Virus record (IMG/VR): IMGVR_UViG_3300023184_004167
Location: 74,366-138,365 of that record
Origin: a virus
Reading direction: 5' to 3' (one strand)
Length of the DNA stretch: 64,000 nt
Numbering within the stretch: position 1 is the stretch's first letter; each line of letters begins with the position of its first letter. The translations under genes and the position numbers were made by a program. The notes under the pieces are model-generated. The model was given only the letters and a program-made list of their open reading frames with translations. It made no database searches and was not told where the DNA came from. Below are positions 1-64,000 of the stretch, piece by piece.

Positions 1-1004
1 AAATTCATTGGTAAATCTACAAGCCAAGAACCATCAGTTTCAATTACATCATTTCCACCATCAAAATTATATTGTTCTAATATTGGTCTACCATTTGTAT
101 CTTGAAATATTGTTTGTCTAATACATAATATTTGACCAGGCCCTGCAACCAAACTACACATATTACCCATTTCTGTTGGCGGTTTACAAAAAACCTTCAT
201 TGGTTTGGTATCTACCGAAGAAACAACTGAGCCCATAAAAACCGCAGTTGGCTGAATGTCAATATTTGCATCATCCCTTAAATCAAAATCAACCCGATTT
301 ATTGCAATTTGACATATATTTGGGTCTCCCCATAATGGAGAAATATCTATGGATTTACTTAAGGAAACTATTTGTGGTAATGAATTTAAATCACTTGAAC
401 TTTTAAATTGAGGCCCAGAAACTTGTTTTTCTGTTGCTCTACCCATTCTTATTAAATCTTGTGGAGATAAAGAAAACTCACCTATGTCAGATAAATCCAA
501 ATCCATAAAAACAAGATGAACCCCTAATGGAACTCCCATTATCATATAATCACCACTATCATTTGTTTTTACAGTAAATTTGTAATACTTGTCATATATC
601 TCAATTGCTGTGGAATCTATTGTAGCATCTAATCTTGATGGGAATGTTCCTGTTGGAACGTGATTTGTGTATGATTTTTCATAAGGTAATAAATTGTACC
701 TATATCCATCCTCATTCCTTATTTCAGGACTTGTATATGGATATATTGCAGTAATATTTGGATTAAACTTATCTGTATCTGATATTGGTATAAAAATAGA
801 AAGTTTCGCGTTTGGAATACCAAATCCATTGTTTGCGGTTATTCTTCCAATAACAACCCCATATTCAGAACAAGACTTTGTATATATCTCTTCTTGTTGT
901 ATTTTTAAAGATAAGATTTCAATAAAATTAAAATCTTGCTCTAATTCAATGTTAATTGTTTTATTAATTCCAATCTCTGTCCTTATTCTTTGTGAAGTTC
1001 CCAT
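1..1004 (-). CDS. Large virion structural protein, N-terminal part (truncated by window edge; not in ORF track)
   Basis: ATG at 1004, frame open to position 1 (MGTSQRIRTEIGINKTINIELEQDFNFIEILSLKI...YGVVIGRITANNGFGIPNAKLSIFIP...KFTVKTNDSGDYMIMGVPLG...); TATTTAT motif upstream at 1019-1025; follows the baseplate wedge gene. Confidence 0.75.
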   Translation of the reverse strand, partial: MGTSQRIRTEIGINKTINIELEQDFNFIEILSLKIQQEEIYTKSCSEYGVVIGRITANNGFGIPNAKLSIFIPISDTDKFNPNITAIYPYTSPEIRNEDGYRYNLLPYEKSYTNHVPTGTFPSRLDATIDSTAIEIYDKYYKFTVKTNDSGDYMIMGVPLGVHLVFMDLDLSDIGEFSLSPQDLIRMGRATEKQVSGPQFKSSSDLNSLPQIVSLSKSIDISPLWGDPNICQIAINRVDFDLRDDANIDIQPTAVFMGSVVSSVDTKPMKVFCKPPTEMGNMCSLVAGPGQILCIRQTIFQDTNGRPILEQYNFDGGNDVIETDGSWLVDLPMN

Positions 1005-1091
1005 TAATCCTTTATTGAATAAATAGTTTAGGGCGAATTTTTCCTAACCCACCAAATTAAAAATAAGCGTAGAATTGAATAAATAAATCAG

Positions 1092-2930
1092 TTATGAAAA
1101 TGTAACAGATTGGAAATTCTTAACAGACACTTTAATATCCTTACCAGGATATCTTATTTGATACACTTGAACAGGTTCTGCAAACAATGTATCATCAACA
1201 GGTTGTATTTGTTTTGTCTCTGGGTCTGAGTATTGCATTGATGTTTGAGATGAAGAATATTGTCCTCCAACATTATTAAATACATCTATTCCTGTGACAG
1301 TAATTACACCATTTTGATTTTGTATTGTACTTTTTAATTCTGAAAGATATACATTTTGTCCAAGTTGTCTGTTTAACGGGTCAAAATAATTTGAAACATT
1401 ATTTATAATATCTGATATAATTTGTCCTGAATTTTGTGTCGCTTGTAGTACAACAGAAACATTAATAGATAAATCAATAACTTGAGCAGTCATTACAGAT
1501 ATATAATCATTCATCATTCTATAGTTTGATAAATAATTTGCGATATTTTGTTTTAATGTGTTAGATACAATACTTGTTAACTTTCCTGATGTATCATAAG
1601 ACAATATTTGAATATCAATTTTATTATTATTTTCGGTTATTGCTACTTTGGCTGGTGCCCCGAATTGAGCTGGCATATTTCTTAATAATGCCTCATAATC
1701 TTGAATGGTAACCGCTCTTTTTTGTGCTGCGAAATTAAATGAAACAAAGTTTCTAACTTCTTCAGTTGTTGGTGCGTTTGAACCACCAATTGCTGCCGTT
1801 ACATTATTACATCTTAAAGATGCAACCACAGACGTATTTGTTGTCTCTGATGGGCCATTAACAAAAAATGACACAGTACCTATTTGATTAATGACATTAA
1901 CACCCAAGTTTGTCGCTAATCCACCACCAACTCTATATTGAATAAACAATGTTGAGTTAGGTGTCAAAGTTGAACCCAATGAAAAGTTATTAAAATAATT
2001 TTGTAAATCTAATGTTGAGCCAATTGTTGTAAACTGATTCAAAGCATCTTGAGAAGATTTTGAACCTCCACCAAAAACCATCTTCTTGAACCCTTCTGGC
2101 GTAAATTCTGACATAAATCTAGTTCCTGTCTGAAGATATGTACCAACTTTAATTCCAGGTTGGTCAGATACTTTAGTTGGGTCTTCAACAAAAATTCTAT
2201 CTTCCGCCAATGCATCAACTTCATACCATCTATTCGCCAAACCTAAAAATTCAGCACTTGTAGGAACATTTGTAAAATCTGTTCCGTTTTTAAGTAAAAC
2301 ACTTGTTATACCAAGTACATTTTTTTCAGGTAAAAAAAGTTCAAAGAAAGGTCTCACATCATTTGGTGTAATAACTTTTTTAAAAATTTTTGTAATACCA
2401 TTAACAACAAGTTCTCTCTTTGTTATTGTATAATTAATTAAAACACCATTTGTATTAAAATTAGGTATTTTTAATCTATTAAGAGCCCCTTGAGAATTAT
2501 ATGGTGATGCAAAATCAATGTCATATGCATTTTCAAAAACTTGTCCCACCCCATTAACTTGTGAACCTCTTAATAAAGTACCCAAATATCTTTCATCTTC
2601 TTTATCACCATAAGCTGGTACTGTAACTGAAAAATCAACAAGTGAAACTGATGGACGTAATCCCGGAATCTTTAATCCGTATGTTCTGGCAATGTTATAT
2701 ATTGAAGACCTTTGTTGTGCGTATTGTAATACGGTTTCTTGGATACTTCTATCAATATGATAATGTAAGTTATCCGCAACAGCGGCATTTAAATCTAAAA
2801 AAACTGAAAATACAGATGCATCATTAAAATCCTGAATTAAATCAGGGTAATATGTTCTAACATAATTAAGAAGTTCTAATCTAATCCCTTCATAATCTCT
2901 TACCGTATAAGATATTTTTCCGTTTGCCAT
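1092..2930 (-). CDS. Baseplate wedge subunit (T4 gp6 / baseplate J-like)
   Basis: N-terminal ISYTVRDYEGIRLELLNYVRTYYP; YRVGGG...N motif; AIGGSNAPTTEEVR and QKRAVTIQDYE motifs; adjacent to gp25-like gene. Confidence 0.9.
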   Translation of the reverse strand: MANGKISYTVRDYEGIRLELLNYVRTYYPDLIQDFNDASVFSVFLDLNAAVADNLHYHIDRSIQETVLQYAQQRSSIYNIARTYGLKIPGLRPSVSLVDFSVTVPAYGDKEDERYLGTLLRGSQVNGVGQVFENAYDIDFASPYNSQGALNRLKIPNFNTNGVLINYTITKRELVVNGITKIFKKVITPNDVRPFFELFLPEKNVLGITSVLLKNGTDFTNVPTSAEFLGLANRWYEVDALAEDRIFVEDPTKVSDQPGIKVGTYLQTGTRFMSEFTPEGFKKMVFGGGSKSSQDALNQFTTIGSTLDLQNYFNNFSLGSTLTPNSTLFIQYRVGGGLATNLGVNVINQIGTVSFFVNGPSETTNTSVVASLRCNNVTAAIGGSNAPTTEEVRNFVSFNFAAQKRAVTIQDYEALLRNMPAQFGAPAKVAITENNNKIDIQILSYDTSGKLTSIVSNTLKQNIANYLSNYRMMNDYISVMTAQVIDLSINVSVVLQATQNSGQIISDIINNVSNYFDPLNRQLGQNVYLSELKSTIQNQNGVITVTGIDVFNNVGGQYSSSQTSMQYSDPETKQIQPVDDTLFAEPVQVYQIRYPGKDIKVSVKNFQSVTFS

Positions 2931-2936
2931 TTAATA

Positions 2937-3404
2937 TTAAATATTAATAATTACAAAATCACTCTGAGCAAAAGTTGCACTATCCGTAGAGTAATCAATT
3001 TTAATTTTAGCAGTATAGTCTGCGGTTCCTTTACCTGGAACACGAAAGATATATGGAACATCATCGCTAATCGCATTACTTGGAACTGAAGGAGATTCAT
3101 CTTCTATACTTGCAGGTTCAATAGTAATGTTATTAACAAGTAAATTTGGCATAAAATTGTTAATCGCGTCCCTAATATCAGACTCAATCGCATTAAATGT
3201 TAACCCATCAAAAGGTTCAAAGATAAATTCATAAAGTCTTGTTCCAAAAGTTGGTAAATAATATCTAGAACCTTTCCTTGTTAATAACAAATGAATTAAA
3301 TCAGCTCTAATCTCATCTTTTTGATATTGAGTTAATTGTAAATAATCACCTGTTCTAGAATCTCTGAACGGAAAATTTATACCATATGTAATTCCATCTG
3401 CCAT
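2937..3404 (-). CDS. Baseplate wedge protein, gp25/GPW family
   Basis: GINFPF start and LLLTRKGSRYYLPTFGTRLYEFIFEP gp25 signature. Confidence 0.9.
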   Translation of the reverse strand: MADGITYGINFPFRDSRTGDYLQLTQYQKDEIRADLIHLLLTRKGSRYYLPTFGTRLYEFIFEPFDGLTFNAIESDIRDAINNFMPNLLVNNITIEPASIEDESPSVPSNAISDDVPYIFRVPGKGTADYTAKIKIDYSTDSATFAQSDFVIINI

Positions 3405-3424
3405 ATGTAATAAATATACTTACA

Positions 3425-3616
3425 TTATTTTTTTATTAAAGTAGTATTTCTTTTTTGTCCTTTTGGTTCATAAGGACAATGTCTACAATTATTTCCACAA
3501 CAATATCCTCTATCAATATGATATTGTTCTGTAAAGACTAATCTTGTCCCATCCATATAATAATGAGAAGGGAGAAGTTTATTATACTTCTCCCCTTCTT
3601 TATTTAATTCTTCCAT
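3425..3616 (-). CDS. Small Cys-rich protein (DUF5522-like)
   Basis: YYMDG.RLVFTEQYHIDRGYCCGNNCRHCPY motif. Confidence 0.7.
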   Translation of the reverse strand: MEELNKEGEKYNKLLPSHYYMDGTRLVFTEQYHIDRGYCCGNNCRHCPYEPKGQKRNTTLIKK

Positions 3617-3619
3617 AAA

Positions 3620-5473
3620 TTATACTATTTCACATAATCCTCCACCACAGGCAACAGAGTCATTTAATACTGTATCATCATCCATTTCAATAATTTTAGA
3701 TAAATCAACATCTTTTAATGTTTCCATTAATTTTTCATATTCATCTTTACTACAATCAGTGAAAGGTGCTTGAATATAACTACCTCCATCATAGTTTAAA
3801 ACAGATAATCCATTATAATGAATTTGATTTTGCCACATCCATTCACCTACTGCCGGCCATTCGTGTTCTCTAATTGAGATGGTTGCTGACACATTATGTG
3901 AATTACTTCCACTTCTATGTCCAGGCTTAATCCATTCCATATGAACTTTTTTAACCCTTTCCAATAATTGGATTGGTGATTCATTTCTTAAGATTGAACC
4001 TTCTGGTGCTTTTTGTGGAATACCTATTATTGCTGTGTCGTGTGGTCTAAAATAATCATCTTCAATAAGTTCAGGATGATTATTTTTTAAATGTGTATAA
4101 ATAGCTTCATTCTTTCCAACTCTAACTCTTCTGATATAATAATCATTATGCCAAGCATGAATACCTGATGATGTTCCAAGTGTTAATGACGTTGTTCCCG
4201 CAGGTTTAACGGTTGTTGTTCTTGCCGCTTTATTAATTCCTAACAAATTTGCAACTCTTTCATTCTCTTCTTTAACAACTTTAGCAGCGGCTTTCATATC
4301 TAAACCTAGTACTGCACCTGAACCAATTCCTGTCATTGAAATACCAATTAAGGCATCTTTTTCAGTTGTTCTTTGCCATATTGGCCTTAAATAATGAAAA
4401 TTTGTATATCCCGCTTGAAGTGTTCCAACAAATGTCGCAGCTTTAACTCTTGATTCATAATCTTCTTGATTAATAACATTTGATACATTTATTTCCGTTA
4501 GATTACAAAATTGGAACGGACGAAGTGCAATTTCACAACAAGGATTTGTTCCCCAATCTTTATCATTTGTTAAATAAATTCCAGGTTCACCAGCACCACT
4601 TGCCTCAATTCTTTTCCACAACTCCATAAAATATTCTTTTGTAAGTTTGTGTCTTAATAAAGCTGCTGAGTTGTTTGCTCTTCCTCTTTGTGGATTTGTT
4701 TCCCACCAAGCACCTGTCTTACAACTAATCATTTCATCATCTGTTGCTGAGAACAAGGAAATAAGTGCCGCTCTACGAATTCCTCCTGCAAGGACAGCGT
4801 CAGCAATATGACAAACCATATCGTGAACTTCAATTGGTCTTAATTTATCACCATCTTGTTTAGAATCTAATATACCCTCAAGTTTAATTATACACTCTTT
4901 AAGTGGTTGAGGGCCTGGCGCCTTCCCACCTGATGTTACCAGTCTTGCCCCTTTTGGTCTGATATCTGAATAATCAAATTCAATCTTTGAACCTCCGAAG
5001 AAGTATGACTTAACTAATGTTTTAACAGCGTCTGCCCATCCTTCAATTGAATCCGCAACCAACCATCTTCTACTTCTTTCATTTGGTTTTCTAATTTCAG
5101 GTAATTCTTCTACGTGATGTTTTTGAACTGAATATCCTACACCTGTTCCACCTAATAATAAGAACATAATTTCTGAGAATACTCTCCAATCATCAACAGG
5201 AGCGTATGCGCAGTTATAAATTCTATTTGGTGAAATTTCAATTGGTTTTCCTGCAAATTGCATTGAACGCATTGATGGTAATACTTGTTTATTATAGACA
5301 AACTGATAGTTGTCTCTTATTTCTTGTTCTAGATGGGGATATGATTTAATGTGCATCTCCATATTTCTTGTTACTAGTTCGTACCAAGTTTCTCTTCTCT
5401 TTAAATCGGGGACATACTTCGCGTATTTCATATATACGGTGATTTCGCTAAGTATTCTGTTTGAAATTTCCAT
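3620..5473 (-). CDS. nrdJ: Class II (adenosylcobalamin-dependent) ribonucleotide reductase, monomeric RTPR type
   Basis: LPSMRSMQFAG, NCAY, GGIRRAALISL, active-site NPCCEI, TTVKPAGT, C-terminal CGGGLC redox pair; no R2 gene nearby. Confidence 0.92.
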   Translation of the reverse strand: MEISNRILSEITVYMKYAKYVPDLKRRETWYELVTRNMEMHIKSYPHLEQEIRDNYQFVYNKQVLPSMRSMQFAGKPIEISPNRIYNCAYAPVDDWRVFSEIMFLLLGGTGVGYSVQKHHVEELPEIRKPNERSRRWLVADSIEGWADAVKTLVKSYFFGGSKIEFDYSDIRPKGARLVTSGGKAPGPQPLKECIIKLEGILDSKQDGDKLRPIEVHDMVCHIADAVLAGGIRRAALISLFSATDDEMISCKTGAWWETNPQRGRANNSAALLRHKLTKEYFMELWKRIEASGAGEPGIYLTNDKDWGTNPCCEIALRPFQFCNLTEINVSNVINQEDYESRVKAATFVGTLQAGYTNFHYLRPIWQRTTEKDALIGISMTGIGSGAVLGLDMKAAAKVVKEENERVANLLGINKAARTTTVKPAGTTSLTLGTSSGIHAWHNDYYIRRVRVGKNEAIYTHLKNNHPELIEDDYFRPHDTAIIGIPQKAPEGSILRNESPIQLLERVKKVHMEWIKPGHRSGSNSHNVSATISIREHEWPAVGEWMWQNQIHYNGLSVLNYDGGSYIQAPFTDCSKDEYEKLMETLKDVDLSKIIEMDDDTVLNDSVACGGGLCEIV

Positions 5474-5527
5474 TTTTAGTGTTTTTTGTTTTTATAAAAA
5501 ATTCGGTGATTTTTATTATAAATATAA

Positions 5528-5546
5528 GGTTGCTATTAAAGCAACC
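5528..5546 (-). terminator. Hairpin / probable terminator after helicase
   Basis: GGTTGCT-5nt-AGCAACC inverted repeat with T-rich tail on the minus strand. Confidence 0.45.
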
Positions 5547-5601
5547 CATATTTTAGATAAAAAATAATAAGTTTTTTCAGGAAAAAGTAGATATTTAATG
5601 T

Positions 5602-6984
5602 CTAATTAATTTGTCCACCCTGCTCTCTTTGTTTCCTTTTGTCTAAGAGTTCTTTAACTCTATCTTTCTTTCTTTCCTCTTGTTGTCCTTCAAATCCTAA
5701 GAAAGTTACAGATGATTCTGTGTCTATTTCAAGTAATTCATTATTGAATTTACAATTCTCAAATATAACCCCATCTTTACCCAATCTTGACTTTGTTATT
5801 GCAATTGTTGCCAAGTTCATTTCCTTCTGTTGTAAACTTTTTGCTATTGATATGATTACGTGTCCAACTTGTGCTTTCTTTATTGAACCACCCATTTGGT
5901 CTGTCGTAACAACTTCAGATGAGATTGAACTTCTATTACCTTGTGTTGCAGTCCATCCAACTAAATTAAGTTCGTGACACATCGCCTCAAATCCTCTCAT
6001 AACTGAGCCTTCAGCTTTCCACTCATCTTTACTTGTTGATTCAGGTGTTACACAATCAATATAATCTAACATAACTAAATCAATCTTATTACCATCGGCA
6101 ATCATTTTCCTAACCATATTCTTAATTTGAGACATAGTATATGTGTCAGATGCAAGTTTTTGTAAAACTAATTTGTTAGACATTGAGTTTTTAATTTCCT
6201 CAACTTTAGACATAACAGTTTCTCTGTGTAGATTAAGATTGTCTGGTTCAATTCCCGTCCAAAGGGTAAAGTGTTTTCTTTGAACAATTTTTGGATTGTC
6301 CTCAAAAAAGACTTGAAGAACATTATAACCAAGATTAAATGCTGTGTTTGCGATTTTGGTTAAGATAGTTGTCTTACCAACCCCCGTGGGAGCTAATATA
6401 ACACCTATCTCACCCTTCGCCAGTCCGCCCTTAAGTAATTTATCAATTCCTGGAATACCCATTGGTATTGGGTGTCTATAGTCATCATTTAACACATCCT
6501 CTAAACCTGAGAAGATATCAGTGATTCCTGTTTGGTGTTCACCAACTTGTAAAGCCTCCCTTACCAATCCCTCAACTTTATCATAAGATTCAAAATCTCC
6601 GTCTGTAATGATTTTTTGGGCCTTTTCCATTGCCTTCTGTAATTCTTGTTGTTTACAGAATTTCAACGCTTTTTCTTGAACAAACATGCTTCCTTCAAAC
6701 GGAGCATCTTTTACTTGCTTTAAGGTATCCAAAACAATCTTTAAAACTAATTCTTGAGTAATCTCTGACTTGATTAGTTGTTCCAAAGTATCAAAAGATG
6801 GTGTTGATTCATACTTTTTATAATACTCTTTGGTTAACTGGATTATGATTTTGAAATATTTATTATCAAAATAATTTGAGTCAAGAACATCCATTATTGT
6901 GGTTGAAAATGGTTTGTCAATAACAAGTTGATTTATCAACTGTATCTGAAATGTGTTCCCTAAATAATCAAAATTTTTCTTCAT
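5602..6984 (-). CDS. Replicative DNA helicase, DnaB / T4 gp41-like
   Basis: Walker A APTGVGKT, Walker B LDYID, WTATQGNR, KSRLG. Confidence 0.93.
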   Translation of the reverse strand: MKKNFDYLGNTFQIQLINQLVIDKPFSTTIMDVLDSNYFDNKYFKIIIQLTKEYYKKYESTPSFDTLEQLIKSEITQELVLKIVLDTLKQVKDAPFEGSMFVQEKALKFCKQQELQKAMEKAQKIITDGDFESYDKVEGLVREALQVGEHQTGITDIFSGLEDVLNDDYRHPIPMGIPGIDKLLKGGLAKGEIGVILAPTGVGKTTILTKIANTAFNLGYNVLQVFFEDNPKIVQRKHFTLWTGIEPDNLNLHRETVMSKVEEIKNSMSNKLVLQKLASDTYTMSQIKNMVRKMIADGNKIDLVMLDYIDCVTPESTSKDEWKAEGSVMRGFEAMCHELNLVGWTATQGNRSSISSEVVTTDQMGGSIKKAQVGHVIISIAKSLQQKEMNLATIAITKSRLGKDGVIFENCKFNNELLEIDTESSVTFLGFEGQQEERKKDRVKELLDKRKQREQGGQIN

Positions 6985-7017
6985 AATGTATGTTTCCCCT
7001 TTATTGATAAATATCTT

Positions 7018-7467
7018 TTAAGCCAACTGATAATCCAAATATTCATAAGATAATCTATTATCTGAAAAGATGTCAGTCAATCCTCTCAAGATTTCTTTTA
7101 AAAACGGTCTTACGTCAACCGTATAACGAACTTTCGGTGGAAACATTTTTCCGTTAAAAATTCTATGACAAATTGTCTGTTCTCCTAACTTCACATAGAG
7201 GTTAAAATTCTCAGCGTCTTCGGTGTAAGAAGTACTCATAACCGCAGGGTCGTGAGATATTGCATCTTTGTTATCCATCATATAGATAACCGTCTTCATT
7301 TTCAAGTCATAGGTTAAACTATCCTTGATGCTCTTCATAAACTCGTAGAGTTCATATGAGTTTTTTGCTTTGGGATTAAAACCCCTCACATTAAAGAATC
7401 TCTGAACAATGATGTTATCATTCAATGTCAAAAGAAACTCCATCTTTGTGCTGTCTTGCTCTTTCAT
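7018..7467 (-). CDS. Hypothetical phage protein
   Basis: 149-aa ORF tightly packed between exonuclease and helicase. Confidence 0.7.
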   Translation of the reverse strand: MKEQDSTKMEFLLTLNDNIIVQRFFNVRGFNPKAKNSYELYEFMKSIKDSLTYDLKMKTVIYMMDNKDAISHDPAVMSTSYTEDAENFNLYVKLGEQTICHRIFNGKMFPPKVRYTVDVRPFLKEILRGLTDIFSDNRLSYEYLDYQLA

Positions 7468-7470
7468 ATT

Positions 7471-8475
7471 TTAGTTTTTGTTGATTATTCTTTTTTCTTT
7501 CCTTGTTAATTTCAGAAATGGTTTCAGGAAGTTAACCCAAGCATTGTCGTCTTTCGGCAAATACTTGAACAATCCGTCATCCATCATCATTTTCATTAGA
7601 TTTTTATATCCCCTATCAGTGGGGTCAATTGTATCTCTATACATCTGTTCCACAAGTTCTTTTCCTTCGTCAGTTATTAATGGGTTAGATAAGTCTACAA
7701 TCTTAAGGTTTGTATTATAAAACTCTTCTCCAAGTATAGACAATTTTGATTTGCCTGTCAAAATATTTTCAATAACTTTTGGAACTTTCTTTTCTTGTCC
7801 GATAAGTCTCGCATTATCCAGTATTTCGGCAATAGTACAAGATTTAGTTTGCATTTGGGGGAATAATTTAACCAAGGTTTTTTCACCAAGTCCCTCAATA
7901 CCTGAAATATTATCTGATTTGTCTCCTGTGAATACTTTACAAAGTAATACATTTTCGTGGGGTATATCAACTTTATTGATAGATATTTTATCACCCAATT
8001 TATAATATTCTTTTTTAATTGGTGAATATATCTGAACTTTTTCTGATATAAGTTGGGTTAAATCTTTATCAGATGATAAAATAATAATCTCTTCATTTAT
8101 CGCTATTTTACAATAATGAGCTATGACATCATCTGCTTCGGTTTTATCAACCTCAACTTGTCTGACAAACACTTCCTCCAAATATTGTTTAACCCTCTGT
8201 TTTTGGGTTAAATATGACTCGTAGGACTCTTCATCCATTCCTTTCCTTCTGTTCGCTTTGTAATTTGGATATAATTGTTTTCTTACGGATGAATTTGAGT
8301 CTCCATCCCAACATATAATAACTTTATCGCTATTATGTTCCTCAAGGAATCTACGAAGTGTATTAATGAAGTGATATATCGCACCAATGTTATTACCATC
8401 ATAGTGCATTCCCTTAACCCCTGTATATCCTATTTTGTATAAATTTTCTCCGTCTACGAGTAAAGTTTTACTCAC
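7471..8475 (-). CDS. 5'-3' exonuclease / flap endonuclease (T4 RNase H-like)
   Basis: LLVDGEN, RKQLYPNYKANR, EADDVIA, SSDKDLTQL, GDKSDNISGIEGLGEKT helix-hairpin. Confidence 0.93.
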   Translation of the reverse strand: MSKTLLVDGENLYKIGYTGVKGMHYDGNNIGAIYHFINTLRRFLEEHNSDKVIICWDGDSNSSVRKQLYPNYKANRRKGMDEESYESYLTQKQRVKQYLEEVFVRQVEVDKTEADDVIAHYCKIAINEEIIILSSDKDLTQLISEKVQIYSPIKKEYYKLGDKISINKVDIPHENVLLCKVFTGDKSDNISGIEGLGEKTLVKLFPQMQTKSCTIAEILDNARLIGQEKKVPKVIENILTGKSKLSILGEEFYNTNLKIVDLSNPLITDEGKELVEQMYRDTIDPTDRGYKNLMKMMMDDGLFKYLPKDDNAWVNFLKPFLKLTRKEKRIINKN

Positions 8476-8516
8476 TTTGTATTATTGATTGGTGATAAAA
8501 TATTGTTCCTTAGTTA

Positions 8517-8545
8517 AGTATAGTTGTAATGGGGTTATAAGTCAA
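8517..8545 (-). promoter_or_regulatory. Sigma70-type promoter for exonuclease/helicase genes
   Basis: Minus strand TTGACT-N17-TATACT directly after a terminator. Confidence 0.7.
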
Positions 8546-8574
8546 ATAAAAAACCCCTCTTTTAGGGAGGGGTT
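8546..8574 (-). terminator. Rho-independent terminator after beta-barrel gene
   Basis: AACCCCTC/GAGGGGTT stem followed by T-run on the minus strand. Confidence 0.8.
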
Positions 8575-8593
8575 AATCAAATCTTTTAAAATC

Positions 8594-9064
8594 TTACAAG
8601 ATATACGACACACATAATGATAAATTGTTGTTTGAGTTATCAAACTGATACCAATTTATGTATTGCATATTTACAGAAAAATGTCCTTTCTCTGTTCCTA
8701 CATAAGAAGTCCACATTATTCTTCTAGACACGGGAGATTCTTTATTAAAGTAAGCAACACCAGAACTAGCACCAATATAACTTGTGTTGCTAATAAAACA
8801 TCTTGCACCTAACAATATCGGCACATTAGTGAAACTAACGTCTGTATCAGTTTTAAACCTAAGATATCCTGTGTTTAGTGTTAATTTAACATTTTTTGAG
8901 TATTTGTAATTAACCTCAAAAAGAGATGAACCAACATCAACCTTTGTAGTTTGATAAACATTTACCGGAATTGGTGTAACGATACCGACTTTGTAATTAA
9001 AATTCTTTTGGGCGTAACTATTAAGAGTAACAAACGCCAACAATAACAATAACATTTTTTTCAT
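8594..9064 (-). CDS. Small outer-membrane beta-barrel protein with Sec signal peptide
   Basis: MKKMLLLLLAFVTLNSYA|Q signal; amphipathic strands with aromatic residues (LNTGYLRF, VPILLGARCF, YIGASSGVAYF); C-terminal LSLCVSYIL beta-signal-like end. Confidence 0.75.
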   Translation of the reverse strand: MKKMLLLLLAFVTLNSYAQKNFNYKVGIVTPIPVNVYQTTKVDVGSSLFEVNYKYSKNVKLTLNTGYLRFKTDTDVSFTNVPILLGARCFISNTSYIGASSGVAYFNKESPVSRRIMWTSYVGTEKGHFSVNMQYINWYQFDNSNNNLSLCVSYIL

Positions 9065-9104
9065 AATTTATATATTTTTTTTAATAAATATCCAAGTTTT
9101 TAAT

Positions 9105-10100
9105 TTATTCGGTTATTTCTACTTCTTCTGTTTCATCCAGTTTGATTTCACCATCACCGGATAATATTGCGTTCCAATATTGAGAATAATCTTTTTTATA
9201 TTTTTCCAAATCTTCTTTGGTATCTTGAATATACCCATTATGAACTGCAATTATCTTACCGTCCTTATAACCAAGTCCGTTTACATGGTTTTTAAGAATA
9301 GAAACTTTAGTTCTGATTGCATAAGATACTGTTCTACCATTCTTAGTTGCTGTAATATGATTAATACCCGCATTCTTTTGATTACCAAATAAGAATACTA
9401 AAGATGATGCCAACCATAATGCTTCACCACCCTTTGCTTTGATTGTTGGTTGTCCAAATGGATTGTCAGGTAATTCAACCCAAGGCTGATTAACAACAAC
9501 CATTGAATTATAATAAGGGTAATCTTCTTTTTTTGATTTTGATATTCTTGAATGAATCCCCATACCAATCTTATCCGCCAATGCCGATGCGTTATGCATC
9601 TTTCCACCCTTACCTTCAAATGTCATTTTACAAGGAATACTTCCCACACTATCCCATAAGAATAATAAGTTATATGGTACTTCACCCTTTTCTTGAGCAT
9701 CTAATATTTGATTAATAAAATCTGTTGCCTGCTCAATATAATCAAAGGAATCATTAAAGATAAAATCACCATCCCATTCTCCATCCGCATTTTTGGTTGC
9801 TTGCAAACCTAACTCAACAGCATGGTCCCAACTCCATTTTTTTTCTGTTATGATAAATACAGGTAGGTGTCCCTTCTTTTGAGCATCCGCCGCAGCCAAT
9901 ATCATTGCAGTTGTCTTACTACTATTACTATGTCCCAAAAACATACTAATACCCCCCATTACAGGGCCTGGTATTCCACATCCATTAAAGAACGCTTCAC
10001 CACAATTATAATAGTCTGTTTCTTTATATTTTGTTTTGGTTGAGAACTTGTCTTTTATTCCCCCCATTCCTCCATTGTCTTTTTTCTTAATTCCTGCCAT
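9105..10100 (-). CDS. RecA/UvsX-like recombinase
   Basis: Variant Walker A GHSNSSKTT, FIITE catalytic Glu, Walker B LFLWDSVGS, VVVNQ, KGGEAL, KNHV. Confidence 0.85.
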   Translation of the reverse strand: MAGIKKKDNGGMGGIKDKFSTKTKYKETDYYNCGEAFFNGCGIPGPVMGGISMFLGHSNSSKTTAMILAAADAQKKGHLPVFIITEKKWSWDHAVELGLQATKNADGEWDGDFIFNDSFDYIEQATDFINQILDAQEKGEVPYNLLFLWDSVGSIPCKMTFEGKGGKMHNASALADKIGMGIHSRISKSKKEDYPYYNSMVVVNQPWVELPDNPFGQPTIKAKGGEALWLASSLVFLFGNQKNAGINHITATKNGRTVSYAIRTKVSILKNHVNGLGYKDGKIIAVHNGYIQDTKEDLEKYKKDYSQYWNAILSGDGEIKLDETEEVEITE

Positions 10101-10113
10101 AAGTTTGTATATT

Positions 10114-10145
10114 AAAAAGGGTGGGGTAATTTTGTCCCCACCCTT
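10114..10145 (-). terminator. Rho-independent terminator after SSB
   Basis: AAGGGTGGGG/CCCCACCCTT 10-bp stem plus T-run. Confidence 0.85.
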
Positions 10146-10160
10146 ATCAGTTTAATTTAT

Positions 10161-11012
10161 TTAGAATGGTAATTCCGTATCGGGTTCATCATTCGCTTGT
10201 GGGTCAACATAATTTTTAGATTTTGAACTACCACCCATAGAGGTTGTAGATTCTTCATCATCACCATAAGCGTATCCACCTTTTTCGCTATCCCATTTCG
10301 GTGTCTTTCCTTGTGCAATTGCCTCAAGATATTCCACAGGTTTTTTAGCGTAAACATCATTCCAAGTTAATGGGTCGTTAATCCACTCTTTAGCTTGTTC
10401 AGCGTCTGTGTGAACTGGAGCTGGGTCATCATACATAACAGTTGATACTGTAGTATATTCTTTACCTTTTGGTGTTTTTGATTTAGTTAACTCTATAATC
10501 AAATCACGTCCTTTTTCAGGGTCGGTAATATCACCTTTGTTTCTCCAAATCGGAATGATTTTATCAAGGATACCATCATTTTTGTAGTTGTGTTTAAATC
10601 TCCAAAATTTTGGGCCGTCTTCTTCTTTGTCTCTGTCAATAACCTTAACAATGTAGAATTTGCGAGATTTGTATTGCTTTGCCAATTCTTTGTCAGATTC
10701 TTTTCCTGTTGACATAAGTTCTTCATAAACTTCATTCAATGGAGAACGCTCATTTGCGTTTTTAGCTGGGTCGTAGAATTTTTGCCATTGTCCACCAACT
10801 TGGATTTCGTGATACCAAGCCTCTTTAAATGGTGAAGAACCATCTGGCGTAGGTAGGATTCTAATTCTTCTTTGTCCTGATTTTTCTTTATCACTTAATA
10901 AAAGTGCAAAATACTTCTTCATTCTTTCGTCTTGCGACATCTTGTTTTGGGCTCCGCCCGTTCCTTGCGAGGATTTTTCATACTGTGCCAATACGGCGTC
11001 TAATGCATTCAT
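10161..11012 (-). CDS. Single-stranded DNA-binding protein (T4 gp32-like)
   Basis: RIRILP...PFKEAWYH, DITDPEKGRDLII, acidic C-terminal tail ending DTELPF; next to recombinase. Confidence 0.85.
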   Translation of the reverse strand: MNALDAVLAQYEKSSQGTGGAQNKMSQDERMKKYFALLLSDKEKSGQRRIRILPTPDGSSPFKEAWYHEIQVGGQWQKFYDPAKNANERSPLNEVYEELMSTGKESDKELAKQYKSRKFYIVKVIDRDKEEDGPKFWRFKHNYKNDGILDKIIPIWRNKGDITDPEKGRDLIIELTKSKTPKGKEYTTVSTVMYDDPAPVHTDAEQAKEWINDPLTWNDVYAKKPVEYLEAIAQGKTPKWDSEKGGYAYGDDEESTTSMGGSSKSKNYVDPQANDEPDTELPF

Positions 11013-11041
11013 AAAAATTTATTTTTAATTGTTTATACATA

Positions 11042-11070
11042 AATATAGTCATTAATTACCCTTATGTCAA
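11042..11070 (-). promoter_or_regulatory. Sigma70-type promoter for SSB, overlapping TATTTAT motif
   Basis: Minus strand TTGACA-N17-TATATT(TAT). Confidence 0.72.
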
Positions 11071-11072
11071 AT

Positions 11073-11101
11073 AAAAAAGGTATCACTTTTTGTGATACCT
11101 T
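11073..11101 (-). terminator. Rho-independent terminator
   Basis: AAGGTATCAC/GTGATACCTT perfect stem plus T6. Confidence 0.85.
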
Positions 11102-11124
11102 CATATATTATTATTTATAATTTG

Positions 11125-11787
11125 TTATTTTCTGTAGTCTTCTTCTTCATCTTCTCCTGAATTTGGAAGAAAAGTATCTTTAATTTCACTATCCGAAATA
11201 TCTGTAACATCATCTGTTGTTAACACATAATCATTCTTTCCTGTTTTTTCCATATCACCTTTTTTATCCTCAAAAAAGTCAGATAACTTTTGATTAAATG
11301 GATATGAATCATATGTTCTTAACTCTAATTTTTCTTGTGGAGTTTTTTCTCTATATTTTTCAATCTTATTCTCCAATGAATTAAGTTTATTAACTATTAC
11401 ATCCATTTCAGATAATTTAGATTCAAGATTTGTAAGTTGTGAAAACAAATTGTTAAAATAGTCATCTTGTTTCTTTTCAATGTTTTCTTGAGATTTAACT
11501 AAATCTGTAACATCTAATTCTTCTGAGTCTCCTTTTCCTTCCTCAGATTTACCTTTTTCATCAATCTTTTCAACATCCTCATCTGCATCAACATCAATTG
11601 GTTGTGGTTCTGCCCCAGGTGCTGGTGGTGGGGGTGCTCCTGCCGCTGCGTCTGCAGGTGGTGGTGGAACATCTCCTCCCGGTGCAGGTGGTGGGGGCGG
11701 TGGTGGTGGAGCGTCTTGCTCCATTATGTATTTATTTATACTCTTATATCTTTCTATTTCATTTAAGATTTTTCTATCTATTGACAT
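11125..11787 (-). CDS. Acidic polyproline / coiled-coil protein (possible internal head protein)
   Basis: ILNE..IMEQ N-terminus, PPPPPPP tracts, acidic linker, heptad-like segment. Confidence 0.6.
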   Translation of the reverse strand: MSIDRKILNEIERYKSINKYIMEQDAPPPPPPPPAPGGDVPPPPADAAAGAPPPPAPGAEPQPIDVDADEDVEKIDEKGKSEEGKGDSEELDVTDLVKSQENIEKKQDDYFNNLFSQLTNLESKLSEMDVIVNKLNSLENKIEKYREKTPQEKLELRTYDSYPFNQKLSDFFEDKKGDMEKTGKNDYVLTTDDVTDISDSEIKDTFLPNSGEDEEEDYRK

Positions 11788-11789
11788 TG

Positions 11790-12014
11790 TTAATCATTTA
11801 ATAATTGTTTTATACCTCTTACAGTTTCTACTTTAATTTTTCTATTTGCGGTTGATTGATGTCCGGCTCTTTCAATCAATCCGTCCTTTTCTCTTACAAC
11901 ATAACAGTCTCCTGTTTCCAAATCACAAACTTCTTTTGTTCCGTCACCATTACTTTGTTCAGAGTATTTACCCTGTTTACCTAAATAATTGTTTAATTTT
12001 GATGTTAAGTCCAT
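11790..12014 (-). CDS. Hypothetical protein
   Basis: 74-aa ORF with upstream TATTTAT (12029-12035); CDLETGDC. Confidence 0.65.
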   Translation of the reverse strand: MDLTSKLNNYLGKQGKYSEQSNGDGTKEVCDLETGDCYVVREKDGLIERAGHQSTANRKIKVETVRGIKQLLND

Positions 12015-12056
12015 AATATAATTTATTAATAAATATCATCAATTGTTGAATATTAC

Positions 12057-15000
12057 TTATATTATAACATTGCTTGTTATAATTGTAGTTTTTTGTTGTC
12101 TTGTTGTATCTGGTTGTCCGTTTTGTAAAATAGGGTCAGCGTATACAGTATATATAAATGAATAAGTTCCAGGTGATACCTGTGCTCGTAGTGAACAAGA
12201 ATCTAACGCATCTTGATATGGTGTCATAAACCATTTTTGGTCACTTATTTTTGATGTTAATGCTCCTCCATCTCCACCACAAGGAGAATTTGACGCCAAA
12301 TTAAATCTTATTGACACAATCTTCCATAAACCAACATTGGTTGATATGGTGACAACAATTCTATTGTCATTACCATTAGATGTTATTCTTTCAATTGTGA
12401 ATATATTTGTAGTTGGTGGTAAAACTATCGGTAATGGTGATGGTGTTGGTGTTGGTGTCATTTTTGCATTATTACTACCATATAATAATGCATTAAAATT
12501 ACTAATAATTATTCCATTTTTTTCAGCATTTTTTAACCCGTCATCTAACCTAGATAACACAAAAATAGGTATTTTATCTGTTGCTAAATAATTTGACACA
12601 GGTATAATTTGATTATCATCTTCCCATTCACACATATAAAACTGACCAATACCAATATTTGAACTAATTTTAGTAACCAATGGGGTTAATCTTGAAACCA
12701 TAAAACCAATAAATGTGTCTATATCTTTAAAACTAGCAATAGGTAATGATTGAGTACCATTTTGAATTTCTGAATTTACACAAGAATAATATTTTGAAAA
12801 AAAAGTTGGGTATGTTGTTTTATATTTATTATCAACTAATGTTATCATTGCAAGGTTATTATTAAACCCTCGAAACACATTATCTTTAAATGTTCTTATA
12901 TAACATAGAGCATATATAATTGCTTGTAAATTAGAATCAGTTGTTGCTTTTTTAATTTTATTCGCCAAATCTTTTTGATTTATAACAGATTCTGTTGCCC
13001 CACTTGATTCAAACTTCGCATCTATATAAATTTGATTAACTTTTGTAGTACAACTATTCTCCGCCGCCTTAGTATTATTAGCGTTAATGGTTGCGTTAGT
13101 TGAATTACTTAAATTATTATTAACCACATTAGTTTTTTCTTCTCCGCCATTTAGTACCGCTTTTTCAAGCTTTGTTAATAAATTTTTATTTATACTTTGT
13201 AAAAAAGTATCAATCGCGGGTAAATCAAACACCCCTTGTCTTGTACCATTAAATGTTGTTTGAAATTGTCCCGGTGAAATTACGTGACTTACATCAGTAA
13301 TAAGATAAGGCCCATTAAACATTGGTACGTGTCTTAAATTAAAATACATTGTTGGTTGTATCATTGCATTACCTAAACTAATAACCTGACATCCATAACT
13401 TCTTTGAGCATAATAATTATATAAACTAACATTTTGTGTCGCTGTTTCCCTTCCACTCGCCTGATTAATCATATTCATCAAGGTTGATGTTGATTCTGCA
13501 GTTCCCTGACCATTCTCTTGACTCACATTAAAAGAAGAAAACACATTTTGATTTCTAATTCCAATATCAACAGTAAAACCAACACATTTGTTAGATTTTG
13601 CATAATCTTTTTTTCCTTTTGGGTCTTCACTTAGTGGGTTTCCTGAATTTTTTTCTAATTGTATCCCATCACTTCTAAATAAAAAGTTTTTGCTTTCGGG
13701 TAAATCCACATAAGATGCCGGTCTACCAACAAAAAAACAAACCATTTTAGGACCAGCGTTTGTATAATCAACAGTTGTAAATGTTCCCCACATATTATTA
13801 GCAAAATCTGAAGAACCTCCACCAGGTATTGGTGACTCTACCCCATCTTTAACTTGATAGTTATAAAAATTAACATACGCAGGCAAATTCATAATTGTGA
13901 AGTTGTTATGAATAAGTAATCCACCAATGAATGTATAAACACTTGTTGTTAAATTTAAATTCTTTTCATTTAACAGGTCTTTTAATGTAAAAATATCTAA
14001 TAATAAAGTATCTCCAATATTTCTTGACGCTCTATCTAAAAATAATATGTCTTCAAAAAAAGTTTTACTTTTATAATCACCTCCAGCAATCCATTTATCA
14101 TTTAACGCTTTGAACGCCTCATATAAATCAACTTTTGATTGTTGACCATCAACTTTGCTATCAATTACTTTTTCAGGAACTTCTTGATAATTGGGTAATT
14201 GATTTTTTACCGCAGTAAGAATACCCTCTAAAGTGTCATTTTGTAATTTATTACAAACACCCAAATATGTATTCAATGCTGTATTAAATTGTGTTGATGT
14301 AAGTGTCGGTGTTTCTAATTTTTGTGTTGCATACATTTTAATTAGAGGTGATAATGATATAATATTATCTTGAGTAAATTTAATATTATTATCAATAAAG
14401 AAATCGGTAATATATGACCCAGTATTTTTATATTGTAATTCAGGTATTGTTGAGAACCCAACAGATAATTCTAATTGTTTCCATTCATTAGGATAATTAG
14501 CCATTGATTGGGTTAATGTAGTTGTTCCGTTTACTGAAGGTAAACTTCCTTGAGAATATGGTTCAAAAATTTTGGGTGTTGCCAAACCCCCTGAATTAAC
14601 TAATTGTGCCGTTTGTTGTAAAGCTAAACCAATATTTGCCGTGCTTTTAAATGTTGAATGTGATAAAAAGGAGTCAAAAATAAACCTATTATAATTTGAA
14701 GGATTACCATATTTAAAAATTACATCATATTGTAAAAACTTCAAAAGTACTGAAGAGAAATTATCTAACTGATTGTTAATTGATGATAAGAAATATGTCT
14801 CATTGGTTACACCTTGTTGTGGTGCATTAATTACCATTAAATTTTTAAACAACATTTGGAAATTTTTAAATACAATTGTATTATCTCCTGTTGATTGTCC
14901 GTAATTTAATTTTGTTGCTGGTGTTGCGGTAACATTGTCTTCAGATTTTGAGAAGTTTAAAAACTCAATTTCAAAGGTATCCAATATCTCTTTTTCAAAA

Positions 15001-18000
15001 ACTGAAAATAACTCTTCAATTTTTGTATACTTATTTTGATTTGATAATTTATATGGTGATAAATTTTCTCCTGTTCCAATTATTTCATTTAAATAAGATT
15101 CTGTGTCAGGTTTTACTATTTGTGTGTCATCAAAATAACCATAGTTAGGTGCCGCCCAAAGTGTTCTCATTGAACCATTATAAACTGATGTATTTCCCGT
15201 TATTGAATAACCAGGAAGAACTGATTGAGCGGTTGTTAATGGTGGCACTGATGTAAATGTTACCAATGAATCAACAACTTGATTTTGTGAGCCCCCAAAA
15301 GAAGGGACAGTATAATACCCTGTATTACTTGGATTTGGTATTAAAACCGACCAAGTAACATATCTTAATGGAACATTATTTTGACTTATGTTTAAATTTG
15401 ATTGTGTAAAGTTATATAACTTTACCCCCCCATTAATTGTGTTTTGTATCTCTGCATCACTATATGTAGAATACAAATCAATCCCATTAAAAAAGTAATT
15501 AAAATCATTTATTAGTTTTGGATAAAACCCTGATTGTACATTAATCCCCGCAGAACTACTTGATTCAAGTTGAATTGTATTTCCCGTTTGTCCATTAAAA
15601 TCTAAAGTATATATTTTACTTGGGTTGTTTGTTATTGGGTCAAAACTTTTTTTATAATCAACACTTTTCCAAATTTTTGTTAAAAAGTCAGGGTTACCAG
15701 ATTTTGATTGTTTGTATCTATACCAAATAGAACCTATCTTTAAAATCCAAGCGTATGGTAATTTATGTATTGCACCAAATTTCTTCAAAGATGCAAACAT
15801 ATAATCAAGTTGATTTAACCCTGTTGATTCTGTTTTATATCTTTCCCTTAATGACATTAAAGGTAATGAGTTTATAAAAAGATATGCCGCTTCAACAAAT
15901 GGTAATTCATTTTTATTTTTCATTTTAGCAACACCCTCAGAAATTGCATTTACAAAAAATGGTGTATTAAGAATAGAAGTTGTTGTTCTTATTGGTAATT
16001 TGCCCGACAACGCATTAAAAATTGTTGTTGTTTTATTATTTGGGACATCAAAATAACAATATCCTTCCGTAGGTAAAAAAGACTTAGGAAATCTATTATA
16101 ATAAAAATTAATTAGAAACCCAGATTGATTAGTTGACGAATATGCCTGACTTAATGATAACGGGTTTTGTATATTATTATAAGAGAAATTAGTTACAGGT
16201 CTGGTTTGAGTATAGTTATTTAACTCAGTAAAATTAGAAATAATATCCCTTTGTTTATATATCTTTAACACTTTTGTTGTGTTATATGGATTACCAACAC
16301 TAACATTATTATCAATAAGATTTGCTGTCGCCCACGTAGAATTTGTAAACGGATATAAATCAGTTATGTTTGGTTCGTTTGTTTGTGTTGATTTAACAAT
16401 GCTTTCCAACTTTGTGCTGTCAACATTTGTTGCCGGTTCTTTACCAATATCATCAACATTTAATATTGCAAAAGATTTTTTTGTATAACTTTCAATATAT
16501 GATGTAACAAAAATGTCTTTAATGAAATCTATATATGATTGTCCTGAACCATTATTTGATATTTCCTTTAAAAAAGTAACATAGTTAGCTGCAGTATATT
16601 TTAAATTCTTTAATTTAGTATTTAAATACGGATTACTAACACCCAAAGATGTTAAAAGGTTTTTAGATTCTACCCTAATAATTAATTTAATTAACTCATT
16701 ATACTCAGCATCACCATTTTTAAATCTACTTAAATTATCATATCTAGAAGTCATAAATTGTCTTTCCCATATCTCATAAAAAAACTTAACTTCTTCTTTA
16801 TTACTATAAGCAATATCCGATTGTGGAAATTCTATTGCATTTATATTAATGAAATCTGTGAATTGTTGTATATTTGTATCATCTGATGAATTTGGTTCGG
16901 TATATTTTTGAGTTAACCCTTTAATGTATTCCTCAATAAATTCTACCTCTGGCCATTTATCATACAAATAACCTTTTGTTAAATTAACAACTGTCGGGTC
17001 TCCAATATATTTTAATTGGTATTTTCCTTTTTTATCATCCCCAAGTTGTTCAAAAAAGAATTGAGGCCAAGGATAAACAGGTGTTTGTAAAACACTAGTA
17101 TTTGATGCGTTTTCTATTACATTTGGGACAACCATCTTGGTGTCAGAACCTTGAACTGAAGACGGGTTATTTAATATTGCATTCTTTCTAACTATATCAT
17201 ATTTTACATCCCACGCCTTTGTATGTGTATCATCCAATAATCTAATAAACCCTTCTGCAGAAGCCATAATAACACCAACAATATTTCTAACGGTAGGAAC
17301 AAATCCTATTCCTGTTTTTGAATCCCTTATTTTATCGGCCAGTTGAGCAGAAAGTTTTGCCTCAGTTTCAGACAATACTTTACCTGCCTGAGCAACCATT
17401 GTTTGAACAATTTCATTAAATCTATTTGTTCCATCAAAAATATAAAAATATGGTTTTAAAAAAACCAAAACATTTGACGGATTGTCTTTATTAACAAATG
17501 GTGTTGGTCCACCAATTGTACCAAGAGCAGTTTTAAAACTACCTAAAGTTGCTGGTGTAAAAAGTTTAGTATATGATAATATTAATTCGTTAATCTGATT
17601 TAATGTTGGTTGAATTATTTGAGTTTGTTCTGCGGTTGTCCTTTCCCAATCAATATCCGCACTTGTTGTAATACCAGTCATATTAGTAACCGATATACCA
17701 TTTGTTATTTTTGATGGTCCGTCTTTTCCTAATGTTGGGTTGCTGTCTAAAACCTCATTATAATCTTTTATAATACCTTCCAACGCAGTTTCTGCTGTAG
17801 GTTTTTCTGTGTCCAAAAACTCATTTTTATATGCGTAATACCTTTTTCCTGTATTTTTTTCAATAAATGGTTTTGGATTTAAATATTTCACAAACCAAGA
17901 ATCAGAATCACCAATTACCTTTCCATACAACGCTTTTAATTTTTCTATATATGTTCTAATATTTGTTAATGGCTCAACATCACTTTTTGGAAAACTATCT

Positions 18001-19037
18001 ATAATATTTTTTTCAAAGTTATCCAACTTTTTCATTAGTTGTTGTAATGTAAGTTCTGGAAAATCTTTATCTATTAATCCCTTACTTTTATACTCACTAT
18101 AAACTTCACGAATCTTTTGATACCCTCTTTCTGAATACATTTGTTGCACAACCGCAGTTTTACTATTTGATGCGTTTGGTATATTTGCAGATTGTTGAGA
18201 TGCCGCTGCCTGTTGACTGTCTGACGGCGCTTGAGAAGTATTTGAATTTGATATGTCAAATCTTGATGAAAACATATGGGGTGCCGCCAATAAATGACCC
18301 ATAGAAATTTCATTCAAGATGTTAAACTTATAACCTTTTAGATTTAAAGTAATCTGATAATTACCACTCATTGAATTAAAACTCGCACTGAACTTTTCTA
18401 AATTGAGTTGATATCTTACCGCCTGTCCATAATATCCTTTAATTGTTAAATAAAATGGGGGATATGGTAAATGAAAGAAAGCCGCATATGGAGAATTTTC
18501 TCCTAATTGAAATAATGCCCTCCCTTGAACATCTTCAAGTAATATTGTTACTGTTGGAATAAATGACCCAGATGTTTTAATATTAATACTTGTTATCCCT
18601 AATAAACCATTATCAATAGTTCCTTCTTTTCCGTCTGTAAGTGCTGTTAATTTTGTATACCCCTTATCCCCATTTGATGCTGGTATGTATTCAGATTGTG
18701 TTTGATTTGTACCCTTACCTTTTATTGAATTCTCACCAGTTAATTCGTCATAATAATTTGTTGTGAGATAACCATCTTTTGTTGGATTAAGAAAATTAAT
18801 TTTACCTATGGATACAGTTCTAATACTATCTGGAGAACTTCCAACCGCTAACTTTGTTCTAGGTAATAATTCCGCCTCAAGATTAGCAAACATAATTAAA
18901 TTTTCATGGTCTACCAATCTCTCGGATATATTACCTTGACTATCTATAGTTTTGTTTGGGTCAACAATTATTATATTGTTATAATCAAACTCAGTATATA
19001 CTTTTCCGCTTTTGTCTCCTTGGATGTTACCTACCAT
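12057..19037 (-). CDS. Giant virion protein, probable baseplate hub
   Basis: 2326 aa; N-terminal LGITSINIK..FIPTVTILLEDVQGRALF..PYPPFYLTIKGYYG and C-terminal LGNAMIQPTMYF..GPYLITDVSHVISPGQFQTTF resemble hub (gp27/gpD-like) elements; lies in tail module. Confidence 0.65.
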   Translation of the reverse strand: MVGNIQGDKSGKVYTEFDYNNIIIVDPNKTIDSQGNISERLVDHENLIMFANLEAELLPRTKLAVGSSPDSIRTVSIGKINFLNPTKDGYLTTNYYDELTGENSIKGKGTNQTQSEYIPASNGDKGYTKLTALTDGKEGTIDNGLLGITSINIKTSGSFIPTVTILLEDVQGRALFQLGENSPYAAFFHLPYPPFYLTIKGYYGQAVRYQLNLEKFSASFNSMSGNYQITLNLKGYKFNILNEISMGHLLAAPHMFSSRFDISNSNTSQAPSDSQQAAASQQSANIPNASNSKTAVVQQMYSERGYQKIREVYSEYKSKGLIDKDFPELTLQQLMKKLDNFEKNIIDSFPKSDVEPLTNIRTYIEKLKALYGKVIGDSDSWFVKYLNPKPFIEKNTGKRYYAYKNEFLDTEKPTAETALEGIIKDYNEVLDSNPTLGKDGPSKITNGISVTNMTGITTSADIDWERTTAEQTQIIQPTLNQINELILSYTKLFTPATLGSFKTALGTIGGPTPFVNKDNPSNVLVFLKPYFYIFDGTNRFNEIVQTMVAQAGKVLSETEAKLSAQLADKIRDSKTGIGFVPTVRNIVGVIMASAEGFIRLLDDTHTKAWDVKYDIVRKNAILNNPSSVQGSDTKMVVPNVIENASNTSVLQTPVYPWPQFFFEQLGDDKKGKYQLKYIGDPTVVNLTKGYLYDKWPEVEFIEEYIKGLTQKYTEPNSSDDTNIQQFTDFININAIEFPQSDIAYSNKEEVKFFYEIWERQFMTSRYDNLSRFKNGDAEYNELIKLIIRVESKNLLTSLGVSNPYLNTKLKNLKYTAANYVTFLKEISNNGSGQSYIDFIKDIFVTSYIESYTKKSFAILNVDDIGKEPATNVDSTKLESIVKSTQTNEPNITDLYPFTNSTWATANLIDNNVSVGNPYNTTKVLKIYKQRDIISNFTELNNYTQTRPVTNFSYNNIQNPLSLSQAYSSTNQSGFLINFYYNRFPKSFLPTEGYCYFDVPNNKTTTIFNALSGKLPIRTTTSILNTPFFVNAISEGVAKMKNKNELPFVEAAYLFINSLPLMSLRERYKTESTGLNQLDYMFASLKKFGAIHKLPYAWILKIGSIWYRYKQSKSGNPDFLTKIWKSVDYKKSFDPITNNPSKIYTLDFNGQTGNTIQLESSSSAGINVQSGFYPKLINDFNYFFNGIDLYSTYSDAEIQNTINGGVKLYNFTQSNLNISQNNVPLRYVTWSVLIPNPSNTGYYTVPSFGGSQNQVVDSLVTFTSVPPLTTAQSVLPGYSITGNTSVYNGSMRTLWAAPNYGYFDDTQIVKPDTESYLNEIIGTGENLSPYKLSNQNKYTKIEELFSVFEKEILDTFEIEFLNFSKSEDNVTATPATKLNYGQSTGDNTIVFKNFQMLFKNLMVINAPQQGVTNETYFLSSINNQLDNFSSVLLKFLQYDVIFKYGNPSNYNRFIFDSFLSHSTFKSTANIGLALQQTAQLVNSGGLATPKIFEPYSQGSLPSVNGTTTLTQSMANYPNEWKQLELSVGFSTIPELQYKNTGSYITDFFIDNNIKFTQDNIISLSPLIKMYATQKLETPTLTSTQFNTALNTYLGVCNKLQNDTLEGILTAVKNQLPNYQEVPEKVIDSKVDGQQSKVDLYEAFKALNDKWIAGGDYKSKTFFEDILFLDRASRNIGDTLLLDIFTLKDLLNEKNLNLTTSVYTFIGGLLIHNNFTIMNLPAYVNFYNYQVKDGVESPIPGGGSSDFANNMWGTFTTVDYTNAGPKMVCFFVGRPASYVDLPESKNFLFRSDGIQLEKNSGNPLSEDPKGKKDYAKSNKCVGFTVDIGIRNQNVFSSFNVSQENGQGTAESTSTLMNMINQASGRETATQNVSLYNYYAQRSYGCQVISLGNAMIQPTMYFNLRHVPMFNGPYLITDVSHVISPGQFQTTFNGTRQGVFDLPAIDTFLQSINKNLLTKLEKAVLNGGEEKTNVVNNNLSNSTNATINANNTKAAENSCTTKVNQIYIDAKFESSGATESVINQKDLANKIKKATTDSNLQAIIYALCYIRTFKDNVFRGFNNNLAMITLVDNKYKTTYPTFFSKYYSCVNSEIQNGTQSLPIASFKDIDTFIGFMVSRLTPLVTKISSNIGIGQFYMCEWEDDNQIIPVSNYLATDKIPIFVLSRLDDGLKNAEKNGIIISNFNALLYGSNNAKMTPTPTPSPLPIVLPPTTNIFTIERITSNGNDNRIVVTISTNVGLWKIVSIRFNLASNSPCGGDGGALTSKISDQKWFMTPYQDALDSCSLRAQVSPGTYSFIYTVYADPILQNGQPDTTRQQKTTIITSNVII

Positions 19038-19350
19038 AGTAATAAAAATGATTATTTAATGCTCCTTTATAGTCTTGTAAAGAAGGTAGTAAAGGGAATG
19101 GGATAATCAACATAGCCCCGTCAGGAATATAATTCTCAAGTCCTCCGTATTGTGGGTTTGCTTGTAATATTAACCAACCAAAGAATGGCGTTCCGTAAGA
19201 TTCTTGTGAAATTTTATCTAACCTACTTTTTCCTACCTTATAAATGTATACTTTATCTGTTGTTTTTTGAGGTACTTGCACAAAAGGAACAACGGTTTGT
19301 TGCCCATTTATTAAAAAAGTACTATATCTATTATAATATTGTAGTGCCAT
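19027..19350 (-). CDS. LysM-like baseplate wedge protein (T4 gp53 / P2 gpX-like)
   Basis: RLDKISQESYGTPFFGWLILQANP...IPDGAMLIIP. Confidence 0.8.
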   Translation of the reverse strand: MALQYYNRYSTFLINGQQTVVPFVQVPQKTTDKVYIYKVGKSRLDKISQESYGTPFFGWLILQANPQYGGLENYIPDGAMLIIPFPLLPSLQDYKGALNNHFYYYGR

Positions 19351-22300
19351 TAGTTTAATTTTACTTTACATACAAGAATACCACTACTTGTTTGGTTTGA
19401 CCAATCAGAAAAACTAGGGTATTGGTTAGTTGAATTTCCTAACGCCTTTATTAATTCTTCTCTTCTTTTTTTAAATGGTGATTCACTTTGTCTATCAACA
19501 TTTGTGTTATAAGTAAATTCATATTTTTTTATTTTTGCACCAGTAAATGGTGTAAAAATTAAATAATTTTTTAATTGGTTTTTTTCCATTTCAGTAAAAA
19601 AACTTTGTGTTATTGCATTTTCATTAACAAATAATGTTTTTGCCGATGGGCTTTGTGTTGCATCTATTTTCCAATACGCATCAAATTGTGTTCCAATATC
19701 ACTATCCCCACCCGCAAATAAAGACGGATTACTTAATAAGTTTCCAATAATTTGTTGTTTAAATGTTGTATACTTTACATCATCAATAACATCTTGATTT
19801 AAGATAAAATAGCTTCTTTGAAAAGAAACATCTTTAAATTTTATTTCTCTTGAAAAAGGTACAAATACTTTATCTTCAGGAATTTTTTCAAATCCATAAA
19901 CTAATACTCCATTATAATCTGTTGCTAAATGTTTAAATGTAATTTTTGTTTGGATTACTGTATTAAATTGTGTTATTGCACTAGCAATTTTAATTGAGTC
20001 TCCAGTAAGTTCCCGCAATGTGTCAGGATAAGTTGTGTCATTAACTTTAGTTGTTGGTAACGTAACATAAAGTTTAACAAAAGAATTTTTTTGTTGTAAT
20101 CCATCAGTTCCTGAAACATTTTGTTGTCCAAAAGTTATTGCATTGTTTTTTGCAATATTTGTTATAAGATTTTGTTCTTGTATTACTAAGTCTTGTGTTA
20201 ATTTAGTTAATGCACTCTGATAATTTGATTTCTTAGCTTTTATATAAGTTTTATAATTATCTTTAATTGTTTTTATTGCTTTTGATGTAAAATTTTTAGG
20301 ATGTAGAGTAGTTCCTTTTATAAACTGAATAAATCCTTCTGTATCACTATCAATATCATTTATAAAATCATTAAAAATTTTATCCACACTTTGTTCAACA
20401 TTTTTGGGTTTTCCGAAAAGTTTTGTTTTATCAGATTTAGTATATAGAAACGCTCCATCAGTATAATTTCTTTCTTTATTCCATACTTGTCTAACAGCAT
20501 TATTATACTGACTAACAACTTCTTTATTCTTATTAAAAATAGTTGTAAAATAGTTTTGTGTAGATAATAAGAAACCATTCATATACCCTTGATAATTTAT
20601 AAATCCTGTTTCCCCTGATTGGGTTGTTGTTGCGGATGTAATAACACCAATTGTTTGCCCATTTGATTGCCCATTATTATTTTGAACTTGGTTAACTGTT
20701 GGTGGTGGTACTTGTATATTAAAATAATCTAAAAATTCTTTATCTAAAACTTTGTAACTAGTATCTGTAACATCCGCCCTATCGTCATACATCTCAGTAT
20801 TAGCATAATAGTTAAATGTTAACGCATTCTGTAATTTATCAACCGCTCCTGATAATCCCTGTCCTCCAACAAATTTAAACGACATTGTTATATTCGCAAT
20901 CATAGGTTGAATACCAATTCCTTCAGGATTAATATCTAAATTTTCATATGTTAGACCCAAACTATCAGGTATTATTTTGGTATGGAAAAAATCTCCGACA
21001 CGTAAAATTAAGACAGGAGGTGTTCCAAACGCAGTATTTGTTGCGTTATTATATTGTAAAGCACCATTTTTTTGAGTCACCGGTATTGTGTCACCAGGTC
21101 TTAAACATTGTTGTAAAAAAGTTAATCTTGAGTTTAGTCCTTCGGGTGTTGTTGAGTGAAAAGCGGGGTTAAAGAACTTTAATTTTTCTCTTAAATTGTC
21201 ATACACCATCGGTGTCTCTTCTTTAATAGTTTCAAAATAATCACACTCAGATAGAAGTGAACGTAAAACTCTTTTTGTTATATTATCTCTTATTACTGTC
21301 TTTGTTACTTCTTCAGGTACTTGTGTAGTTTCTGTATAATTTTCAGGTACATCAACATCTTGAGTTACTTTAGTACTTGCTTTTCCTTCAACGGTTGTTT
21401 TAGTATCTGGCGCAGATAGGGTACTAGTATCAATCTTTAATAAATAAGCCCTTCTACAAGCCATTGCCTTTGTTGTGTAAATATCGTGAGAACCAACAGC
21501 TCCTGTTTCTCCATTCTCATCACTACAAGAGTAAGAATTACTTGATTGCCATTGTCCTCCTGTATATTGTTGTACTTGTGCTCGGTCTATCTCCCCTTTG
21601 GGGACCTGGTTAAATAGTAATTTGTTATTTTTTACGTGATTTTTAGTGTGAACATTTTCAGTAAAATAGGTTATTAATGAACCAATTCTTCTTTTAGATA
21701 ACTCAACATTATATGTTTGTGACGCCGGAGCAGAACAACTTGACGCTATTGTTAAACTAATTGTACCTTTATTTTCAGAATTAGATAATAATTTATCAAT
21801 TTCTATCGCCAATTTATCCATATCTTGATAATTCGGTGTAATTACATTATTAAAGAAAGTATTTGATTCACTATTATGTGCAACATATCCTGCAACATTA
21901 CTTGGTGCTGTATATCTAGCATATTCTATTGTATAGTTTTGAGTGTTGTTTCCTGGTTTTGGATAATCATTTCCAAAATAAACTCCTTTATTATTAAAGT
22001 CGTCAAGTGTTTTTATTGGTGTTTTGGTAGATGTAAAGGTATTGGGGGTTGCGTCTTCACCAGTTGTTACACTTTGTTTTACATATCTCATTCTTTCTGT
22101 TGAGACATCTCTATTCTGAATTTCTTTTTGTATTTCAAATAAATCATTTGGATTTACTGTATAGTATTTTTTTGCCAAATCATATAAATCATACTTTCTA
22201 CATCCCGCAAAGAAAGATTCTAAGATACTATCAATTCTAACTTTGTTAGTTTCATTTGCCAAAACTTTATTAACAATAAGATTTAAAACAGATGGATGGT

Positions 22301-24386
22301 CAACAACAATTTTCCAAGTTAAACTTCCCGTTCTACTTGTATTGTTATAAGTATAAACAGGTTCAGGTCTTCCTAAAAAATCAGTGCTTTTCCAATTAGC
22401 ACTTGATGTTTCATTAAAGGTTAACCCATATGGTGGAAACCACATAACTCTACCCCCATTTGGACCTCTTTCACATACAGGTAAATCAGTTACAGTATAA
22501 CCAGGTCTATTTGATGTTCTCCAAGCCAAATTTTCTATTGAGAACATATACTTTTTAGCATACTCCCCATTTACCCCTCCCATCACTAAATTAGTTGAAT
22601 CTTGTCCTCCCTCTCTTTTATTGGGATACATATTCAAATTATATGTCTTATCTAAAACGGAATAACTAAATCTTCTTCCTTCCGTTGTCATCCCATCAGT
22701 TTTTTGTAAATCATTGTATTGGAGATATGGTGTATCTTTTGCAAAAACTCTGCAATATTCAGCCCCTTTCTCTTGTCCTATATCACCGACATAGGTTAAT
22801 ACTCTAGAACCCTTTGTAAGTTCTCTATAACCATCGTGAAACACTTTGCTGACTTGGTCAATAGCATTACCCACATGCTGTAATCTTTTACCTCCTTGAG
22901 GTTGACTATTGATTAATCTTTGTGTGTCATCTAATATTGAACCTGTCTTAAACGCAATGTTTGTAGATTCTGTTGGAGCGTATGATGATTCTTTAAAATC
23001 TGAATCTTCTTTTACAATCTCCCCACCTACACCTACTTTTTTACCTGCATTGTTTTTATACTTTGGTGAAACCCAAGTAAGTCCTCCCTCAACGCCGCCA
23101 CCATCACTATATGTTGGACCGTTAGCGGCTAATCTAATCTCTTTACTAGGTCCCTCATATAATTGAGCCAATTCAACCGGACCAAATACAGGTGATTGAA
23201 TTTCTTTACCAAACTCATTTACAGGTAATGATTTACTTGGTGAGAATATTCTTGAAGGTTCTGAAGTTGTTGAACCAATATAATAATTACTATTATTAGT
23301 TTGGGTTCCAACAATTGCTCCCGCCAATCTATCAAATATGTTTCTATCGTACCCCGGTTTATATCTATTATAATCAAGATTACCAAATAATCTTGATTTT
23401 TGTCCAGCACCTGTATTGTTTAAAAATAATTGTGAACCATTTTTACCCGTTCCTAAAAGTGTTGATAAAATTTGTCCTACTGCTGTCTGTCCCGCAGTAT
23501 TATTATAAGCATTTTGTAATTGTTGTATTGTTGTTGGTTGTCCAGGATTAATACTTGCATCAAAGTATGAACCCGGTATTGGTGATACGGGTATTGTACT
23601 TCCCGCTAATCTTAACGCAAAGTCAGCGGCAGCAATAATAGGATTAGAAGGTACGGTAATTTGATAGTTAGGTTGAATTAAAGGTATTTGTCCTGTAACC
23701 AATCCTAACACATCTGTTCCACTATTTGCATTTAATATATTTGCCCTTCCTACTGTTTGTCTTCTTATTTCTCTAGCAATCCTTTCTTGAAACTCAACTC
23801 TTAAAACTTTGGCACCTAACCGAGCAATAAACGAATCTTGACTTAAAAGTCCATTACTACCTCCTGGGTTGGGAGATAAAAGAATCGCAGCCGGACTATA
23901 AAAAGATGCAACAAAAGTTGTTGGATAAGGTTGAGCGTTTCCTGTTCTTCCTTGATTTATCTGTAATATTTCTAAACTTGAGAAATTTACCGCTGAATCT
24001 ATAACACTATTTCCCGCACCATTACCATAAGCATTAAGTATTTTCCAATGTGGTGCTTCTTGATATGCTTCTTGTATTAAATTGGCGTCTTGTACACCAT
24101 ATTCCCCTTCATTTGAGTTTGTGTTTTGTAATGTATTTGGGTCTCTTACTTGTTCATATCCTCCATCAGCACCATATTGGTTTAATGGATATAATCTATT
24201 TGCAAATGTTGGTTGGTCAATTAAGTCATCAGGACTATCTATTACGCTATAATTAGATTGAATTATTTCAAAATTAATTGGGGGCGTCGCCCTATTTGGT
24301 GACTTAGCATAAGGTGCCAAGTTCCTAACCATTAGTCTATTTCTAAAAGTTTCTGTTGAAGGGAAGTCTAACGGACTATTAGCCAT
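19350..24386 (-). CDS. Large tail/baseplate protein (tube-initiator-like halves) with internal OmpA-like domain
   Basis: WFPPYGLTFNETSSANWKSTDFLGRPEPVYTYNNTSRTGSLTWKIVVD and PPVLILRVGDFFHTKII..QPMIANITMSFKFVG segments flank YFGNDYP..SCSAPASQTYNVELSKRRIGS..CRRA. Confidence 0.7.
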   Translation of the reverse strand: MANSPLDFPSTETFRNRLMVRNLAPYAKSPNRATPPINFEIIQSNYSVIDSPDDLIDQPTFANRLYPLNQYGADGGYEQVRDPNTLQNTNSNEGEYGVQDANLIQEAYQEAPHWKILNAYGNGAGNSVIDSAVNFSSLEILQINQGRTGNAQPYPTTFVASFYSPAAILLSPNPGGSNGLLSQDSFIARLGAKVLRVEFQERIAREIRRQTVGRANILNANSGTDVLGLVTGQIPLIQPNYQITVPSNPIIAAADFALRLAGSTIPVSPIPGSYFDASINPGQPTTIQQLQNAYNNTAGQTAVGQILSTLLGTGKNGSQLFLNNTGAGQKSRLFGNLDYNRYKPGYDRNIFDRLAGAIVGTQTNNSNYYIGSTTSEPSRIFSPSKSLPVNEFGKEIQSPVFGPVELAQLYEGPSKEIRLAANGPTYSDGGGVEGGLTWVSPKYKNNAGKKVGVGGEIVKEDSDFKESSYAPTESTNIAFKTGSILDDTQRLINSQPQGGKRLQHVGNAIDQVSKVFHDGYRELTKGSRVLTYVGDIGQEKGAEYCRVFAKDTPYLQYNDLQKTDGMTTEGRRFSYSVLDKTYNLNMYPNKREGGQDSTNLVMGGVNGEYAKKYMFSIENLAWRTSNRPGYTVTDLPVCERGPNGGRVMWFPPYGLTFNETSSANWKSTDFLGRPEPVYTYNNTSRTGSLTWKIVVDHPSVLNLIVNKVLANETNKVRIDSILESFFAGCRKYDLYDLAKKYYTVNPNDLFEIQKEIQNRDVSTERMRYVKQSVTTGEDATPNTFTSTKTPIKTLDDFNNKGVYFGNDYPKPGNNTQNYTIEYARYTAPSNVAGYVAHNSESNTFFNNVITPNYQDMDKLAIEIDKLLSNSENKGTISLTIASSCSAPASQTYNVELSKRRIGSLITYFTENVHTKNHVKNNKLLFNQVPKGEIDRAQVQQYTGGQWQSSNSYSCSDENGETGAVGSHDIYTTKAMACRRAYLLKIDTSTLSAPDTKTTVEGKASTKVTQDVDVPENYTETTQVPEEVTKTVIRDNITKRVLRSLLSECDYFETIKEETPMVYDNLREKLKFFNPAFHSTTPEGLNSRLTFLQQCLRPGDTIPVTQKNGALQYNNATNTAFGTPPVLILRVGDFFHTKIIPDSLGLTYENLDINPEGIGIQPMIANITMSFKFVGGQGLSGAVDKLQNALTFNYYANTEMYDDRADVTDTSYKVLDKEFLDYFNIQVPPPTVNQVQNNNGQSNGQTIGVITSATTTQSGETGFINYQGYMNGFLLSTQNYFTTIFNKNKEVVSQYNNAVRQVWNKERNYTDGAFLYTKSDKTKLFGKPKNVEQSVDKIFNDFINDIDSDTEGFIQFIKGTTLHPKNFTSKAIKTIKDNYKTYIKAKKSNYQSALTKLTQDLVIQEQNLITNIAKNNAITFGQQNVSGTDGLQQKNSFVKLYVTLPTTKVNDTTYPDTLRELTGDSIKIASAITQFNTVIQTKITFKHLATDYNGVLVYGFEKIPEDKVFVPFSREIKFKDVSFQRSYFILNQDVIDDVKYTTFKQQIIGNLLSNPSLFAGGDSDIGTQFDAYWKIDATQSPSAKTLFVNENAITQSFFTEMEKNQLKNYLIFTPFTGAKIKKYEFTYNTNVDRQSESPFKKRREELIKALGNSTNQYPSFSDWSNQTSSGILVCKVKLN

Positions 24387-24443
24387 TTAATCTATTTTAA
24401 TATAAATAGGTTGTTCTATTTTTTTTATTCTTATTGTGGTATT

Positions 24444-26165
24444 TTACCACCCCGCTTTTTTAAGATTTTGTCTTTGGTTTGCATCTAAATTTAAGAATGT
24501 TTCATAAACTTTTGATTTAAAATCTGAACTATTTAACCAATTTTCAAAATCTTGTTTGTTTGTTCCTGGAGGGGCATCTACCTTAAAAGTTACAACCCCT
24601 CCAAAATCAACTTTTTGAGTTAACCCTTTACTACTTGCAGATAGTGTTCCTGAAGGTAGTTTTGATTTAACTCTAGTTTCATCATAAATTAATTTTTTTG
24701 CCCTTTCTTCTATTTTAGCGGCAACTGTTTCAAATCCACCTGTAGCATTATTTTTCAAATTAGTGATTTGAAGTTTTATATTTTCTATTGCTGCTTGCGA
24801 TTCGGGTCCACTCATATCTCCTTTATTATTTATAAATTCTTTTAATAAAGTTGATAAATTATCAACACTTTTTGTCACTTCAGGTCTAATGTCAGAACTC
24901 TTAGGAACCGCATTATATATATCATTCATTGATTGTGTACTAAACTCTCTAATATTTTCACTAAGTTTTTTTACTTGGTCAGCACTAACAACACCATATT
25001 CAAGTCCACTTCTCATTGATACAAGTGTAGACACAATTTGTTTCTGAGCATCTAATTGTTCTGTTGCCAATTCTTCCATTGTTAACTCGCCTTTCTCTTT
25101 TTGTTGTTTAATAAGCAAATTAACCTGTTCTTGAGTTAAATCAGAAAGTTTCTTTGTCTCAATTTTACCATCTTCATCTTTAATATTAACTTCATATTCA
25201 CCTTGTGTATTCATTTTGGAAATACTACCAAGAAGTTGTTTATCTTCTTCACTTTGAAAATTAATACTTGGTTTTAATTCACCTAACGCTTTATCTAAAT
25301 TTGCAACAGCCAACGCTGATTTTGCTAGATTGTCATAACTCATATTTGTTTGTTTAGCCAATTCCCTCATTTGCAGAATCCCCATAGGGCTAATTTTAAA
25401 ACTCTTTGTCTTCTCATCAAACTCAGTATATTGTTTTGTCATCCGAGCCAAACTCTCTTGTAATCCTTTCGGGTCATTCAAAGACATATTCATCAACTGA
25501 AATGGGTCATTTAATTCCCCTGATGCAACCCCCATTCTTTGAAACGCTGATGCCATAGCCACCGCAGCATCTGGGTCTAAAACTTTGTCGGCAAACCTCT
25601 GAGTTTCACTCATATCAAATTTTAAAATTGATGCGTTTGCCGCCATTTTTGTTAACCCTTGAACTCCTCCCTCAAAATTAAATTGATTCATCAAAGACAT
25701 ATTTCTAACAACATCCCCCATTACTTGTTTAGAATTTAATCCCAAATTTTGGACATAATTAATCGCGTGTTCCATTTGTGGTCCAATTTGAGAAAATTGA
25801 ACTCCTACATCTTGAAACCCTTTTACAAGACTATTAGTACTTAAATCAAGAACTTTATTTATAGAGTATAATTTTGCTGCGTCTTCTTGACTGGCGATAA
25901 CATTTCTTTGAGTTGCTTCTGATACATCTTTTAATACATTAAAAGCATCATTAGTTGTTCCGCCTAATTTTTCAATCGCTGGTATGGTATCCGCAATAGC
26001 ATTTTGTATTTCTTGTATTCTTTGTCTATTCTGAGTAAATACATTATTTAAAGCTGTTGCGTTTCCTGTCATTTCTCTATATGCGTGCTCAAAGTCAGGC
26101 ATAAGTTCTTTAAACTTATCTAAAAATTTTTGTAATACGCTTGTTTCATCATCTGCTGGTGCCAT
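24444..26165 (-). CDS. Tape measure protein
   Basis: 573 aa, helical Ala/Gln/Met-rich; immediately downstream of tail chaperone. Confidence 0.75.
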   Translation of the reverse strand: MAPADDETSVLQKFLDKFKELMPDFEHAYREMTGNATALNNVFTQNRQRIQEIQNAIADTIPAIEKLGGTTNDAFNVLKDVSEATQRNVIASQEDAAKLYSINKVLDLSTNSLVKGFQDVGVQFSQIGPQMEHAINYVQNLGLNSKQVMGDVVRNMSLMNQFNFEGGVQGLTKMAANASILKFDMSETQRFADKVLDPDAAVAMASAFQRMGVASGELNDPFQLMNMSLNDPKGLQESLARMTKQYTEFDEKTKSFKISPMGILQMRELAKQTNMSYDNLAKSALAVANLDKALGELKPSINFQSEEDKQLLGSISKMNTQGEYEVNIKDEDGKIETKKLSDLTQEQVNLLIKQQKEKGELTMEELATEQLDAQKQIVSTLVSMRSGLEYGVVSADQVKKLSENIREFSTQSMNDIYNAVPKSSDIRPEVTKSVDNLSTLLKEFINNKGDMSGPESQAAIENIKLQITNLKNNATGGFETVAAKIEERAKKLIYDETRVKSKLPSGTLSASSKGLTQKVDFGGVVTFKVDAPPGTNKQDFENWLNSSDFKSKVYETFLNLDANQRQNLKKAGW

Positions 26166-26191
26166 ATAATTTTGTTTTATTATAAATAGAA

Positions 26192-26215
26192 CAAGGACTA
26201 AAAAATTAGTCCTTG
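26192..26215 (-). terminator. Terminator hairpin overlapping the stop of the frameshift ORF
   Basis: CAAGGACTAA/TTAGTCCTTG perfect 10-bp stem. Confidence 0.7.
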
Positions 26216-26358
26216 CTATTACTTTCTACCCATTTATCTAAAAGATATCTCCGAATAAAAATCGGCATCCTTTCAAAATCAGAGTAAGTTATTTTTAATA
26301 ATGTGTTTAAATAATAAAATTCATCAATTTGAGATTTTCTATAATTAGAAGAAAGGGC
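26206..26358 (-). CDS. +1-frame extension of tail assembly chaperone (gp51/GT-like C-terminal domain); not in ORF track
   Basis: Open frame ALSSNYRKSQIDEFYYLNTLLKITYSDFERMPIFIRRYLLDKWVESNSKD*; no start codon before the internal Met; reached by a +1 shift at TTT TTT CGC (26357-26365). Confidence 0.7.
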   Translation of the reverse strand, partial: ALSSNYRKSQIDEFYYLNTLLKITYSDFERMPIFIRRYLLDKWVESNSKD

Positions 26359-27082
26359 GAAAAAAGTCCACCCCAAATCCGACGTTAATTGTCAGTTTCT
26401 CTCCTGATGGGGCTGTAATTTTTTTTGTTAAATCAAGTCTAGGTTCGTTTTCGTTCATAAACTTTCTAATATATTTAGAATCTGCAATCGGTAATTGCTC
26501 AACAAATTTTGCAATCTCGCCCATATCAATAGTTCCATTAACCTCAACAATTTCTTTTTGTAGTCTCATTGTAACTTTTGGCGGAACTCTACCCAAAGGA
26601 TATGATTCAATTGTTTTATTTATTAATACTGTATCACCATTTGTTAATGGTTTTAATTTTATTGTTGTATTACTTTTTGGTAAAAGTACCGTAAATGTTC
26701 CGTCTGGGTTTGGGTCAATTCCTTTTATTAAAGGTAATTGGTCCAATAAAACATCAACTTTAAATTCTTTCTTTGTTACCGGGTCTATTGCTGTAACAGT
26801 AATTTCAGGCCCGAATGAAGTATTTCTTAAAAAGATTAAGATTGCTTCAATATCTCCCTCTAACATATCCTCCACTTTAAAGTCGGGTTCATATATTTTT
26901 GCCCTTAATAAATTTGTTGCAATGTCTCCCCCACCTAATAAGATATTCTCATCCATTGCAGTTAAATAACCAACTTTAATTGATTGTTTTTTATTTTTAT
27001 AAAACACACCCCCAGATGGTAAAGGTACCACATCGTGGGGAAGAGTTAAATTTTGTTGTCCGTATTGTCTTGATTCGTCCAT
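26345..27082 (-). CDS. Tail assembly chaperone / baseplate hub assembly protein (T4 gp26-like)
   Basis: VPLPSGGVFY, YLTAMDENILL, GDIEAILIFLRNTSFG, LPKS..IKLKPLT, ends VDFFRPFF; between tube and tape measure genes. Confidence 0.82.
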   Translation of the reverse strand: MDESRQYGQQNLTLPHDVVPLPSGGVFYKNKKQSIKVGYLTAMDENILLGGGDIATNLLRAKIYEPDFKVEDMLEGDIEAILIFLRNTSFGPEITVTAIDPVTKKEFKVDVLLDQLPLIKGIDPNPDGTFTVLLPKSNTTIKLKPLTNGDTVLINKTIESYPLGRVPPKVTMRLQKEIVEVNGTIDMGEIAKFVEQLPIADSKYIRKFMNENEPRLDLTKKITAPSGEKLTINVGFGVDFFRPFF

Positions 27083-27156
27083 AATTTTATTTTATAGATT
27101 AAATGTAAGTAAGATTAATGGTTTATAAAGATATTTTTTTATAACCTATTAGAAAT

Positions 27157-27188
27157 AAAAATTCCCGTATATAAAATATACAGGAATT
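27157..27188 (-). terminator. Terminator after tail tube gene
   Basis: AATTCCCGTATA/TATACAGGAATT imperfect stem plus T-run. Confidence 0.6.
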
Positions 27189-27220
27189 CATTAATATCGT
27201 CAATAAATAGATAATCTTTA

Positions 27221-27709
27221 TTAGTAAACCAATACACATCTATCCATTCTTAAAGTTGCTGTGATTGTTGCCAAAGCATCTGATTTGTAATCCAAAGTAT
27301 TGAAGTTCACATCAGTTAAGAATGTACCATACAATATCCACTTTTCAACAACTACACCCGTTGGGTCCAACATCTCCAAGTCAATATCTTTTTTATATCC
27401 TGCAGCATAACCCATTCTACCTGTAACAGATTCTGCGTGTAAACGAACCCACTCCATAAGAGCTTGTGCAGCTGAAGGCCCAATTGGGTCTCTAAAGGTC
27501 ACGTTAATTGTTTGCCAGTTAAATCTACCTGCAACCCACGTTGATGTATTTAAGAATTGAATCTCAGTTGCAGCAATTGATATGTGAGGTCTAGATGAAC
27601 TCTCAATAAACCACTCATTGATACCTAAACTTGAAGGAAACCTTAAAATGAATCGGTTCTGTCTTTTCGGTTCATAAGGTATGGGCATTTTCATTAATAA
27701 ATCAGCCAT
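27221..27709 (-). CDS. Tail tube protein (T4 gp19-like)
   Basis: YEPKRQNRF, GRFNWQTINVTFRDPI, YKKDIDLEMLDPTGVVVEKWILYG. Confidence 0.9.
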   Translation of the reverse strand: MADLLMKMPIPYEPKRQNRFILRFPSSLGINEWFIESSSRPHISIAATEIQFLNTSTWVAGRFNWQTINVTFRDPIGPSAAQALMEWVRLHAESVTGRMGYAAGYKKDIDLEMLDPTGVVVEKWILYGTFLTDVNFNTLDYKSDALATITATLRMDRCVLVY

Positions 27710-27865
27710 ATTATATTGTATTTAATTTTTTTGTTTATTGATAATAAATAGTACCTTTTTTAAAAAATTTATCTATTTACTTTTGTTTTAATTTTTTTTA
27801 TCCTTTATATATCCAGTTCCAGTATCCAGTATTAATAATTCTTAATATATCTTAATAATAATTAA

Positions 27866-28696
27866 TTATTTATATTCTTTTTTAATACCTCCAGCTGTAG
27901 AATAAGTCTTAACTATATTATCCGGCTTGTTCTCAAAATGTTTCTTCATCGCTTCAACATTTCTAATATCATCATCAGAAAACCCTATTTTAGGCATTTT
28001 AGGAATAAATTTATTTCCCAAATCTTTTTTGATATATGCCTTTTTATTTAACAACGCTGACATCGCCCTAATATAAGATACAAATTCATCCATCGCCATA
28101 ACCTTTGCTTGTTCAGGATTTTCAGCCCCTTTAACATCACCAAATGAAACGGGGTGGTATCTGTTAAGTTCTAAATAAGATTTAATTAAATCATTATCAC
28201 TCATCTCACCCTCATCAGAAAAAGTTCTAAACTTCCTTAAGTTTTTAATCAATTGGTCTTTATCTATACCATTAAAATTTGAAATGATGTAGTTGTACAC
28301 CCCTTGTTTTAAAGTCTCAGGATTGTGTCCCCTAGCCGTTACAATTGCAAATATTGAACCATTATTAATAGATTCTCTAAAATCATCAAATGCTGGTCCG
28401 GGAATTGCTCTCATTGCATCAACTAAAAATTGTTTATCCCCCTCTACTCTAAAATTCCTAAAAGGATTTTCTGCATAACCTACAATAGTTTCCCCGTTAT
28501 ATTTAAAATCTTTTTTTCCAATGTCGTGTCTATGTTCCGCAAAATCCTCTGTTCCCATACCTACTTCATCCCCTTCACTATTTTTTAATATTATCTTTGT
28601 TGGCATTGAAACAATATTGTCATCCCAATCAAATGCATAATATTTCATATCTGGAGTACTTTCCTCATTAAAACCTTCTAAAATAAATCTTTTCAT
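27866..28696 (-). CDS. HAD-superfamily phosphatase-like protein
   Basis: Motif I YAFDWDDNI, motif II IVTARGH, conserved K, motif IV GFSDDD; start moved to MKRFILE (28696) because the upstream ATG lies at the sheath terminator. Confidence 0.7.
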   Translation of the reverse strand: MKRFILEGFNEESTPDMKYYAFDWDDNIVSMPTKIILKNSEGDEVGMGTEDFAEHRHDIGKKDFKYNGETIVGYAENPFRNFRVEGDKQFLVDAMRAIPGPAFDDFRESINNGSIFAIVTARGHNPETLKQGVYNYIISNFNGIDKDQLIKNLRKFRTFSDEGEMSDNDLIKSYLELNRYHPVSFGDVKGAENPEQAKVMAMDEFVSYIRAMSALLNKKAYIKKDLGNKFIPKMPKIGFSDDDIRNVEAMKKHFENKPDNIVKTYSTAGGIKKEYK

Positions 28697-28705
28697 AAGT
28701 ACAAA

Positions 28706-28733
28706 GATAGGGGATATTTTACAACCCCCTATC
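28706..28733 (-). terminator. Terminator after tail sheath gene
   Basis: GATAGGGG/CCCCTATC stem. Confidence 0.7.
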
Positions 28734-28747
28734 ATATTTTAAATTTA

Positions 28748-31700
28748 TTATATATTCTCAAAAGACGCACCTGTTGGTGTTATCAAGAATTCAATATTGA
28801 TAAACTCAAGTGCTCTTGTTGGCTTAAGATAAATTTTACCATTTAAAGTGTTTCTATCCAAATCTTCAGGTGAAGATGATACAGTCACACGGAAATCATA
28901 CAAACCTCTATCTCTTCTAATTGCGTCTAATATTGGGTTAACACTATCCAAGAATTGTTGTCTAACTATTTGGTCGTTTTGTTCAAACAATAATCTAACA
29001 GCAACTGCGGATATTAATTTACGAGCCTGTAATAACAATCTTCTAACATTTAATCTGTTAAGAGCTGAATCAGAAATTTGTAAAGTTTTATTACCCCATA
29101 TTACTGTACCAACATCAGAGAAGGTTGCAATTGGGTTAATTCTACCTTGATACAAAGTATCTCTATCTTCTTGTGTTAATTTAAATCTTGCCTTAACTGA
29201 ATTAACCAAACCTCTTGTATAACCCGCAGATGCGAACCAAGGGAAAGCAATATTATCAGTCAATGCTAAATTTCTACAAACTTCACCTGTTGGTGGAAGA
29301 TATATCTGTGTATTATTAACAGTATCTCTAACAAGAATCCAAGGGTAGTAAGTTGCAGTATAGTTAGAATCAATACCTGTTTGGTCTAAATTATCTACAG
29401 CTTCTTGTGGTAAAATATTATTTATTGAATCACCACCATCAGGGGTATACATATCATAATCAGGTATTGCTGCGATATAAATAGAATCGGCTCTTTCATA
29501 TTGAACCATATTAATTGCTGCTTCAGCCAAACTGTCGTGATTTACTATATCAATACTACCTGTTGCGAATATGTTAATATTTGTTGCTTCAGGATTTGCA
29601 AAGGTTTCAATACCTAACAAATATGCGTAAAAATCGGTGTTTGCGTAATCAACAGTATTTTGATTAACAACAATTGGTTTGAACATACCATCACCTGTTG
29701 CTGTTGGATATCTTGTATCAGGTGCCGCTCCATCTAAATAACCTAATCCACCAAGACGGAATCTTTGTTCATTAGTTCTAAATTCTCTATAAACATCCCA
29801 TCCGTCAAAACCACCAGCAAAACATACTGTGAATTTTCTTGAATAGATAAAGTAATAAGGATTTGCTTGAGTTGATGGTTCACTATGGAAAGATGCAACA
29901 CCACAATCAAATGCGGTTTCACCACTTGTATCATATGAATTTGATATTGTAATAACAGTTGCTCCTGAATCCATATGGAAACCTCTTGTTTGATAATTCC
30001 AACTATCAGAGTCTGTAGCAGTTTCCCAACCAATTGTAGGATTTTGTTTACCTTTATATTGTAAGAATGAATCATCAACACCAAGTTTACTTGAGAAACC
30101 TAAATAAGTTCTTCTAATGACATCACCATTTGATGTAACAACATTTACACCACCTGAAGTACTTCCAAATGGAGGATTAAATACTGTTTCTCCTGGTATA
30201 TTATAATGTGTTTTATAAATTGCTATTGGTGATGGATTACTAGTATTAGAATAAACTCTTTGTGTATATCCGTGAAAACCACAAGGTAATGCATCAGCAG
30301 GATAATTGTCAGCCATTTCAACCATAATATATTTAGAAATTAAAGCGAACTCACCATTTGCAGTACCAATTTTTTTAGCAATAAAACTATTAGAATTAAT
30401 ATCTAAATTACAATTTGTAAATTTCTCAATTACCACAGGATTAGTATCAGTATCATAAAAACTTCTTACTAATACATCAAAAGTTTGATTATTAAAAGAG
30501 ATTCCCGCAATTGACACCTTAACTTCTGTATTTGCTGCGGTACCATCAGATATTGAAATAAATCTAAATAAATTAAAAACTTCAGTACCCCTTAGTTCAG
30601 AAACTAAGAAAGGTGTCATTGGTGTTGTATATTTTTCTAAATTCCAAGCAATTGATTGAGTACTTCTACTTCTTGCGTCAGGTAATGCAATTAAAGTACA
30701 ATCTAAACCACGAATATATCCTTTATTATAAAGATAATCCAAAGCACCTGCATAAATTTCTTCAACAAAAATAGGAACTTGAGTTCTTGATTTACCAAAA
30801 TTATCCATTCCAAGTACTTTAGTTATAAACTTACTACTTGATGCCAATAATGATGTCTCAAATGAGAATGTATTATTATCTTTAGTATAACCCGATAATA
30901 AGAATGTCGCAAAAGGACTTGATTGAACATATGAGTATTGGTCAGTACAAACCATTTGTAAATCATCTCCAATCCAATTACCAAAACTATCAACTCTACC
31001 AGGAACTTCATATTCAGGACCATGCTGTGTTGAACTATATTCAGATATACCTCTTGAACGAAGAGTTGCAACAATTAAATTATTAATCCCCTCATATGCA
31101 GTACCTGAAAAAGTATAAGTATTACCTGTTATTGTTATTTGAAATGATGTTGATGTTGATGTACCCGTTGATAAATTTGTAACATTATAATTAAAAGAAT
31201 ATCCAGGATAAACAACTCCCGTTGTTAAATGAAAATTAGAATAAAACCAAGAATCATTAGAACCTGCGGTTAAATCATTTGCATGCAAGTCTAAATCATC
31301 ACAACCAAATACATTACTTAATATTGTATATTGTGATGCCAAAACATTATAATCGGACTGAGGAATTGCACCATAAAAAATTGCGGTTGTTCCTGTTGTA
31401 CTTGGTGTTAATGCGTATGATGTTAATACATTTAAAGTGTCAGCAGAATATGTAGAGACTGAACCATTTGCCAATCTATATTGAGTGTTATAATTAGATG
31501 AAACTTCAATTGGTAATGCACCACTTATAAGTTGAATTGTATTTAAGGAAGTATCTCCTGTAAAAGTCGCTGTCCAAGGTGCTGTTGGTACTGAAGAATC
31601 AATACCTATTGTTGTACCATCAACATTAGCCGTTACCCTCAAACTCCAAGAAGGACCCGCATCATATCCTGATAAACCAAGAATTCTTGTTACGAATAAT

Positions 31701-31978
31701 TGATTAGATTGTTGAAGGTATGATTTAGCAATATATGCCGCTTCATACTTAGGGATTTGAGTTCCAATAAATTTTGTTGGTTCTGTTCCGCCAAAAAACG
31801 CTTGGAATTCGTCATAATTTGTTATGAAGATTGGTTCAAATGCAGGACCCCTTAAGGTTTCACCTACCAGACCTAATGTTGTAACACCGACACTTTGAGC
31901 GACGAATGATAAATCCGTCTCTGAAGTATACACCCCGGGTGATACGAATACTTTTTGATTTACTTGAGTTGTTGCCAT
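28748..31978 (-). CDS. Contractile tail sheath protein (T4 gp18-like)
   Basis: FVSPGVYTSETDLS, GPAFEP, PWFASAGYTRG, RDTLYQGRINPI, WGNKTLQ, LNRLNVRRLL, LKPTRALEFI. Confidence 0.96.
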   Translation of the reverse strand: MATTQVNQKVFVSPGVYTSETDLSFVAQSVGVTTLGLVGETLRGPAFEPIFITNYDEFQAFFGGTEPTKFIGTQIPKYEAAYIAKSYLQQSNQLFVTRILGLSGYDAGPSWSLRVTANVDGTTIGIDSSVPTAPWTATFTGDTSLNTIQLISGALPIEVSSNYNTQYRLANGSVSTYSADTLNVLTSYALTPSTTGTTAIFYGAIPQSDYNVLASQYTILSNVFGCDDLDLHANDLTAGSNDSWFYSNFHLTTGVVYPGYSFNYNVTNLSTGTSTSTSFQITITGNTYTFSGTAYEGINNLIVATLRSRGISEYSSTQHGPEYEVPGRVDSFGNWIGDDLQMVCTDQYSYVQSSPFATFLLSGYTKDNNTFSFETSLLASSSKFITKVLGMDNFGKSRTQVPIFVEEIYAGALDYLYNKGYIRGLDCTLIALPDARSRSTQSIAWNLEKYTTPMTPFLVSELRGTEVFNLFRFISISDGTAANTEVKVSIAGISFNNQTFDVLVRSFYDTDTNPVVIEKFTNCNLDINSNSFIAKKIGTANGEFALISKYIMVEMADNYPADALPCGFHGYTQRVYSNTSNPSPIAIYKTHYNIPGETVFNPPFGSTSGGVNVVTSNGDVIRRTYLGFSSKLGVDDSFLQYKGKQNPTIGWETATDSDSWNYQTRGFHMDSGATVITISNSYDTSGETAFDCGVASFHSEPSTQANPYYFIYSRKFTVCFAGGFDGWDVYREFRTNEQRFRLGGLGYLDGAAPDTRYPTATGDGMFKPIVVNQNTVDYANTDFYAYLLGIETFANPEATNINIFATGSIDIVNHDSLAEAAINMVQYERADSIYIAAIPDYDMYTPDGGDSINNILPQEAVDNLDQTGIDSNYTATYYPWILVRDTVNNTQIYLPPTGEVCRNLALTDNIAFPWFASAGYTRGLVNSVKARFKLTQEDRDTLYQGRINPIATFSDVGTVIWGNKTLQISDSALNRLNVRRLLLQARKLISAVAVRLLFEQNDQIVRQQFLDSVNPILDAIRRDRGLYDFRVTVSSSPEDLDRNTLNGKIYLKPTRALEFINIEFLITPTGASFENI

Positions 31979-32098
31979 TATTATGTTGTTCTATTAATGA
32001 TTTATTTTATAGATAAATATTCATAACTAATGGAAAAAACTTTACTTTTATAAAACTATTTATATATAGTATGAAAAAATTCTGCTTATTTTCTATTT

Positions 32099-32266
32099 AT
32101 GTCACAAAACGATAACAAGGATATAAAAAATATTAAGATATCTGTAGAGTCTCACGCAATATTAAAAAAATATTGTGATAAGAGAGGTATTAAAATTTAT
32201 AAGTTTTTAGAGAACTTAATAATTGAAAAATGTAAAGAAAAAAAAGATATCTACGGGGAAGATTAA
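32099..32266 (+). CDS. Small ribbon-helix-helix-like DNA-binding protein (55 aa; below ORF-track cutoff)
   Basis: MSQNDNKDIKNIKISVESHAILKKYCDKRGIKIYKFLENLIIEKCKEKKDIYGED; beta strand plus two helices; own TATTTAT at 32057-32063. Confidence 0.7.
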   Translation: MSQNDNKDIKNIKISVESHAILKKYCDKRGIKIYKFLENLIIEKCKEKKDIYGED

Positions 32267-33303
32267 ACTAATGCGTTTCCAAATTTTAAAATAGATTCTA
32301 ATGTGTTGTCATTTTTAATAATATCTATTTGTAATAAGTCATTGGTATTAATTGGTATTGCCTGAATATCTGTACCATAATAGTCCCCATTAATATAAAC
32401 ATCATAAGAACTAATATTTTTAGAATAATCTACATTCATATTGATAGTGTAGTCCATATTTTTACTAAAAGAAGTCACACCAACAGCAAACGGAAAAGTT
32501 AATTCAAATAAATTTGCATTTTCAGGTTTTTTATCAGCCCTTCTTTTTCTTGTGGTTGTATCAAGTTCAAATACTTGCATTACCCTTGATATTGCGGGTT
32601 TAACTTGGAATTCTTCTTCATCTATCAGATAACCAAGCATTGTAAAATCATAGTTCTGTATATAATATTTTCTTTTATCAATATCCATAACAGACTCATC
32701 TGATATATTTGTTGAGATAATTGGAACATATTGTCCTTTAATGAAGGTATATGCTTGTCTTGAAGAAAATTTTTGTAGAACAACTTTGTTAAACAAATTA
32801 AGTTCTCTCATTCTATTACAAACTATTTTAACATTATAAACAATATCTACAGGTACGGGTTGTGGTATAGTATAAATGTCCATACCTTGTTGATTACCAT
32901 TCCAAGTTGGTACTTGAGCAAAGTAAAATTGTTTTCTATTTGGTATGGTATACATTAATGCCGGATTAGTTCCGTATTTTACTTCAGGTTGTCTTACAAC
33001 AGTAATGAATGGGGGTTTTGCATTTAAATCATTATCAACAAAGTTCCAAGTTTCAGTAAATTGAGCCCAATTTTGTGTTGTTAATATAATATCAACCATT
33101 GGAACAATTTTACCTTCAGATACAATAGATAAATCATTTTTAACAAAATCTAACATACCTCTATCTAAATCAGCGTGTAAAACCGACTTTGGTAGATAAG
33201 TCCCATCCTTTGTTATAAATTCCGCCAATTCTTGTCTACGGGCAGATAATTCCTTATCAGGAACCAAAGGAAGAGTTTTTTTAATTTGTTTAGGAAATGC
33301 CAT
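32263..33303 (-). CDS. Tail terminator / sheath stabilizer (T4 gp15-like)
   Basis: DLDRGMLDFV, PPFITVVR, IPQPVPVDIVYNVKI..MRELN, YDFTMLGYLID; position between neck and sheath genes. Confidence 0.7.
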   Translation of the reverse strand: MAFPKQIKKTLPLVPDKELSARRQELAEFITKDGTYLPKSVLHADLDRGMLDFVKNDLSIVSEGKIVPMVDIILTTQNWAQFTETWNFVDNDLNAKPPFITVVRQPEVKYGTNPALMYTIPNRKQFYFAQVPTWNGNQQGMDIYTIPQPVPVDIVYNVKIVCNRMRELNLFNKVVLQKFSSRQAYTFIKGQYVPIISTNISDESVMDIDKRKYYIQNYDFTMLGYLIDEEEFQVKPAISRVMQVFELDTTTRKRRADKKPENANLFELTFPFAVGVTSFSKNMDYTINMNVDYSKNISSYDVYINGDYYGTDIQAIPINTNDLLQIDIIKNDNTLESILKFGNALV

Positions 33304-33725
33304 TATTTTTGAATTACAAACAATTTATTTTTTGAATTTATCATATCAACCTCTTTCGCCTTAAAAACAGGTTCCTCCGTTTCTTTATAAACAAAACTAT
33401 TATGTTTATATGGGTTATACGTAACAACATCTACCATTGCTTCTTCAGGCATTTCATCACAAGGATATTGACAATAATCAATCAAATCACCAATTACAAA
33501 TGCATGAACATTTTTAGATTTTTCATCTCTAACTCTTTCATTTCCTCTTTGTCTAACTCTAAATTCAACATTTTTTAATTTTAAATAGTCGGCGTGTAAG
33601 ATTACTAAACCATTTTTTTGAACTGAGAATGTGTGTTTGTGTAAGTTATAGTATACCATAACCCTGTCTCCCAAAATTGAGTCAACCAACATTTTTTTCT
33701 GTGTTTCTGTTATTATTATTCTCAT
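33303..33725 (-). CDS. Conserved phage hypothetical protein
   Basis: MRIIITETQ leader; VYYNLHK..FSV, FRV..GNERVRDEKSKNVHAFVIG, TYNPYK. Confidence 0.65.
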   Translation of the reverse strand: MRIIITETQKKMLVDSILGDRVMVYYNLHKHTFSVQKNGLVILHADYLKLKNVEFRVRQRGNERVRDEKSKNVHAFVIGDLIDYCQYPCDEMPEEAMVDVVTYNPYKHNSFVYKETEEPVFKAKEVDMINSKNKLFVIQK

Positions 33726-34234
33726 ATTCCTTTAAAATCATTTTGACTAACGGGTGTTGCAACTATTGTTCTATAAAATGGTCTAATTCCTCCGTATGTG
33801 TGTTTATTATCTGAAACAACCCTACCATCATCGGAAACACTATAATATCTCACCTTATTTTCAGTTTCATAATACCCTATATAATCACCAAATAGTATGT
33901 CCACTTGTAAATCATCCAAAGTTTTTTGATAAATAGAGAAATTCATATTACCCGGTTCTTCTTGTCTCAATTTTGAACTACCTAATTTTTGATTGGTGGG
34001 GGCAACAATTTTAACCAAACCTTTTAATTCAACAGGGGGTAAAAACTTTTGTCCATCTTCAACAACCTCACCATAAACATCATCCGTTTTCGTTTTGTAT
34101 CTATCAACTCTATATAGGACAACAGTAAAGTTCATATCACCTTCAAGCCATTCTTGACCCATACTGATATCTAAAGCATAATCTTCTCCACCAAAAAATC
34201 TACCCAACCTTGTTATCGGAACTAATTTTTGCAT
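33722..34234 (-). CDS. Neck / head-closure protein (T4 gp14-like)
   Basis: VLYRVD...DDVYGE...FLPPVEL, GDYIGY; upstream of gp15-like gene. Confidence 0.7.
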   Translation of the reverse strand: MQKLVPITRLGRFFGGEDYALDISMGQEWLEGDMNFTVVLYRVDRYKTKTDDVYGEVVEDGQKFLPPVELKGLVKIVAPTNQKLGSSKLRQEEPGNMNFSIYQKTLDDLQVDILFGDYIGYYETENKVRYYSVSDDGRVVSDNKHTYGGIRPFYRTIVATPVSQNDFKGI

Positions 34235-34285
34235 ATTGATAAATATATAAATTATAACTATATTTAAGATAATTTTTATTCATTA

Positions 34286-36037
34286 ATGGAAATAAGCTTA
34301 GAATCAAAGGCATTAACTATTCTTGAAACTTACGAAGGGTCAAACAATCATATATTGGAACTTAAAAGAAAGTCCCAAATTAACAGAAAATTCTACCCAA
34401 CAAGAAGTCAATCGGAGTATATTATATCTAACCATACTAAACAACCAAAAGTTGCCAAGAAATGGGCAGTTCTTGATGCATACTTCGCTCAGAAGTTTGC
34501 TGATGATAAATTATATCCCATTGTTCCTGAAAAAGTTTATGTTGAAAAGATATTGGCGGAAAAAGAAAAGGCTTATCATATTTGGGGTAAGATGTTTGAA
34601 AAAGAAGAACTTCACGAATTTTGGTTACCAAAGGCCTCAATCATTAAAGACAATACAGTAAAGAATGTTGTTATTAACTATGAAAAATATTCCAATCGTC
34701 CCCCACTTGAACATCAAAAAGAAGCAATCCAAAAATTAGTTGAAAACAAAAGATTTATCCTTGCTGATGACATGGGATTGGGTAAGACAACTTCCACAAT
34801 TATTGCGGCGTTAGAGGCTGGTGCAAAAAAAATATTAATAATCTGTCCGGCGACCCTTAAAATAAATTGGAAGAGAGAAATTGAAAACTATTCCAACAAA
34901 GATGTTTTTATTGCGGAAAGTAAAACCTTTTCAACTGAGCATGATTTTGTGATAATAAACTATGATATAATAAAAAATTTCCACGATGTTAAAAATAAAG
35001 AAAATTCCGAAATTCTTAAGTCCAATTTTGATTTGGTTATTGTTGACGAAGCGCACTATATTAAAAATGCTCAAGCTCAGCGAACAAAATTAATAAATGA
35101 TTTTGTTAAAGATATTGATAGGTTGTGGTTATTAACGGGAACTCCGATGACATCTCGCCCCATTGATTATTATAATCTTTTAAGTTTGGTTGATTCACCA
35201 TCAGCAAAAAATTGGATGGCTTATGTTATTAGATATTGTGCTGGGTATCAATTTAAGGTTGGACCTAGAAAAATATGGAATGTAATGGGAGCCTCTAACT
35301 TGGAGGAACTAAGGGATAGAACATCAGGGACAATATTAAGAAGACTTAAAGAAGATGTATTAGATTTACCCGATAAAATTATTACCCCCGTTTATTTGAG
35401 ATTAAAATCAAAATTATATGAGGAATTAATGGGTGATTATTATAATTGGTATGAAAAAAACCCTGATGAATCAAAATCACTTACTGTTCAGTTTTCAAAA
35501 CTTACTAAAGTTAGACAAGTTATTGCAGATGAAAAAATTTTACATACCATTGAACTTGCTGAAAATATTATAGAACAAGATAAAAAAGTTATCATATTTT
35601 GTAATTTTACCGATTCATTAAATAAAATTGTTGAACACTTTGGTAAATCAGCCGTTAAACTTGATGGTTCAATGTCAAAACCAGAAAGACAAAGGAGTGT
35701 TGATGAGTTTCAAGATAACCCAAAGGTAAAAGTATTTGTTGGGAATATTAGGGCGGCCGGAGTAGGTATTACCTTAACAGCCGCTGAAGCGGTGATAATG
35801 AATGACTTATCTTTTCTTCCCTCAGACCACGCTCAATCCGAAGACAGGGCATATAGATATGGACAAAAAAATAATGTATTAGTTTACTACCCTATTTTTG
35901 AGAATAGTGTAGAGGGGGTTATATATGATATTATCAATGCAAAGAAACAAGTTATTGCAACAGTAATGGGGGATAATCAAAATATTGCTGACGCAGCAGA
36001 AGAAATTTTACAAAAAATAAACAATTTAAGAAATTAA
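34286..36037 (+). CDS. SNF2-family helicase (SMARCAL1/HARP-like)
   Basis: LADDMGLGKT, IVDEAHYIKN, LLTGTP, ILRRLKEDVL, GVGITLT, QSEDRAYRYGQ. Confidence 0.93.
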   Translation: MEISLESKALTILETYEGSNNHILELKRKSQINRKFYPTRSQSEYIISNHTKQPKVAKKWAVLDAYFAQKFADDKLYPIVPEKVYVEKILAEKEKAYHIWGKMFEKEELHEFWLPKASIIKDNTVKNVVINYEKYSNRPPLEHQKEAIQKLVENKRFILADDMGLGKTTSTIIAALEAGAKKILIICPATLKINWKREIENYSNKDVFIAESKTFSTEHDFVIINYDIIKNFHDVKNKENSEILKSNFDLVIVDEAHYIKNAQAQRTKLINDFVKDIDRLWLLTGTPMTSRPIDYYNLLSLVDSPSAKNWMAYVIRYCAGYQFKVGPRKIWNVMGASNLEELRDRTSGTILRRLKEDVLDLPDKIITPVYLRLKSKLYEELMGDYYNWYEKNPDESKSLTVQFSKLTKVRQVIADEKILHTIELAENIIEQDKKVIIFCNFTDSLNKIVEHFGKSAVKLDGSMSKPERQRSVDEFQDNPKVKVFVGNIRAAGVGITLTAAEAVIMNDLSFLPSDHAQSEDRAYRYGQKNNVLVYYPIFENSVEGVIYDIINAKKQVIATVMGDNQNIADAAEEILQKINNLRN

Positions 36038-36061
36038 TCTTTTTTGTAAATATTTATTAAT

Positions 36062-37180
36062 ATGTCAGTAATCCAAGAACCCGAAAGGTCAAAAATTTAT
36101 ACCCGAATTAAACACCTATTAGGTGCTCCTATTAGAAGTGTTGAAATTGAAGATGAAATGATGGATTCTTTAATGGAACTATCAATTCAAGATTATGAAC
36201 AATATATTCAAGATTGGTTGATTGAAACCAATTGGACTAACTTAGTCAATCTTGATATGAGTAAACAATCTGTCGCGAACGCCTTAATTACAAGGACGTT
36301 TGACTTTGAAAAACAATTTCAATTTGCATACTCTAAAATTGTGGGACTCCAAGCCGTTGGGCCTTGGACTCTTAAAAAAGATTTCATCACATTAGAAAAA
36401 AATGTTCAAACATATGAAATTCCTGCGGGAAGAGAAATTAATGAACTACTTTGGTTTGCTAATAACACCTCTTCATTATTTGGGCCATTCGGTATGATGG
36501 GTGGCGGATTTGACGGAGCAGGACTTGGCGCGAATCAAACGGGTTATGCTCAATTTGGTTCTCAAGGTTCTTTCTTTATGATGTCAGGGTTTGATTATTT
36601 GGTGAGAGCACAAGAAGCAAATATTCTTAATAGAATTTTAGGTGGTAGTTTAACATATAGGGTAACAGCATCACTTGATGGTAAAAAATTAATTCACCTT
36701 ATGAATACACCTGGTGGTAGATTTAACTGGTCAACATATAGTTCATATGTTGGTAGTAAAGTTTGGTATTGGTATTATGAGGTTGACGGAGCAGATAGAG
36801 ATAGTTGTTTGAGATTAAATCCCGATATTATTAGATTACCTTCAGATGTTCCATTAGATGCGTTATCTTGGCAAGATTTGAATGAACCCGCTCAACAATG
36901 GGTTAGAAGGTGGTTTACAGCATATGTTAAGGAAACTTTAGGAAGAGTTAGAGGAAAATATAGTGGTAATTTAAAGACACCCGACTCCGAAATTCAATTG
37001 GAATACCAAAGTTTACAAACTGAAGGTAAAGATGAAAAATTAAAACTTCTTGAAGAATTACAATTAAGATTAGAAAGACTCCGTCCTGAAAAGCAAATGG
37101 AGAAAGAAGCATTAATTGCTGAAAATTTAAATAAACAACTTAAGTTTAGAGCGTTCCAAAGACAAATATATGTAATTTAA
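36062..37180 (+). CDS. Neck protein / head-tail adaptor (T4 gp13-like)
   Basis: LLGAPIRSVEI, WVRRWFTAYVKETLGRVRGKYSG, LQTEGKDEK. Confidence 0.8.
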   Translation: MSVIQEPERSKIYTRIKHLLGAPIRSVEIEDEMMDSLMELSIQDYEQYIQDWLIETNWTNLVNLDMSKQSVANALITRTFDFEKQFQFAYSKIVGLQAVGPWTLKKDFITLEKNVQTYEIPAGREINELLWFANNTSSLFGPFGMMGGGFDGAGLGANQTGYAQFGSQGSFFMMSGFDYLVRAQEANILNRILGGSLTYRVTASLDGKKLIHLMNTPGGRFNWSTYSSYVGSKVWYWYYEVDGADRDSCLRLNPDIIRLPSDVPLDALSWQDLNEPAQQWVRRWFTAYVKETLGRVRGKYSGNLKTPDSEIQLEYQSLQTEGKDEKLKLLEELQLRLERLRPEKQMEKEALIAENLNKQLKFRAFQRQIYVI

Positions 37181-37214
37181 TTTACTAATTAAATTATATT
37201 AATATAATACATAT

Positions 37215-37550
37215 ATGCCAATCATTAAATCAATACCCATACAGAGAAGAATCAATGGGTTAGTTGTTAATACATCCGAAGTATCCATTGTTTCTGAAAG
37301 AGAATATAAAACAATGGGTGAAGAATGTATTATTGTTAAAGGTTTATTTGAGGCCACAATATATTTAGATTCTTCAACAACAGAACACATTGTAATCAAA
37401 GCATTAATCCAAACAATTATTAAACCACTTGTTGGTAAAATTGATGAACAATATGATGAAATCTTTGCTGACAAAGGTTCTTGTATTGAATTCAGATTCT
37501 GTGAAGGAAACTGGTATATTTTAAGTTCTGATGGATTGAAATCCTCTTAA
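37215..37550 (+). CDS. Small beta-rich virion-associated protein
   Basis: 111 aa, beta-strand pattern ending GSCIEFRFCEGNWYILS. Confidence 0.55.
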   Translation: MPIIKSIPIQRRINGLVVNTSEVSIVSEREYKTMGEECIIVKGLFEATIYLDSSTTEHIVIKALIQTIIKPLVGKIDEQYDEIFADKGSCIEFRFCEGNWYILSSDGLKSS

Positions 37551-40249
37551 ACTTTATCTTCCCACCCTTCTTCAGCAAACTCATAGATATAGTTAGGTTC
37601 AATACCTCTTCTTTCCCAAAACTTTAATTCGGCTTCAGTAATAGTTAATAAGTCCTCAACACTATCTTGGTCTTGTGGTTCAAATGGAATACCATTAATT
37701 AATTCACATTGTGATGTTGTAAATATCCCTCTTTGTTCTGGGTCTGTAACCAATAAACTATCTCTAACTTCTTGGTTAAATACAATTAACAACGGCTCAA
37801 TTTTTTTGTTAAAAGTTGATATTGCTCTTGGAACATTATATTCACCAGTTAATTCAGGATTCTTTTCAATATCTGCCGGATTTAATAAATAACAATTTAT
37901 CTGAACTCCGTCACCTTTCTTTTGAACATCTCCGTGTGATGCCTTAATACCATTATTAACATAAGTTATAACATCACCAAGATTAACATTTAAATTATTT
38001 TGAATTGATAATTCCATGTGTGCCATTCTACTCATACTATTACCTGCCTTAGTTTTAGTTGATAATCTCTTCTTATAGTCATCAAGACTTAACTTAACTT
38101 TAGCTCTTTGGGCAATCTTACTTAATGGAATTTGTTTATCAAATATCTTTTGTAGGTATTCATAGTAATGTTCAACAAACTCTTTACCCTTACCTTCTAA
38201 TAATAATTTAATTGCTTTATCCAAGTATTCTTCAATATAAAGGGGGAGTTTTTTACTCTTAATGGAATTACCTGTAAGTTTAATCTTACCATTTGATTCC
38301 ATAACCGCATAGTTTTTTCTTGATAAGTTAATACAACTATCCCAAGTACCATCACAATCTAATGCCATCTCACCTCTTTGGAATATGTCATTGAATTCGG
38401 CAACATCCGCATAATAACCCGTGTATTCTTTACCCTCCTTAACTTTCCAATTTAAACCTTTACCGACATACTTCCTTATTTCAACACCATCCGGTATTGA
38501 GAAGTTCATACCATCCGTATCGCACACAAGTGGGGTATATCCCTTCTTTGTGAAAAATCTTAACATCTGACGTAGGTATTGTCTACCAGTACAAGTTATC
38601 TGTTCACCCATATACATATCACCCCAAGCAAACACCTGTGGTGCTGATAATGCTCCGAACATGGAATTTATAAATATTTTAATCGGAAGTTGCTTGTTTG
38701 AATAAGATGCAGATTTTGATGGGTCTGACTCATAATGTTCCTCGGCAAGTTGTTTGTATTTAATACGGGTATCACGGAAATACTTTAACATCCCTTTCAT
38801 TGCACCCGTTACATCGCAAGTTGGGAACACATCGTGAACCAATTGTATTGACGGATAAAGAGAACTAAAATCCAATTTCAATACATTCTTTGAGAACCCC
38901 ACCATTAATAATCTTGATAGTCCACCCACAAAGTCTGTCTTACTTTCTTTTGCCGGAATCGCCAACTTATGTTTATAACTCCAAGCCAACATTAACATCT
39001 TCCATAAGGTTGCGGTTCCCATTGTTGAAACCCTCTCATATGTTGTTGGAATCATTGCCGCAAGCAAGAATGAACCCTGATTAAATTCTTGGTCAACAAG
39101 TAATGTTTCATCCAAATCATCTTCAAGATATAACTCAACCAATCTATCTCCCGTTACTTTCTTATAAACACCAGGAAACTTAACATCCAAGTCTTGGTAG
39201 TCAGCAGATTTCTTATATTTTCCGTTTGTTGTGTTTAACCAATATTCTTCTTTATTAAGAAATAATTTACCAATGTCGGTATGTTCAATATAAACCCTAT
39301 CCGCGGCTTCAGCCTTAATGTATTTTGTAATATATTTCAAACCAGCACTCTTAATACTTGAATTGATTGCCTGTGCTCTACGAACAGAATGGATAATATC
39401 AATCACATTATAACCCCATATTTGTGTCTGTTGAAACTCTTCCACCTCATTGGCAAGTTTTAACATACTACTCTTTTGATTTATAGAATGGTCAGGATGG
39501 AGGGAACGACAAATCTTTTTAATAGATAACCCAAGAATCTTACATCTTTCAAATATCCAAAACCAATCAAAGTTTGCAGAATTATAACCACCAATTATAC
39601 TTGGTTTGAGTTCATCAATAACCCTAAAGAATTCTATGATTGCACCCCTTTCTTGAGTTTCATCAATACATTCAATAACTCTATTATATCCTTTATTGGT
39701 TTTAATCCCAATCATAAATATTCTACCCTGAGATGGTTCTAATGATGTTGTCTCCAAATCAAATACAAGTCTGGTTACTTCATTGTAATTCTCATATCCC
39801 TTGAATAGTCGTTTTTCTCTTGAAATAAGGTATTGCTCAACGGGGGGTAGTATCTGTATCTTATCTTTTGCTTTGTCTCCCCAGGGGTCTAATTGTCCGT
39901 CTCTGAAGAATTGTATCAATTCCCTATATCCTTTTAAAGATTTAACCATAAATGTTAAACCTTTTTCTAATCTTTCATTACCATTTGTTTCTAATTTTTC
40001 TATGACAATACCATATTTGGACATCGCCTCTTTCTGCAAAGCCTTGGAGTTTTGATAGAAATTTAAATTACGTAAATCACCCACCCAAGCAAATGGGGTA
40101 AAGGTGTCTTTTCTTATTTCTTTTCCTTTTCCGGGGATTTCTTTAATCTTATAGATGGAGTTGCTCGCGTAGTCATACTCTATTGCAGTTATAAATTCTT
40201 CTGGGTCTCCTCCGTGTAAGAAGGACTCAATTTCTTGGTTGTCAATCAT
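37547..40249 (-). CDS. polB: DNA polymerase family B with 3'-5' exonuclease
   Basis: ExoI FDLETT, ExoII YNSANFD, motif A LDFSSLYPS, motif B KIFINSMFG, motif C DTDG; no intein or intron seen. Confidence 0.96.
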   Translation of the reverse strand: MIDNQEIESFLHGGDPEEFITAIEYDYASNSIYKIKEIPGKGKEIRKDTFTPFAWVGDLRNLNFYQNSKALQKEAMSKYGIVIEKLETNGNERLEKGLTFMVKSLKGYRELIQFFRDGQLDPWGDKAKDKIQILPPVEQYLISREKRLFKGYENYNEVTRLVFDLETTSLEPSQGRIFMIGIKTNKGYNRVIECIDETQERGAIIEFFRVIDELKPSIIGGYNSANFDWFWIFERCKILGLSIKKICRSLHPDHSINQKSSMLKLANEVEEFQQTQIWGYNVIDIIHSVRRAQAINSSIKSAGLKYITKYIKAEAADRVYIEHTDIGKLFLNKEEYWLNTTNGKYKKSADYQDLDVKFPGVYKKVTGDRLVELYLEDDLDETLLVDQEFNQGSFLLAAMIPTTYERVSTMGTATLWKMLMLAWSYKHKLAIPAKESKTDFVGGLSRLLMVGFSKNVLKLDFSSLYPSIQLVHDVFPTCDVTGAMKGMLKYFRDTRIKYKQLAEEHYESDPSKSASYSNKQLPIKIFINSMFGALSAPQVFAWGDMYMGEQITCTGRQYLRQMLRFFTKKGYTPLVCDTDGMNFSIPDGVEIRKYVGKGLNWKVKEGKEYTGYYADVAEFNDIFQRGEMALDCDGTWDSCINLSRKNYAVMESNGKIKLTGNSIKSKKLPLYIEEYLDKAIKLLLEGKGKEFVEHYYEYLQKIFDKQIPLSKIAQRAKVKLSLDDYKKRLSTKTKAGNSMSRMAHMELSIQNNLNVNLGDVITYVNNGIKASHGDVQKKGDGVQINCYLLNPADIEKNPELTGEYNVPRAISTFNKKIEPLLIVFNQEVRDSLLVTDPEQRGIFTTSQCELINGIPFEPQDQDSVEDLLTITEAELKFWERRGIEPNYIYEFAEEGWEDKV

Positions 40250-40260
40250 ATTTTAATTAA

Positions 40261-40305
40261 GAGTGGGATATTAGCTTTCACAACATTGTGAAGTTTGCCT
40301 TACTC
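40261..40305 (-). promoter_or_regulatory. Structured 5' leader of polB (candidate translational operator)
   Basis: RNA GAGU-AA-GGC-AAAC-UUCACA-AUGU-UGUGAA-A-GCU-AAUAUCCC-ACUC can form nested stems ending 11 nt before ATG. Confidence 0.5.
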
Positions 40306-40315
40306 ATTACCTATA

Positions 40316-40344
40316 AATATAATTAACTAAACTTGATTAGTCAA
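40316..40344 (-). promoter_or_regulatory. Sigma70-type promoter for polB
   Basis: Minus strand TTGACT-N17-TATATT(TAT). Confidence 0.7.
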
Positions 40345-40352
40345 AATCAATT

Positions 40353-40691
40353 TTATTTTTTAAAAAATTTACTTATATCTAAACTTTTTAAATATTCTTC
40401 TTTTTTACTTACTCTATTATTCATTATAGATTGCAATTTTGGTGATATATTTTTTCTTGGTTTCATTGCAGATAGCAGAGCCCTTTCTTCATCAGACATT
40501 GGTTTACCTTTTTGCGGATTAATAATTTCCTTTAATTGTTCTGGTAAAAACACACCATTTAATGCCGTTTTAGCTGTTTCACACTCTAAGTATGTCATTT
40601 CAAACGCATCTTTAATATCATCAACCCACGTTTCAGTTTCAACTGATTTAAGGTATTTATTATCTGTTGTTCTTTTTATTATCTTTATCAT
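40353..40691 (-). CDS. Hypothetical protein
   Basis: 112-aa ORF in co-directional run. Confidence 0.6.
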   Translation of the reverse strand: MIKIIKRTTDNKYLKSVETETWVDDIKDAFEMTYLECETAKTALNGVFLPEQLKEIINPQKGKPMSDEERALLSAMKPRKNISPKLQSIMNNRVSKKEEYLKSLDISKFFKK

Positions 40692-40711
40692 AATTTTATT
40701 TTTTTATTGAT

Positions 40712-41932
40712 TTAAAGGTCACTATAAACTAAAAATGTTAATTCACCCGTACAAAATAAGTTTTTGATATCTTTTGACATTCTCATTATAATACCGCCTG
40801 GCCCACCCTCAGAGAATGATATATCATACATTTTGCTTTGTGGGTCATTATTTAACAATGTTATTAATTCAGACATGTTATTAACAGTAGATGTGTTGTC
40901 AGCATAAATACTTGTTAAATAACTACCATTACAAAATAACGCCAAGCTCACATAATTAAAAGGAAAAGAATCATCAAGTGCCCCATATATATCAAGATAT
41001 TCTTTTTTAAATTGTATTTGAATAGGTGTAAAGTATAGTAAGTTATCTAAATACGCAGGGCCTGGACCTGCACACACATCAGTGACAGTTAAATATAAAG
41101 AATCATTAGGTAAATAATCATAACCAACACCAATTGTTAAAAGTGGTGAAAAAGGACAACCAAAAAAATCAAAAGGATATACCGATTGAGCATTTGTATA
41201 TATGTCATTTCTTGGAAATTCATTAAAGTATGTAAAAGGAATGTCAGAACGATACCCAATATAATAACCAACATCATCATGAATCCAATCAATATCAAAC
41301 CCTAGTGAATTTTCTAAAACACGGGAAACAATATCACCACCTGACACTAATTGAGAACCTTCCCCCCAATACGATGGTACATCACCAGTTGCAATAAACA
41401 CACATCCCGTTTCAGTGGGTGTTAAATCAGTAACAGTAATTGTTATATTATTTTCAGGAGTACTACCACTAAGTTCAGTTCCTAATATTGTTATTGTGTC
41501 TCCCACAACATAATCAACTCCACTAGTTACAACACTAATTGAAATATATGTCGTTCCGCACCAATAAACATCAAAAGATGCCCCACTACCCAAACCACTT
41601 GTTGTTCCTGTAACACCAGTAAATGCTGCGTAACCTACCCCTGGGGCGGTCCCAACATAATCAAAATTAAGAGTTCCCCCACTTATAATATCAGCAACAT
41701 TATAAAAATTATCATCGCTCACATAATTTGTAATAGTATATGTTTCACCAATTATTAATTGACCACCAAAGTCATCTATACTAGTTCCTGTAATTGAACC
41801 TGTTTGACTTAATAACGCTTTATAAGTACCTACACTATTTGTTGAACCCGTAACAATTATATTTCCATTAATTGTCAAATCACCCGTTATGGTTTGTCCT
41901 GTTAAATTATTTACAATGTATTTTGTTCCCAT
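40712..41932 (-). CDS. Virion / tail-fiber-associated protein
   Basis: ITGDLTINGNIIVTG fiber-type N-terminus; YKALLSQTG; GSGASFDV..SGVDYVVGDTITILG module; shares a module with the 1207-aa fiber. Confidence 0.65.
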   Translation of the reverse strand: MGTKYIVNNLTGQTITGDLTINGNIIVTGSTNSVGTYKALLSQTGSITGTSIDDFGGQLIIGETYTITNYVSDDNFYNVADIISGGTLNFDYVGTAPGVGYAAFTGVTGTTSGLGSGASFDVYWCGTTYISISVVTSGVDYVVGDTITILGTELSGSTPENNITITVTDLTPTETGCVFIATGDVPSYWGEGSQLVSGGDIVSRVLENSLGFDIDWIHDDVGYYIGYRSDIPFTYFNEFPRNDIYTNAQSVYPFDFFGCPFSPLLTIGVGYDYLPNDSLYLTVTDVCAGPGPAYLDNLLYFTPIQIQFKKEYLDIYGALDDSFPFNYVSLALFCNGSYLTSIYADNTSTVNNMSELITLLNNDPQSKMYDISFSEGGPGGIIMRMSKDIKNLFCTGELTFLVYSDL

Positions 41933-41954
41933 TTTTCTTTATTTAATAAATATT

Positions 41955-42590
41955 TTATTTTTGAAAGTATTTCTCAATTCTTTTACTTAATCTAACCCTT
42001 GGGTCATTTATATCTCTACCCACATCTTCATATTTTAATACAAACCCAAAACTTAAAAAAACTCTTCTTGAGTTAAATTCATTTGTCCAATGTTTGTATA
42101 AGGAAGCCTCAAATCCGTATAAATCAGTTTCTTCTATCTTAATTGTATCATCACCTAAAAATAAATTATAATCTTCCGACAAAACACTAATGTTACATTT
42201 ATAATTAACATATCCATCAAGAGATGCATCATAATGTGGGTTAATTTTTCCCCCTTTATTCATATCAACCGCCTGAAGAAAAATATTATCTTTTGGAAAA
42301 TTAAATTCTTCTGATATTCTATCAACTATAATATGAATAAAGTCCGGTAAAGGTTCTTTAGATACATTAGATATTGATTGGAATTTTGTAATATAATTTG
42401 TTAATGTTGTATTTGAAATATCAAAAATACAAGATTTACCTTTTAATACTTTGGATAATTCTGTAAGATGATAATTACTATCATCACCTATATGGTTAAC
42501 AGAATCCAACCAATTTACTATTTGGTTTGCCTCATCTTTTGAGATGAATTTTTTTTTTATCTTATAAGTTTCCAAGTCCGTATTTACCAA
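41955..42590 (-). CDS. 2-oxoglutarate/Fe(II)-dependent oxygenase (prolyl hydroxylase/AlkB-like fold)
   Basis: KKFISKDEANQI start, GGKINPHYD (HxD), distal His (LYKHW), 2OG-binding Arg (RRVFLSFGF). Confidence 0.82.
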   Translation of the reverse strand: MVNTDLETYKIKKKFISKDEANQIVNWLDSVNHIGDDSNYHLTELSKVLKGKSCIFDISNTTLTNYITKFQSISNVSKEPLPDFIHIIVDRISEEFNFPKDNIFLQAVDMNKGGKINPHYDASLDGYVNYKCNISVLSEDYNLFLGDDTIKIEETDLYGFEASLYKHWTNEFNSRRVFLSFGFVLKYEDVGRDINDPRVRLSKRIEKYFQK

Positions 42591-42828
42591 TTTTTTTAAG
42601 GTTATGTTTTGTCAAAAATTCACTTGGGTTCATTGCCTCAATTATAACAAACTCGGCAGAATCCATAAGTCTTTTGGCCTTTTCTTCGGTAACTGCCATA
42701 ACACAAAATTTATGTGTTGCGGGTAATTCTCCTGTTGATGACAAATCTATGTTCAAGATATTGTCATTTTTCATTTTTTCTCTTACTTGTGAAACTTTAG
42801 ATTCTTCACATAATATACAAATTCTCAT
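42562..42828 (-). CDS. Hypothetical protein
   Basis: 88 aa, overlaps the oxygenase start; LSSTGELPATHKFC. Confidence 0.6.
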   Translation of the reverse strand: MRICILCEESKVSQVREKMKNDNILNIDLSSTGELPATHKFCVMAVTEEKAKRLMDSAEFVIIEAMNPSEFLTKHNLKKIGKYGLGNL

Positions 42829-42854
42829 AATTATTATTTTTTATTTTAATTTAT

Positions 42855-43931
42855 TTAGTCAATTGGTAATCCTAACTTATAATCTGATGTTATATCGCTC
42901 CACCCAATACCAAATTGGTATTTCATAACCTTATCAACAACAACATATGATTCATATTGTGTTGTACCAGTACTAACATCACTATTAATAAAAATACCAC
43001 TTAAAAAATACACATCATTTTCAGTATTTGCTTCGGTTGCTGCAGGTAAATTATCAATGATATAATCATATGCAGAATCTCTAATAGTTTCTGTTGCAAA
43101 TATCATTTGTTGGTTATAAATTTGTTCAGCATTACCTGTAAATCCTGTCAATATAGTTCTAACTGGCTCCGCCCATAAAATATCTGTTAATTTCCAAAAA
43201 GAATAATTACCATTATCAAATGGTGGATTACTTTGACTTGGAGCATCAGTTAATACATTTACAACTTGGTTAATCGCGCCCCAAATAGCACCACAAGTGT
43301 TATCAGTTAAACTATCTGATTTACCTCTTCTTAACATTCTACCTGAACGACCATCTTCAGTAACACCAATGTGTGGCATACTTGTCACAAAAAGTGTCCC
43401 TGTATTTGTAACATGACTTGCAAATGCGCCAAGACCAACACTACCAACAAATGGATAACCAGCCAAACCACCCGATTGAAATGGCCCAAGAAATGAGTTT
43501 ATACTATTTGGCCATTCACCGATGTTATTAGGTACTTTTGATGCATCAACATCATCTGAACAAATACCTTCAGCTAAAATAATATCTGTTGATGGTATAC
43601 CTTCATTTGTGATATATGATGTTGTATATGTTCCCCACACTTCAGATAGTACTGCATCCGAAAATGGATATGTTACATCATCAACAGTAATACCTCTTAC
43701 AGTTAGTGTGTATGCATCCTGCCCATCTAATGGAGCTGGTACTTCTATTTCATATGTTCTATCATATTCCGCAACCGATAAATCATAGATACCGTAAGGA
43801 TAATCACTAATGTTATTAAAAGGTATCATTTGAGTACCTAAAGAAGTTGAACCACCTGTTGTTGGATAAAAAGTTACATCGGCGGTGGCACCTGATAAAT
43901 TTGTACTTGTTATTCTAATTCCTTGTATCAT
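42855..43931 (-). CDS. LCIB/LCIC-family (theta-class) carbonic anhydrase domain fused to an N-terminal beta-rich module
   Basis: ICSDD, GPFQSGGLAGYPFVGSVGLGAFASHV, PHIGVTEDGRSGRMLRRG and TCGA match the LCIB pattern, including the Cys/His/Cys zinc ligands. Confidence 0.8.
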   Translation of the reverse strand: MIQGIRITSTNLSGATADVTFYPTTGGSTSLGTQMIPFNNISDYPYGIYDLSVAEYDRTYEIEVPAPLDGQDAYTLTVRGITVDDVTYPFSDAVLSEVWGTYTTSYITNEGIPSTDIILAEGICSDDVDASKVPNNIGEWPNSINSFLGPFQSGGLAGYPFVGSVGLGAFASHVTNTGTLFVTSMPHIGVTEDGRSGRMLRRGKSDSLTDNTCGAIWGAINQVVNVLTDAPSQSNPPFDNGNYSFWKLTDILWAEPVRTILTGFTGNAEQIYNQQMIFATETIRDSAYDYIIDNLPAATEANTENDVYFLSGIFINSDVSTGTTQYESYVVVDKVMKYQFGIGWSDITSDYKLGLPID

Positions 43932-43962
43932 TTTTTTTTATTTTTTATTTTTTATTTATTTA

Positions 43963-46900
43963 TTATAATACTAATCCAAAATTTAAATCATTTTCAGGTA
44001 TGTCTAAAGTTGTAATATCATTACAAGGTGCTTCAGTTAATGTTTCTATTGTTAACACATCTAATTCATCATAATACGACAATCTATTATCAAGATTTCT
44101 ATTTTTAAAGATGTTAACCGTTGTTGGTTCGTATAACACACCTGTGGTTAAACAAGTATCGCCAACTATGGTATCAACAATATTCCATTGGAAATAATTA
44201 TCAACAATATTAAGGTTAAAATTATTACTAATTCTATTATTATAAAAATGTTCTCCTATTGTATTGGCAATAAAATTATCACCTATAATATTTTTTTGAC
44301 TTGAGACAGCACCATATCCAAAACTATTACCTATGGTGTTTCCAGAAAATATATCACCAATATAATTACTTTCAAATTCATTACCAATAGTGTTATACTG
44401 AAATCCTATTCCAACAGTATTTGCGCCAAATGAATTACCGATAATATTAAAACCAAATGATTCTCCAATAGTATTAAGACTGAAATCGGCACCAACCGAA
44501 TTTTCTACAAACAAATTACTTATTTTATTACTTATAAAATTACCTAAGAAGTCGTTTCCAGTTGTTATGTTGCCAAACGTATTAAATATTGTCTGGCCAG
44601 ATATTTGATTAGCTGTGAATCCAAGACCTACATTGTTAAATGCAAATGGTTCTAAAATAAGATTACCTTTAAAACCATAAGATATGTTATTACCCTCAAA
44701 ATAGTTTAGTATTTGGTTTTCATAACATAAATCACCTATTATGTTTTCTATGGTTTCACCTGAAAATTCATTACTATAAAAATTATTACCTATTGTATTA
44801 CCTGTGAAAAGGATAATAATGGTGTTTTCATAAGTTTCGTAACCAAACTTATTTCCTTGTACGTTCCCAACTATTGTATTATTGTAAAACGTAAATCCGA
44901 TAGTATTTCCATCAAATGAACCATCTATAGTGTTATCGTGAAAATCTCCTTTCCAATCATTTCCTGTTACAGTACCGCCTGAAAAAATATTACCATATGT
45001 ATTTAAACCTATTTTATTTCCCTCCGTAAACCCTATAATAATATTACCATAAAATCCTGACTCAAATGTATTTTTATCTAAATCATCACCTATTGTATTA
45101 TTATAAAAATCACTCACCCAAGTATTTCCTAAAACCTCACCTAAAAAATCATTACCATGTGTTTCTGACCCAATATTATTGCCGTAAGTAAAACCTGAAA
45201 ATTGATTTGCATAAACAAAAGAGTCAACATTATTTAATGAAAATTGTTGACGAATATAATTTCCTTTGAATTGATTAATAATTGTGTTGTTTTCAAAATA
45301 ACTACCATTATATTGTTGTGTATAAATTGAATTCCATTGTGTTCCTTCAGGTGAAACATTTTGATTCCACCCCCCTTCCAAAACCTGATTATAAATTCCA
45401 CCATTGTTTCCTCTTACCATTTCAAGACGGCTAAGGATAATAAAATCGGTTTTGTCTTCGTAATTTAATTTTGTAAAATAAACGGTTGGTTCATATGTTG
45501 GATACACTTTTGTTCTTTCATATGAAAAACCTCCACCATTACTACCTTGTGTCCATTGATTAAATTTAACGGCGTGATACTCATTATAAACAGTTAATTC
45601 AGTTACTGTTATTCCACACCAACTACTTGGTGTAGTTCCTGTTGCGATAAAAATACATCCAACTTCATTGATTGTACCATCTATTACATCAGCGACATTA
45701 CTAAAATCACTACCGCCAAACGCTACGTTTGTTATTTCATATGTCTCACCAACCACCAAATAACCAAAACTTTGTGTTGTGCCTGAATCACGATAGAAAT
45801 TCATTATAAGTTCTTTACCTAAAATAATATTTCCTAAATTTTGATTTCCATCGTCACCGTATAATGAATTAAAAAATGTGTTATAAGTTCTTCCTGTTAA
45901 ATTTTCAATAGTTGTATTATCCCAATTAAAATATTGAGTATCACCTAAAGTATTATTTTCAAATCGGTTACCAATTTGGTTATTGTTAAATGTATAAGAA
46001 ATACTATTACTATAAAAATACTCACCGATTTGATTGTCGTGAAAATAATCTCCAATTAAATCATTATTATTAAATCCATTACCAATGTGATTACCATAAA
46101 AATCATAACCTATATTATAGTTACCATTAAAGCCGTTTCCTATCACATTTTTATAAAAATTACCATTAGCGATATTATCGTTAAATTGATTACCAATTTG
46201 ATTATTTTGGAAATTTTGTCTAATGATATTATATTCAAAATTATTTCCTATTCTATTTCTATAAAAATTAAAATCACCCAAATTACCATTGTCACCGATA
46301 GTATTGTCATTAAAATATAAACCAATTTGATTCTCATAAAAGTCAGAATAAACAGTATTATTATTAAAATTATTACCAATTTGGTTACCATAAAAGTTTC
46401 TATAAATTTCATTATTCTCAAAGTACTGTTCAATTGTATTTTCATACATATAACCTTTAATAATGTTATTATTAAAATATTCTCCAATACTATTACTATA
46501 AAAACCATTATTATAAATCACATTATTATAAAATCTACCCGCAATTGTATTTCTTGAAAACCAATATGTTCCTGTATTGTTATAAGACCTATCTCCTATT
46601 GTGTTTGAATAAGTTCTATTACCATAAAACACATTATTTGCTAATAAAAATCCTGAAGTACTTCCGATTTCATCAAGATAAAATTTAGAATAATCTCCAA
46701 CATAGTTATGTATAGCACTTCCATCTAAGTTAAAAGTCAGATAATCATTGTAGTCCCCTTCATTTTTTTGTCCAATATAAACTTCTTTATATTCGTTAAT
46801 ATCACCTGTTGGTGTTGTTTTGTAAAGAGGAATAAGTCCGCCAGTAAAGTTTATTTGACTTCCAAATGATGAGTCAACTATTACATATATTAAAGTATTT

Positions 46901-47586
46901 GTGCTAGCGCTATAAACCTTAACACCCACCATATAACCTTGATACTCAAAAAATAATATGTCCCCAATTTGAGCGTCAGCAAAAAATGATGTTCCGTTAC
47001 CCAACATTATACCAGTTCCACTATCATAACTGTCTAAATATCCTACTAATTGAACACCTTTATCATATGACCTAAATCTATTAAAAAATATGGTTCTGTG
47101 GTCATAATCGGTTCTATTGTTATATTCATCAATTCTTTCAGAAATTCTACCATATGCAACACCTTGAGTTATTTCAGTTGCACTAAAAGTCCAATCATAT
47201 TGGATTCTATCATTTGGATATGCTTGTTGATATGCGGTTGAACTAATTGTACTAAGACTTGTTGCAAAAACAATAATAGGTTCAACATTAGATTGATTAT
47301 ATTGTATTGCATCACTTCCTTTTGGATTACCATTTACGTAATATTCAGGAACATCATAACAAGTTTGAAAATCTGTTATGATATAATAAGCACCCACATT
47401 TAATGTACCACCATTAATATTATTTACAAGTTCAGAATATGTTGTTTCAATAAGTCCGCCAACACTTCCTGTAATGGCAGAAAAGTCAATATGATATGTA
47501 GCTCCGTTTAATTCTACGGGTATTAAAGTATCGGGTGTTGGTATTTCCAGATAAGTTAATTCTCCTATGGTTTTTCCTGTTAACAT
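43963..47586 (-). CDS. Tail fiber/spike-like protein with extensive beta-helix repeats
   Basis: GKTIGELT N-terminus; TYSELV..L.VGAYYIITDFQT; many 9-residue N-x-I-G-x-x-F-x-x repeats. Confidence 0.75.
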   Translation of the reverse strand: MLTGKTIGELTYLEIPTPDTLIPVELNGATYHIDFSAITGSVGGLIETTYSELVNNINGGTLNVGAYYIITDFQTCYDVPEYYVNGNPKGSDAIQYNQSNVEPIIVFATSLSTISSTAYQQAYPNDRIQYDWTFSATEITQGVAYGRISERIDEYNNRTDYDHRTIFFNRFRSYDKGVQLVGYLDSYDSGTGIMLGNGTSFFADAQIGDILFFEYQGYMVGVKVYSASTNTLIYVIVDSSFGSQINFTGGLIPLYKTTPTGDINEYKEVYIGQKNEGDYNDYLTFNLDGSAIHNYVGDYSKFYLDEIGSTSGFLLANNVFYGNRTYSNTIGDRSYNNTGTYWFSRNTIAGRFYNNVIYNNGFYSNSIGEYFNNNIIKGYMYENTIEQYFENNEIYRNFYGNQIGNNFNNNTVYSDFYENQIGLYFNDNTIGDNGNLGDFNFYRNRIGNNFEYNIIRQNFQNNQIGNQFNDNIANGNFYKNVIGNGFNGNYNIGYDFYGNHIGNGFNNNDLIGDYFHDNQIGEYFYSNSISYTFNNNQIGNRFENNTLGDTQYFNWDNTTIENLTGRTYNTFFNSLYGDDGNQNLGNIILGKELIMNFYRDSGTTQSFGYLVVGETYEITNVAFGGSDFSNVADVIDGTINEVGCIFIATGTTPSSWCGITVTELTVYNEYHAVKFNQWTQGSNGGGFSYERTKVYPTYEPTVYFTKLNYEDKTDFIILSRLEMVRGNNGGIYNQVLEGGWNQNVSPEGTQWNSIYTQQYNGSYFENNTIINQFKGNYIRQQFSLNNVDSFVYANQFSGFTYGNNIGSETHGNDFLGEVLGNTWVSDFYNNTIGDDLDKNTFESGFYGNIIIGFTEGNKIGLNTYGNIFSGGTVTGNDWKGDFHDNTIDGSFDGNTIGFTFYNNTIVGNVQGNKFGYETYENTIIILFTGNTIGNNFYSNEFSGETIENIIGDLCYENQILNYFEGNNISYGFKGNLILEPFAFNNVGLGFTANQISGQTIFNTFGNITTGNDFLGNFISNKISNLFVENSVGADFSLNTIGESFGFNIIGNSFGANTVGIGFQYNTIGNEFESNYIGDIFSGNTIGNSFGYGAVSSQKNIIGDNFIANTIGEHFYNNRISNNFNLNIVDNYFQWNIVDTIVGDTCLTTGVLYEPTTVNIFKNRNLDNRLSYYDELDVLTIETLTEAPCNDITTLDIPENDLNFGLVL

Positions 47587-47630
47587 AATTTTTCTATTTT
47601 ATTTATAAATATCTTTTATTGTTTTATTAT

Positions 47631-49463
47631 TTAAAAATTGTTTTCTACCGCCAAGCATATTTCACCACTTTCGGATATTAATCTCGCCATATTTGTAAAT
47701 GAAATATAGGCATGTCCATTAACTCCCCAAGTTTGACCCCAACTATTTTTAATTCTAAATTGTTGTTTAACTATATCAACACCATTTATTACATAAGCAT
47801 GACCCCCAGCCAAATAACCACCAATACTTATAACACCATTTACAGGGTAGAACATATTGTAATACCAATTTGTGCCAACAACCACTGGACCAATATTTAA
47901 TACTGTGATAATTAATGTATTAACATCAAACGCCCAATAATATGAGGTTATTTTACTGACACTTTTTAAGTATTTTGCCGCTCCTCTAACTGATGTTCCG
48001 TCATAGTTTTCTCCCGGCCATTCATCCACTTTTTGTGCTTCACGATAAATTAAATCAGGGGGTACAACAGGTTGAATACCACTATGAACTACAGGGCCAT
48101 CTGAAATCCAATGAGACCAAGCATATCCAACACACATCGGAGTATTTAATTGATTTCCCCACCATACATTATCACCCCAATATTTTGATGTTAATGGTTT
48201 GGTAGGTGTAATACTCGGTGTTGGTGTCTTTGTGTGGGTCGGAGTTGTTGGTAATTTTGTTGGTGTATGACTTGGAGTTATGGGTAATTTTGTTTTTGTG
48301 GGTGTTGGACTAACAGAAGGTTTACTTTTAATTCTAACTAACCAATCATAAAAATTGGATATTAAGTAATTATTATCCCTATCATCTTTAACGTGATTTC
48401 TACCTAACTGAAATGGTGAACCCATCATCAATGGAGTTGGGTTAATAAACATTAAATATATTCCATCATCAACCCTAATATAATCACCATTATTTGTTAG
48501 TATTGCGTCAGTTATAACTTGCTCTGTCTCAGTTGGTGTTGGAGTAGGTGTTGGAGTTTTTGTTTGAGTTGGAGTTGGATTTGGTGTAGGCGGGGGAAAT
48601 GGGTCAATAAATTTTAAATATATTCCGTCACCAACCTGAATATAATCACCATCATTTGTTAGTATCGCGTCTATAATATTTTCTTCGGTTTGAGTAGGTG
48701 TTGGTGTAGGTGTTGGGGTAGTAGTTGGCGTTTCAGTATTAGTTGGAGTGGGTGTTGGTGTTACAAAGAATGATTGCTCTGTTATATCAAAAATATTTGA
48801 AAGATAACTTGGGCTAATTGATAAATTAGAGAAAGTACCAATATCTTTTAAATTGTTAAAGTCGTCAGAAAATAAATAAACATTTGTTTCCCCATATTTG
48901 GTTCCTGACATTATTGTTACACCTGTTGAAACAACTATTGGAGGCCCAGAATAAACTTGATATGTGTTTGTAAAACTTAATGTAATGTCTGTCGGAACAC
49001 TTTTGTTAGAGTCTAAAGTATATAAAATATTGATAGAACCAGAACTAATATATGCAGATAATCTTAATAGTATCCTTGTATTGTCAGGACAACAATTATC
49101 CGTTGAAACAAAAGTTTCTTGTATATTAATGAATAATTGCTCTTTTAAGGGTAAAATGAGATTTCCCTCATTATTTTGAATAAAGAACTCGGCTTTATAT
49201 TTTCCGGGTTTGTCAGTATTTCTCGCAGAGAATTTGTAATAAATGTAGTATTCAGGACTAGAACCATCAGGTAGTATTAAAGGAACAATACTACACGGAG
49301 CAAACGCAATCTTTGGAATCCCCGTATTTACATCCACCATTGAAAAGTATATGGTAGATGTTTCCAAACTTTCCATTAGAGATTGAAAGTCACTCCTTCC
49401 ATCACGAATAACCAACATCTTTAATACGGGCAGATTCGCACCACTTTTGATAAAAAATTCCAT
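47631..49463 (-). CDS. BppU-like N-terminal domain + Thr/Pro linkers + papain-like (C1) cysteine peptidase
   Basis: N-terminal FFIKSGANLPVL..YYKFSARNTDKPGKYKAEF; C-terminal QLNTPMCVGYAW (Gln/Cys), GGHAY (His), IKNSWGQTWG (Asn). Confidence 0.82.
   Translation of the reverse strand: MEFFIKSGANLPVLKMLVIRDGRSDFQSLMESLETSTIYFSMVDVNTGIPKIAFAPCSIVPLILPDGSSPEYYIYYKFSARNTDKPGKYKAEFFIQNNEGNLILPLKEQLFINIQETFVSTDNCCPDNTRILLRLSAYISSGSINILYTLDSNKSVPTDITLSFTNTYQVYSGPPIVVSTGVTIMSGTKYGETNVYLFSDDFNNLKDIGTFSNLSISPSYLSNIFDITEQSFFVTPTPTPTNTETPTTTPTPTPTPTQTEENIIDAILTNDGDYIQVGDGIYLKFIDPFPPPTPNPTPTQTKTPTPTPTPTETEQVITDAILTNNGDYIRVDDGIYLMFINPTPLMMGSPFQLGRNHVKDDRDNNYLISNFYDWLVRIKSKPSVSPTPTKTKLPITPSHTPTKLPTTPTHTKTPTPSITPTKPLTSKYWGDNVWWGNQLNTPMCVGYAWSHWISDGPVVHSGIQPVVPPDLIYREAQKVDEWPGENYDGTSVRGAAKYLKSVSKITSYYWAFDVNTLIITVLNIGPVVVGTNWYYNMFYPVNGVISIGGYLAGGHAYVINGVDIVKQQFRIKNSWGQTWGVNGHAYISFTNMARLISESGEICLAVENNF
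48195..48760 (-). repeat. Thr/Pro tracts and duplicated ~27-aa module
   Basis: TPTPTPT tracts flank NIIDAILTNDGDYIQVGDGIYLKFIDP (~48601-48680) and VITDAILTNNGDYIRVDDGIYLMFINP (~48440-48518). Confidence 0.85.
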
Positions 49464-49479
49464 AACAATAAATATACTG

Positions 49480-51153
49480 TTATGATTCTTTTCTTAAGTT
49501 ACCAGCATAGTGGTCAAATCTATCATGCTCAACAGGTGTTAATAATAATAAACCACCATTTAATTCACCTTTTTTAGTTAATTGGTACATATGAGACATC
49601 CAAGTATTCTCAAAAGGTCTAGCCCAAGTGGTGTTTAAAAACATTTTTTTATTACCAACACGACTAATTAATTGAGTCCAATTACAATAATAAATCTCAC
49701 CATCAACATATGGCAACCCATTATGAGTCTTAATGTTATTAAATTTGGTTTTTGGAGAATTGGGGTCTAATCCTTGTACAGGTAATTTATTTTTTTCTGG
49801 CCAAAACTCTTCTCTAACAGATTGGGGTACATTATACCAACTCCATTGAGTACCATTATCACCATAAAATTCACTATAATTAAATTTTATAAAATCAAAA
49901 TTTTCTTTTTTAATAACTTGTAAAGTATTTGAATATAAATTTGGTGAGAATCTATTAAACCCATTTCTACAGGTTTCTAATGGTTTATTTTGAAAGAACA
50001 TATCATCTTCAGAGAAGATATAATAATCTAAATTAGTATCCTCAAAATGCTCCGCTATCCATTGTCTTCCACCGCATATCCCTAAATTGTCTTTTTTAAT
50101 GTGTTCAAACCCGTGTTCTTCACATAATTTTGAATACGCATCAAATGTTGATTCATCAGTTGAATTATCTAATAAAAACTTTGTGGTTTTTAAAATAAAA
50201 TCTTTATCATATTCTAACATTGATTGTATTAAAGTTTGAAATTGTTTTGGACTATTAAATGTTAAAACATATAAACCAACCTTATTAGTATCCAATGTAT
50301 TTTCAATTGAAATCTTACCTTCTGATTTAACTTTTAATGTGTCATTTTTTAAATCTTCAAAAAATTTACCCATTAACCCATTCCCGTCTATTTCAAAATA
50401 ATTTATTAAATCAGAATGTTTATAACACATAATACTAAAAAGTGATTCTTCAGTACCCATATATCCTTCATCTAATGTTGATTTTAACATTCCATAATAA
50501 ATTGAATTCATACTTGAAATAGATTCTTTTGGCCCACCAAAAAATCCTCCTCTTGCCACCTTATTAACAGTTTCTCCAGCAATTGAATTTAATTTGTTAT
50601 ATTCAAACCCGTGTATTTCATTTTCAGCACCATATGGAAAGCAAACAAAAGAGAATTTAGAAATATATTTAGATAATTTATCTAATACTTTATCATGTGT
50701 AAAATATCCTTGATGTACAGTATTTGTTAATCCTGCATCAATCCAAAACATATATTCAGAATTAAATCTATCAAATATTTTTGCGTCGTGTAACAAAAAC
50801 ATTTTTGACATAACCAAAGGATTATACATTTCAAGTTTTGCCTGAGTAGAATCTTTGAGCCAACCTGATAAGTTAAACCATTCAGGATTCGTTCTTATTT
50901 TTTGAATTTTATCATAGTATTCATTATTTTGAAACCAATCAGATTTTCTTAAAATGAATTGAGTATTTTCTGAATTTCTATGTTCTTTAACAAAAGATTC
51001 AAGCTCCTCATCCCCAAATATTATCATATTTTCATCAACTTGTAAAAGTTGTTTGAATTTATCCAAATATTGGTCAAAAGAACGACTCCATCCTTCTGTT
51101 AAATTTCCTCTACCAAGGTTCCATAAACCTGTTACTAATGTTATTTTACTCAT
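49480..51153 (-). CDS. HtrL/YibB (WlaTC)-family putative glycosyltransferase fused to GT2-like domain
   Basis: ITLVTGLWNLGR, RSFDQY, YNPLVMSK, WIDAG, GGFFGG, TEE; C-terminal YVLTFNSP..FLLDNS..NLGICGGR..FSEDD. Confidence 0.75.
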   Translation of the reverse strand: MSKITLVTGLWNLGRGNLTEGWSRSFDQYLDKFKQLLQVDENMIIFGDEELESFVKEHRNSENTQFILRKSDWFQNNEYYDKIQKIRTNPEWFNLSGWLKDSTQAKLEMYNPLVMSKMFLLHDAKIFDRFNSEYMFWIDAGLTNTVHQGYFTHDKVLDKLSKYISKFSFVCFPYGAENEIHGFEYNKLNSIAGETVNKVARGGFFGGPKESISSMNSIYYGMLKSTLDEGYMGTEESLFSIMCYKHSDLINYFEIDGNGLMGKFFEDLKNDTLKVKSEGKISIENTLDTNKVGLYVLTFNSPKQFQTLIQSMLEYDKDFILKTTKFLLDNSTDESTFDAYSKLCEEHGFEHIKKDNLGICGGRQWIAEHFEDTNLDYYIFSEDDMFFQNKPLETCRNGFNRFSPNLYSNTLQVIKKENFDFIKFNYSEFYGDNGTQWSWYNVPQSVREEFWPEKNKLPVQGLDPNSPKTKFNNIKTHNGLPYVDGEIYYCNWTQLISRVGNKKMFLNTTWARPFENTWMSHMYQLTKKGELNGGLLLLTPVEHDRFDHYAGNLRKES

Positions 51154-52033
51154 AAATTCCGTTTAATTCTTCTAAAATTTTATAAAAACTTTTATTAATT
51201 TTAAGGTGTTCTGACATTTCTATTCCAGAAATTCTTTCATTTTCGTGCCACCAAGTATCAAATTTATATATTTTAAACATGTCTTCGTGATTTCTAAACA
51301 TTAATGTCATAATATCTTCTTCGTGATATAATCTACCATCTTCTTCAGTAACTTGATGCACATATTTTTTAAATAATTCTACTATATTATTCCATAATTC
51401 TTTTTTTCCTCCAAACAAACCACCAATAATATGATAACTTCTATCGTGATTAAAAAAATGTTTTGGATTTACTGTTCCTGACCAATAATTTCTATCATTT
51501 TCTTTACCTATTATCGTGAATTTATCTTCAGTGTTTACTACTAAATTATTTAAAAAATTATTATTAAATAATGAACTTTCATAATACCCACGATTATGGG
51601 GACCACCAGGGGTTAAGTATTTATTTGGAATTAAACCACAATGTGATAACCCAGCATCAATCCAATAATAATAATCATAAGACATATCTTCAGATAAAAA
51701 CCAAATAAATTTCATATATTGTATTTCAATACATCTATCTCCTCTTCTAGCCCCTTCAATATCTTTATATTTTTTAAATAATTCTAAAAAATAATGTTCG
51801 GATAAGTTATATTTTACTAATTTTAATTTATCTTTTTCTATGTTATTTTCAATATGAAAAAAATTATATAAATCATCAAATTCTTCCTCAGATGTATAAC
51901 AAATAAAATCTGATTCAGTCATTTTTAATAATGATAATAAACTCCATTTATAATGACCTCCTCTGCTTGGTCTTCCACCAAAATCAGTTCCGTGTAAATT
52001 ACTATATATTGATGTAATAAATTTAACTTTCAT
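51146..52033 (-). CDS. HtrL/YibB-family putative glycosyltransferase
   Basis: YYYWIDAGLSH, IIGGLFGG, HEEDIM; paralogous to the N-terminal domain of the neighbouring gene. Confidence 0.72.
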   Translation of the reverse strand: MKVKFITSIYSNLHGTDFGGRPSRGGHYKWSLLSLLKMTESDFICYTSEEEFDDLYNFFHIENNIEKDKLKLVKYNLSEHYFLELFKKYKDIEGARRGDRCIEIQYMKFIWFLSEDMSYDYYYWIDAGLSHCGLIPNKYLTPGGPHNRGYYESSLFNNNFLNNLVVNTEDKFTIIGKENDRNYWSGTVNPKHFFNHDRSYHIIGGLFGGKKELWNNIVELFKKYVHQVTEEDGRLYHEEDIMTLMFRNHEDMFKIYKFDTWWHENERISGIEMSEHLKINKSFYKILEELNGIYE

Positions 52034-52045
52034 AGTTATTTTTTT

Positions 52046-52765
52046 TTATTCTGAAAATCTTTTAGAATATTTTTCATTACCCCAATCAGAAAAATGAGGT
52101 AAATGAAATGGTGCAAAATTTCTTGTTGGTTTAAAAGTATGATGAATATCAGACTCCCAAATTCTACTTAACATATCTCCATCTTCCGCACCCCATCCCT
52201 CATATTTTTCATCAAATCCGTTTAATTTTAATAATAATTCTGTATCACATAAATAAACACCACCTAACCCACCAATATATCCATTAAGTGGACCATTATT
52301 TCTATTACCTGAATAAGCATACGACCAATCACTCATCTCAATTTTAAACGAGTTATCAATAATATAATTAGAAACATTATCTTCTAATTTAGCCAAATCA
52401 AAAGTACAAACATCACCTTTGTTTAAATTTTTAATTAATTCTAATAATTTGTCATAATCTTGTTCATAAAAAAATGCATCACAATCTATAACCATAAAAA
52501 AATCATAATCTTTCTTTTCTTTTAAAATAATATTTGTTTTTTCTGCTTTTTTATAAACCCCTAACGGATATGGAATATGAATTGAATCTAAAATAATTTG
52601 ATTTGGGGAAAAATCATATAAAGTAGTATTAACATTAACACCATTTTCACTTAGGAATAAAGAAAGTTTTTTTAATTCTCCCCAAGAAAAGTTAACATTT
52701 CTAATTCTTGTTGAGTCAGGGTTACCGTCATCCCAAAATTTCATATTTAATGATATACTATTCAT
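52046..52765 (-). CDS. GT-A glycosyltransferase with GT7/galactosyltransferase-like C-terminus
   Basis: DxD (IDCD), LNGFDEKYEGWGAEDGDM, HLPH. Confidence 0.82.
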   Translation of the reverse strand: MNSISLNMKFWDDGNPDSTRIRNVNFSWGELKKLSLFLSENGVNVNTTLYDFSPNQIILDSIHIPYPLGVYKKAEKTNIILKEKKDYDFFMVIDCDAFFYEQDYDKLLELIKNLNKGDVCTFDLAKLEDNVSNYIIDNSFKIEMSDWSYAYSGNRNNGPLNGYIGGLGGVYLCDTELLLKLNGFDEKYEGWGAEDGDMLSRIWESDIHHTFKPTRNFAPFHLPHFSDWGNEKYSKRFSE

Positions 52766-53693
52766 TAATTAATATTTTTATTTTTTCCCAAACATTAAAT
52801 GTTGGGTTTTTAAAAAAATCTTGTTTTAAGTTTTTAATGTTATTTATATAAAAATTATAATAATCTAAATGATTGTAAATAACATTATCAATTGTTTTAA
52901 TCATTTCATCAATAGTCATCCCATTTAAATTAATAAAACAATCTGATGAAATATAATCCGTAATATTTGAACACCCCAAGTATATCGGTATTGATTCTGT
53001 TAATATTGCGTCCCAAAATTTTTCGCTTATATAATTTTTTTGTATTGAATTTTCACAAGCAACAGAAAATAGATACTCATCTAACCCAACATGCTTATTC
53101 CAAACATCCCCCTTAATATTTTTACCATTATTAATCCAATGAACACCAAAAACATCTATTTTTTCATTTTCAGATAATTTAATTCCTAAATCAGTTCTTT
53201 TAGTATAATTTATTTCTGAAGTATTTGGATTAGATAAATGACTATAATGTGTTGAACCATCCCTTCTTACAATGATTGAGATTGTTTTATTTTTTATATA
53301 TTCTTTGTCTTTTATTTTTAAAGACCAATCCCATTCTTCCCTATTATCAAGTTCTCCGCTTCCTCCATAAAACATTGGTAATAATGTCTCAATATATTCT
53401 TCTCTATCTGGATAGTCTTTTTTATCTGAAATTAAAATTTTTGAACAATGATTATGTATATTATCTTTTGGTTGATTTGGTGACCACAAAGGTTCTTGGG
53501 AAATGTAAAAAGTTTTTTCTTTTGGTGTCTCTATTTTATCCCAATCAGTTCTTCCAAAAACAATTGTATAATCAGGATTTTCATTTACCAAAGAAAAATG
53601 TTTTAAATCTTCATCCGAAACAAATTGTCTTATCATTCTTGCATTTAATGAGGGAGCATCTGTCCACCAACATTCAAGCTTAATTTTAACCAT
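52758..53693 (-). CDS. GT10-family (alpha-1,3/4-fucosyltransferase-like) glycosyltransferase
   Basis: ISQEP and YLFSVACENSIQKNYISEKFWDAILTESIPIYLG fucosyltransferase motif. Confidence 0.85.
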   Translation of the reverse strand: MVKIKLECWWTDAPSLNARMIRQFVSDEDLKHFSLVNENPDYTIVFGRTDWDKIETPKEKTFYISQEPLWSPNQPKDNIHNHCSKILISDKKDYPDREEYIETLLPMFYGGSGELDNREEWDWSLKIKDKEYIKNKTISIIVRRDGSTHYSHLSNPNTSEINYTKRTDLGIKLSENEKIDVFGVHWINNGKNIKGDVWNKHVGLDEYLFSVACENSIQKNYISEKFWDAILTESIPIYLGCSNITDYISSDCFINLNGMTIDEMIKTIDNVIYNHLDYYNFYINNIKNLKQDFFKNPTFNVWEKIKILINE

Positions 53694-53696
53694 AAT

Positions 53697-54293
53697 TTAA
53701 TATATTTCTAACGAAAGTGCGTTATACCTAACATATCTATCACTGTAAAATTTAAAAGTATGTTGATTTCTAAAACCATTTATTTGTTCTGCGTAATGAC
53801 CATCAGCATTTCTCCATTCAATATTGGGGATTAAAGTTTTTTTAATTAATCTATATCTAATGATAAATGAACCAATATCACAACCACCTAATCTTAATCT
53901 ATCTTCATAACCCCATAATCTATCTTTTTCAGTTAATCCTTGCTTTTGAGAAAATAAAACTAAATCAACATCAGTCTCTTTTTCTTCATTATACGTTTTA
54001 ATTAAATCCCAAGTAACCACATTATCATCATCTAAAAAATAACACCAATCATTATCTTCACATTTTATGTCAGTAATGAAATAATTTCTTTGTTCGTGAC
54101 CCCAAAGATGAGAAGTATCAATTTTATAAAATTTAACTCTTTCATCGGATTTTAAAAAATCTAAAGATTCTTCACCAATTTTATTTGAACCCTCAATTAA
54201 ATGCCAATTAAAATCATTCACTTGATTTTTAATTGACGAATAAATAATCTTAATATTATTATATCTATAAAGTGGAGTAATAAAATGTATCAT
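53697..54293 (-). CDS. GT-A fold glycosyltransferase (GT2-like)
   Basis: FITPLYR, GHEQRN, YFLDDDN, DIGSF, ADG. Confidence 0.75.
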   Translation of the reverse strand: MIHFITPLYRYNNIKIIYSSIKNQVNDFNWHLIEGSNKIGEESLDFLKSDERVKFYKIDTSHLWGHEQRNYFITDIKCEDNDWCYFLDDDNVVTWDLIKTYNEEKETDVDLVLFSQKQGLTEKDRLWGYEDRLRLGGCDIGSFIIRYRLIKKTLIPNIEWRNADGHYAEQINGFRNQHTFKFYSDRYVRYNALSLEIY

Positions 54294-55045
54294 AGATTAT
54301 TTTTGTTTTCTTTAAAAAATTTCTCATATGGGTATAAATTGATATCAGGTAATACTTTATCACAAGGCATTCCAAACATCCCCGAAATATTACTTTTGGG
54401 ATTACTACAATTATATTTTGACCCAAAAGTAAAATCTCTATTAAAGAATGAGTATTTACCCACTCCTGGCTTTACGTGTTCGTGTCTAATGTCCGACACA
54501 ATATTATAAACCCCTTGGACGTATAATTGATAAACATCTTTATTTTTACTTTCTAACATTCTATATGTAATATCACCATCTTCTTCCCCAAACCCCAATA
54601 ATCTCTCATCAAAGTATCCTAATTCATCCACAAGAAATTTATTTACAACAAAAAATGAAAATGTTCCATTTATTTTTGACATACCATAATATTCTTCGGA
54701 ATCAATGTGGTTGGAAACAACTTCAAACATATTTTCAGTAACTAAATTAATGTCATCATTTAATAATAAAACATTATCTTTAGTTGAATGAATTAATAAT
54801 GTGTTCCACATCTTAGATAATCCTCTCATCTCTACAAAAAATATTGGAAATATATTAGGGTAAGATAAACATAAGGATAGGATTTTTTTTCTATATTCTT
54901 CATTGAAGTTAGAATCTTTTTCTCCATTAATACATAAAAAAATATTATTCGGAACATTTAATTCTCTTATTTTGTTAATTAGGGATTCAATAAAATCATA
55001 TCTTAACGAAAATGTGGTTATTCCTATATCAAAATTATTTTTCAT
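54290..55045 (-). CDS. GT2-family glycosyltransferase
   Basis: IGITTF, RGLSKMWN, LLLNDD, GYFDERLLGFGEEDGD; start moved to MKNNFD (55045) to avoid a long overlap with the methyltransferase. Confidence 0.8.
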   Translation of the reverse strand: MKNNFDIGITTFSLRYDFIESLINKIRELNVPNNIFLCINGEKDSNFNEEYRKKILSLCLSYPNIFPIFFVEMRGLSKMWNTLLIHSTKDNVLLLNDDINLVTENMFEVVSNHIDSEEYYGMSKINGTFSFFVVNKFLVDELGYFDERLLGFGEEDGDITYRMLESKNKDVYQLYVQGVYNIVSDIRHEHVKPGVGKYSFFNRDFTFGSKYNCSNPKSNISGMFGMPCDKVLPDINLYPYEKFFKENKNNL

Positions 55046-55589
55046 ATATCCAACAAGCCCCCATTTGTTTAATATTATCTTTATCTTTAAAAAATTCGTT
55101 AACTGCGGGATATACACCGCAGTCATAATGATAGTCGTGACCAGCAATAACCCCACCATTTTTTACTTTAGGATACCAAGAGTTTATATCTTTTTTAACG
55201 CTTTCATAATCGTGTCCTGCATCAATGAAAACAAAATCTAAACTATTGTCTTCATATAATAATGCTCCGTCCCAAGAAATTGATTTAATAATGTTAATAC
55301 TACTCTTAACGGGTTCAATGTTTTTTAAAAAAATATCAAATAAATTTTCAAATTGATTTTTATTAATTTCAATTGAAGTTTTAATATACTCCCAAGTATC
55401 AACACAATCAAATTTTATATTTTTACCTGAATTAATTATTTCAACCGCCATAAAACAAGCGCTCATTCCTTTCCACGCACCAACTTCAACAAAATGAGAA
55501 TCATTGTCAAATCTATTAACCATCATTGAATATAAATCTTCATACCCAAACCAATTTTCACTTTCTATTTTTTTATAAAAATGTTCCAT
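55035..55589 (-). CDS. Class I SAM-dependent methyltransferase (Methyltransf_24-like)
   Basis: VEVGAWKGMS, CVDTW, LDFVFIDAGHDYESV, GGVIAGHDY. Confidence 0.88.
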   Translation of the reverse strand: MEHFYKKIESENWFGYEDLYSMMVNRFDNDSHFVEVGAWKGMSACFMAVEIINSGKNIKFDCVDTWEYIKTSIEINKNQFENLFDIFLKNIEPVKSSINIIKSISWDGALLYEDNSLDFVFIDAGHDYESVKKDINSWYPKVKNGGVIAGHDYHYDCGVYPAVNEFFKDKDNIKQMGACWIYEK

Positions 55590-55593
55590 ATAT

Positions 55594-56130
55594 TTATTTT
55601 TTGTAAATTAATAATTTATTATCACAATATAATTTATAAGATAAATTGTTTTTTTCAAACCATTCAATAGTTAAAGAACAATCATACGCATGCAAGTCCT
55701 CAATAATATAATAACCACCTTCTTTTAAGTAAGGGGAAAGAGATTCAAAACTTATTATATGGTGTGAATGTTTATGTAGTCCGTCATCAATTATAATGTC
55801 ATATTCACCGCCATATGTTTCAATACATCTATTTAAATCTTCTTTGGAACTTTGGTCACCAATAAAAATACTAACACCATTTGTTTCAAATTTTTTAGAG
55901 TCTTGATTGATGTCAAAACCAATTAATTTTAAATCAGAAAAAAAAGATTTCCATAATTGTATTGATGCGCCCGGAAATCTTGGGTCATAAACACCAATTT
56001 CTAAAAGTTTAATTGGATTATTTTTTATATCTTGAAAGTATTTTTCATATATTTCAGTATATGAATGGGCTTCAAAATTTTGATTTCCTTTGTCAGTACC
56101 TATTTTATTTGCTATTTCGGTTAATGTCAT
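55594..56130 (-). CDS. SAM-dependent sugar O-methyltransferase-like protein (MycE/TylE-like)
   Basis: GTDKG..HSY..Y, LLEIGV, GFDIN, GDQS, DIIIDDGLH, GGYYIIEDL. Confidence 0.8.
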   Translation of the reverse strand: MTLTEIANKIGTDKGNQNFEAHSYTEIYEKYFQDIKNNPIKLLEIGVYDPRFPGASIQLWKSFFSDLKLIGFDINQDSKKFETNGVSIFIGDQSSKEDLNRCIETYGGEYDIIIDDGLHKHSHHIISFESLSPYLKEGGYYIIEDLHAYDCSLTIEWFEKNNLSYKLYCDNKLLIYKK

Positions 56131-56152
56131 TTTAAAACTTATTTTATTACTT

Positions 56153-56881
56153 TTAAGGATAATTTTTTATATTTTGTAATTTATTAAATCCACCATAAGA
56201 TGTAAATCTATTTTCAATATTAGAAAAGCTCATTCTTTGATTAAAAAGTATTGGATAGTAAAAATAAATTTTTAAATCATGCTCTAAAAGTTCTTTTATT
56301 CCTGTCAAATTTGTGTTCATTCTCCAATGTTTTTTTGTCGCCAAAAAACTATAATAACTGTCTATTTGTTCTCCGTGAACAACTGAATTTTTATCCAAAT
56401 AATTAAAATGATTAATTACAAAATTTGCAAATTTTAAAGAAGTAATATATACTGTCGTTTGAACAAATTTGTTAGGTTTTATCAAAAAATCATTATATTT
56501 TTCTGATTTTTCTAATAAAGTAGCACCTAAAAAAAGTAAATCAAAATCCGATTCAAGTATTTTTTTTATAACATCATCTGAAATTTCAAATTTTTCTTGT
56601 TGACAAATATCTAAAAAAAAATCATCCTCAAATATGATTACTTTTTCAAAATTATTTTTAACTTGGGTTTTTAAAATTTCCATATGACTATGTGTACATC
56701 CCCTTATAGTCCATCCAAACTCATCACTATCTTCTGTAATTTTGATTGCATCAAATCTTTCAACACCAACAATATTATTTTTATCAAATTCTTTTAAAGA
56801 TTCCTCTAATCTATCTTTTCGTTCTTCAAGATTAATTAAAAATCCTTTATCTGCAATTTTAATACCGTTCCAAGTAACCAT
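56153..56881 (-). CDS. GT25-family glycosyltransferase
   Basis: INLEERKDR, ERFDAI, GCTHSH, IFEDD, DLLFLG. Confidence 0.85.
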   Translation of the reverse strand: MVTWNGIKIADKGFLINLEERKDRLEESLKEFDKNNIVGVERFDAIKITEDSDEFGWTIRGCTHSHMEILKTQVKNNFEKVIIFEDDFFLDICQQEKFEISDDVIKKILESDFDLLFLGATLLEKSEKYNDFLIKPNKFVQTTVYITSLKFANFVINHFNYLDKNSVVHGEQIDSYYSFLATKKHWRMNTNLTGIKELLEHDLKIYFYYPILFNQRMSFSNIENRFTSYGGFNKLQNIKNYP

Positions 56882-56883
56882 TT

Positions 56884-58131
56884 TTATAAATTTCCTGTTA
56901 TTCTTTCACACCATCCTTTTGATTCCGAGTGAGGCCATACAACCCAATACTTTGGACTATATGATGTTTGGAATTCTCTCCATACTTTACAATATCCGTC
57001 TGGGTCTCTAAAATATGAATCAATTTCATTTTTATCTGAATCTTTTCTAAATAAAGTTTCGTCATTCTCTCCGTGAAACGCAACAACCCAAAAGTCATAA
57101 TCTTTTTCAGGAACGCTTGTATAACCAACATCAATACAATGTTTAAATATTTTTGCGAAACTATCTTTCCATTCTTGCTCATTATTATAATTGTATGGAT
57201 TTGGAGGATAATTTTTATCTATTGTCCATTGTTGGATTGCTCTATCACTAAACAATAAACCAGAATATATTTCATAGTCTCTTAAACTTCTAATTGTTCC
57301 AAAACCATATAATCCGTCGTGTCCTTGTTGAGTTTCTCCATCCATACCAAATAATTTTCTATTTGTTAGATGAGAATGTGAGTTTTTATTTCCCCACTCT
57401 TTGTCATCATCCCATTGTTTTGTTCTACCTTTACGAGTATATTCGTGATAAAACACTGGAATATTTGGGTGGAATAAATCATATCCCCAAGTGTATGCTC
57501 TTGCGGCAATTGAAATTTCTTCTCCGTGGAAATAGTATTCAGGGTTGTGTTGAACTTCTTTTGAGAATTCGCCTAATGTGAAACAAAAGTGGGCGGAATA
57601 GAATCTTGCGGTAACAGGTTTTTTAATGTCTTTCCATCCTGGAATTGTTTCAGGTAAAAAGAAAACGGCACCTTCGGGAATGAATCTGTCAAACACCATA
57701 CGCCAAGGCTCCTGTGCTCTACCCTGTGGGTCATTATCAGGGTCAAAGGATGGTACATAACCCGTAAGTAAGGGTTTCTTGTACCCGTCCTTCTGTAACC
57801 CCTTAATCATCTTAATTAAGATATCATCCCAATCTTTAACAACCCTCATATGAGAGTCAATTTGAAGGGTGTATTCTTCTCCATCATAAAGTTGTTGTGT
57901 TAAATTTCTTGCCCAACAAACTCCTTTTGCGTCTTGATATGGAATGTCTAAGATTTTAAATCTCTTATCTTTTCTCCATTCATCTAAATTGTCAAAACCA
58001 TCTGTTTCTGAAAATTGTCTTGCGATACTGAAAACTAAATTTTTTGGTCTTTTTGCGTTTGCCAACATATCTTTAATTGTTGGAACTAATTGGGGGTCGC
58101 GATAACTTGCGATTTGAATAAAAATCTTCAT
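56884..58131 (-). CDS. GT60-family polypeptide/hydroxyproline alpha-GlcNAc transferase (Gnt1-like)
   Basis: IFIQIASYRDPQL..TI, AKGVCWAR, YTLQIDSHMR..WD, LTGY, SAHFCF, FHGEEI.IAARAYTWGYDLFHP, YGFGTIRSLRDYE. Confidence 0.85.
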   Translation of the reverse strand: MKIFIQIASYRDPQLVPTIKDMLANAKRPKNLVFSIARQFSETDGFDNLDEWRKDKRFKILDIPYQDAKGVCWARNLTQQLYDGEEYTLQIDSHMRVVKDWDDILIKMIKGLQKDGYKKPLLTGYVPSFDPDNDPQGRAQEPWRMVFDRFIPEGAVFFLPETIPGWKDIKKPVTARFYSAHFCFTLGEFSKEVQHNPEYYFHGEEISIAARAYTWGYDLFHPNIPVFYHEYTRKGRTKQWDDDKEWGNKNSHSHLTNRKLFGMDGETQQGHDGLYGFGTIRSLRDYEIYSGLLFSDRAIQQWTIDKNYPPNPYNYNNEQEWKDSFAKIFKHCIDVGYTSVPEKDYDFWVVAFHGENDETLFRKDSDKNEIDSYFRDPDGYCKVWREFQTSYSPKYWVVWPHSESKGWCERITGNL

Positions 58132-58154
58132 ATTATTTTTAATTTACTCAAAAA

Positions 58155-58184
58155 ATAAAAAACTATTCTAAAAAGAATAGTTTT
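58155..58184 (-). terminator. Terminator between BspA-like gene and glycosylation cluster
   Basis: AAAACTATTCT/AGAATAGTTTT stem plus T-run. Confidence 0.65.
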
Positions 58185-58212
58185 AATATTAAAAAAGATA
58201 AATTAATTTTAA

Positions 58213-59730
58213 TTATACAATACCTCCATCAACAATATTCCAAGAGTTTGTTCCTCCTGTTAAAATATCTCTGCCGGGTTGACCTGTACTTGTATAATTT
58301 ATTGTTCCAAAATCAACTGGGTCAATACTAGGACTAACAGACAATTGTGACCAACCATTTAATAATGCATCATAATTTGTTGTTGAATAATCAGAAGATG
58401 TTTTTTCTGACATAAATCCTGTGAAGTTTGTTACATTAAATATATTCCATCCACTAATACTTTGGTCAAATGATGTTGCGTGCTTAAACATAGAACTCAT
58501 ATCTTGCACATTTCCCAAAGTTGAAACATCAGGTGAAGTTCTTTCCCAATTTCCTATTGGTTGATTAAAATTAAATGCGTTTTCAAACATTTGGTTCATT
58601 TGAATAACACTAGATGTATTCCAATTACTTATATCTCTATTGAAATTTACTGCTGCTGCAAACATTGCTACCATATCTTGTACATTTGCCAAAGTTGAAA
58701 CATCAGGTGAAGTTCTTTCCCAATTTGATATGTCAGAATTAAATTCTAACGCCCCAAGGAACATCGCGTACATATTTGTAACAGACGAAACATTCCAAGA
58801 ACTTATGTCATCATTAAAATTAGTTGCATTTGTAAAAACGAGAGACATATTTTGTATTTGAGATACATCCCAGTTATTTATGTTTGGTATTGTATCAACC
58901 ATAGTACAAGTATTAAACATATTACTTAAATCGGTTGTTCCCACTAAATTAAGTGTATCTGTCACCCCTGTTAAAACTAAACTTGTACAACCATAAAAAT
59001 AACCACCACTATTACCTAATTTTAAATTACCCCATTGTAATACTTCAGTTATTTTGGAGCAATCTCCGGTGTTGTTAAATGTCCATCCACTTAATGCACC
59101 ACTAATTGTTACAGTATACCCACTAGCGTCTGTATATGTGTGAGTAGTTTGAGCATCATCCCAAGCAGTAATTGTATCAAAACTACCATCACCCCAGTTA
59201 ACAACAAAATCATAAGTTCCTGATGATTCTAAAGGTAATGTTATTGTTTCACTTGGAGAACTTGTCAACCAAGTACTAATAAATGGTGGAGGAGGAGTTG
59301 AACTAGGTGTGGGTGTCATTGTATTTGTAGGTGTTTGTGTAGGTGTTTCTGAATTTGTAGGTGTATTTGTAGGTGTTTGAGTAGGTGTTTCTGTATTTGT
59401 AGGTGTTTGTGTTGGTGTCTCTGTATTTGTAGGTGTTTGTGTTGGTGTCTCTGTATTTGTAGGCGTAACACTTGGAGTAACGCTTGGAGTAACGCTTGGA
59501 GTAACGCTTGGTGTTGGTGTTACAGGAACAGGAGGAAATACTCCATCATCAACCAATTCAAATTTACCGGTAAATGCCGATGAAAATGTGTTACTTATTA
59601 TCCAAACATTTTTTGTTTGGTTTTGTTCCAATGGAACTTGGTATTCCCACATCCCGTCATCACATCTTCTATAATTAACGTAGACAATTGTGCTACCAGT
59701 GTTTGATAAAGTATATTTACTGCATGCCAT
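58213..59730 (-). CDS. BspA/DUF285 repeat protein with Thr/Pro stalk and PKD-like domain
   Basis: FISTW..TITLPL..YDFVVNWGDG..THTY (PKD-like); repeats W[DN]VSxVxNMxxMFxxAxxFNxDIxx; long TPT stalk; no signal peptide. Confidence 0.85.
   Translation of the reverse strand: MACSKYTLSNTGSTIVYVNYRRCDDGMWEYQVPLEQNQTKNVWIISNTFSSAFTGKFELVDDGVFPPVPVTPTPSVTPSVTPSVTPSVTPTNTETPTQTPTNTETPTQTPTNTETPTQTPTNTPTNSETPTQTPTNTMTPTPSSTPPPPFISTWLTSSPSETITLPLESSGTYDFVVNWGDGSFDTITAWDDAQTTHTYTDASGYTVTISGALSGWTFNNTGDCSKITEVLQWGNLKLGNSGGYFYGCTSLVLTGVTDTLNLVGTTDLSNMFNTCTMVDTIPNINNWDVSQIQNMSLVFTNATNFNDDISSWNVSSVTNMYAMFLGALEFNSDISNWERTSPDVSTLANVQDMVAMFAAAVNFNRDISNWNTSSVIQMNQMFENAFNFNQPIGNWERTSPDVSTLGNVQDMSSMFKHATSFDQSISGWNIFNVTNFTGFMSEKTSSDYSTTNYDALLNGWSQLSVSPSIDPVDFGTINYTSTGQPGRDILTGGTNSWNIVDGGIV
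58498..58726. repeat. ~55-bp near-identical direct repeat (58498-58552 and 58672-58726)
   Basis: Encodes NWERTSPDVSTL(G/A)NVQDM twice; two mismatches. Confidence 0.85.
59300..59520. repeat. Coding tandem repeats (30-bp TPTQTPTNTE units; 12-bp TPSV units)
   Basis: CTGTATTTGTAGGTGTTTGTGTTGGTGTCT exact at 59391-59420 and 59421-59450 plus degenerate copies; GTAACGCTTGGA about three times. Confidence 0.9.
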
Positions 59731-59798
59731 ATATTCTGTTTTTTTTATAAATAGTTTAAATTGTCAAATAATTTTTTGTTGATGAAAAATATTATTTA

Positions 59799-60167
59799 TT
59801 ATATTGGTGTTTCTGTAGGTGTTGGTGTTTCCGAAGGGGTTGGAGAAGGTATCCACGGAAATGGTAAATTAACTATTGGGGGATTAATAATATCTTTTAT
59901 TTTTTTGGTAATGATTGATTGTAGATTATTTGTATCATTACGTTCATATAACCAAGTAATAACCATTTCTTGAGTAATGTCACCATATAAGATATAATCA
60001 GTATCATTAACTGAATCAAATTCGGTATATCCTTCTATTTTTGAGGTAATACCATTATCATCTATTCCAATGTAATCCCAATAAACTCTTGTTACAAAAT
60101 TCTCATAACCATTAAATAATGGAATTATATCCATTAATTTTATATTCCAATTGTATGTGTTTGCCAT
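59799..60167 (-). CDS. Conserved tail-fiber-associated phage protein with C-terminal Thr/Pro tail
   Basis: TYNWNI..VTRVYW..ILYGDITQEMVITWL..INPP..LPFPW followed by IPSPTPSETPTPTETPI. Confidence 0.6.
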   Translation of the reverse strand: MANTYNWNIKLMDIIPLFNGYENFVTRVYWDYIGIDDNGITSKIEGYTEFDSVNDTDYILYGDITQEMVITWLYERNDTNNLQSIITKKIKDIINPPIVNLPFPWIPSPTPSETPTPTETPI

Positions 60168-60188
60168 AATTTTATTATAAATATTTTA

Positions 60189-61184
60189 TTACCAAGAATA
60201 AACTCTAACTTCTCCTCTACCTCCAGTTCCACCAGAACCTCCTGTACCTGTGCCCGTTCCATTTCCTCCTCCTCCTCCGCCACCACCACAGATTCCACCA
60301 TTTCCACCTGCCCCACCATTACCATCAGTTGTATTCCATTTTTCACCGCCGCCACCTCCTCCTCCACCACACTTAATGGAACTTCCATCAGTACCTGAAA
60401 CACCACTGGTCGCGTTACCTGTTTGTACACCCGTACCCGCAGCACCACCAGCACCCGCAACATATGATTGAGCAGAACCTCCTGATGTTGGGGACATATG
60501 TGTTATATTCGCGGCAAGTGTACATCCACCTGTACCTCCACCCGCACCTCCAAATATTGAACTTCCTCCTGCACTATTTGATGCACCACCCAATGCTCTT
60601 CCTCCTCCTCCGCCTCCACCATATTCTGCATTTCCTGCGGTAGTTGTTGATGATGATGCCCCTTGTCCTCCAAGTGCGGTTGCACTTGAAGCCCCTGGTT
60701 GTCCACCATTAATTAATGTCGTTACATTTGATGACTGAGCACCTGAACTTGCGGTTCCTGCTCCGCCACCACCATTTAAATCAGTACCTGTTGTTATAGT
60801 TCCAGCACCACCTCCTCCACCGCCAAACCCGCTTAATAATTTTGAACCAGAACTAAATGTTGAGGTTCCTCCACCCCCACCACTTCCACCATTACCTGAT
60901 GATGTTGCACCACTACCTGATAACCCACTACTACCTACAACCACAGTTTCAGTTGCATTCAAATCGGATGATGTATATAATCTTTGAGCGAACGCTCCAC
61001 CACCTCCTCCTGTTCCACCAAATCTTAATGTACCTGAAGCGGCCGTTGCTCCACCACCTCCTCCACCTCCAGCACCAACACAAACCACATATACAAATTT
61101 GCAACCTGTAGGTTTTGTCCAAGTACCATTTGATGTGAATGTTTGAACATCACTCGCTTCGTTTATAATATTGTTAACTGCCAT
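60189..61184 (-). CDS. Glycine-rich tail-fiber/adhesin-like protein, paralog 3
   Basis: TWTKPTGCKFVYVVCVG...AEYGGGGG...GGRGEVRVYSW. Confidence 0.75.
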   Translation of the reverse strand: MAVNNIINEASDVQTFTSNGTWTKPTGCKFVYVVCVGAGGGGGGGATAASGTLRFGGTGGGGGAFAQRLYTSSDLNATETVVVGSSGLSGSGATSSGNGGSGGGGGTSTFSSGSKLLSGFGGGGGGAGTITTGTDLNGGGGAGTASSGAQSSNVTTLINGGQPGASSATALGGQGASSSTTTAGNAEYGGGGGGGRALGGASNSAGGSSIFGGAGGGTGGCTLAANITHMSPTSGGSAQSYVAGAGGAAGTGVQTGNATSGVSGTDGSSIKCGGGGGGGGEKWNTTDGNGGAGGNGGICGGGGGGGGNGTGTGTGGSGGTGGRGEVRVYSW

Positions 61185-61196
61185 AATTTAATTTTT

Positions 61197-62174
61197 TTAC
61201 CAAGAATAAATTCTTAATTCTCCTCTACCACCGGAACCTCCTGTTCCTCCTGTTCCTGTACTTACGGCAAATCCTCCTCCTCCACCTCCACCTCCAGGGT
61301 TACCACCATTTCCTCCGTTGGCACCATTTGCACCAACTCCACTATTGAAGACAGGACCTCCACCTCCTCCACCACCATCACCACATCTTGTACCTGAACT
61401 TCTTGAAGTTCCACTTGTTCCGGCAACGGCAGGATTACTTGTTCCAAATGCACCTCCACCACCTGCGGTATAAGAACCTGATGTACCGCCAGCACTTCCA
61501 TCTTGGTTTACAGAACCATTTGAATTAGCTCCCATACCTCCTCCGGCACCTCCATACATTGAACTTCCCCCATTTGCCGCGCCACCTGCTGAACTTGCCG
61601 TACCTCCAGCACCTCCACCATACTCGGCATTTCCAACAATCGGACCTGTAGTATTACTATAAGCACCTTGTCCTGCAATTGCGCTATTAGTTGATGCAAC
61701 ACCGGGAGTTCCGCCATTAGCCAATGCGCCAGCACCTCCAGTTCCACCTCCACCTCCTGAGTTTATAAATGAGCCATTTATGGCACCACCACCACCATTA
61801 CCTCCACCATAAGCGGTTAAATATATTGTTGCTCCTGAACCAAATGTTGTATTTCCTCCCACTGCTCCGTTTGAACCTATCGCGGTAGTGCCCCCAAGTC
61901 CTCCTGTTCCTCCTGATGCAACAAAAATAGGGACTGTTGCTGGTAAGTCAGATGCTGTAAACATTTTTGATGAAATTGCTCCACCTCCACCGCCAGCACC
62001 ACCTTTAGTATTAGTATTTACAACTCTTGAACCTCCACCGCCAGCACCTCCACCCGCGCCTATACATACCACATAGACAAATTTACAACCCGTAGGTTTT
62101 GTCCAAGTAGCATATCCAATACTTGTATATACTTGAACATCTGTAACTTCATTTATTGCATTAATAATTGCCAT
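61197..62174 (-). CDS. Glycine-rich tail-fiber/adhesin-like protein, paralog 2
   Basis: TWTKPTGCKFVYVVCIG...AEYGGGAG...GGRGELRIYSW. Confidence 0.75.
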   Translation of the reverse strand: MAIINAINEVTDVQVYTSIGYATWTKPTGCKFVYVVCIGAGGGAGGGGSRVVNTNTKGGAGGGGGAISSKMFTASDLPATVPIFVASGGTGGLGGTTAIGSNGAVGGNTTFGSGATIYLTAYGGGNGGGGAINGSFINSGGGGGTGGAGALANGGTPGVASTNSAIAGQGAYSNTTGPIVGNAEYGGGAGGTASSAGGAANGGSSMYGGAGGGMGANSNGSVNQDGSAGGTSGSYTAGGGGAFGTSNPAVAGTSGTSRSSGTRCGDGGGGGGGPVFNSGVGANGANGGNGGNPGGGGGGGGFAVSTGTGGTGGSGGRGELRIYSW

Positions 62175-62186
62175 ATAATATTTTTT

Positions 62187-63155
62187 TTACCAAGAATAAA
62201 CTCTCACTTCACCTCTACCTCCATTACCTCCAGAACCAGCCAAACTATTAGGCTGAGTCGCCGCTCCACCACCTCCTCCACCACCACCAGGTGCACCACC
62301 TCTACCACCATTTCCACCTGCACTACCGGTTACATTATTTGCACCACCACCTCCGCCACCACCACCACATATTCCACCGCCACCATCAGAACCCGATGTA
62401 CCAGACGTTACTGTGGCACCAGAACCATTAACACCAGCTGCGGCGCCCGTCCCTACAAGATATGTACCTGATAGACCTCCATTACTAGGGGTACTGGTAA
62501 ATACATTTGAGGCATTTATTCCACCACCATTACCACCGCCACTACCACCATATATTGAACCACCACCACCTGTAGTTCTACCAGCTCCACCTCCACCACC
62601 GTATTCGGCAACACCACCTGCGGCATTAACTGTTGAGTTCGCTCCTTGGCCACCAACTGCTGTTGCGGTTGAAGCCCCTGGTAAACCACCTGAAACAGTA
62701 GATGTTGTTCCAATTGTACCAATGCTTGCGGTTCCACCACCACCACCTCCACTACCACTCCCTGATGATGTGCCCAAATATCCTCCTCCACCACCAAAAG
62801 CGGTTAATATTGTTGTACCTGAACTAAATATTGAGTTTCCTCCGGATGTCCCTAATGAGCCATTTCCTGAACTTCCAATTGCACCAGTACCACCACTGCC
62901 AACAATTACAGTTTCAGATGAAGACAAATCTGATGCGGTATATAACTTATAGGCTATAGCACCACCTCCCCCACCACTACCACAATTCCTTGTTGAGGTT
63001 GGACCTCCTGCACCACCACTACCTGCGCCACCTCCACCACCTATACAAACTACATATACAAATTTACATCCAGTTGGTTTTGTCCAAGTGTTTGTTCCAC
63101 CTGTATAAATCTGAACGTCCGTAACTTCGTTTATACTATTAATAATTCCTGACAT
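62187..63155 (-). CDS. Glycine-rich tail-fiber/adhesin-like protein, paralog 1
   Basis: TWTKPTGCKFVYVVCIG...AEYGGGGG...GGRGEVRVYSW. Confidence 0.75.
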   Translation of the reverse strand: MSGIINSINEVTDVQIYTGGTNTWTKPTGCKFVYVVCIGGGGGAGSGGAGGPTSTRNCGSGGGGGAIAYKLYTASDLSSSETVIVGSGGTGAIGSSGNGSLGTSGGNSIFSSGTTILTAFGGGGGYLGTSSGSGSGGGGGGTASIGTIGTTSTVSGGLPGASTATAVGGQGANSTVNAAGGVAEYGGGGGAGRTTGGGGSIYGGSGGGNGGGINASNVFTSTPSNGGLSGTYLVGTGAAAGVNGSGATVTSGTSGSDGGGGICGGGGGGGGANNVTGSAGGNGGRGGAPGGGGGGGGAATQPNSLAGSGGNGGRGEVRVYSW

Positions 63156-63158
63156 AAA

Positions 63159-64000
63159 TTAATTATAAAATATATTTCCTATTGCTGATGTAACGACAAA
63201 CGCCGTATTGGCACTCGTACATAATAGTTTAACACAATCATACTGTGATGTTGCCGATAAATATCCTCCCGTACCTGTTGTTGTACCAGTTATACCAAAC
63301 TTTATAAATTGGTTTGCGTTTTGTGATATTCTCCATAAACCTGTTCCTGTTCCAACTACCTCAACTATGGAACCGAATGCCGCAGTTGATGGTAATGTTA
63401 TTGTCGTTAATGTTGTTGCCGTTCCGACATATCCATTACTAACAGATGCTGATTGTGTTGTTGTTGCGTTATTCCAAGTTAAACCACCAATTGAAGATGT
63501 TAATAATGTATGAATTACACCCGTTCCATCTACGGTTAATAATGATGTATCTGAAGCGCTTTGTAATCCCACAAATTTAACTGGGTCAGTTGCTGCGGAT
63601 ACTGTTAATGTATTTGCCGTTACACCACCCGTGAAGTTTGTTGCCCCACTTACAGTTCCACCCGTAAATGCCGTTGCGGTACTTGTACTAAAACCTGTAA
63701 TGGTTGTTCCATTTATAGAACCGCTACCGCTTAAGGTTATTGTTCCGTTTGAATATGAACCACCTGTAACGGCATTGATAGTTCCCGCAGTATATGTATT
63801 TCCATCTGTTCTTGTGAATGTTAATATACCTGTGGAATTATTATATGTTCCACCTGTTGTATAGTTAGGAGTGCCAGCACCAAATGTTGTTGTTGCATAT
63901 GAATAATATTGAGAACCTTCGGTTGCTAATGTTAAGGTATGTGTTGCGGTGTTTGTATTAACCCCTTTAACAACAACTAAAATTCTATCACTTGTATTTA
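63159..64000 (-). CDS. Tail fiber protein, C-terminal part (start lies beyond window)
   Basis: Frame of the 137-aa track ORF is open to 64000 (..NTSDRILVVVKG..TGGTYNNSTGILTFTRTDG..FTGGTVSGATNFTGGVTANTL..TITLPSTAAFG..); the GTG at 63572 is internal. Confidence 0.8.
   Translation of the reverse strand, partial: NTSDRILVVVKGVNTNTATHTLTLATEGSQYYSYATTTFGAGTPNYTTGGTYNNSTGILTFTRTDGNTYTAGTINAVTGGSYSNGTITLSGSGSINGTTITGFSTSTATAFTGGTVSGATNFTGGVTANTLTVSAATDPVKFVGLQSASDTSLLTVDGTGVIHTLLTSSIGGLTWNNATTTQSASVSNGYVGTATTLTTITLPSTAAFGSIVEVVGTGTGLWRISQNANQFIKFGITGTTTGTGGYLSATSQYDCVKLLCTSANTAFVVTSAIGNIFYN

Follow-up and report, generated by a model that had tools for sequence, protein, structure and literature searches.

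We found that an uncultured tailed phage encodes a protein predicted to carry an LCIB/theta-type carbonic anhydrase (CA) domain, and we favour, with some reserve, the reading that it is a catalytically competent LCIB/theta-type Zn CA of the beta-CA fold, drawn from a virus-only branch of the family and mounted on a 66-residue Ig-like docking module (hereafter the handle). The gene lies in the window, meaning the whole 64,000-nucleotide stretch of DNA that was analysed (positions 74,366 to 138,365 of IMG/VR record IMGVR_UViG_3300023184_004167), which also holds genes for gp25, baseplate J, sheath, tube, gp32, a UvsX-like protein and PolB. A preliminary description had reported an LCIB-type CA in a phage, and both parts of that statement are borne out, by a Pfam match and by these tailed-phage genes. 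Its remark that such an enzyme had not been described in phages holds for the literature, in which our search found no paper on LCIB-type CAs in viruses, but not for the databases: JGI annotation already gives some relatives the Pfam name, and most LCIB clusters in the ESM Atlas are viral.

Identification and layout of the phage gene

The gene is an ATG-initiated ORF of 358 aa on the minus strand (42855..43931), taken from the ORF list with its codons verified. Its features are as follows.

42855..43931, minus strand: whole gene, handle plus predicted LCIB-type CA, 358 aa (ORF list; PF18599); stop codon at 42855-42857
43734..43931, minus strand: N-terminal handle, residues 1-66, modelled as a six-stranded Ig/FN3-like beta-sandwich, last residues VPAP (alignment boundary; AF2 model; copies on other ORFs)
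43674..43733, minus strand: residues 67-86, short connector and start of the LCIB lead-in (Q71..YT..VR79), with the clade-specific insert GITVDDVT (alignment with handle-less relatives)
42858..43673, minus strand: predicted LCIB/theta-type CA domain, residues 87-358 (Pfam, PDB-chain alignments, family alignment)
42936-43625, minus strand: Pfam LCIB_C_CA match proper, residues 103-332 (PF18599)
43554..43562, minus strand: codons of Cys124-Ser125-Asp126, predicted first Zn ligand, PtLCIB4 Ser47 position and conserved Asp (aligned to PtLCIB4 C46-S47-D48 and the S47R chain)
43413..43415, minus strand: codon of His173, equivalent to PtLCIB4 His88 (alignment and chain-index count)
43371..43373, minus strand: codon of His187, predicted second Zn ligand, PtLCIB4 His102 (alignments, census, codon check)
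43293..43295, minus strand: codon of Cys213, predicted third Zn ligand, PtLCIB4 Cys126 (alignments, census, codon check)

The HMM search that had been proposed as a check gave a clear match of the product to Pfam PF18599 (LCIB_C_CA) at 102.8 bits, where the curated cut-off is 25 bits (E 2.2e-29; positions 11-216 of the 223 in the profile). The family was recovered again in a scan of the whole record (103.2 bits), and none of 14 control genomes matched it. The canonical beta-CA profile (Pfam Pro_CA) gave no match, and LCIB_C_CA was the sole Pfam family found in the product, handle included, at E <= 0.01. On this sequence evidence we place the protein in the LCIB subgroup and not among the canonical beta-CAs; we take the LCIB family to be the theta-CAs, one group within the beta-type enzymes. 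A phmmer search of PDB chains returned seven distinct sequences at E <= 1, every one of the LCIB family (E from 3.6e-13 to 1e-10), with 6kfs_A as the best (E 3.6e-13) and PtLCIB4 at 2e-11. The model held by the ESM Atlas superposed on a bacterial LCIB cluster with TM 0.73 across 244 residues, and its feature-based neighbours outside the LCIB clusters were mainly other CA families (CDCA, CsoSCA), at scores that serve as leads only. Because a full-length AF2 model built from 22 close homologues was poor (mean pLDDT 43.4), the predicted fold is based on the sequence matches and the Atlas model.

All of the LCIB motifs quoted in the preliminary description were found in the translation, namely C-x-D-[DE] (C124-S-D-D127), GGLAG[FY]PFxG..G..A..SH (residues 154-173, GGLAGYPFVGSVGLGAFASH), PH[IV]G...G...RRG (residues 186-203) and CG[AS] (C213-G-A), and the Pfam and PDB matches place the resemblance far above chance. 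Its division of the protein needed adjustment at both ends. The LCIB domain is indeed C-terminal, but covers some 290 aa (roughly residues 70-358) and not about 250, because the lead-in 'Q..YT..VR..YP.A' (residues 71-93) is common to handle-less relatives. The N-terminal part is a separate beta-rich module as stated, with its boundary at residue 66 ('VPAP') and not at about 70. Over residues 67-86, the AF2 pLDDT falls to 52 and then to 34.

Conservation of the active site

We set the PtLCIB4 numbering from its two mutant chains, S47R (5b60, by alignment) and H88A (5b5z, from the entry title only). Jin and co-workers are said to have identified Cys46, His102 and Cys126 as the Zn ligands of PtLCIB4 in 2016. 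On this ligand assignment, the claim that all three Zn ligands are present is upheld, as Cys124, His187 and Cys213 align to these positions, and Asp126 and His173 are likewise in place. Together with R201, these five residues were invariant in 34/34 family members spanning 20-82% identity. In a wider census, the five were kept in 23/23 handle-type copies and 87-88 of the 88 other viral copies, His173 was invariant throughout (23/23 handle-type, 88/88 other viral, 65/65 bacterial) and the Zn ligands were present in all 65 bacterial copies. At the PtLCIB4 S47R position, directly after the first Cys, Ser125 occurs in 23/23 handle-type copies and Ser or Ala in 87/88 other viral copies, with Arg never found; a small residue rather than Arg at this mutant position presumably has functional meaning. 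Two features set the viral clade apart, namely a loop insert of 7-9 residues ('..KVP..NIG.WP.S') directly after the Cys-x-Asp motif, and conservation of R/K/Q at position 202, a site that varies in bacterial copies.

By analogy with PtLCIB4 and the beta-CAs, Zn would be bound by Cys124, His187 and Cys213, and a Zn-bound water or hydroxide, oriented by Asp126, would interconvert CO2 and bicarbonate. Zn binding, activity and oligomeric state are thus properties that we infer for the product. Intact residues are no guarantee of activity, because CrLCIB, of the same family, is without measurable CA activity in vitro according to a review (PMC9614477).

A portable N-terminal handle

As previously described, a beta-rich module distinct from the LCIB domain is joined to it at the N-terminus. 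Its boundary was drawn from an alignment of 40 handle-bearing sequences, and its AF2 model, with a mean pLDDT of 77.1 and values of about 85-90 across residues 1-60, has strands at residues 3-7, 16-23, 29-35, 38-42, 47-53 and 58-64. The handle is a portable module, as shown by its copies on other proteins: always N-terminal, it heads no fewer than 13 further ORFs of related viral loci, nine in L006-L036 and four more beside handle-LCIB genes in L089, L103, L104 and L105. Among the 149 library representatives listed, 28 have it, and 25 of these are non-LCIB. Pro/Thr-rich linkers come after it in P0221, P0224, P0256 and the L011, L015 and L033 ORFs, and some handle-bearing proteins are long beta-rich or Pro/Thr-stalk proteins without an enzyme domain. 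The LCIB gene apart, no ORF of the 138-kb record bears a handle.

The module had been said to resemble a virion structural module, but neither Pfam and PHROGs nor the fold searches matched it to a virion family. PHROGs gave none for the whole protein and none for residues 1-85 at E <= 0.01, and among 11 other handle-bearing proteins none matched a PHROG with a structural label. Foldseek returned 0 matches in PDB and BFVD at E <= 0.001; the best BFVD row (E 0.04, TMq 0.68) came from an uncultured phage, as an uncharacterised protein of 740 aa. An Atlas search with residues 1-85 gave no usable feature match and structural rows at TM <= 0.46. The best VIA score (Z = 6.3) was generic Ig/FN3-like and within the stated noise band of the tool. 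Seven of 50 VIA rows were T9SS C-terminal sorting domains, also within the noise band (Z 5.2-6.3), and we make no claim of a T9SS-type sorting domain for a handle that is N-terminal. A word-index homologue search with residues 1-80, which cannot reach divergent copies and is uninformative on rarity, yielded 0 of 156 'longer' candidates and one of four 'shorter' ones.

The handle may act as a portable anchor that related phages put at the start of many other proteins. Because it heads so many of them, several on Pro/Thr-rich stalks, we consider docking of the enzyme to some structure built by the phage most likely. As to which structure, the virion is our leading candidate, put forward tentatively.

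Gene neighbourhood and transcription

The elements flanking the LCIB gene are listed below.

43963..47586, minus strand: upstream o1207, 1207-aa repeat-rich ORF, possible appendage protein, separated from the LCIB start by a 31-bp gap
47605..47612, minus strand: candidate promoter core ATATTTAT, the nearest 5' of the o1207-LCIB pair, 26 nt before the o1207 ATG
41955..42828, minus strand: downstream pair conserved in related loci, o88 (42562-42828) and o211 (41955-42590)

The gene had been placed directly after a tail-fiber gene, which our analysis does not support, as o1207 had no Pfam, PHROG or PDB match and is only large, repeat-rich and variable. An o1207-like ORF stands 5' of LCIB in 20/31 related loci, at 35-70% identity. 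The two genes are probably transcribed together: no terminator-like site was found on the minus strand between 40 and 50 kb of the window, and no copy of ATATTTAT lies upstream of the LCIB gene itself. This 8-mer occurs within 60 nt upstream of 22/125 ORFs, against 0.85 expected. Reading expression timing from the enriched motif [AC]TATTTAT was rejected, as the motif precedes replication and structural genes alike, and a scan for sigma-70-type promoters stayed at shuffle level (63 found, 68.8 expected). On the 3' side, o88 and o211 follow LCIB in most related loci, adjacent or with intervening ORFs. Neither had a Pfam match, and an assignment of o211 as a 2OG-Fe oxygenase from an HxD...H-like pattern found no support, with no PDB match.

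Distribution and phylogeny

An uncultured lineage of ~300-kb myoviruses, represented by contigs of 190-320 kb, has LCIB among its core genes. LCIB identity exceeded PolB identity in 25/25 related loci holding both genes. The LCIB domain and the handle are both under purifying selection (median dN/dS 0.20 and 0.23, respectively; 253 pairs, 23 unique genes), and the handle-LCIB fusion is kept in six of the seven rows of a 99%-supported subclade in which identity between the LCIB domains has dropped to roughly 40-47%.

In a quick-search, midpoint-rooted tree of viral and bacterial rows, all 34 viral LCIBs formed one clade (100 SH-aLRT) on a stem of 1.7 changes per column. A 95%-supported group joined this clade to two rows of Chitinophaga and one of Methylobacter, along with three library representatives. 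The comparison with bacterial homologues that had been suggested thus places the viral clade beside those of Bacteroidota, and the phage gene is assigned by this tree to a large virus-only branch of the family. The likely host group has cellular homologues of its own, and the viral copies branch within them. Of the 70 cellular loci found with the family, 63 were from Bacteroidota, Balneolales/Rhodothermia or Ignavibacteria; the bacterial sample is biased, as one search pattern alone supplied it.

Relatives are encoded on no fewer than 166 IMG/VR stretches in addition to 35. A single-protein query of viral contigs returned no related loci, and an alignment query was needed. The gene product found nothing by tblastn among 50,697 phage records, no close cultured relative was found, and the viral-clade motif GTFIN.DDG gave 21 pattern matches in 185,579 species genomes, of which 0 were relatives. 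Fibre-like N-termini considered for handle-less viral LCIBs (L046, L055, P0133) were unsupported by PHROGs, which over 21 queries with handle-less N-terminal pieces and handle payloads returned only phrog_15511 on Pro/Thr-rich stretches and, separately, one weak match with no assigned function.

Comparison with known systems

PtLCIB4 and PtLCIB3 of Phaeodactylum tricornutum and the solved LCIBs (5b5y, 6kfs, 9vzj) belong to the same Pfam family as the phage protein, and the solved LCIBs align with it over the catalytic core (E 3.6e-13 to 7.3e-11). PtLCIB4 has the Cys-Ser-Asp, two His and Cys-Gly in register with the phage protein, and Ser instead of Arg in both. PtLCIB3 and PtLCIB4 are constitutively active, as stated in the review (PMC9614477). 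In contrast to PtLCIB4, the phage protein is viral, bears the 66-aa Ig-like handle and has a 7-residue longer loop after Cys-Ser-Asp; unlike algal LCIBs, it has no chloroplast or pyrenoid context. Its nearest cellular relatives in the tree are LCIB_C_CA proteins of the Bacteroidota type, a phylum that matches the suggested host. Bacterial proteins of this kind (Chitinophaga, Dyadobacter, Pedobacter, Chryseobacterium; L117-L186) share the domain and the Zn ligands, whereas they are shorter (about 225-265 aa) and lack both handle and loop insert; to our knowledge, these bacterial homologues have not been studied.

CAs have been reported from viral metagenomes, where sponge-associated vOTUs have enzymes of the alpha, beta and gamma classes (10.64898/2026.01.21.700432) and one giant-virus vOTU has a CA (PMC13037468). 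These too are virus-encoded CO2/bicarbonate enzymes, discussed in the available parts of these sources as auxiliary carbon or pH-control genes; the classes named there are alpha, beta and gamma and not LCIB/theta, and those parts describe no fusion to a shared N-terminal module.

Modular phage appendages, including tail fibres, tailspikes and decoration proteins such as T4 Hoc and T5 pb10, combine a conserved N-terminal anchor with a variable C-terminal payload. The handle proteins resemble them in having one small N-terminal module on many C-terminal bodies, flexible Pro/Thr stalks after the module, and genes side by side in a variable region. They differ in that the handle has no sequence or fold match to known appendage anchors, and that the LCIB payload is predicted to be a small-molecule enzyme, whereas appendage payloads are receptor-binding or glycan-degrading domains. 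We know of no close precedent for a virion-borne small-molecule enzyme.

Host and possible benefit

The record contains host-type genes (T9SS sorting domain, SprB repeats, DUF285), because of which the host is probably a member of the Bacteroidota and not a phototroph. This assignment is tempered by the nearest cultured sheath, which is that of a Microcystis phage (30% identity), and by the nearest cultured PolBs, those of Salinibacter and Nostoc phages (22-30%). LCIB/theta CAs are parts of algal and diatom CO2-concentrating mechanisms (CCMs). Since the host-type genes point to Bacteroidota and the 138-kb record showed no gene for photosynthesis or a CCM, this analogy probably does not transfer. 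With a cyanobacterial host, the physiology would have to be read quite differently, as a CA in the cytosol would make a CCM collapse. The likeliest pay-off would be a faster supply of bicarbonate from CO2, or control of their balance, in or at the probable Bacteroidota host while a ~300-kb genome is replicated. Location, host and benefit of the enzyme are all matters on which we infer.

Weighing of alternative explanations

A docked enzyme has to be weighed against a free one. The protein could be a cytoplasmic auxiliary metabolic CA that supplies bicarbonate for carboxylations while the ~300-kb genome is copied, in which case the handle would not be a virion anchor and might serve, for example, as an oligomerisation or partner-binding domain. 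Bicarbonate is required for carbamoyl phosphate, purine ring, malonyl-CoA and anaplerosis steps, and in air E. coli depends on a CA. In many viral relatives the handle is missing or the N-terminus is only short, which fits a free enzyme, as do the tandem LCIB pairs in L038 and L040 among genes for dCMP deaminase, RNA ligase, endonuclease V and deoxyribonucleotidase, the typical auxiliary genes PhoH and MazG-like near LCIB in L046, L077, L078 and L097, and the lack of a match between handle and virion families. We nevertheless regard it as rather unlikely: the handle is common to beta-rich and Pro/Thr-stalk proteins without an enzyme domain, which look like surface appendages; its fusion to LCIB is under purifying selection across deep divergence; and the gene lies in a variable appendage-like region, probably co-transcribed with the 1207-aa repeat protein.

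The long stem of the viral clade and the loop insert after Cys-x-Asp also leave room for a different substrate. A Zn hydrolase for another small molecule, such as carbonyl sulfide or carbon disulfide, or for a cell-surface substrate might then share this fold and metal site without being a physiological CA, to which the conserved R/K/Q at position 202 and the case of CrLCIB would conform; COS and CS2 hydrolases use the beta-CA fold. This is improbable, in that the viral proteins keep every family-wide conserved residue in a comparison that includes the CA-active PtLCIB4, and the Atlas neighbours are, at lead-level scores, mainly other CAs. The suggestion that a Zn fold was repurposed as a structural oligomer is disfavoured, and a purely structural or binding particle protein devoid of catalysis seems very improbable to us, although LCIB adjoins large variable ORFs here and major head, portal, baseplate or virion-structural genes in other viral lineages (L045, L046, L055, L064, L077, L078, L087, L097), and LCIB-family proteins form multimeric complexes according to the review (PMC9614477). 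Such a protein would have no reason to keep five active-site residues, yet they are retained in the handle-type and other viral copies alike, at a dN/dS of about 0.2.

Returning to the catalytically competent, docked enzyme, a further step would be that the handle docks it onto, or packs it into, the virion, so that giant phages carry a working CA in the particle; we offer this as a possibility, somewhat against the odds.

Implications

If the particle does carry the enzyme, a virion CA would influence CO2/bicarbonate and pH chemistry at the host surface while the phage adsorbs, or, alternatively, a CA delivered with the DNA would reset the inorganic-carbon balance from the first seconds of infection. 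Given a virus-only LCIB clade with interchangeable N-termini and at least 166 + 35 IMG/VR stretches, inorganic-carbon chemistry would then be a common, unrecognised target of aquatic phages. The binding partner of the 66-residue anchor could reveal how phages hang accessory proteins on themselves. For the LCIB family, our analysis adds a large, monophyletic, virus-only branch, whose naturally diverse enzymes make a compact panel for biochemical work. For one jumbo-phage lineage, it identifies LCIB as a core gene that is better conserved than DNA polymerase and permanently fused to a portable module. These findings give a testable argument that control over CO2 and bicarbonate during infection may be needed by phages whose hosts are probably heterotrophic Bacteroidota.

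Family identity and active site

The preliminary description had proposed a theta-class carbonic anhydrase (CA) in a phage, and the ORF in question is real, lies on the minus strand and encodes a protein of 358 aa that comprises an N-terminal module, hereafter the handle, and an LCIB-type domain:

42855..43931, minus strand: LCIB gene, ATG start, 358 aa; codon positions checked
43734-43931, minus strand: handle (residues 1-66), predicted six-stranded fold

All four sequence patterns quoted there are present in the translation, namely C124-S-D-D127, GGLAGYPFVGSVGLGAFASH (residues 154-173), PHIGVTEDGRSGRMLRRG (residues 186-203) and C213-G-A, and the suggested HMM search returned LCIB_C_CA (PF18599) as the sole Pfam family in the protein (E 2.2e-29; 102.8 bits vs a curated cut-off of 25 bits), residues 103-332 matching profile positions 11-216 of 223. 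A search of PDB sequences gave seven distinct chains at E <= 1, every one of the LCIB family; the best matches were 6kfs_A (3.6e-13), PtLCIB4 from the diatom Phaeodactylum tricornutum (5b5y; 2e-11) and 9vzj (7.3e-11), with PtLCIB4 mutant chains also among them and a weaker match to the algal CrLCIB (5k5w; E 0.11). The Atlas's own model of the protein matched a bacterial LCIB cluster with TM 0.73 over 244 residues, and a PHROGs search assigned the protein to no family. By every sequence criterion applied, the protein belongs to the LCIB family.

When the phage protein was aligned with the S47R mutant chain of PtLCIB4, residues C46, S47, D48, H88, H102 and C126 of the diatom enzyme matched C124, S125, D126, H173, H187 and C213 of the phage protein. 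The numbering was fixed from the mutated residue, which comes right after the aligned Cys (residue number = chain index minus 13), and agrees with the title of the H88A entry. The zinc-binding residues of PtLCIB4, which we take to be C46, H102 and C126 (Jin et al. reportedly described zinc bound by these three in 2016), thus correspond to C124, H187 and C213. Among 34 aligned family members at 20-82% identity, C124, D126, H173, H187, R201 and C213 were invariant. We further took a residue census of copies aligned to the family HMM (23 unique handle-type, 88 other viral and 65 bacterial). C124, S125, D126, H173, H187 and C213 were kept in all 23 handle-type copies and the active-site residues in 87-88 of the 88 other viral copies, the single miss being an N-terminally cut ORF; the zinc ligands were kept in 65/65 bacterial copies. 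No viral copy in the census (23 handle-type and 88 other) had an Arg directly after the first Cys, and a loop of 7-9 residues behind the Cys-Ser-Asp motif was specific to the viral clade. As judged from these alignments, none of the conserved active-site residues is missing from the LCIB-family domain of the phage protein.

Conservation in related viruses

Among metagenome proteins, 279 of 2380 candidates matched the LCIB protein at E <= 0.001, and the best 120 of these were 75-99% identical and 340-363 aa long, with PF18599 in each; metagenomes commonly encode the complete 358-aa architecture. In IMG/VR, a relative was encoded by 35 of 56 pattern matches, giving 31 distinct loci. Upstream of the LCIB gene, 20 of these loci carried an ORF like o1207 (a repeat-rich ORF of 1207 aa, 43963-47586, minus strand) and four a C1 peptidase directly upstream, while upstream sequence was scant or absent in seven. 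PolB lay downstream in 25/31, and in every one of the 25 loci holding both genes best-segment identity was higher for LCIB (75-82%) than for PolB (42-80%), for example in L009 and L012 (LCIB 80% vs PolB 47% and 42%). These observations show that the LCIB gene is a core gene of the lineage. Median dN/dS was 0.23 for residues 1-66 and 0.20 for residues 87-358 (Nei-Gojobori; 253 pairs of 23 unique genes, one of which, from L020, begins at residue 3); estimated in this way, purifying selection acts on both domains.

A virus-only clade of LCIB proteins

The nearest handle-less relatives were 34-48% identical over residues ~86-355 and were all metagenomic proteins, some bearing the Pfam name as their JGI label. 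When 17 of these were aligned and used as query, 166 of 195 IMG/VR pattern matches encoded a relative; 80 loci were kept, all with an LCIB ORF. Eight (L037-L040, L070, L081, L083 and L088) held a tandem pair, in which a copy with a 60-120-aa N-terminal extension is followed by one without (around locus positions 4800-7800), and in the tree the extended copies of L037, L038 and L040 grouped apart from the short ones. These pairs are reminiscent of the LCIB/LCIC pairing of algae. A divergent handle-LCIB fusion occurred in 11 loci (L089, L090, L094, L095, L099, L102-L105, L114 and L115), and two loci encoded a larger fusion:

L041:5665-7995 and L042:5665-7995: 776-aa viral LCIB fusion, LCIB domain at residues 112-385

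This protein has a different N-terminus and a ~390-aa C-terminal extension with no PHROG match. Across 185,579 species genomes, the viral-clade motif gave 21 pattern matches and no confirmed relative. Searched for with a single pattern, which biases the sample, the canonical short form turned up in 70 cellular loci, which by record titles comprised 46 Bacteroidota, 12 Balneolales/Rhodothermia, five Ignavibacteria, three Planctomycetota, two Methylococcales and two Woesearchaeota.

The phylogeny against bacterial homologues, suggested earlier as a check, separated the viral proteins. In a quick IQ-TREE tree (94 rows from 153 sequences de-replicated at 80%; short search, midpoint-rooted, with long branches and without eukaryotic rows), all 34 viral rows formed one clade (100 SH-aLRT; stem 1.7 changes per column). 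Two Chitinophaga rows, one Methylobacter row and three library representatives joined this clade in a group with 95% support, which was itself nested in a radiation made up mostly of Bacteroidota. The window's protein fell in a 99%-supported subclade of seven rows, six with the handle and the seventh being the 776-aa fusion. In an independent listing, Atlas LCIB_C_CA clusters were 69-93% viral. On this tree, the viral LCIB clade is shown to be monophyletic and to adjoin Bacteroidota homologues.

The N-terminal handle

The handle is sharply bounded, with 'VP.P' at its C-terminal end. Folded by itself from a 40-sequence alignment, it was predicted to form six strands (mean pLDDT 77.1; ~85-90 over residues 1-60). 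A jackhmmer search of all ORFs of the record and the 31 related loci placed it on nine other ORFs of 69-916 aa; within the 138-kb record neither this search nor a broader profile found a second handle-bearing ORF. In the 80 further loci it opens four more non-LCIB ORFs, adjoining handle-LCIB genes in L089, L103, L104 and L105. An exhaustive library search gave 808 proteins at E <= 0.001 (204 at <= 1e-10; 22 at <= 1e-30), and the handle was present in 28 of the 149 representatives listed (P0121-P0269). Three of the 28 (P0121, P0135 and P0139) are LCIB-type or LCIB fragments; the remaining 25 include a family of 680-785 aa and others with a Pro/Thr-rich stalk straight after the handle. In a Pfam scan of 24 handle-bearing proteins (20 library representatives and four locus ORFs), only two, both LCIB-type, had a match. 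The handle is thus a portable module that is always N-terminal.

The preliminary description had called this part a probable virion module. Its separateness held, whereas a virion-family counterpart did not emerge: Foldseek against PDB and BFVD returned nothing at E <= 0.001, VIA placed its best match (Z 6.3) among generic Ig/FN3/MG domains inside the tool's noise band, and Atlas and PHROGs gave no lead. Seven of the best 50 VIA rows were C-terminal sorting domains of the type IX secretion system (T9SS; 8gl8, 8gl6, 5m11, 5ag9, 8qb1, 8glj and 8glk; Z 5.2-6.3), which is curious given the probable T9SS-bearing host, but these values do not rise above the tool's noise band, and the handle sits at the N-terminus.

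Neighbouring genes and expression

Further genes lie beyond o1207:

47631-49463, minus strand: papain-like C1 peptidase, 610 aa, peptidase C-terminal (phrog_16701, 2.6e-49; Pfam 22 bits vs cut-off 20.7)
49480-58131, minus strand: glycosyltransferase/methyltransferase gene run (HtrL_YibB, Glyco_transf_7C, GT10, GT25, GlcNAc-transferase, Methyltransf_24)

The C1 peptidase has two repeat units ahead of the peptidase, with long Pro/Thr-rich linkers between, and its residues 142-219 are 45% identical to the stretch just past the handle of library representative P0248. The glycosyltransferase run adjoins variable appendage-like genes and may glycosylate Pro/Thr-rich stalks. A ~48-aa domain, 'GETY.ITN...F.NVAD.I.G...GC.FIATG..PS.W', is common to o1207 and o406 (40712-41932, minus strand; 46% identity, E 1e-6), with two copies in o406. 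The latter also gave weak hits to PHROG 'structural protein' families (phrog_697, 5.1e-06).

The 8-mer ATATTTAT occurred within 60 nt upstream of 22 of 125 ORFs vs 0.85 expected, ahead of replication and structural genes alike, and is therefore uninformative on timing. Record-wide, a motif [AC]TATTTAT, often followed by an A-rich 'AATAAA', lay 12-52 nt upstream of many ORFs (for example window 47605-47612, 31978+42 and 27709+42); since it also precedes both gene groups, it is a candidate for a general promoter of the phage. The LCIB gene lacks its own copy of ATATTTAT, it starts 31 bp past the o1207 stop, and no minus-strand terminator-like site was found in 40-50 kb of the window, so the gene is likely co-transcribed with o1207 from the motif at 47605-47612.

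The phage and its host

The phage is a T4-like myovirus of ~30% G+C, encoding gp25, baseplate J, a baseplate hub, tail tube, a 1076-aa sheath, gp32, a UvsX-like recombinase, DnaB, class II RNR and PolB; the window held no tRNAs or Rfam matches. CheckV puts the 138,365-base record at 46% complete, so the genome would be ~300 kb. By tblastn, the LCIB protein had no match in 50,697 phage records. PolB was at best 22% identical to those of Salinibacter phages, and the sheath 30% to that of Microcystis phage Mel-JY01. The GlcNAc-type glycosyltransferase was 46% identical to an enzyme of Xanthomonas jumbo phage Xoo-sp13 and is found again next to LCIB in L095 and L105. Sequence comparison thus points to no close cultured relative. 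The best host clue lies outside the window:

L002:1565-3679 (C1:1565-3679 of the viral record): 704-aa ORF with C-terminal T9SS sorting domain (PF18962, E 9.2e-11)

The phage seems to encode cargo for its host's T9SS. Given this domain and the SprB-repeat (1.5e-22) and DUF285 proteins in the same record, the host is probably a member of the Bacteroidota. No photosynthesis or carbon-concentrating genes were seen among the annotated genes of the record. Two giant ORFs between gp32 and the baseplate hub (12057-19037 and 19350-24386, minus strand; 2326 and 1678 aa) had no Pfam or PHROG match at E <= 1e-5. G+C climbs from ~30% to 43-46% in window 60001-64000, a rise covering three adjacent paralogous ORFs of 322-331 aa (60189-63155) with Gly_rich_2 and phrog_863 'tail fiber assembly' matches.

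Possible functions

Zinc-hydroxide catalysis would interconvert CO2 and bicarbonate, as in PtLCIB3/4, and real CA-type activity is probable. One review terms PtLCIB3/4 constitutively active and CrLCIB without measured activity in vitro (PMC9614477). The long stem of the viral clade and its specific loop after the Cys-Ser-Asp motif would suit action on a different substrate, which we regard as quite improbable.

The handle would dock the enzyme to a phage-made structure; attachment to the virion, or packaging in it, is a tentative reading that we rate somewhat short of even. A free cytoplasmic CA is rather unlikely; such an enzyme would supply bicarbonate for carboxylations in nucleotide, lipid and anaplerotic pathways while a very large genome is being replicated. 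Gene context in other phages is mixed and hence fits a protein associated with the particle as well as a metabolic gene that lies within a structural module.

PHROG-annotated genes near LCIB genes (147 ORFs, 19 loci)
Major head protein: L045, L046, L064, L078
Portal and sheath stabiliser: L055
'Virion structural protein' (phrog_29507): L045, L060, L077, L078, L097
Baseplate-fibre connector or protease: L087, L093
Glycosyltransferase (phrog_24687): L095, L105
Nucleotide-metabolism genes around tandem LCIB pairs: L038, L040
PhoH or MazG-like auxiliary genes: L046, L077, L078, L097

Alpha, beta and gamma CAs in viruses are known from metagenomes, according to one report (10.64898/2026.01.21.700432), and another describes a CA in one giant-virus vOTU (PMC13037468). 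Our literature search found no paper on LCIB-type or theta-CA (PF18599) in phages or viruses; supplements, which lay outside the search, might hold annotations. Together, these findings describe a virus-specific, module-bearing branch of LCIB carbonic anhydrases that is new within a known family.
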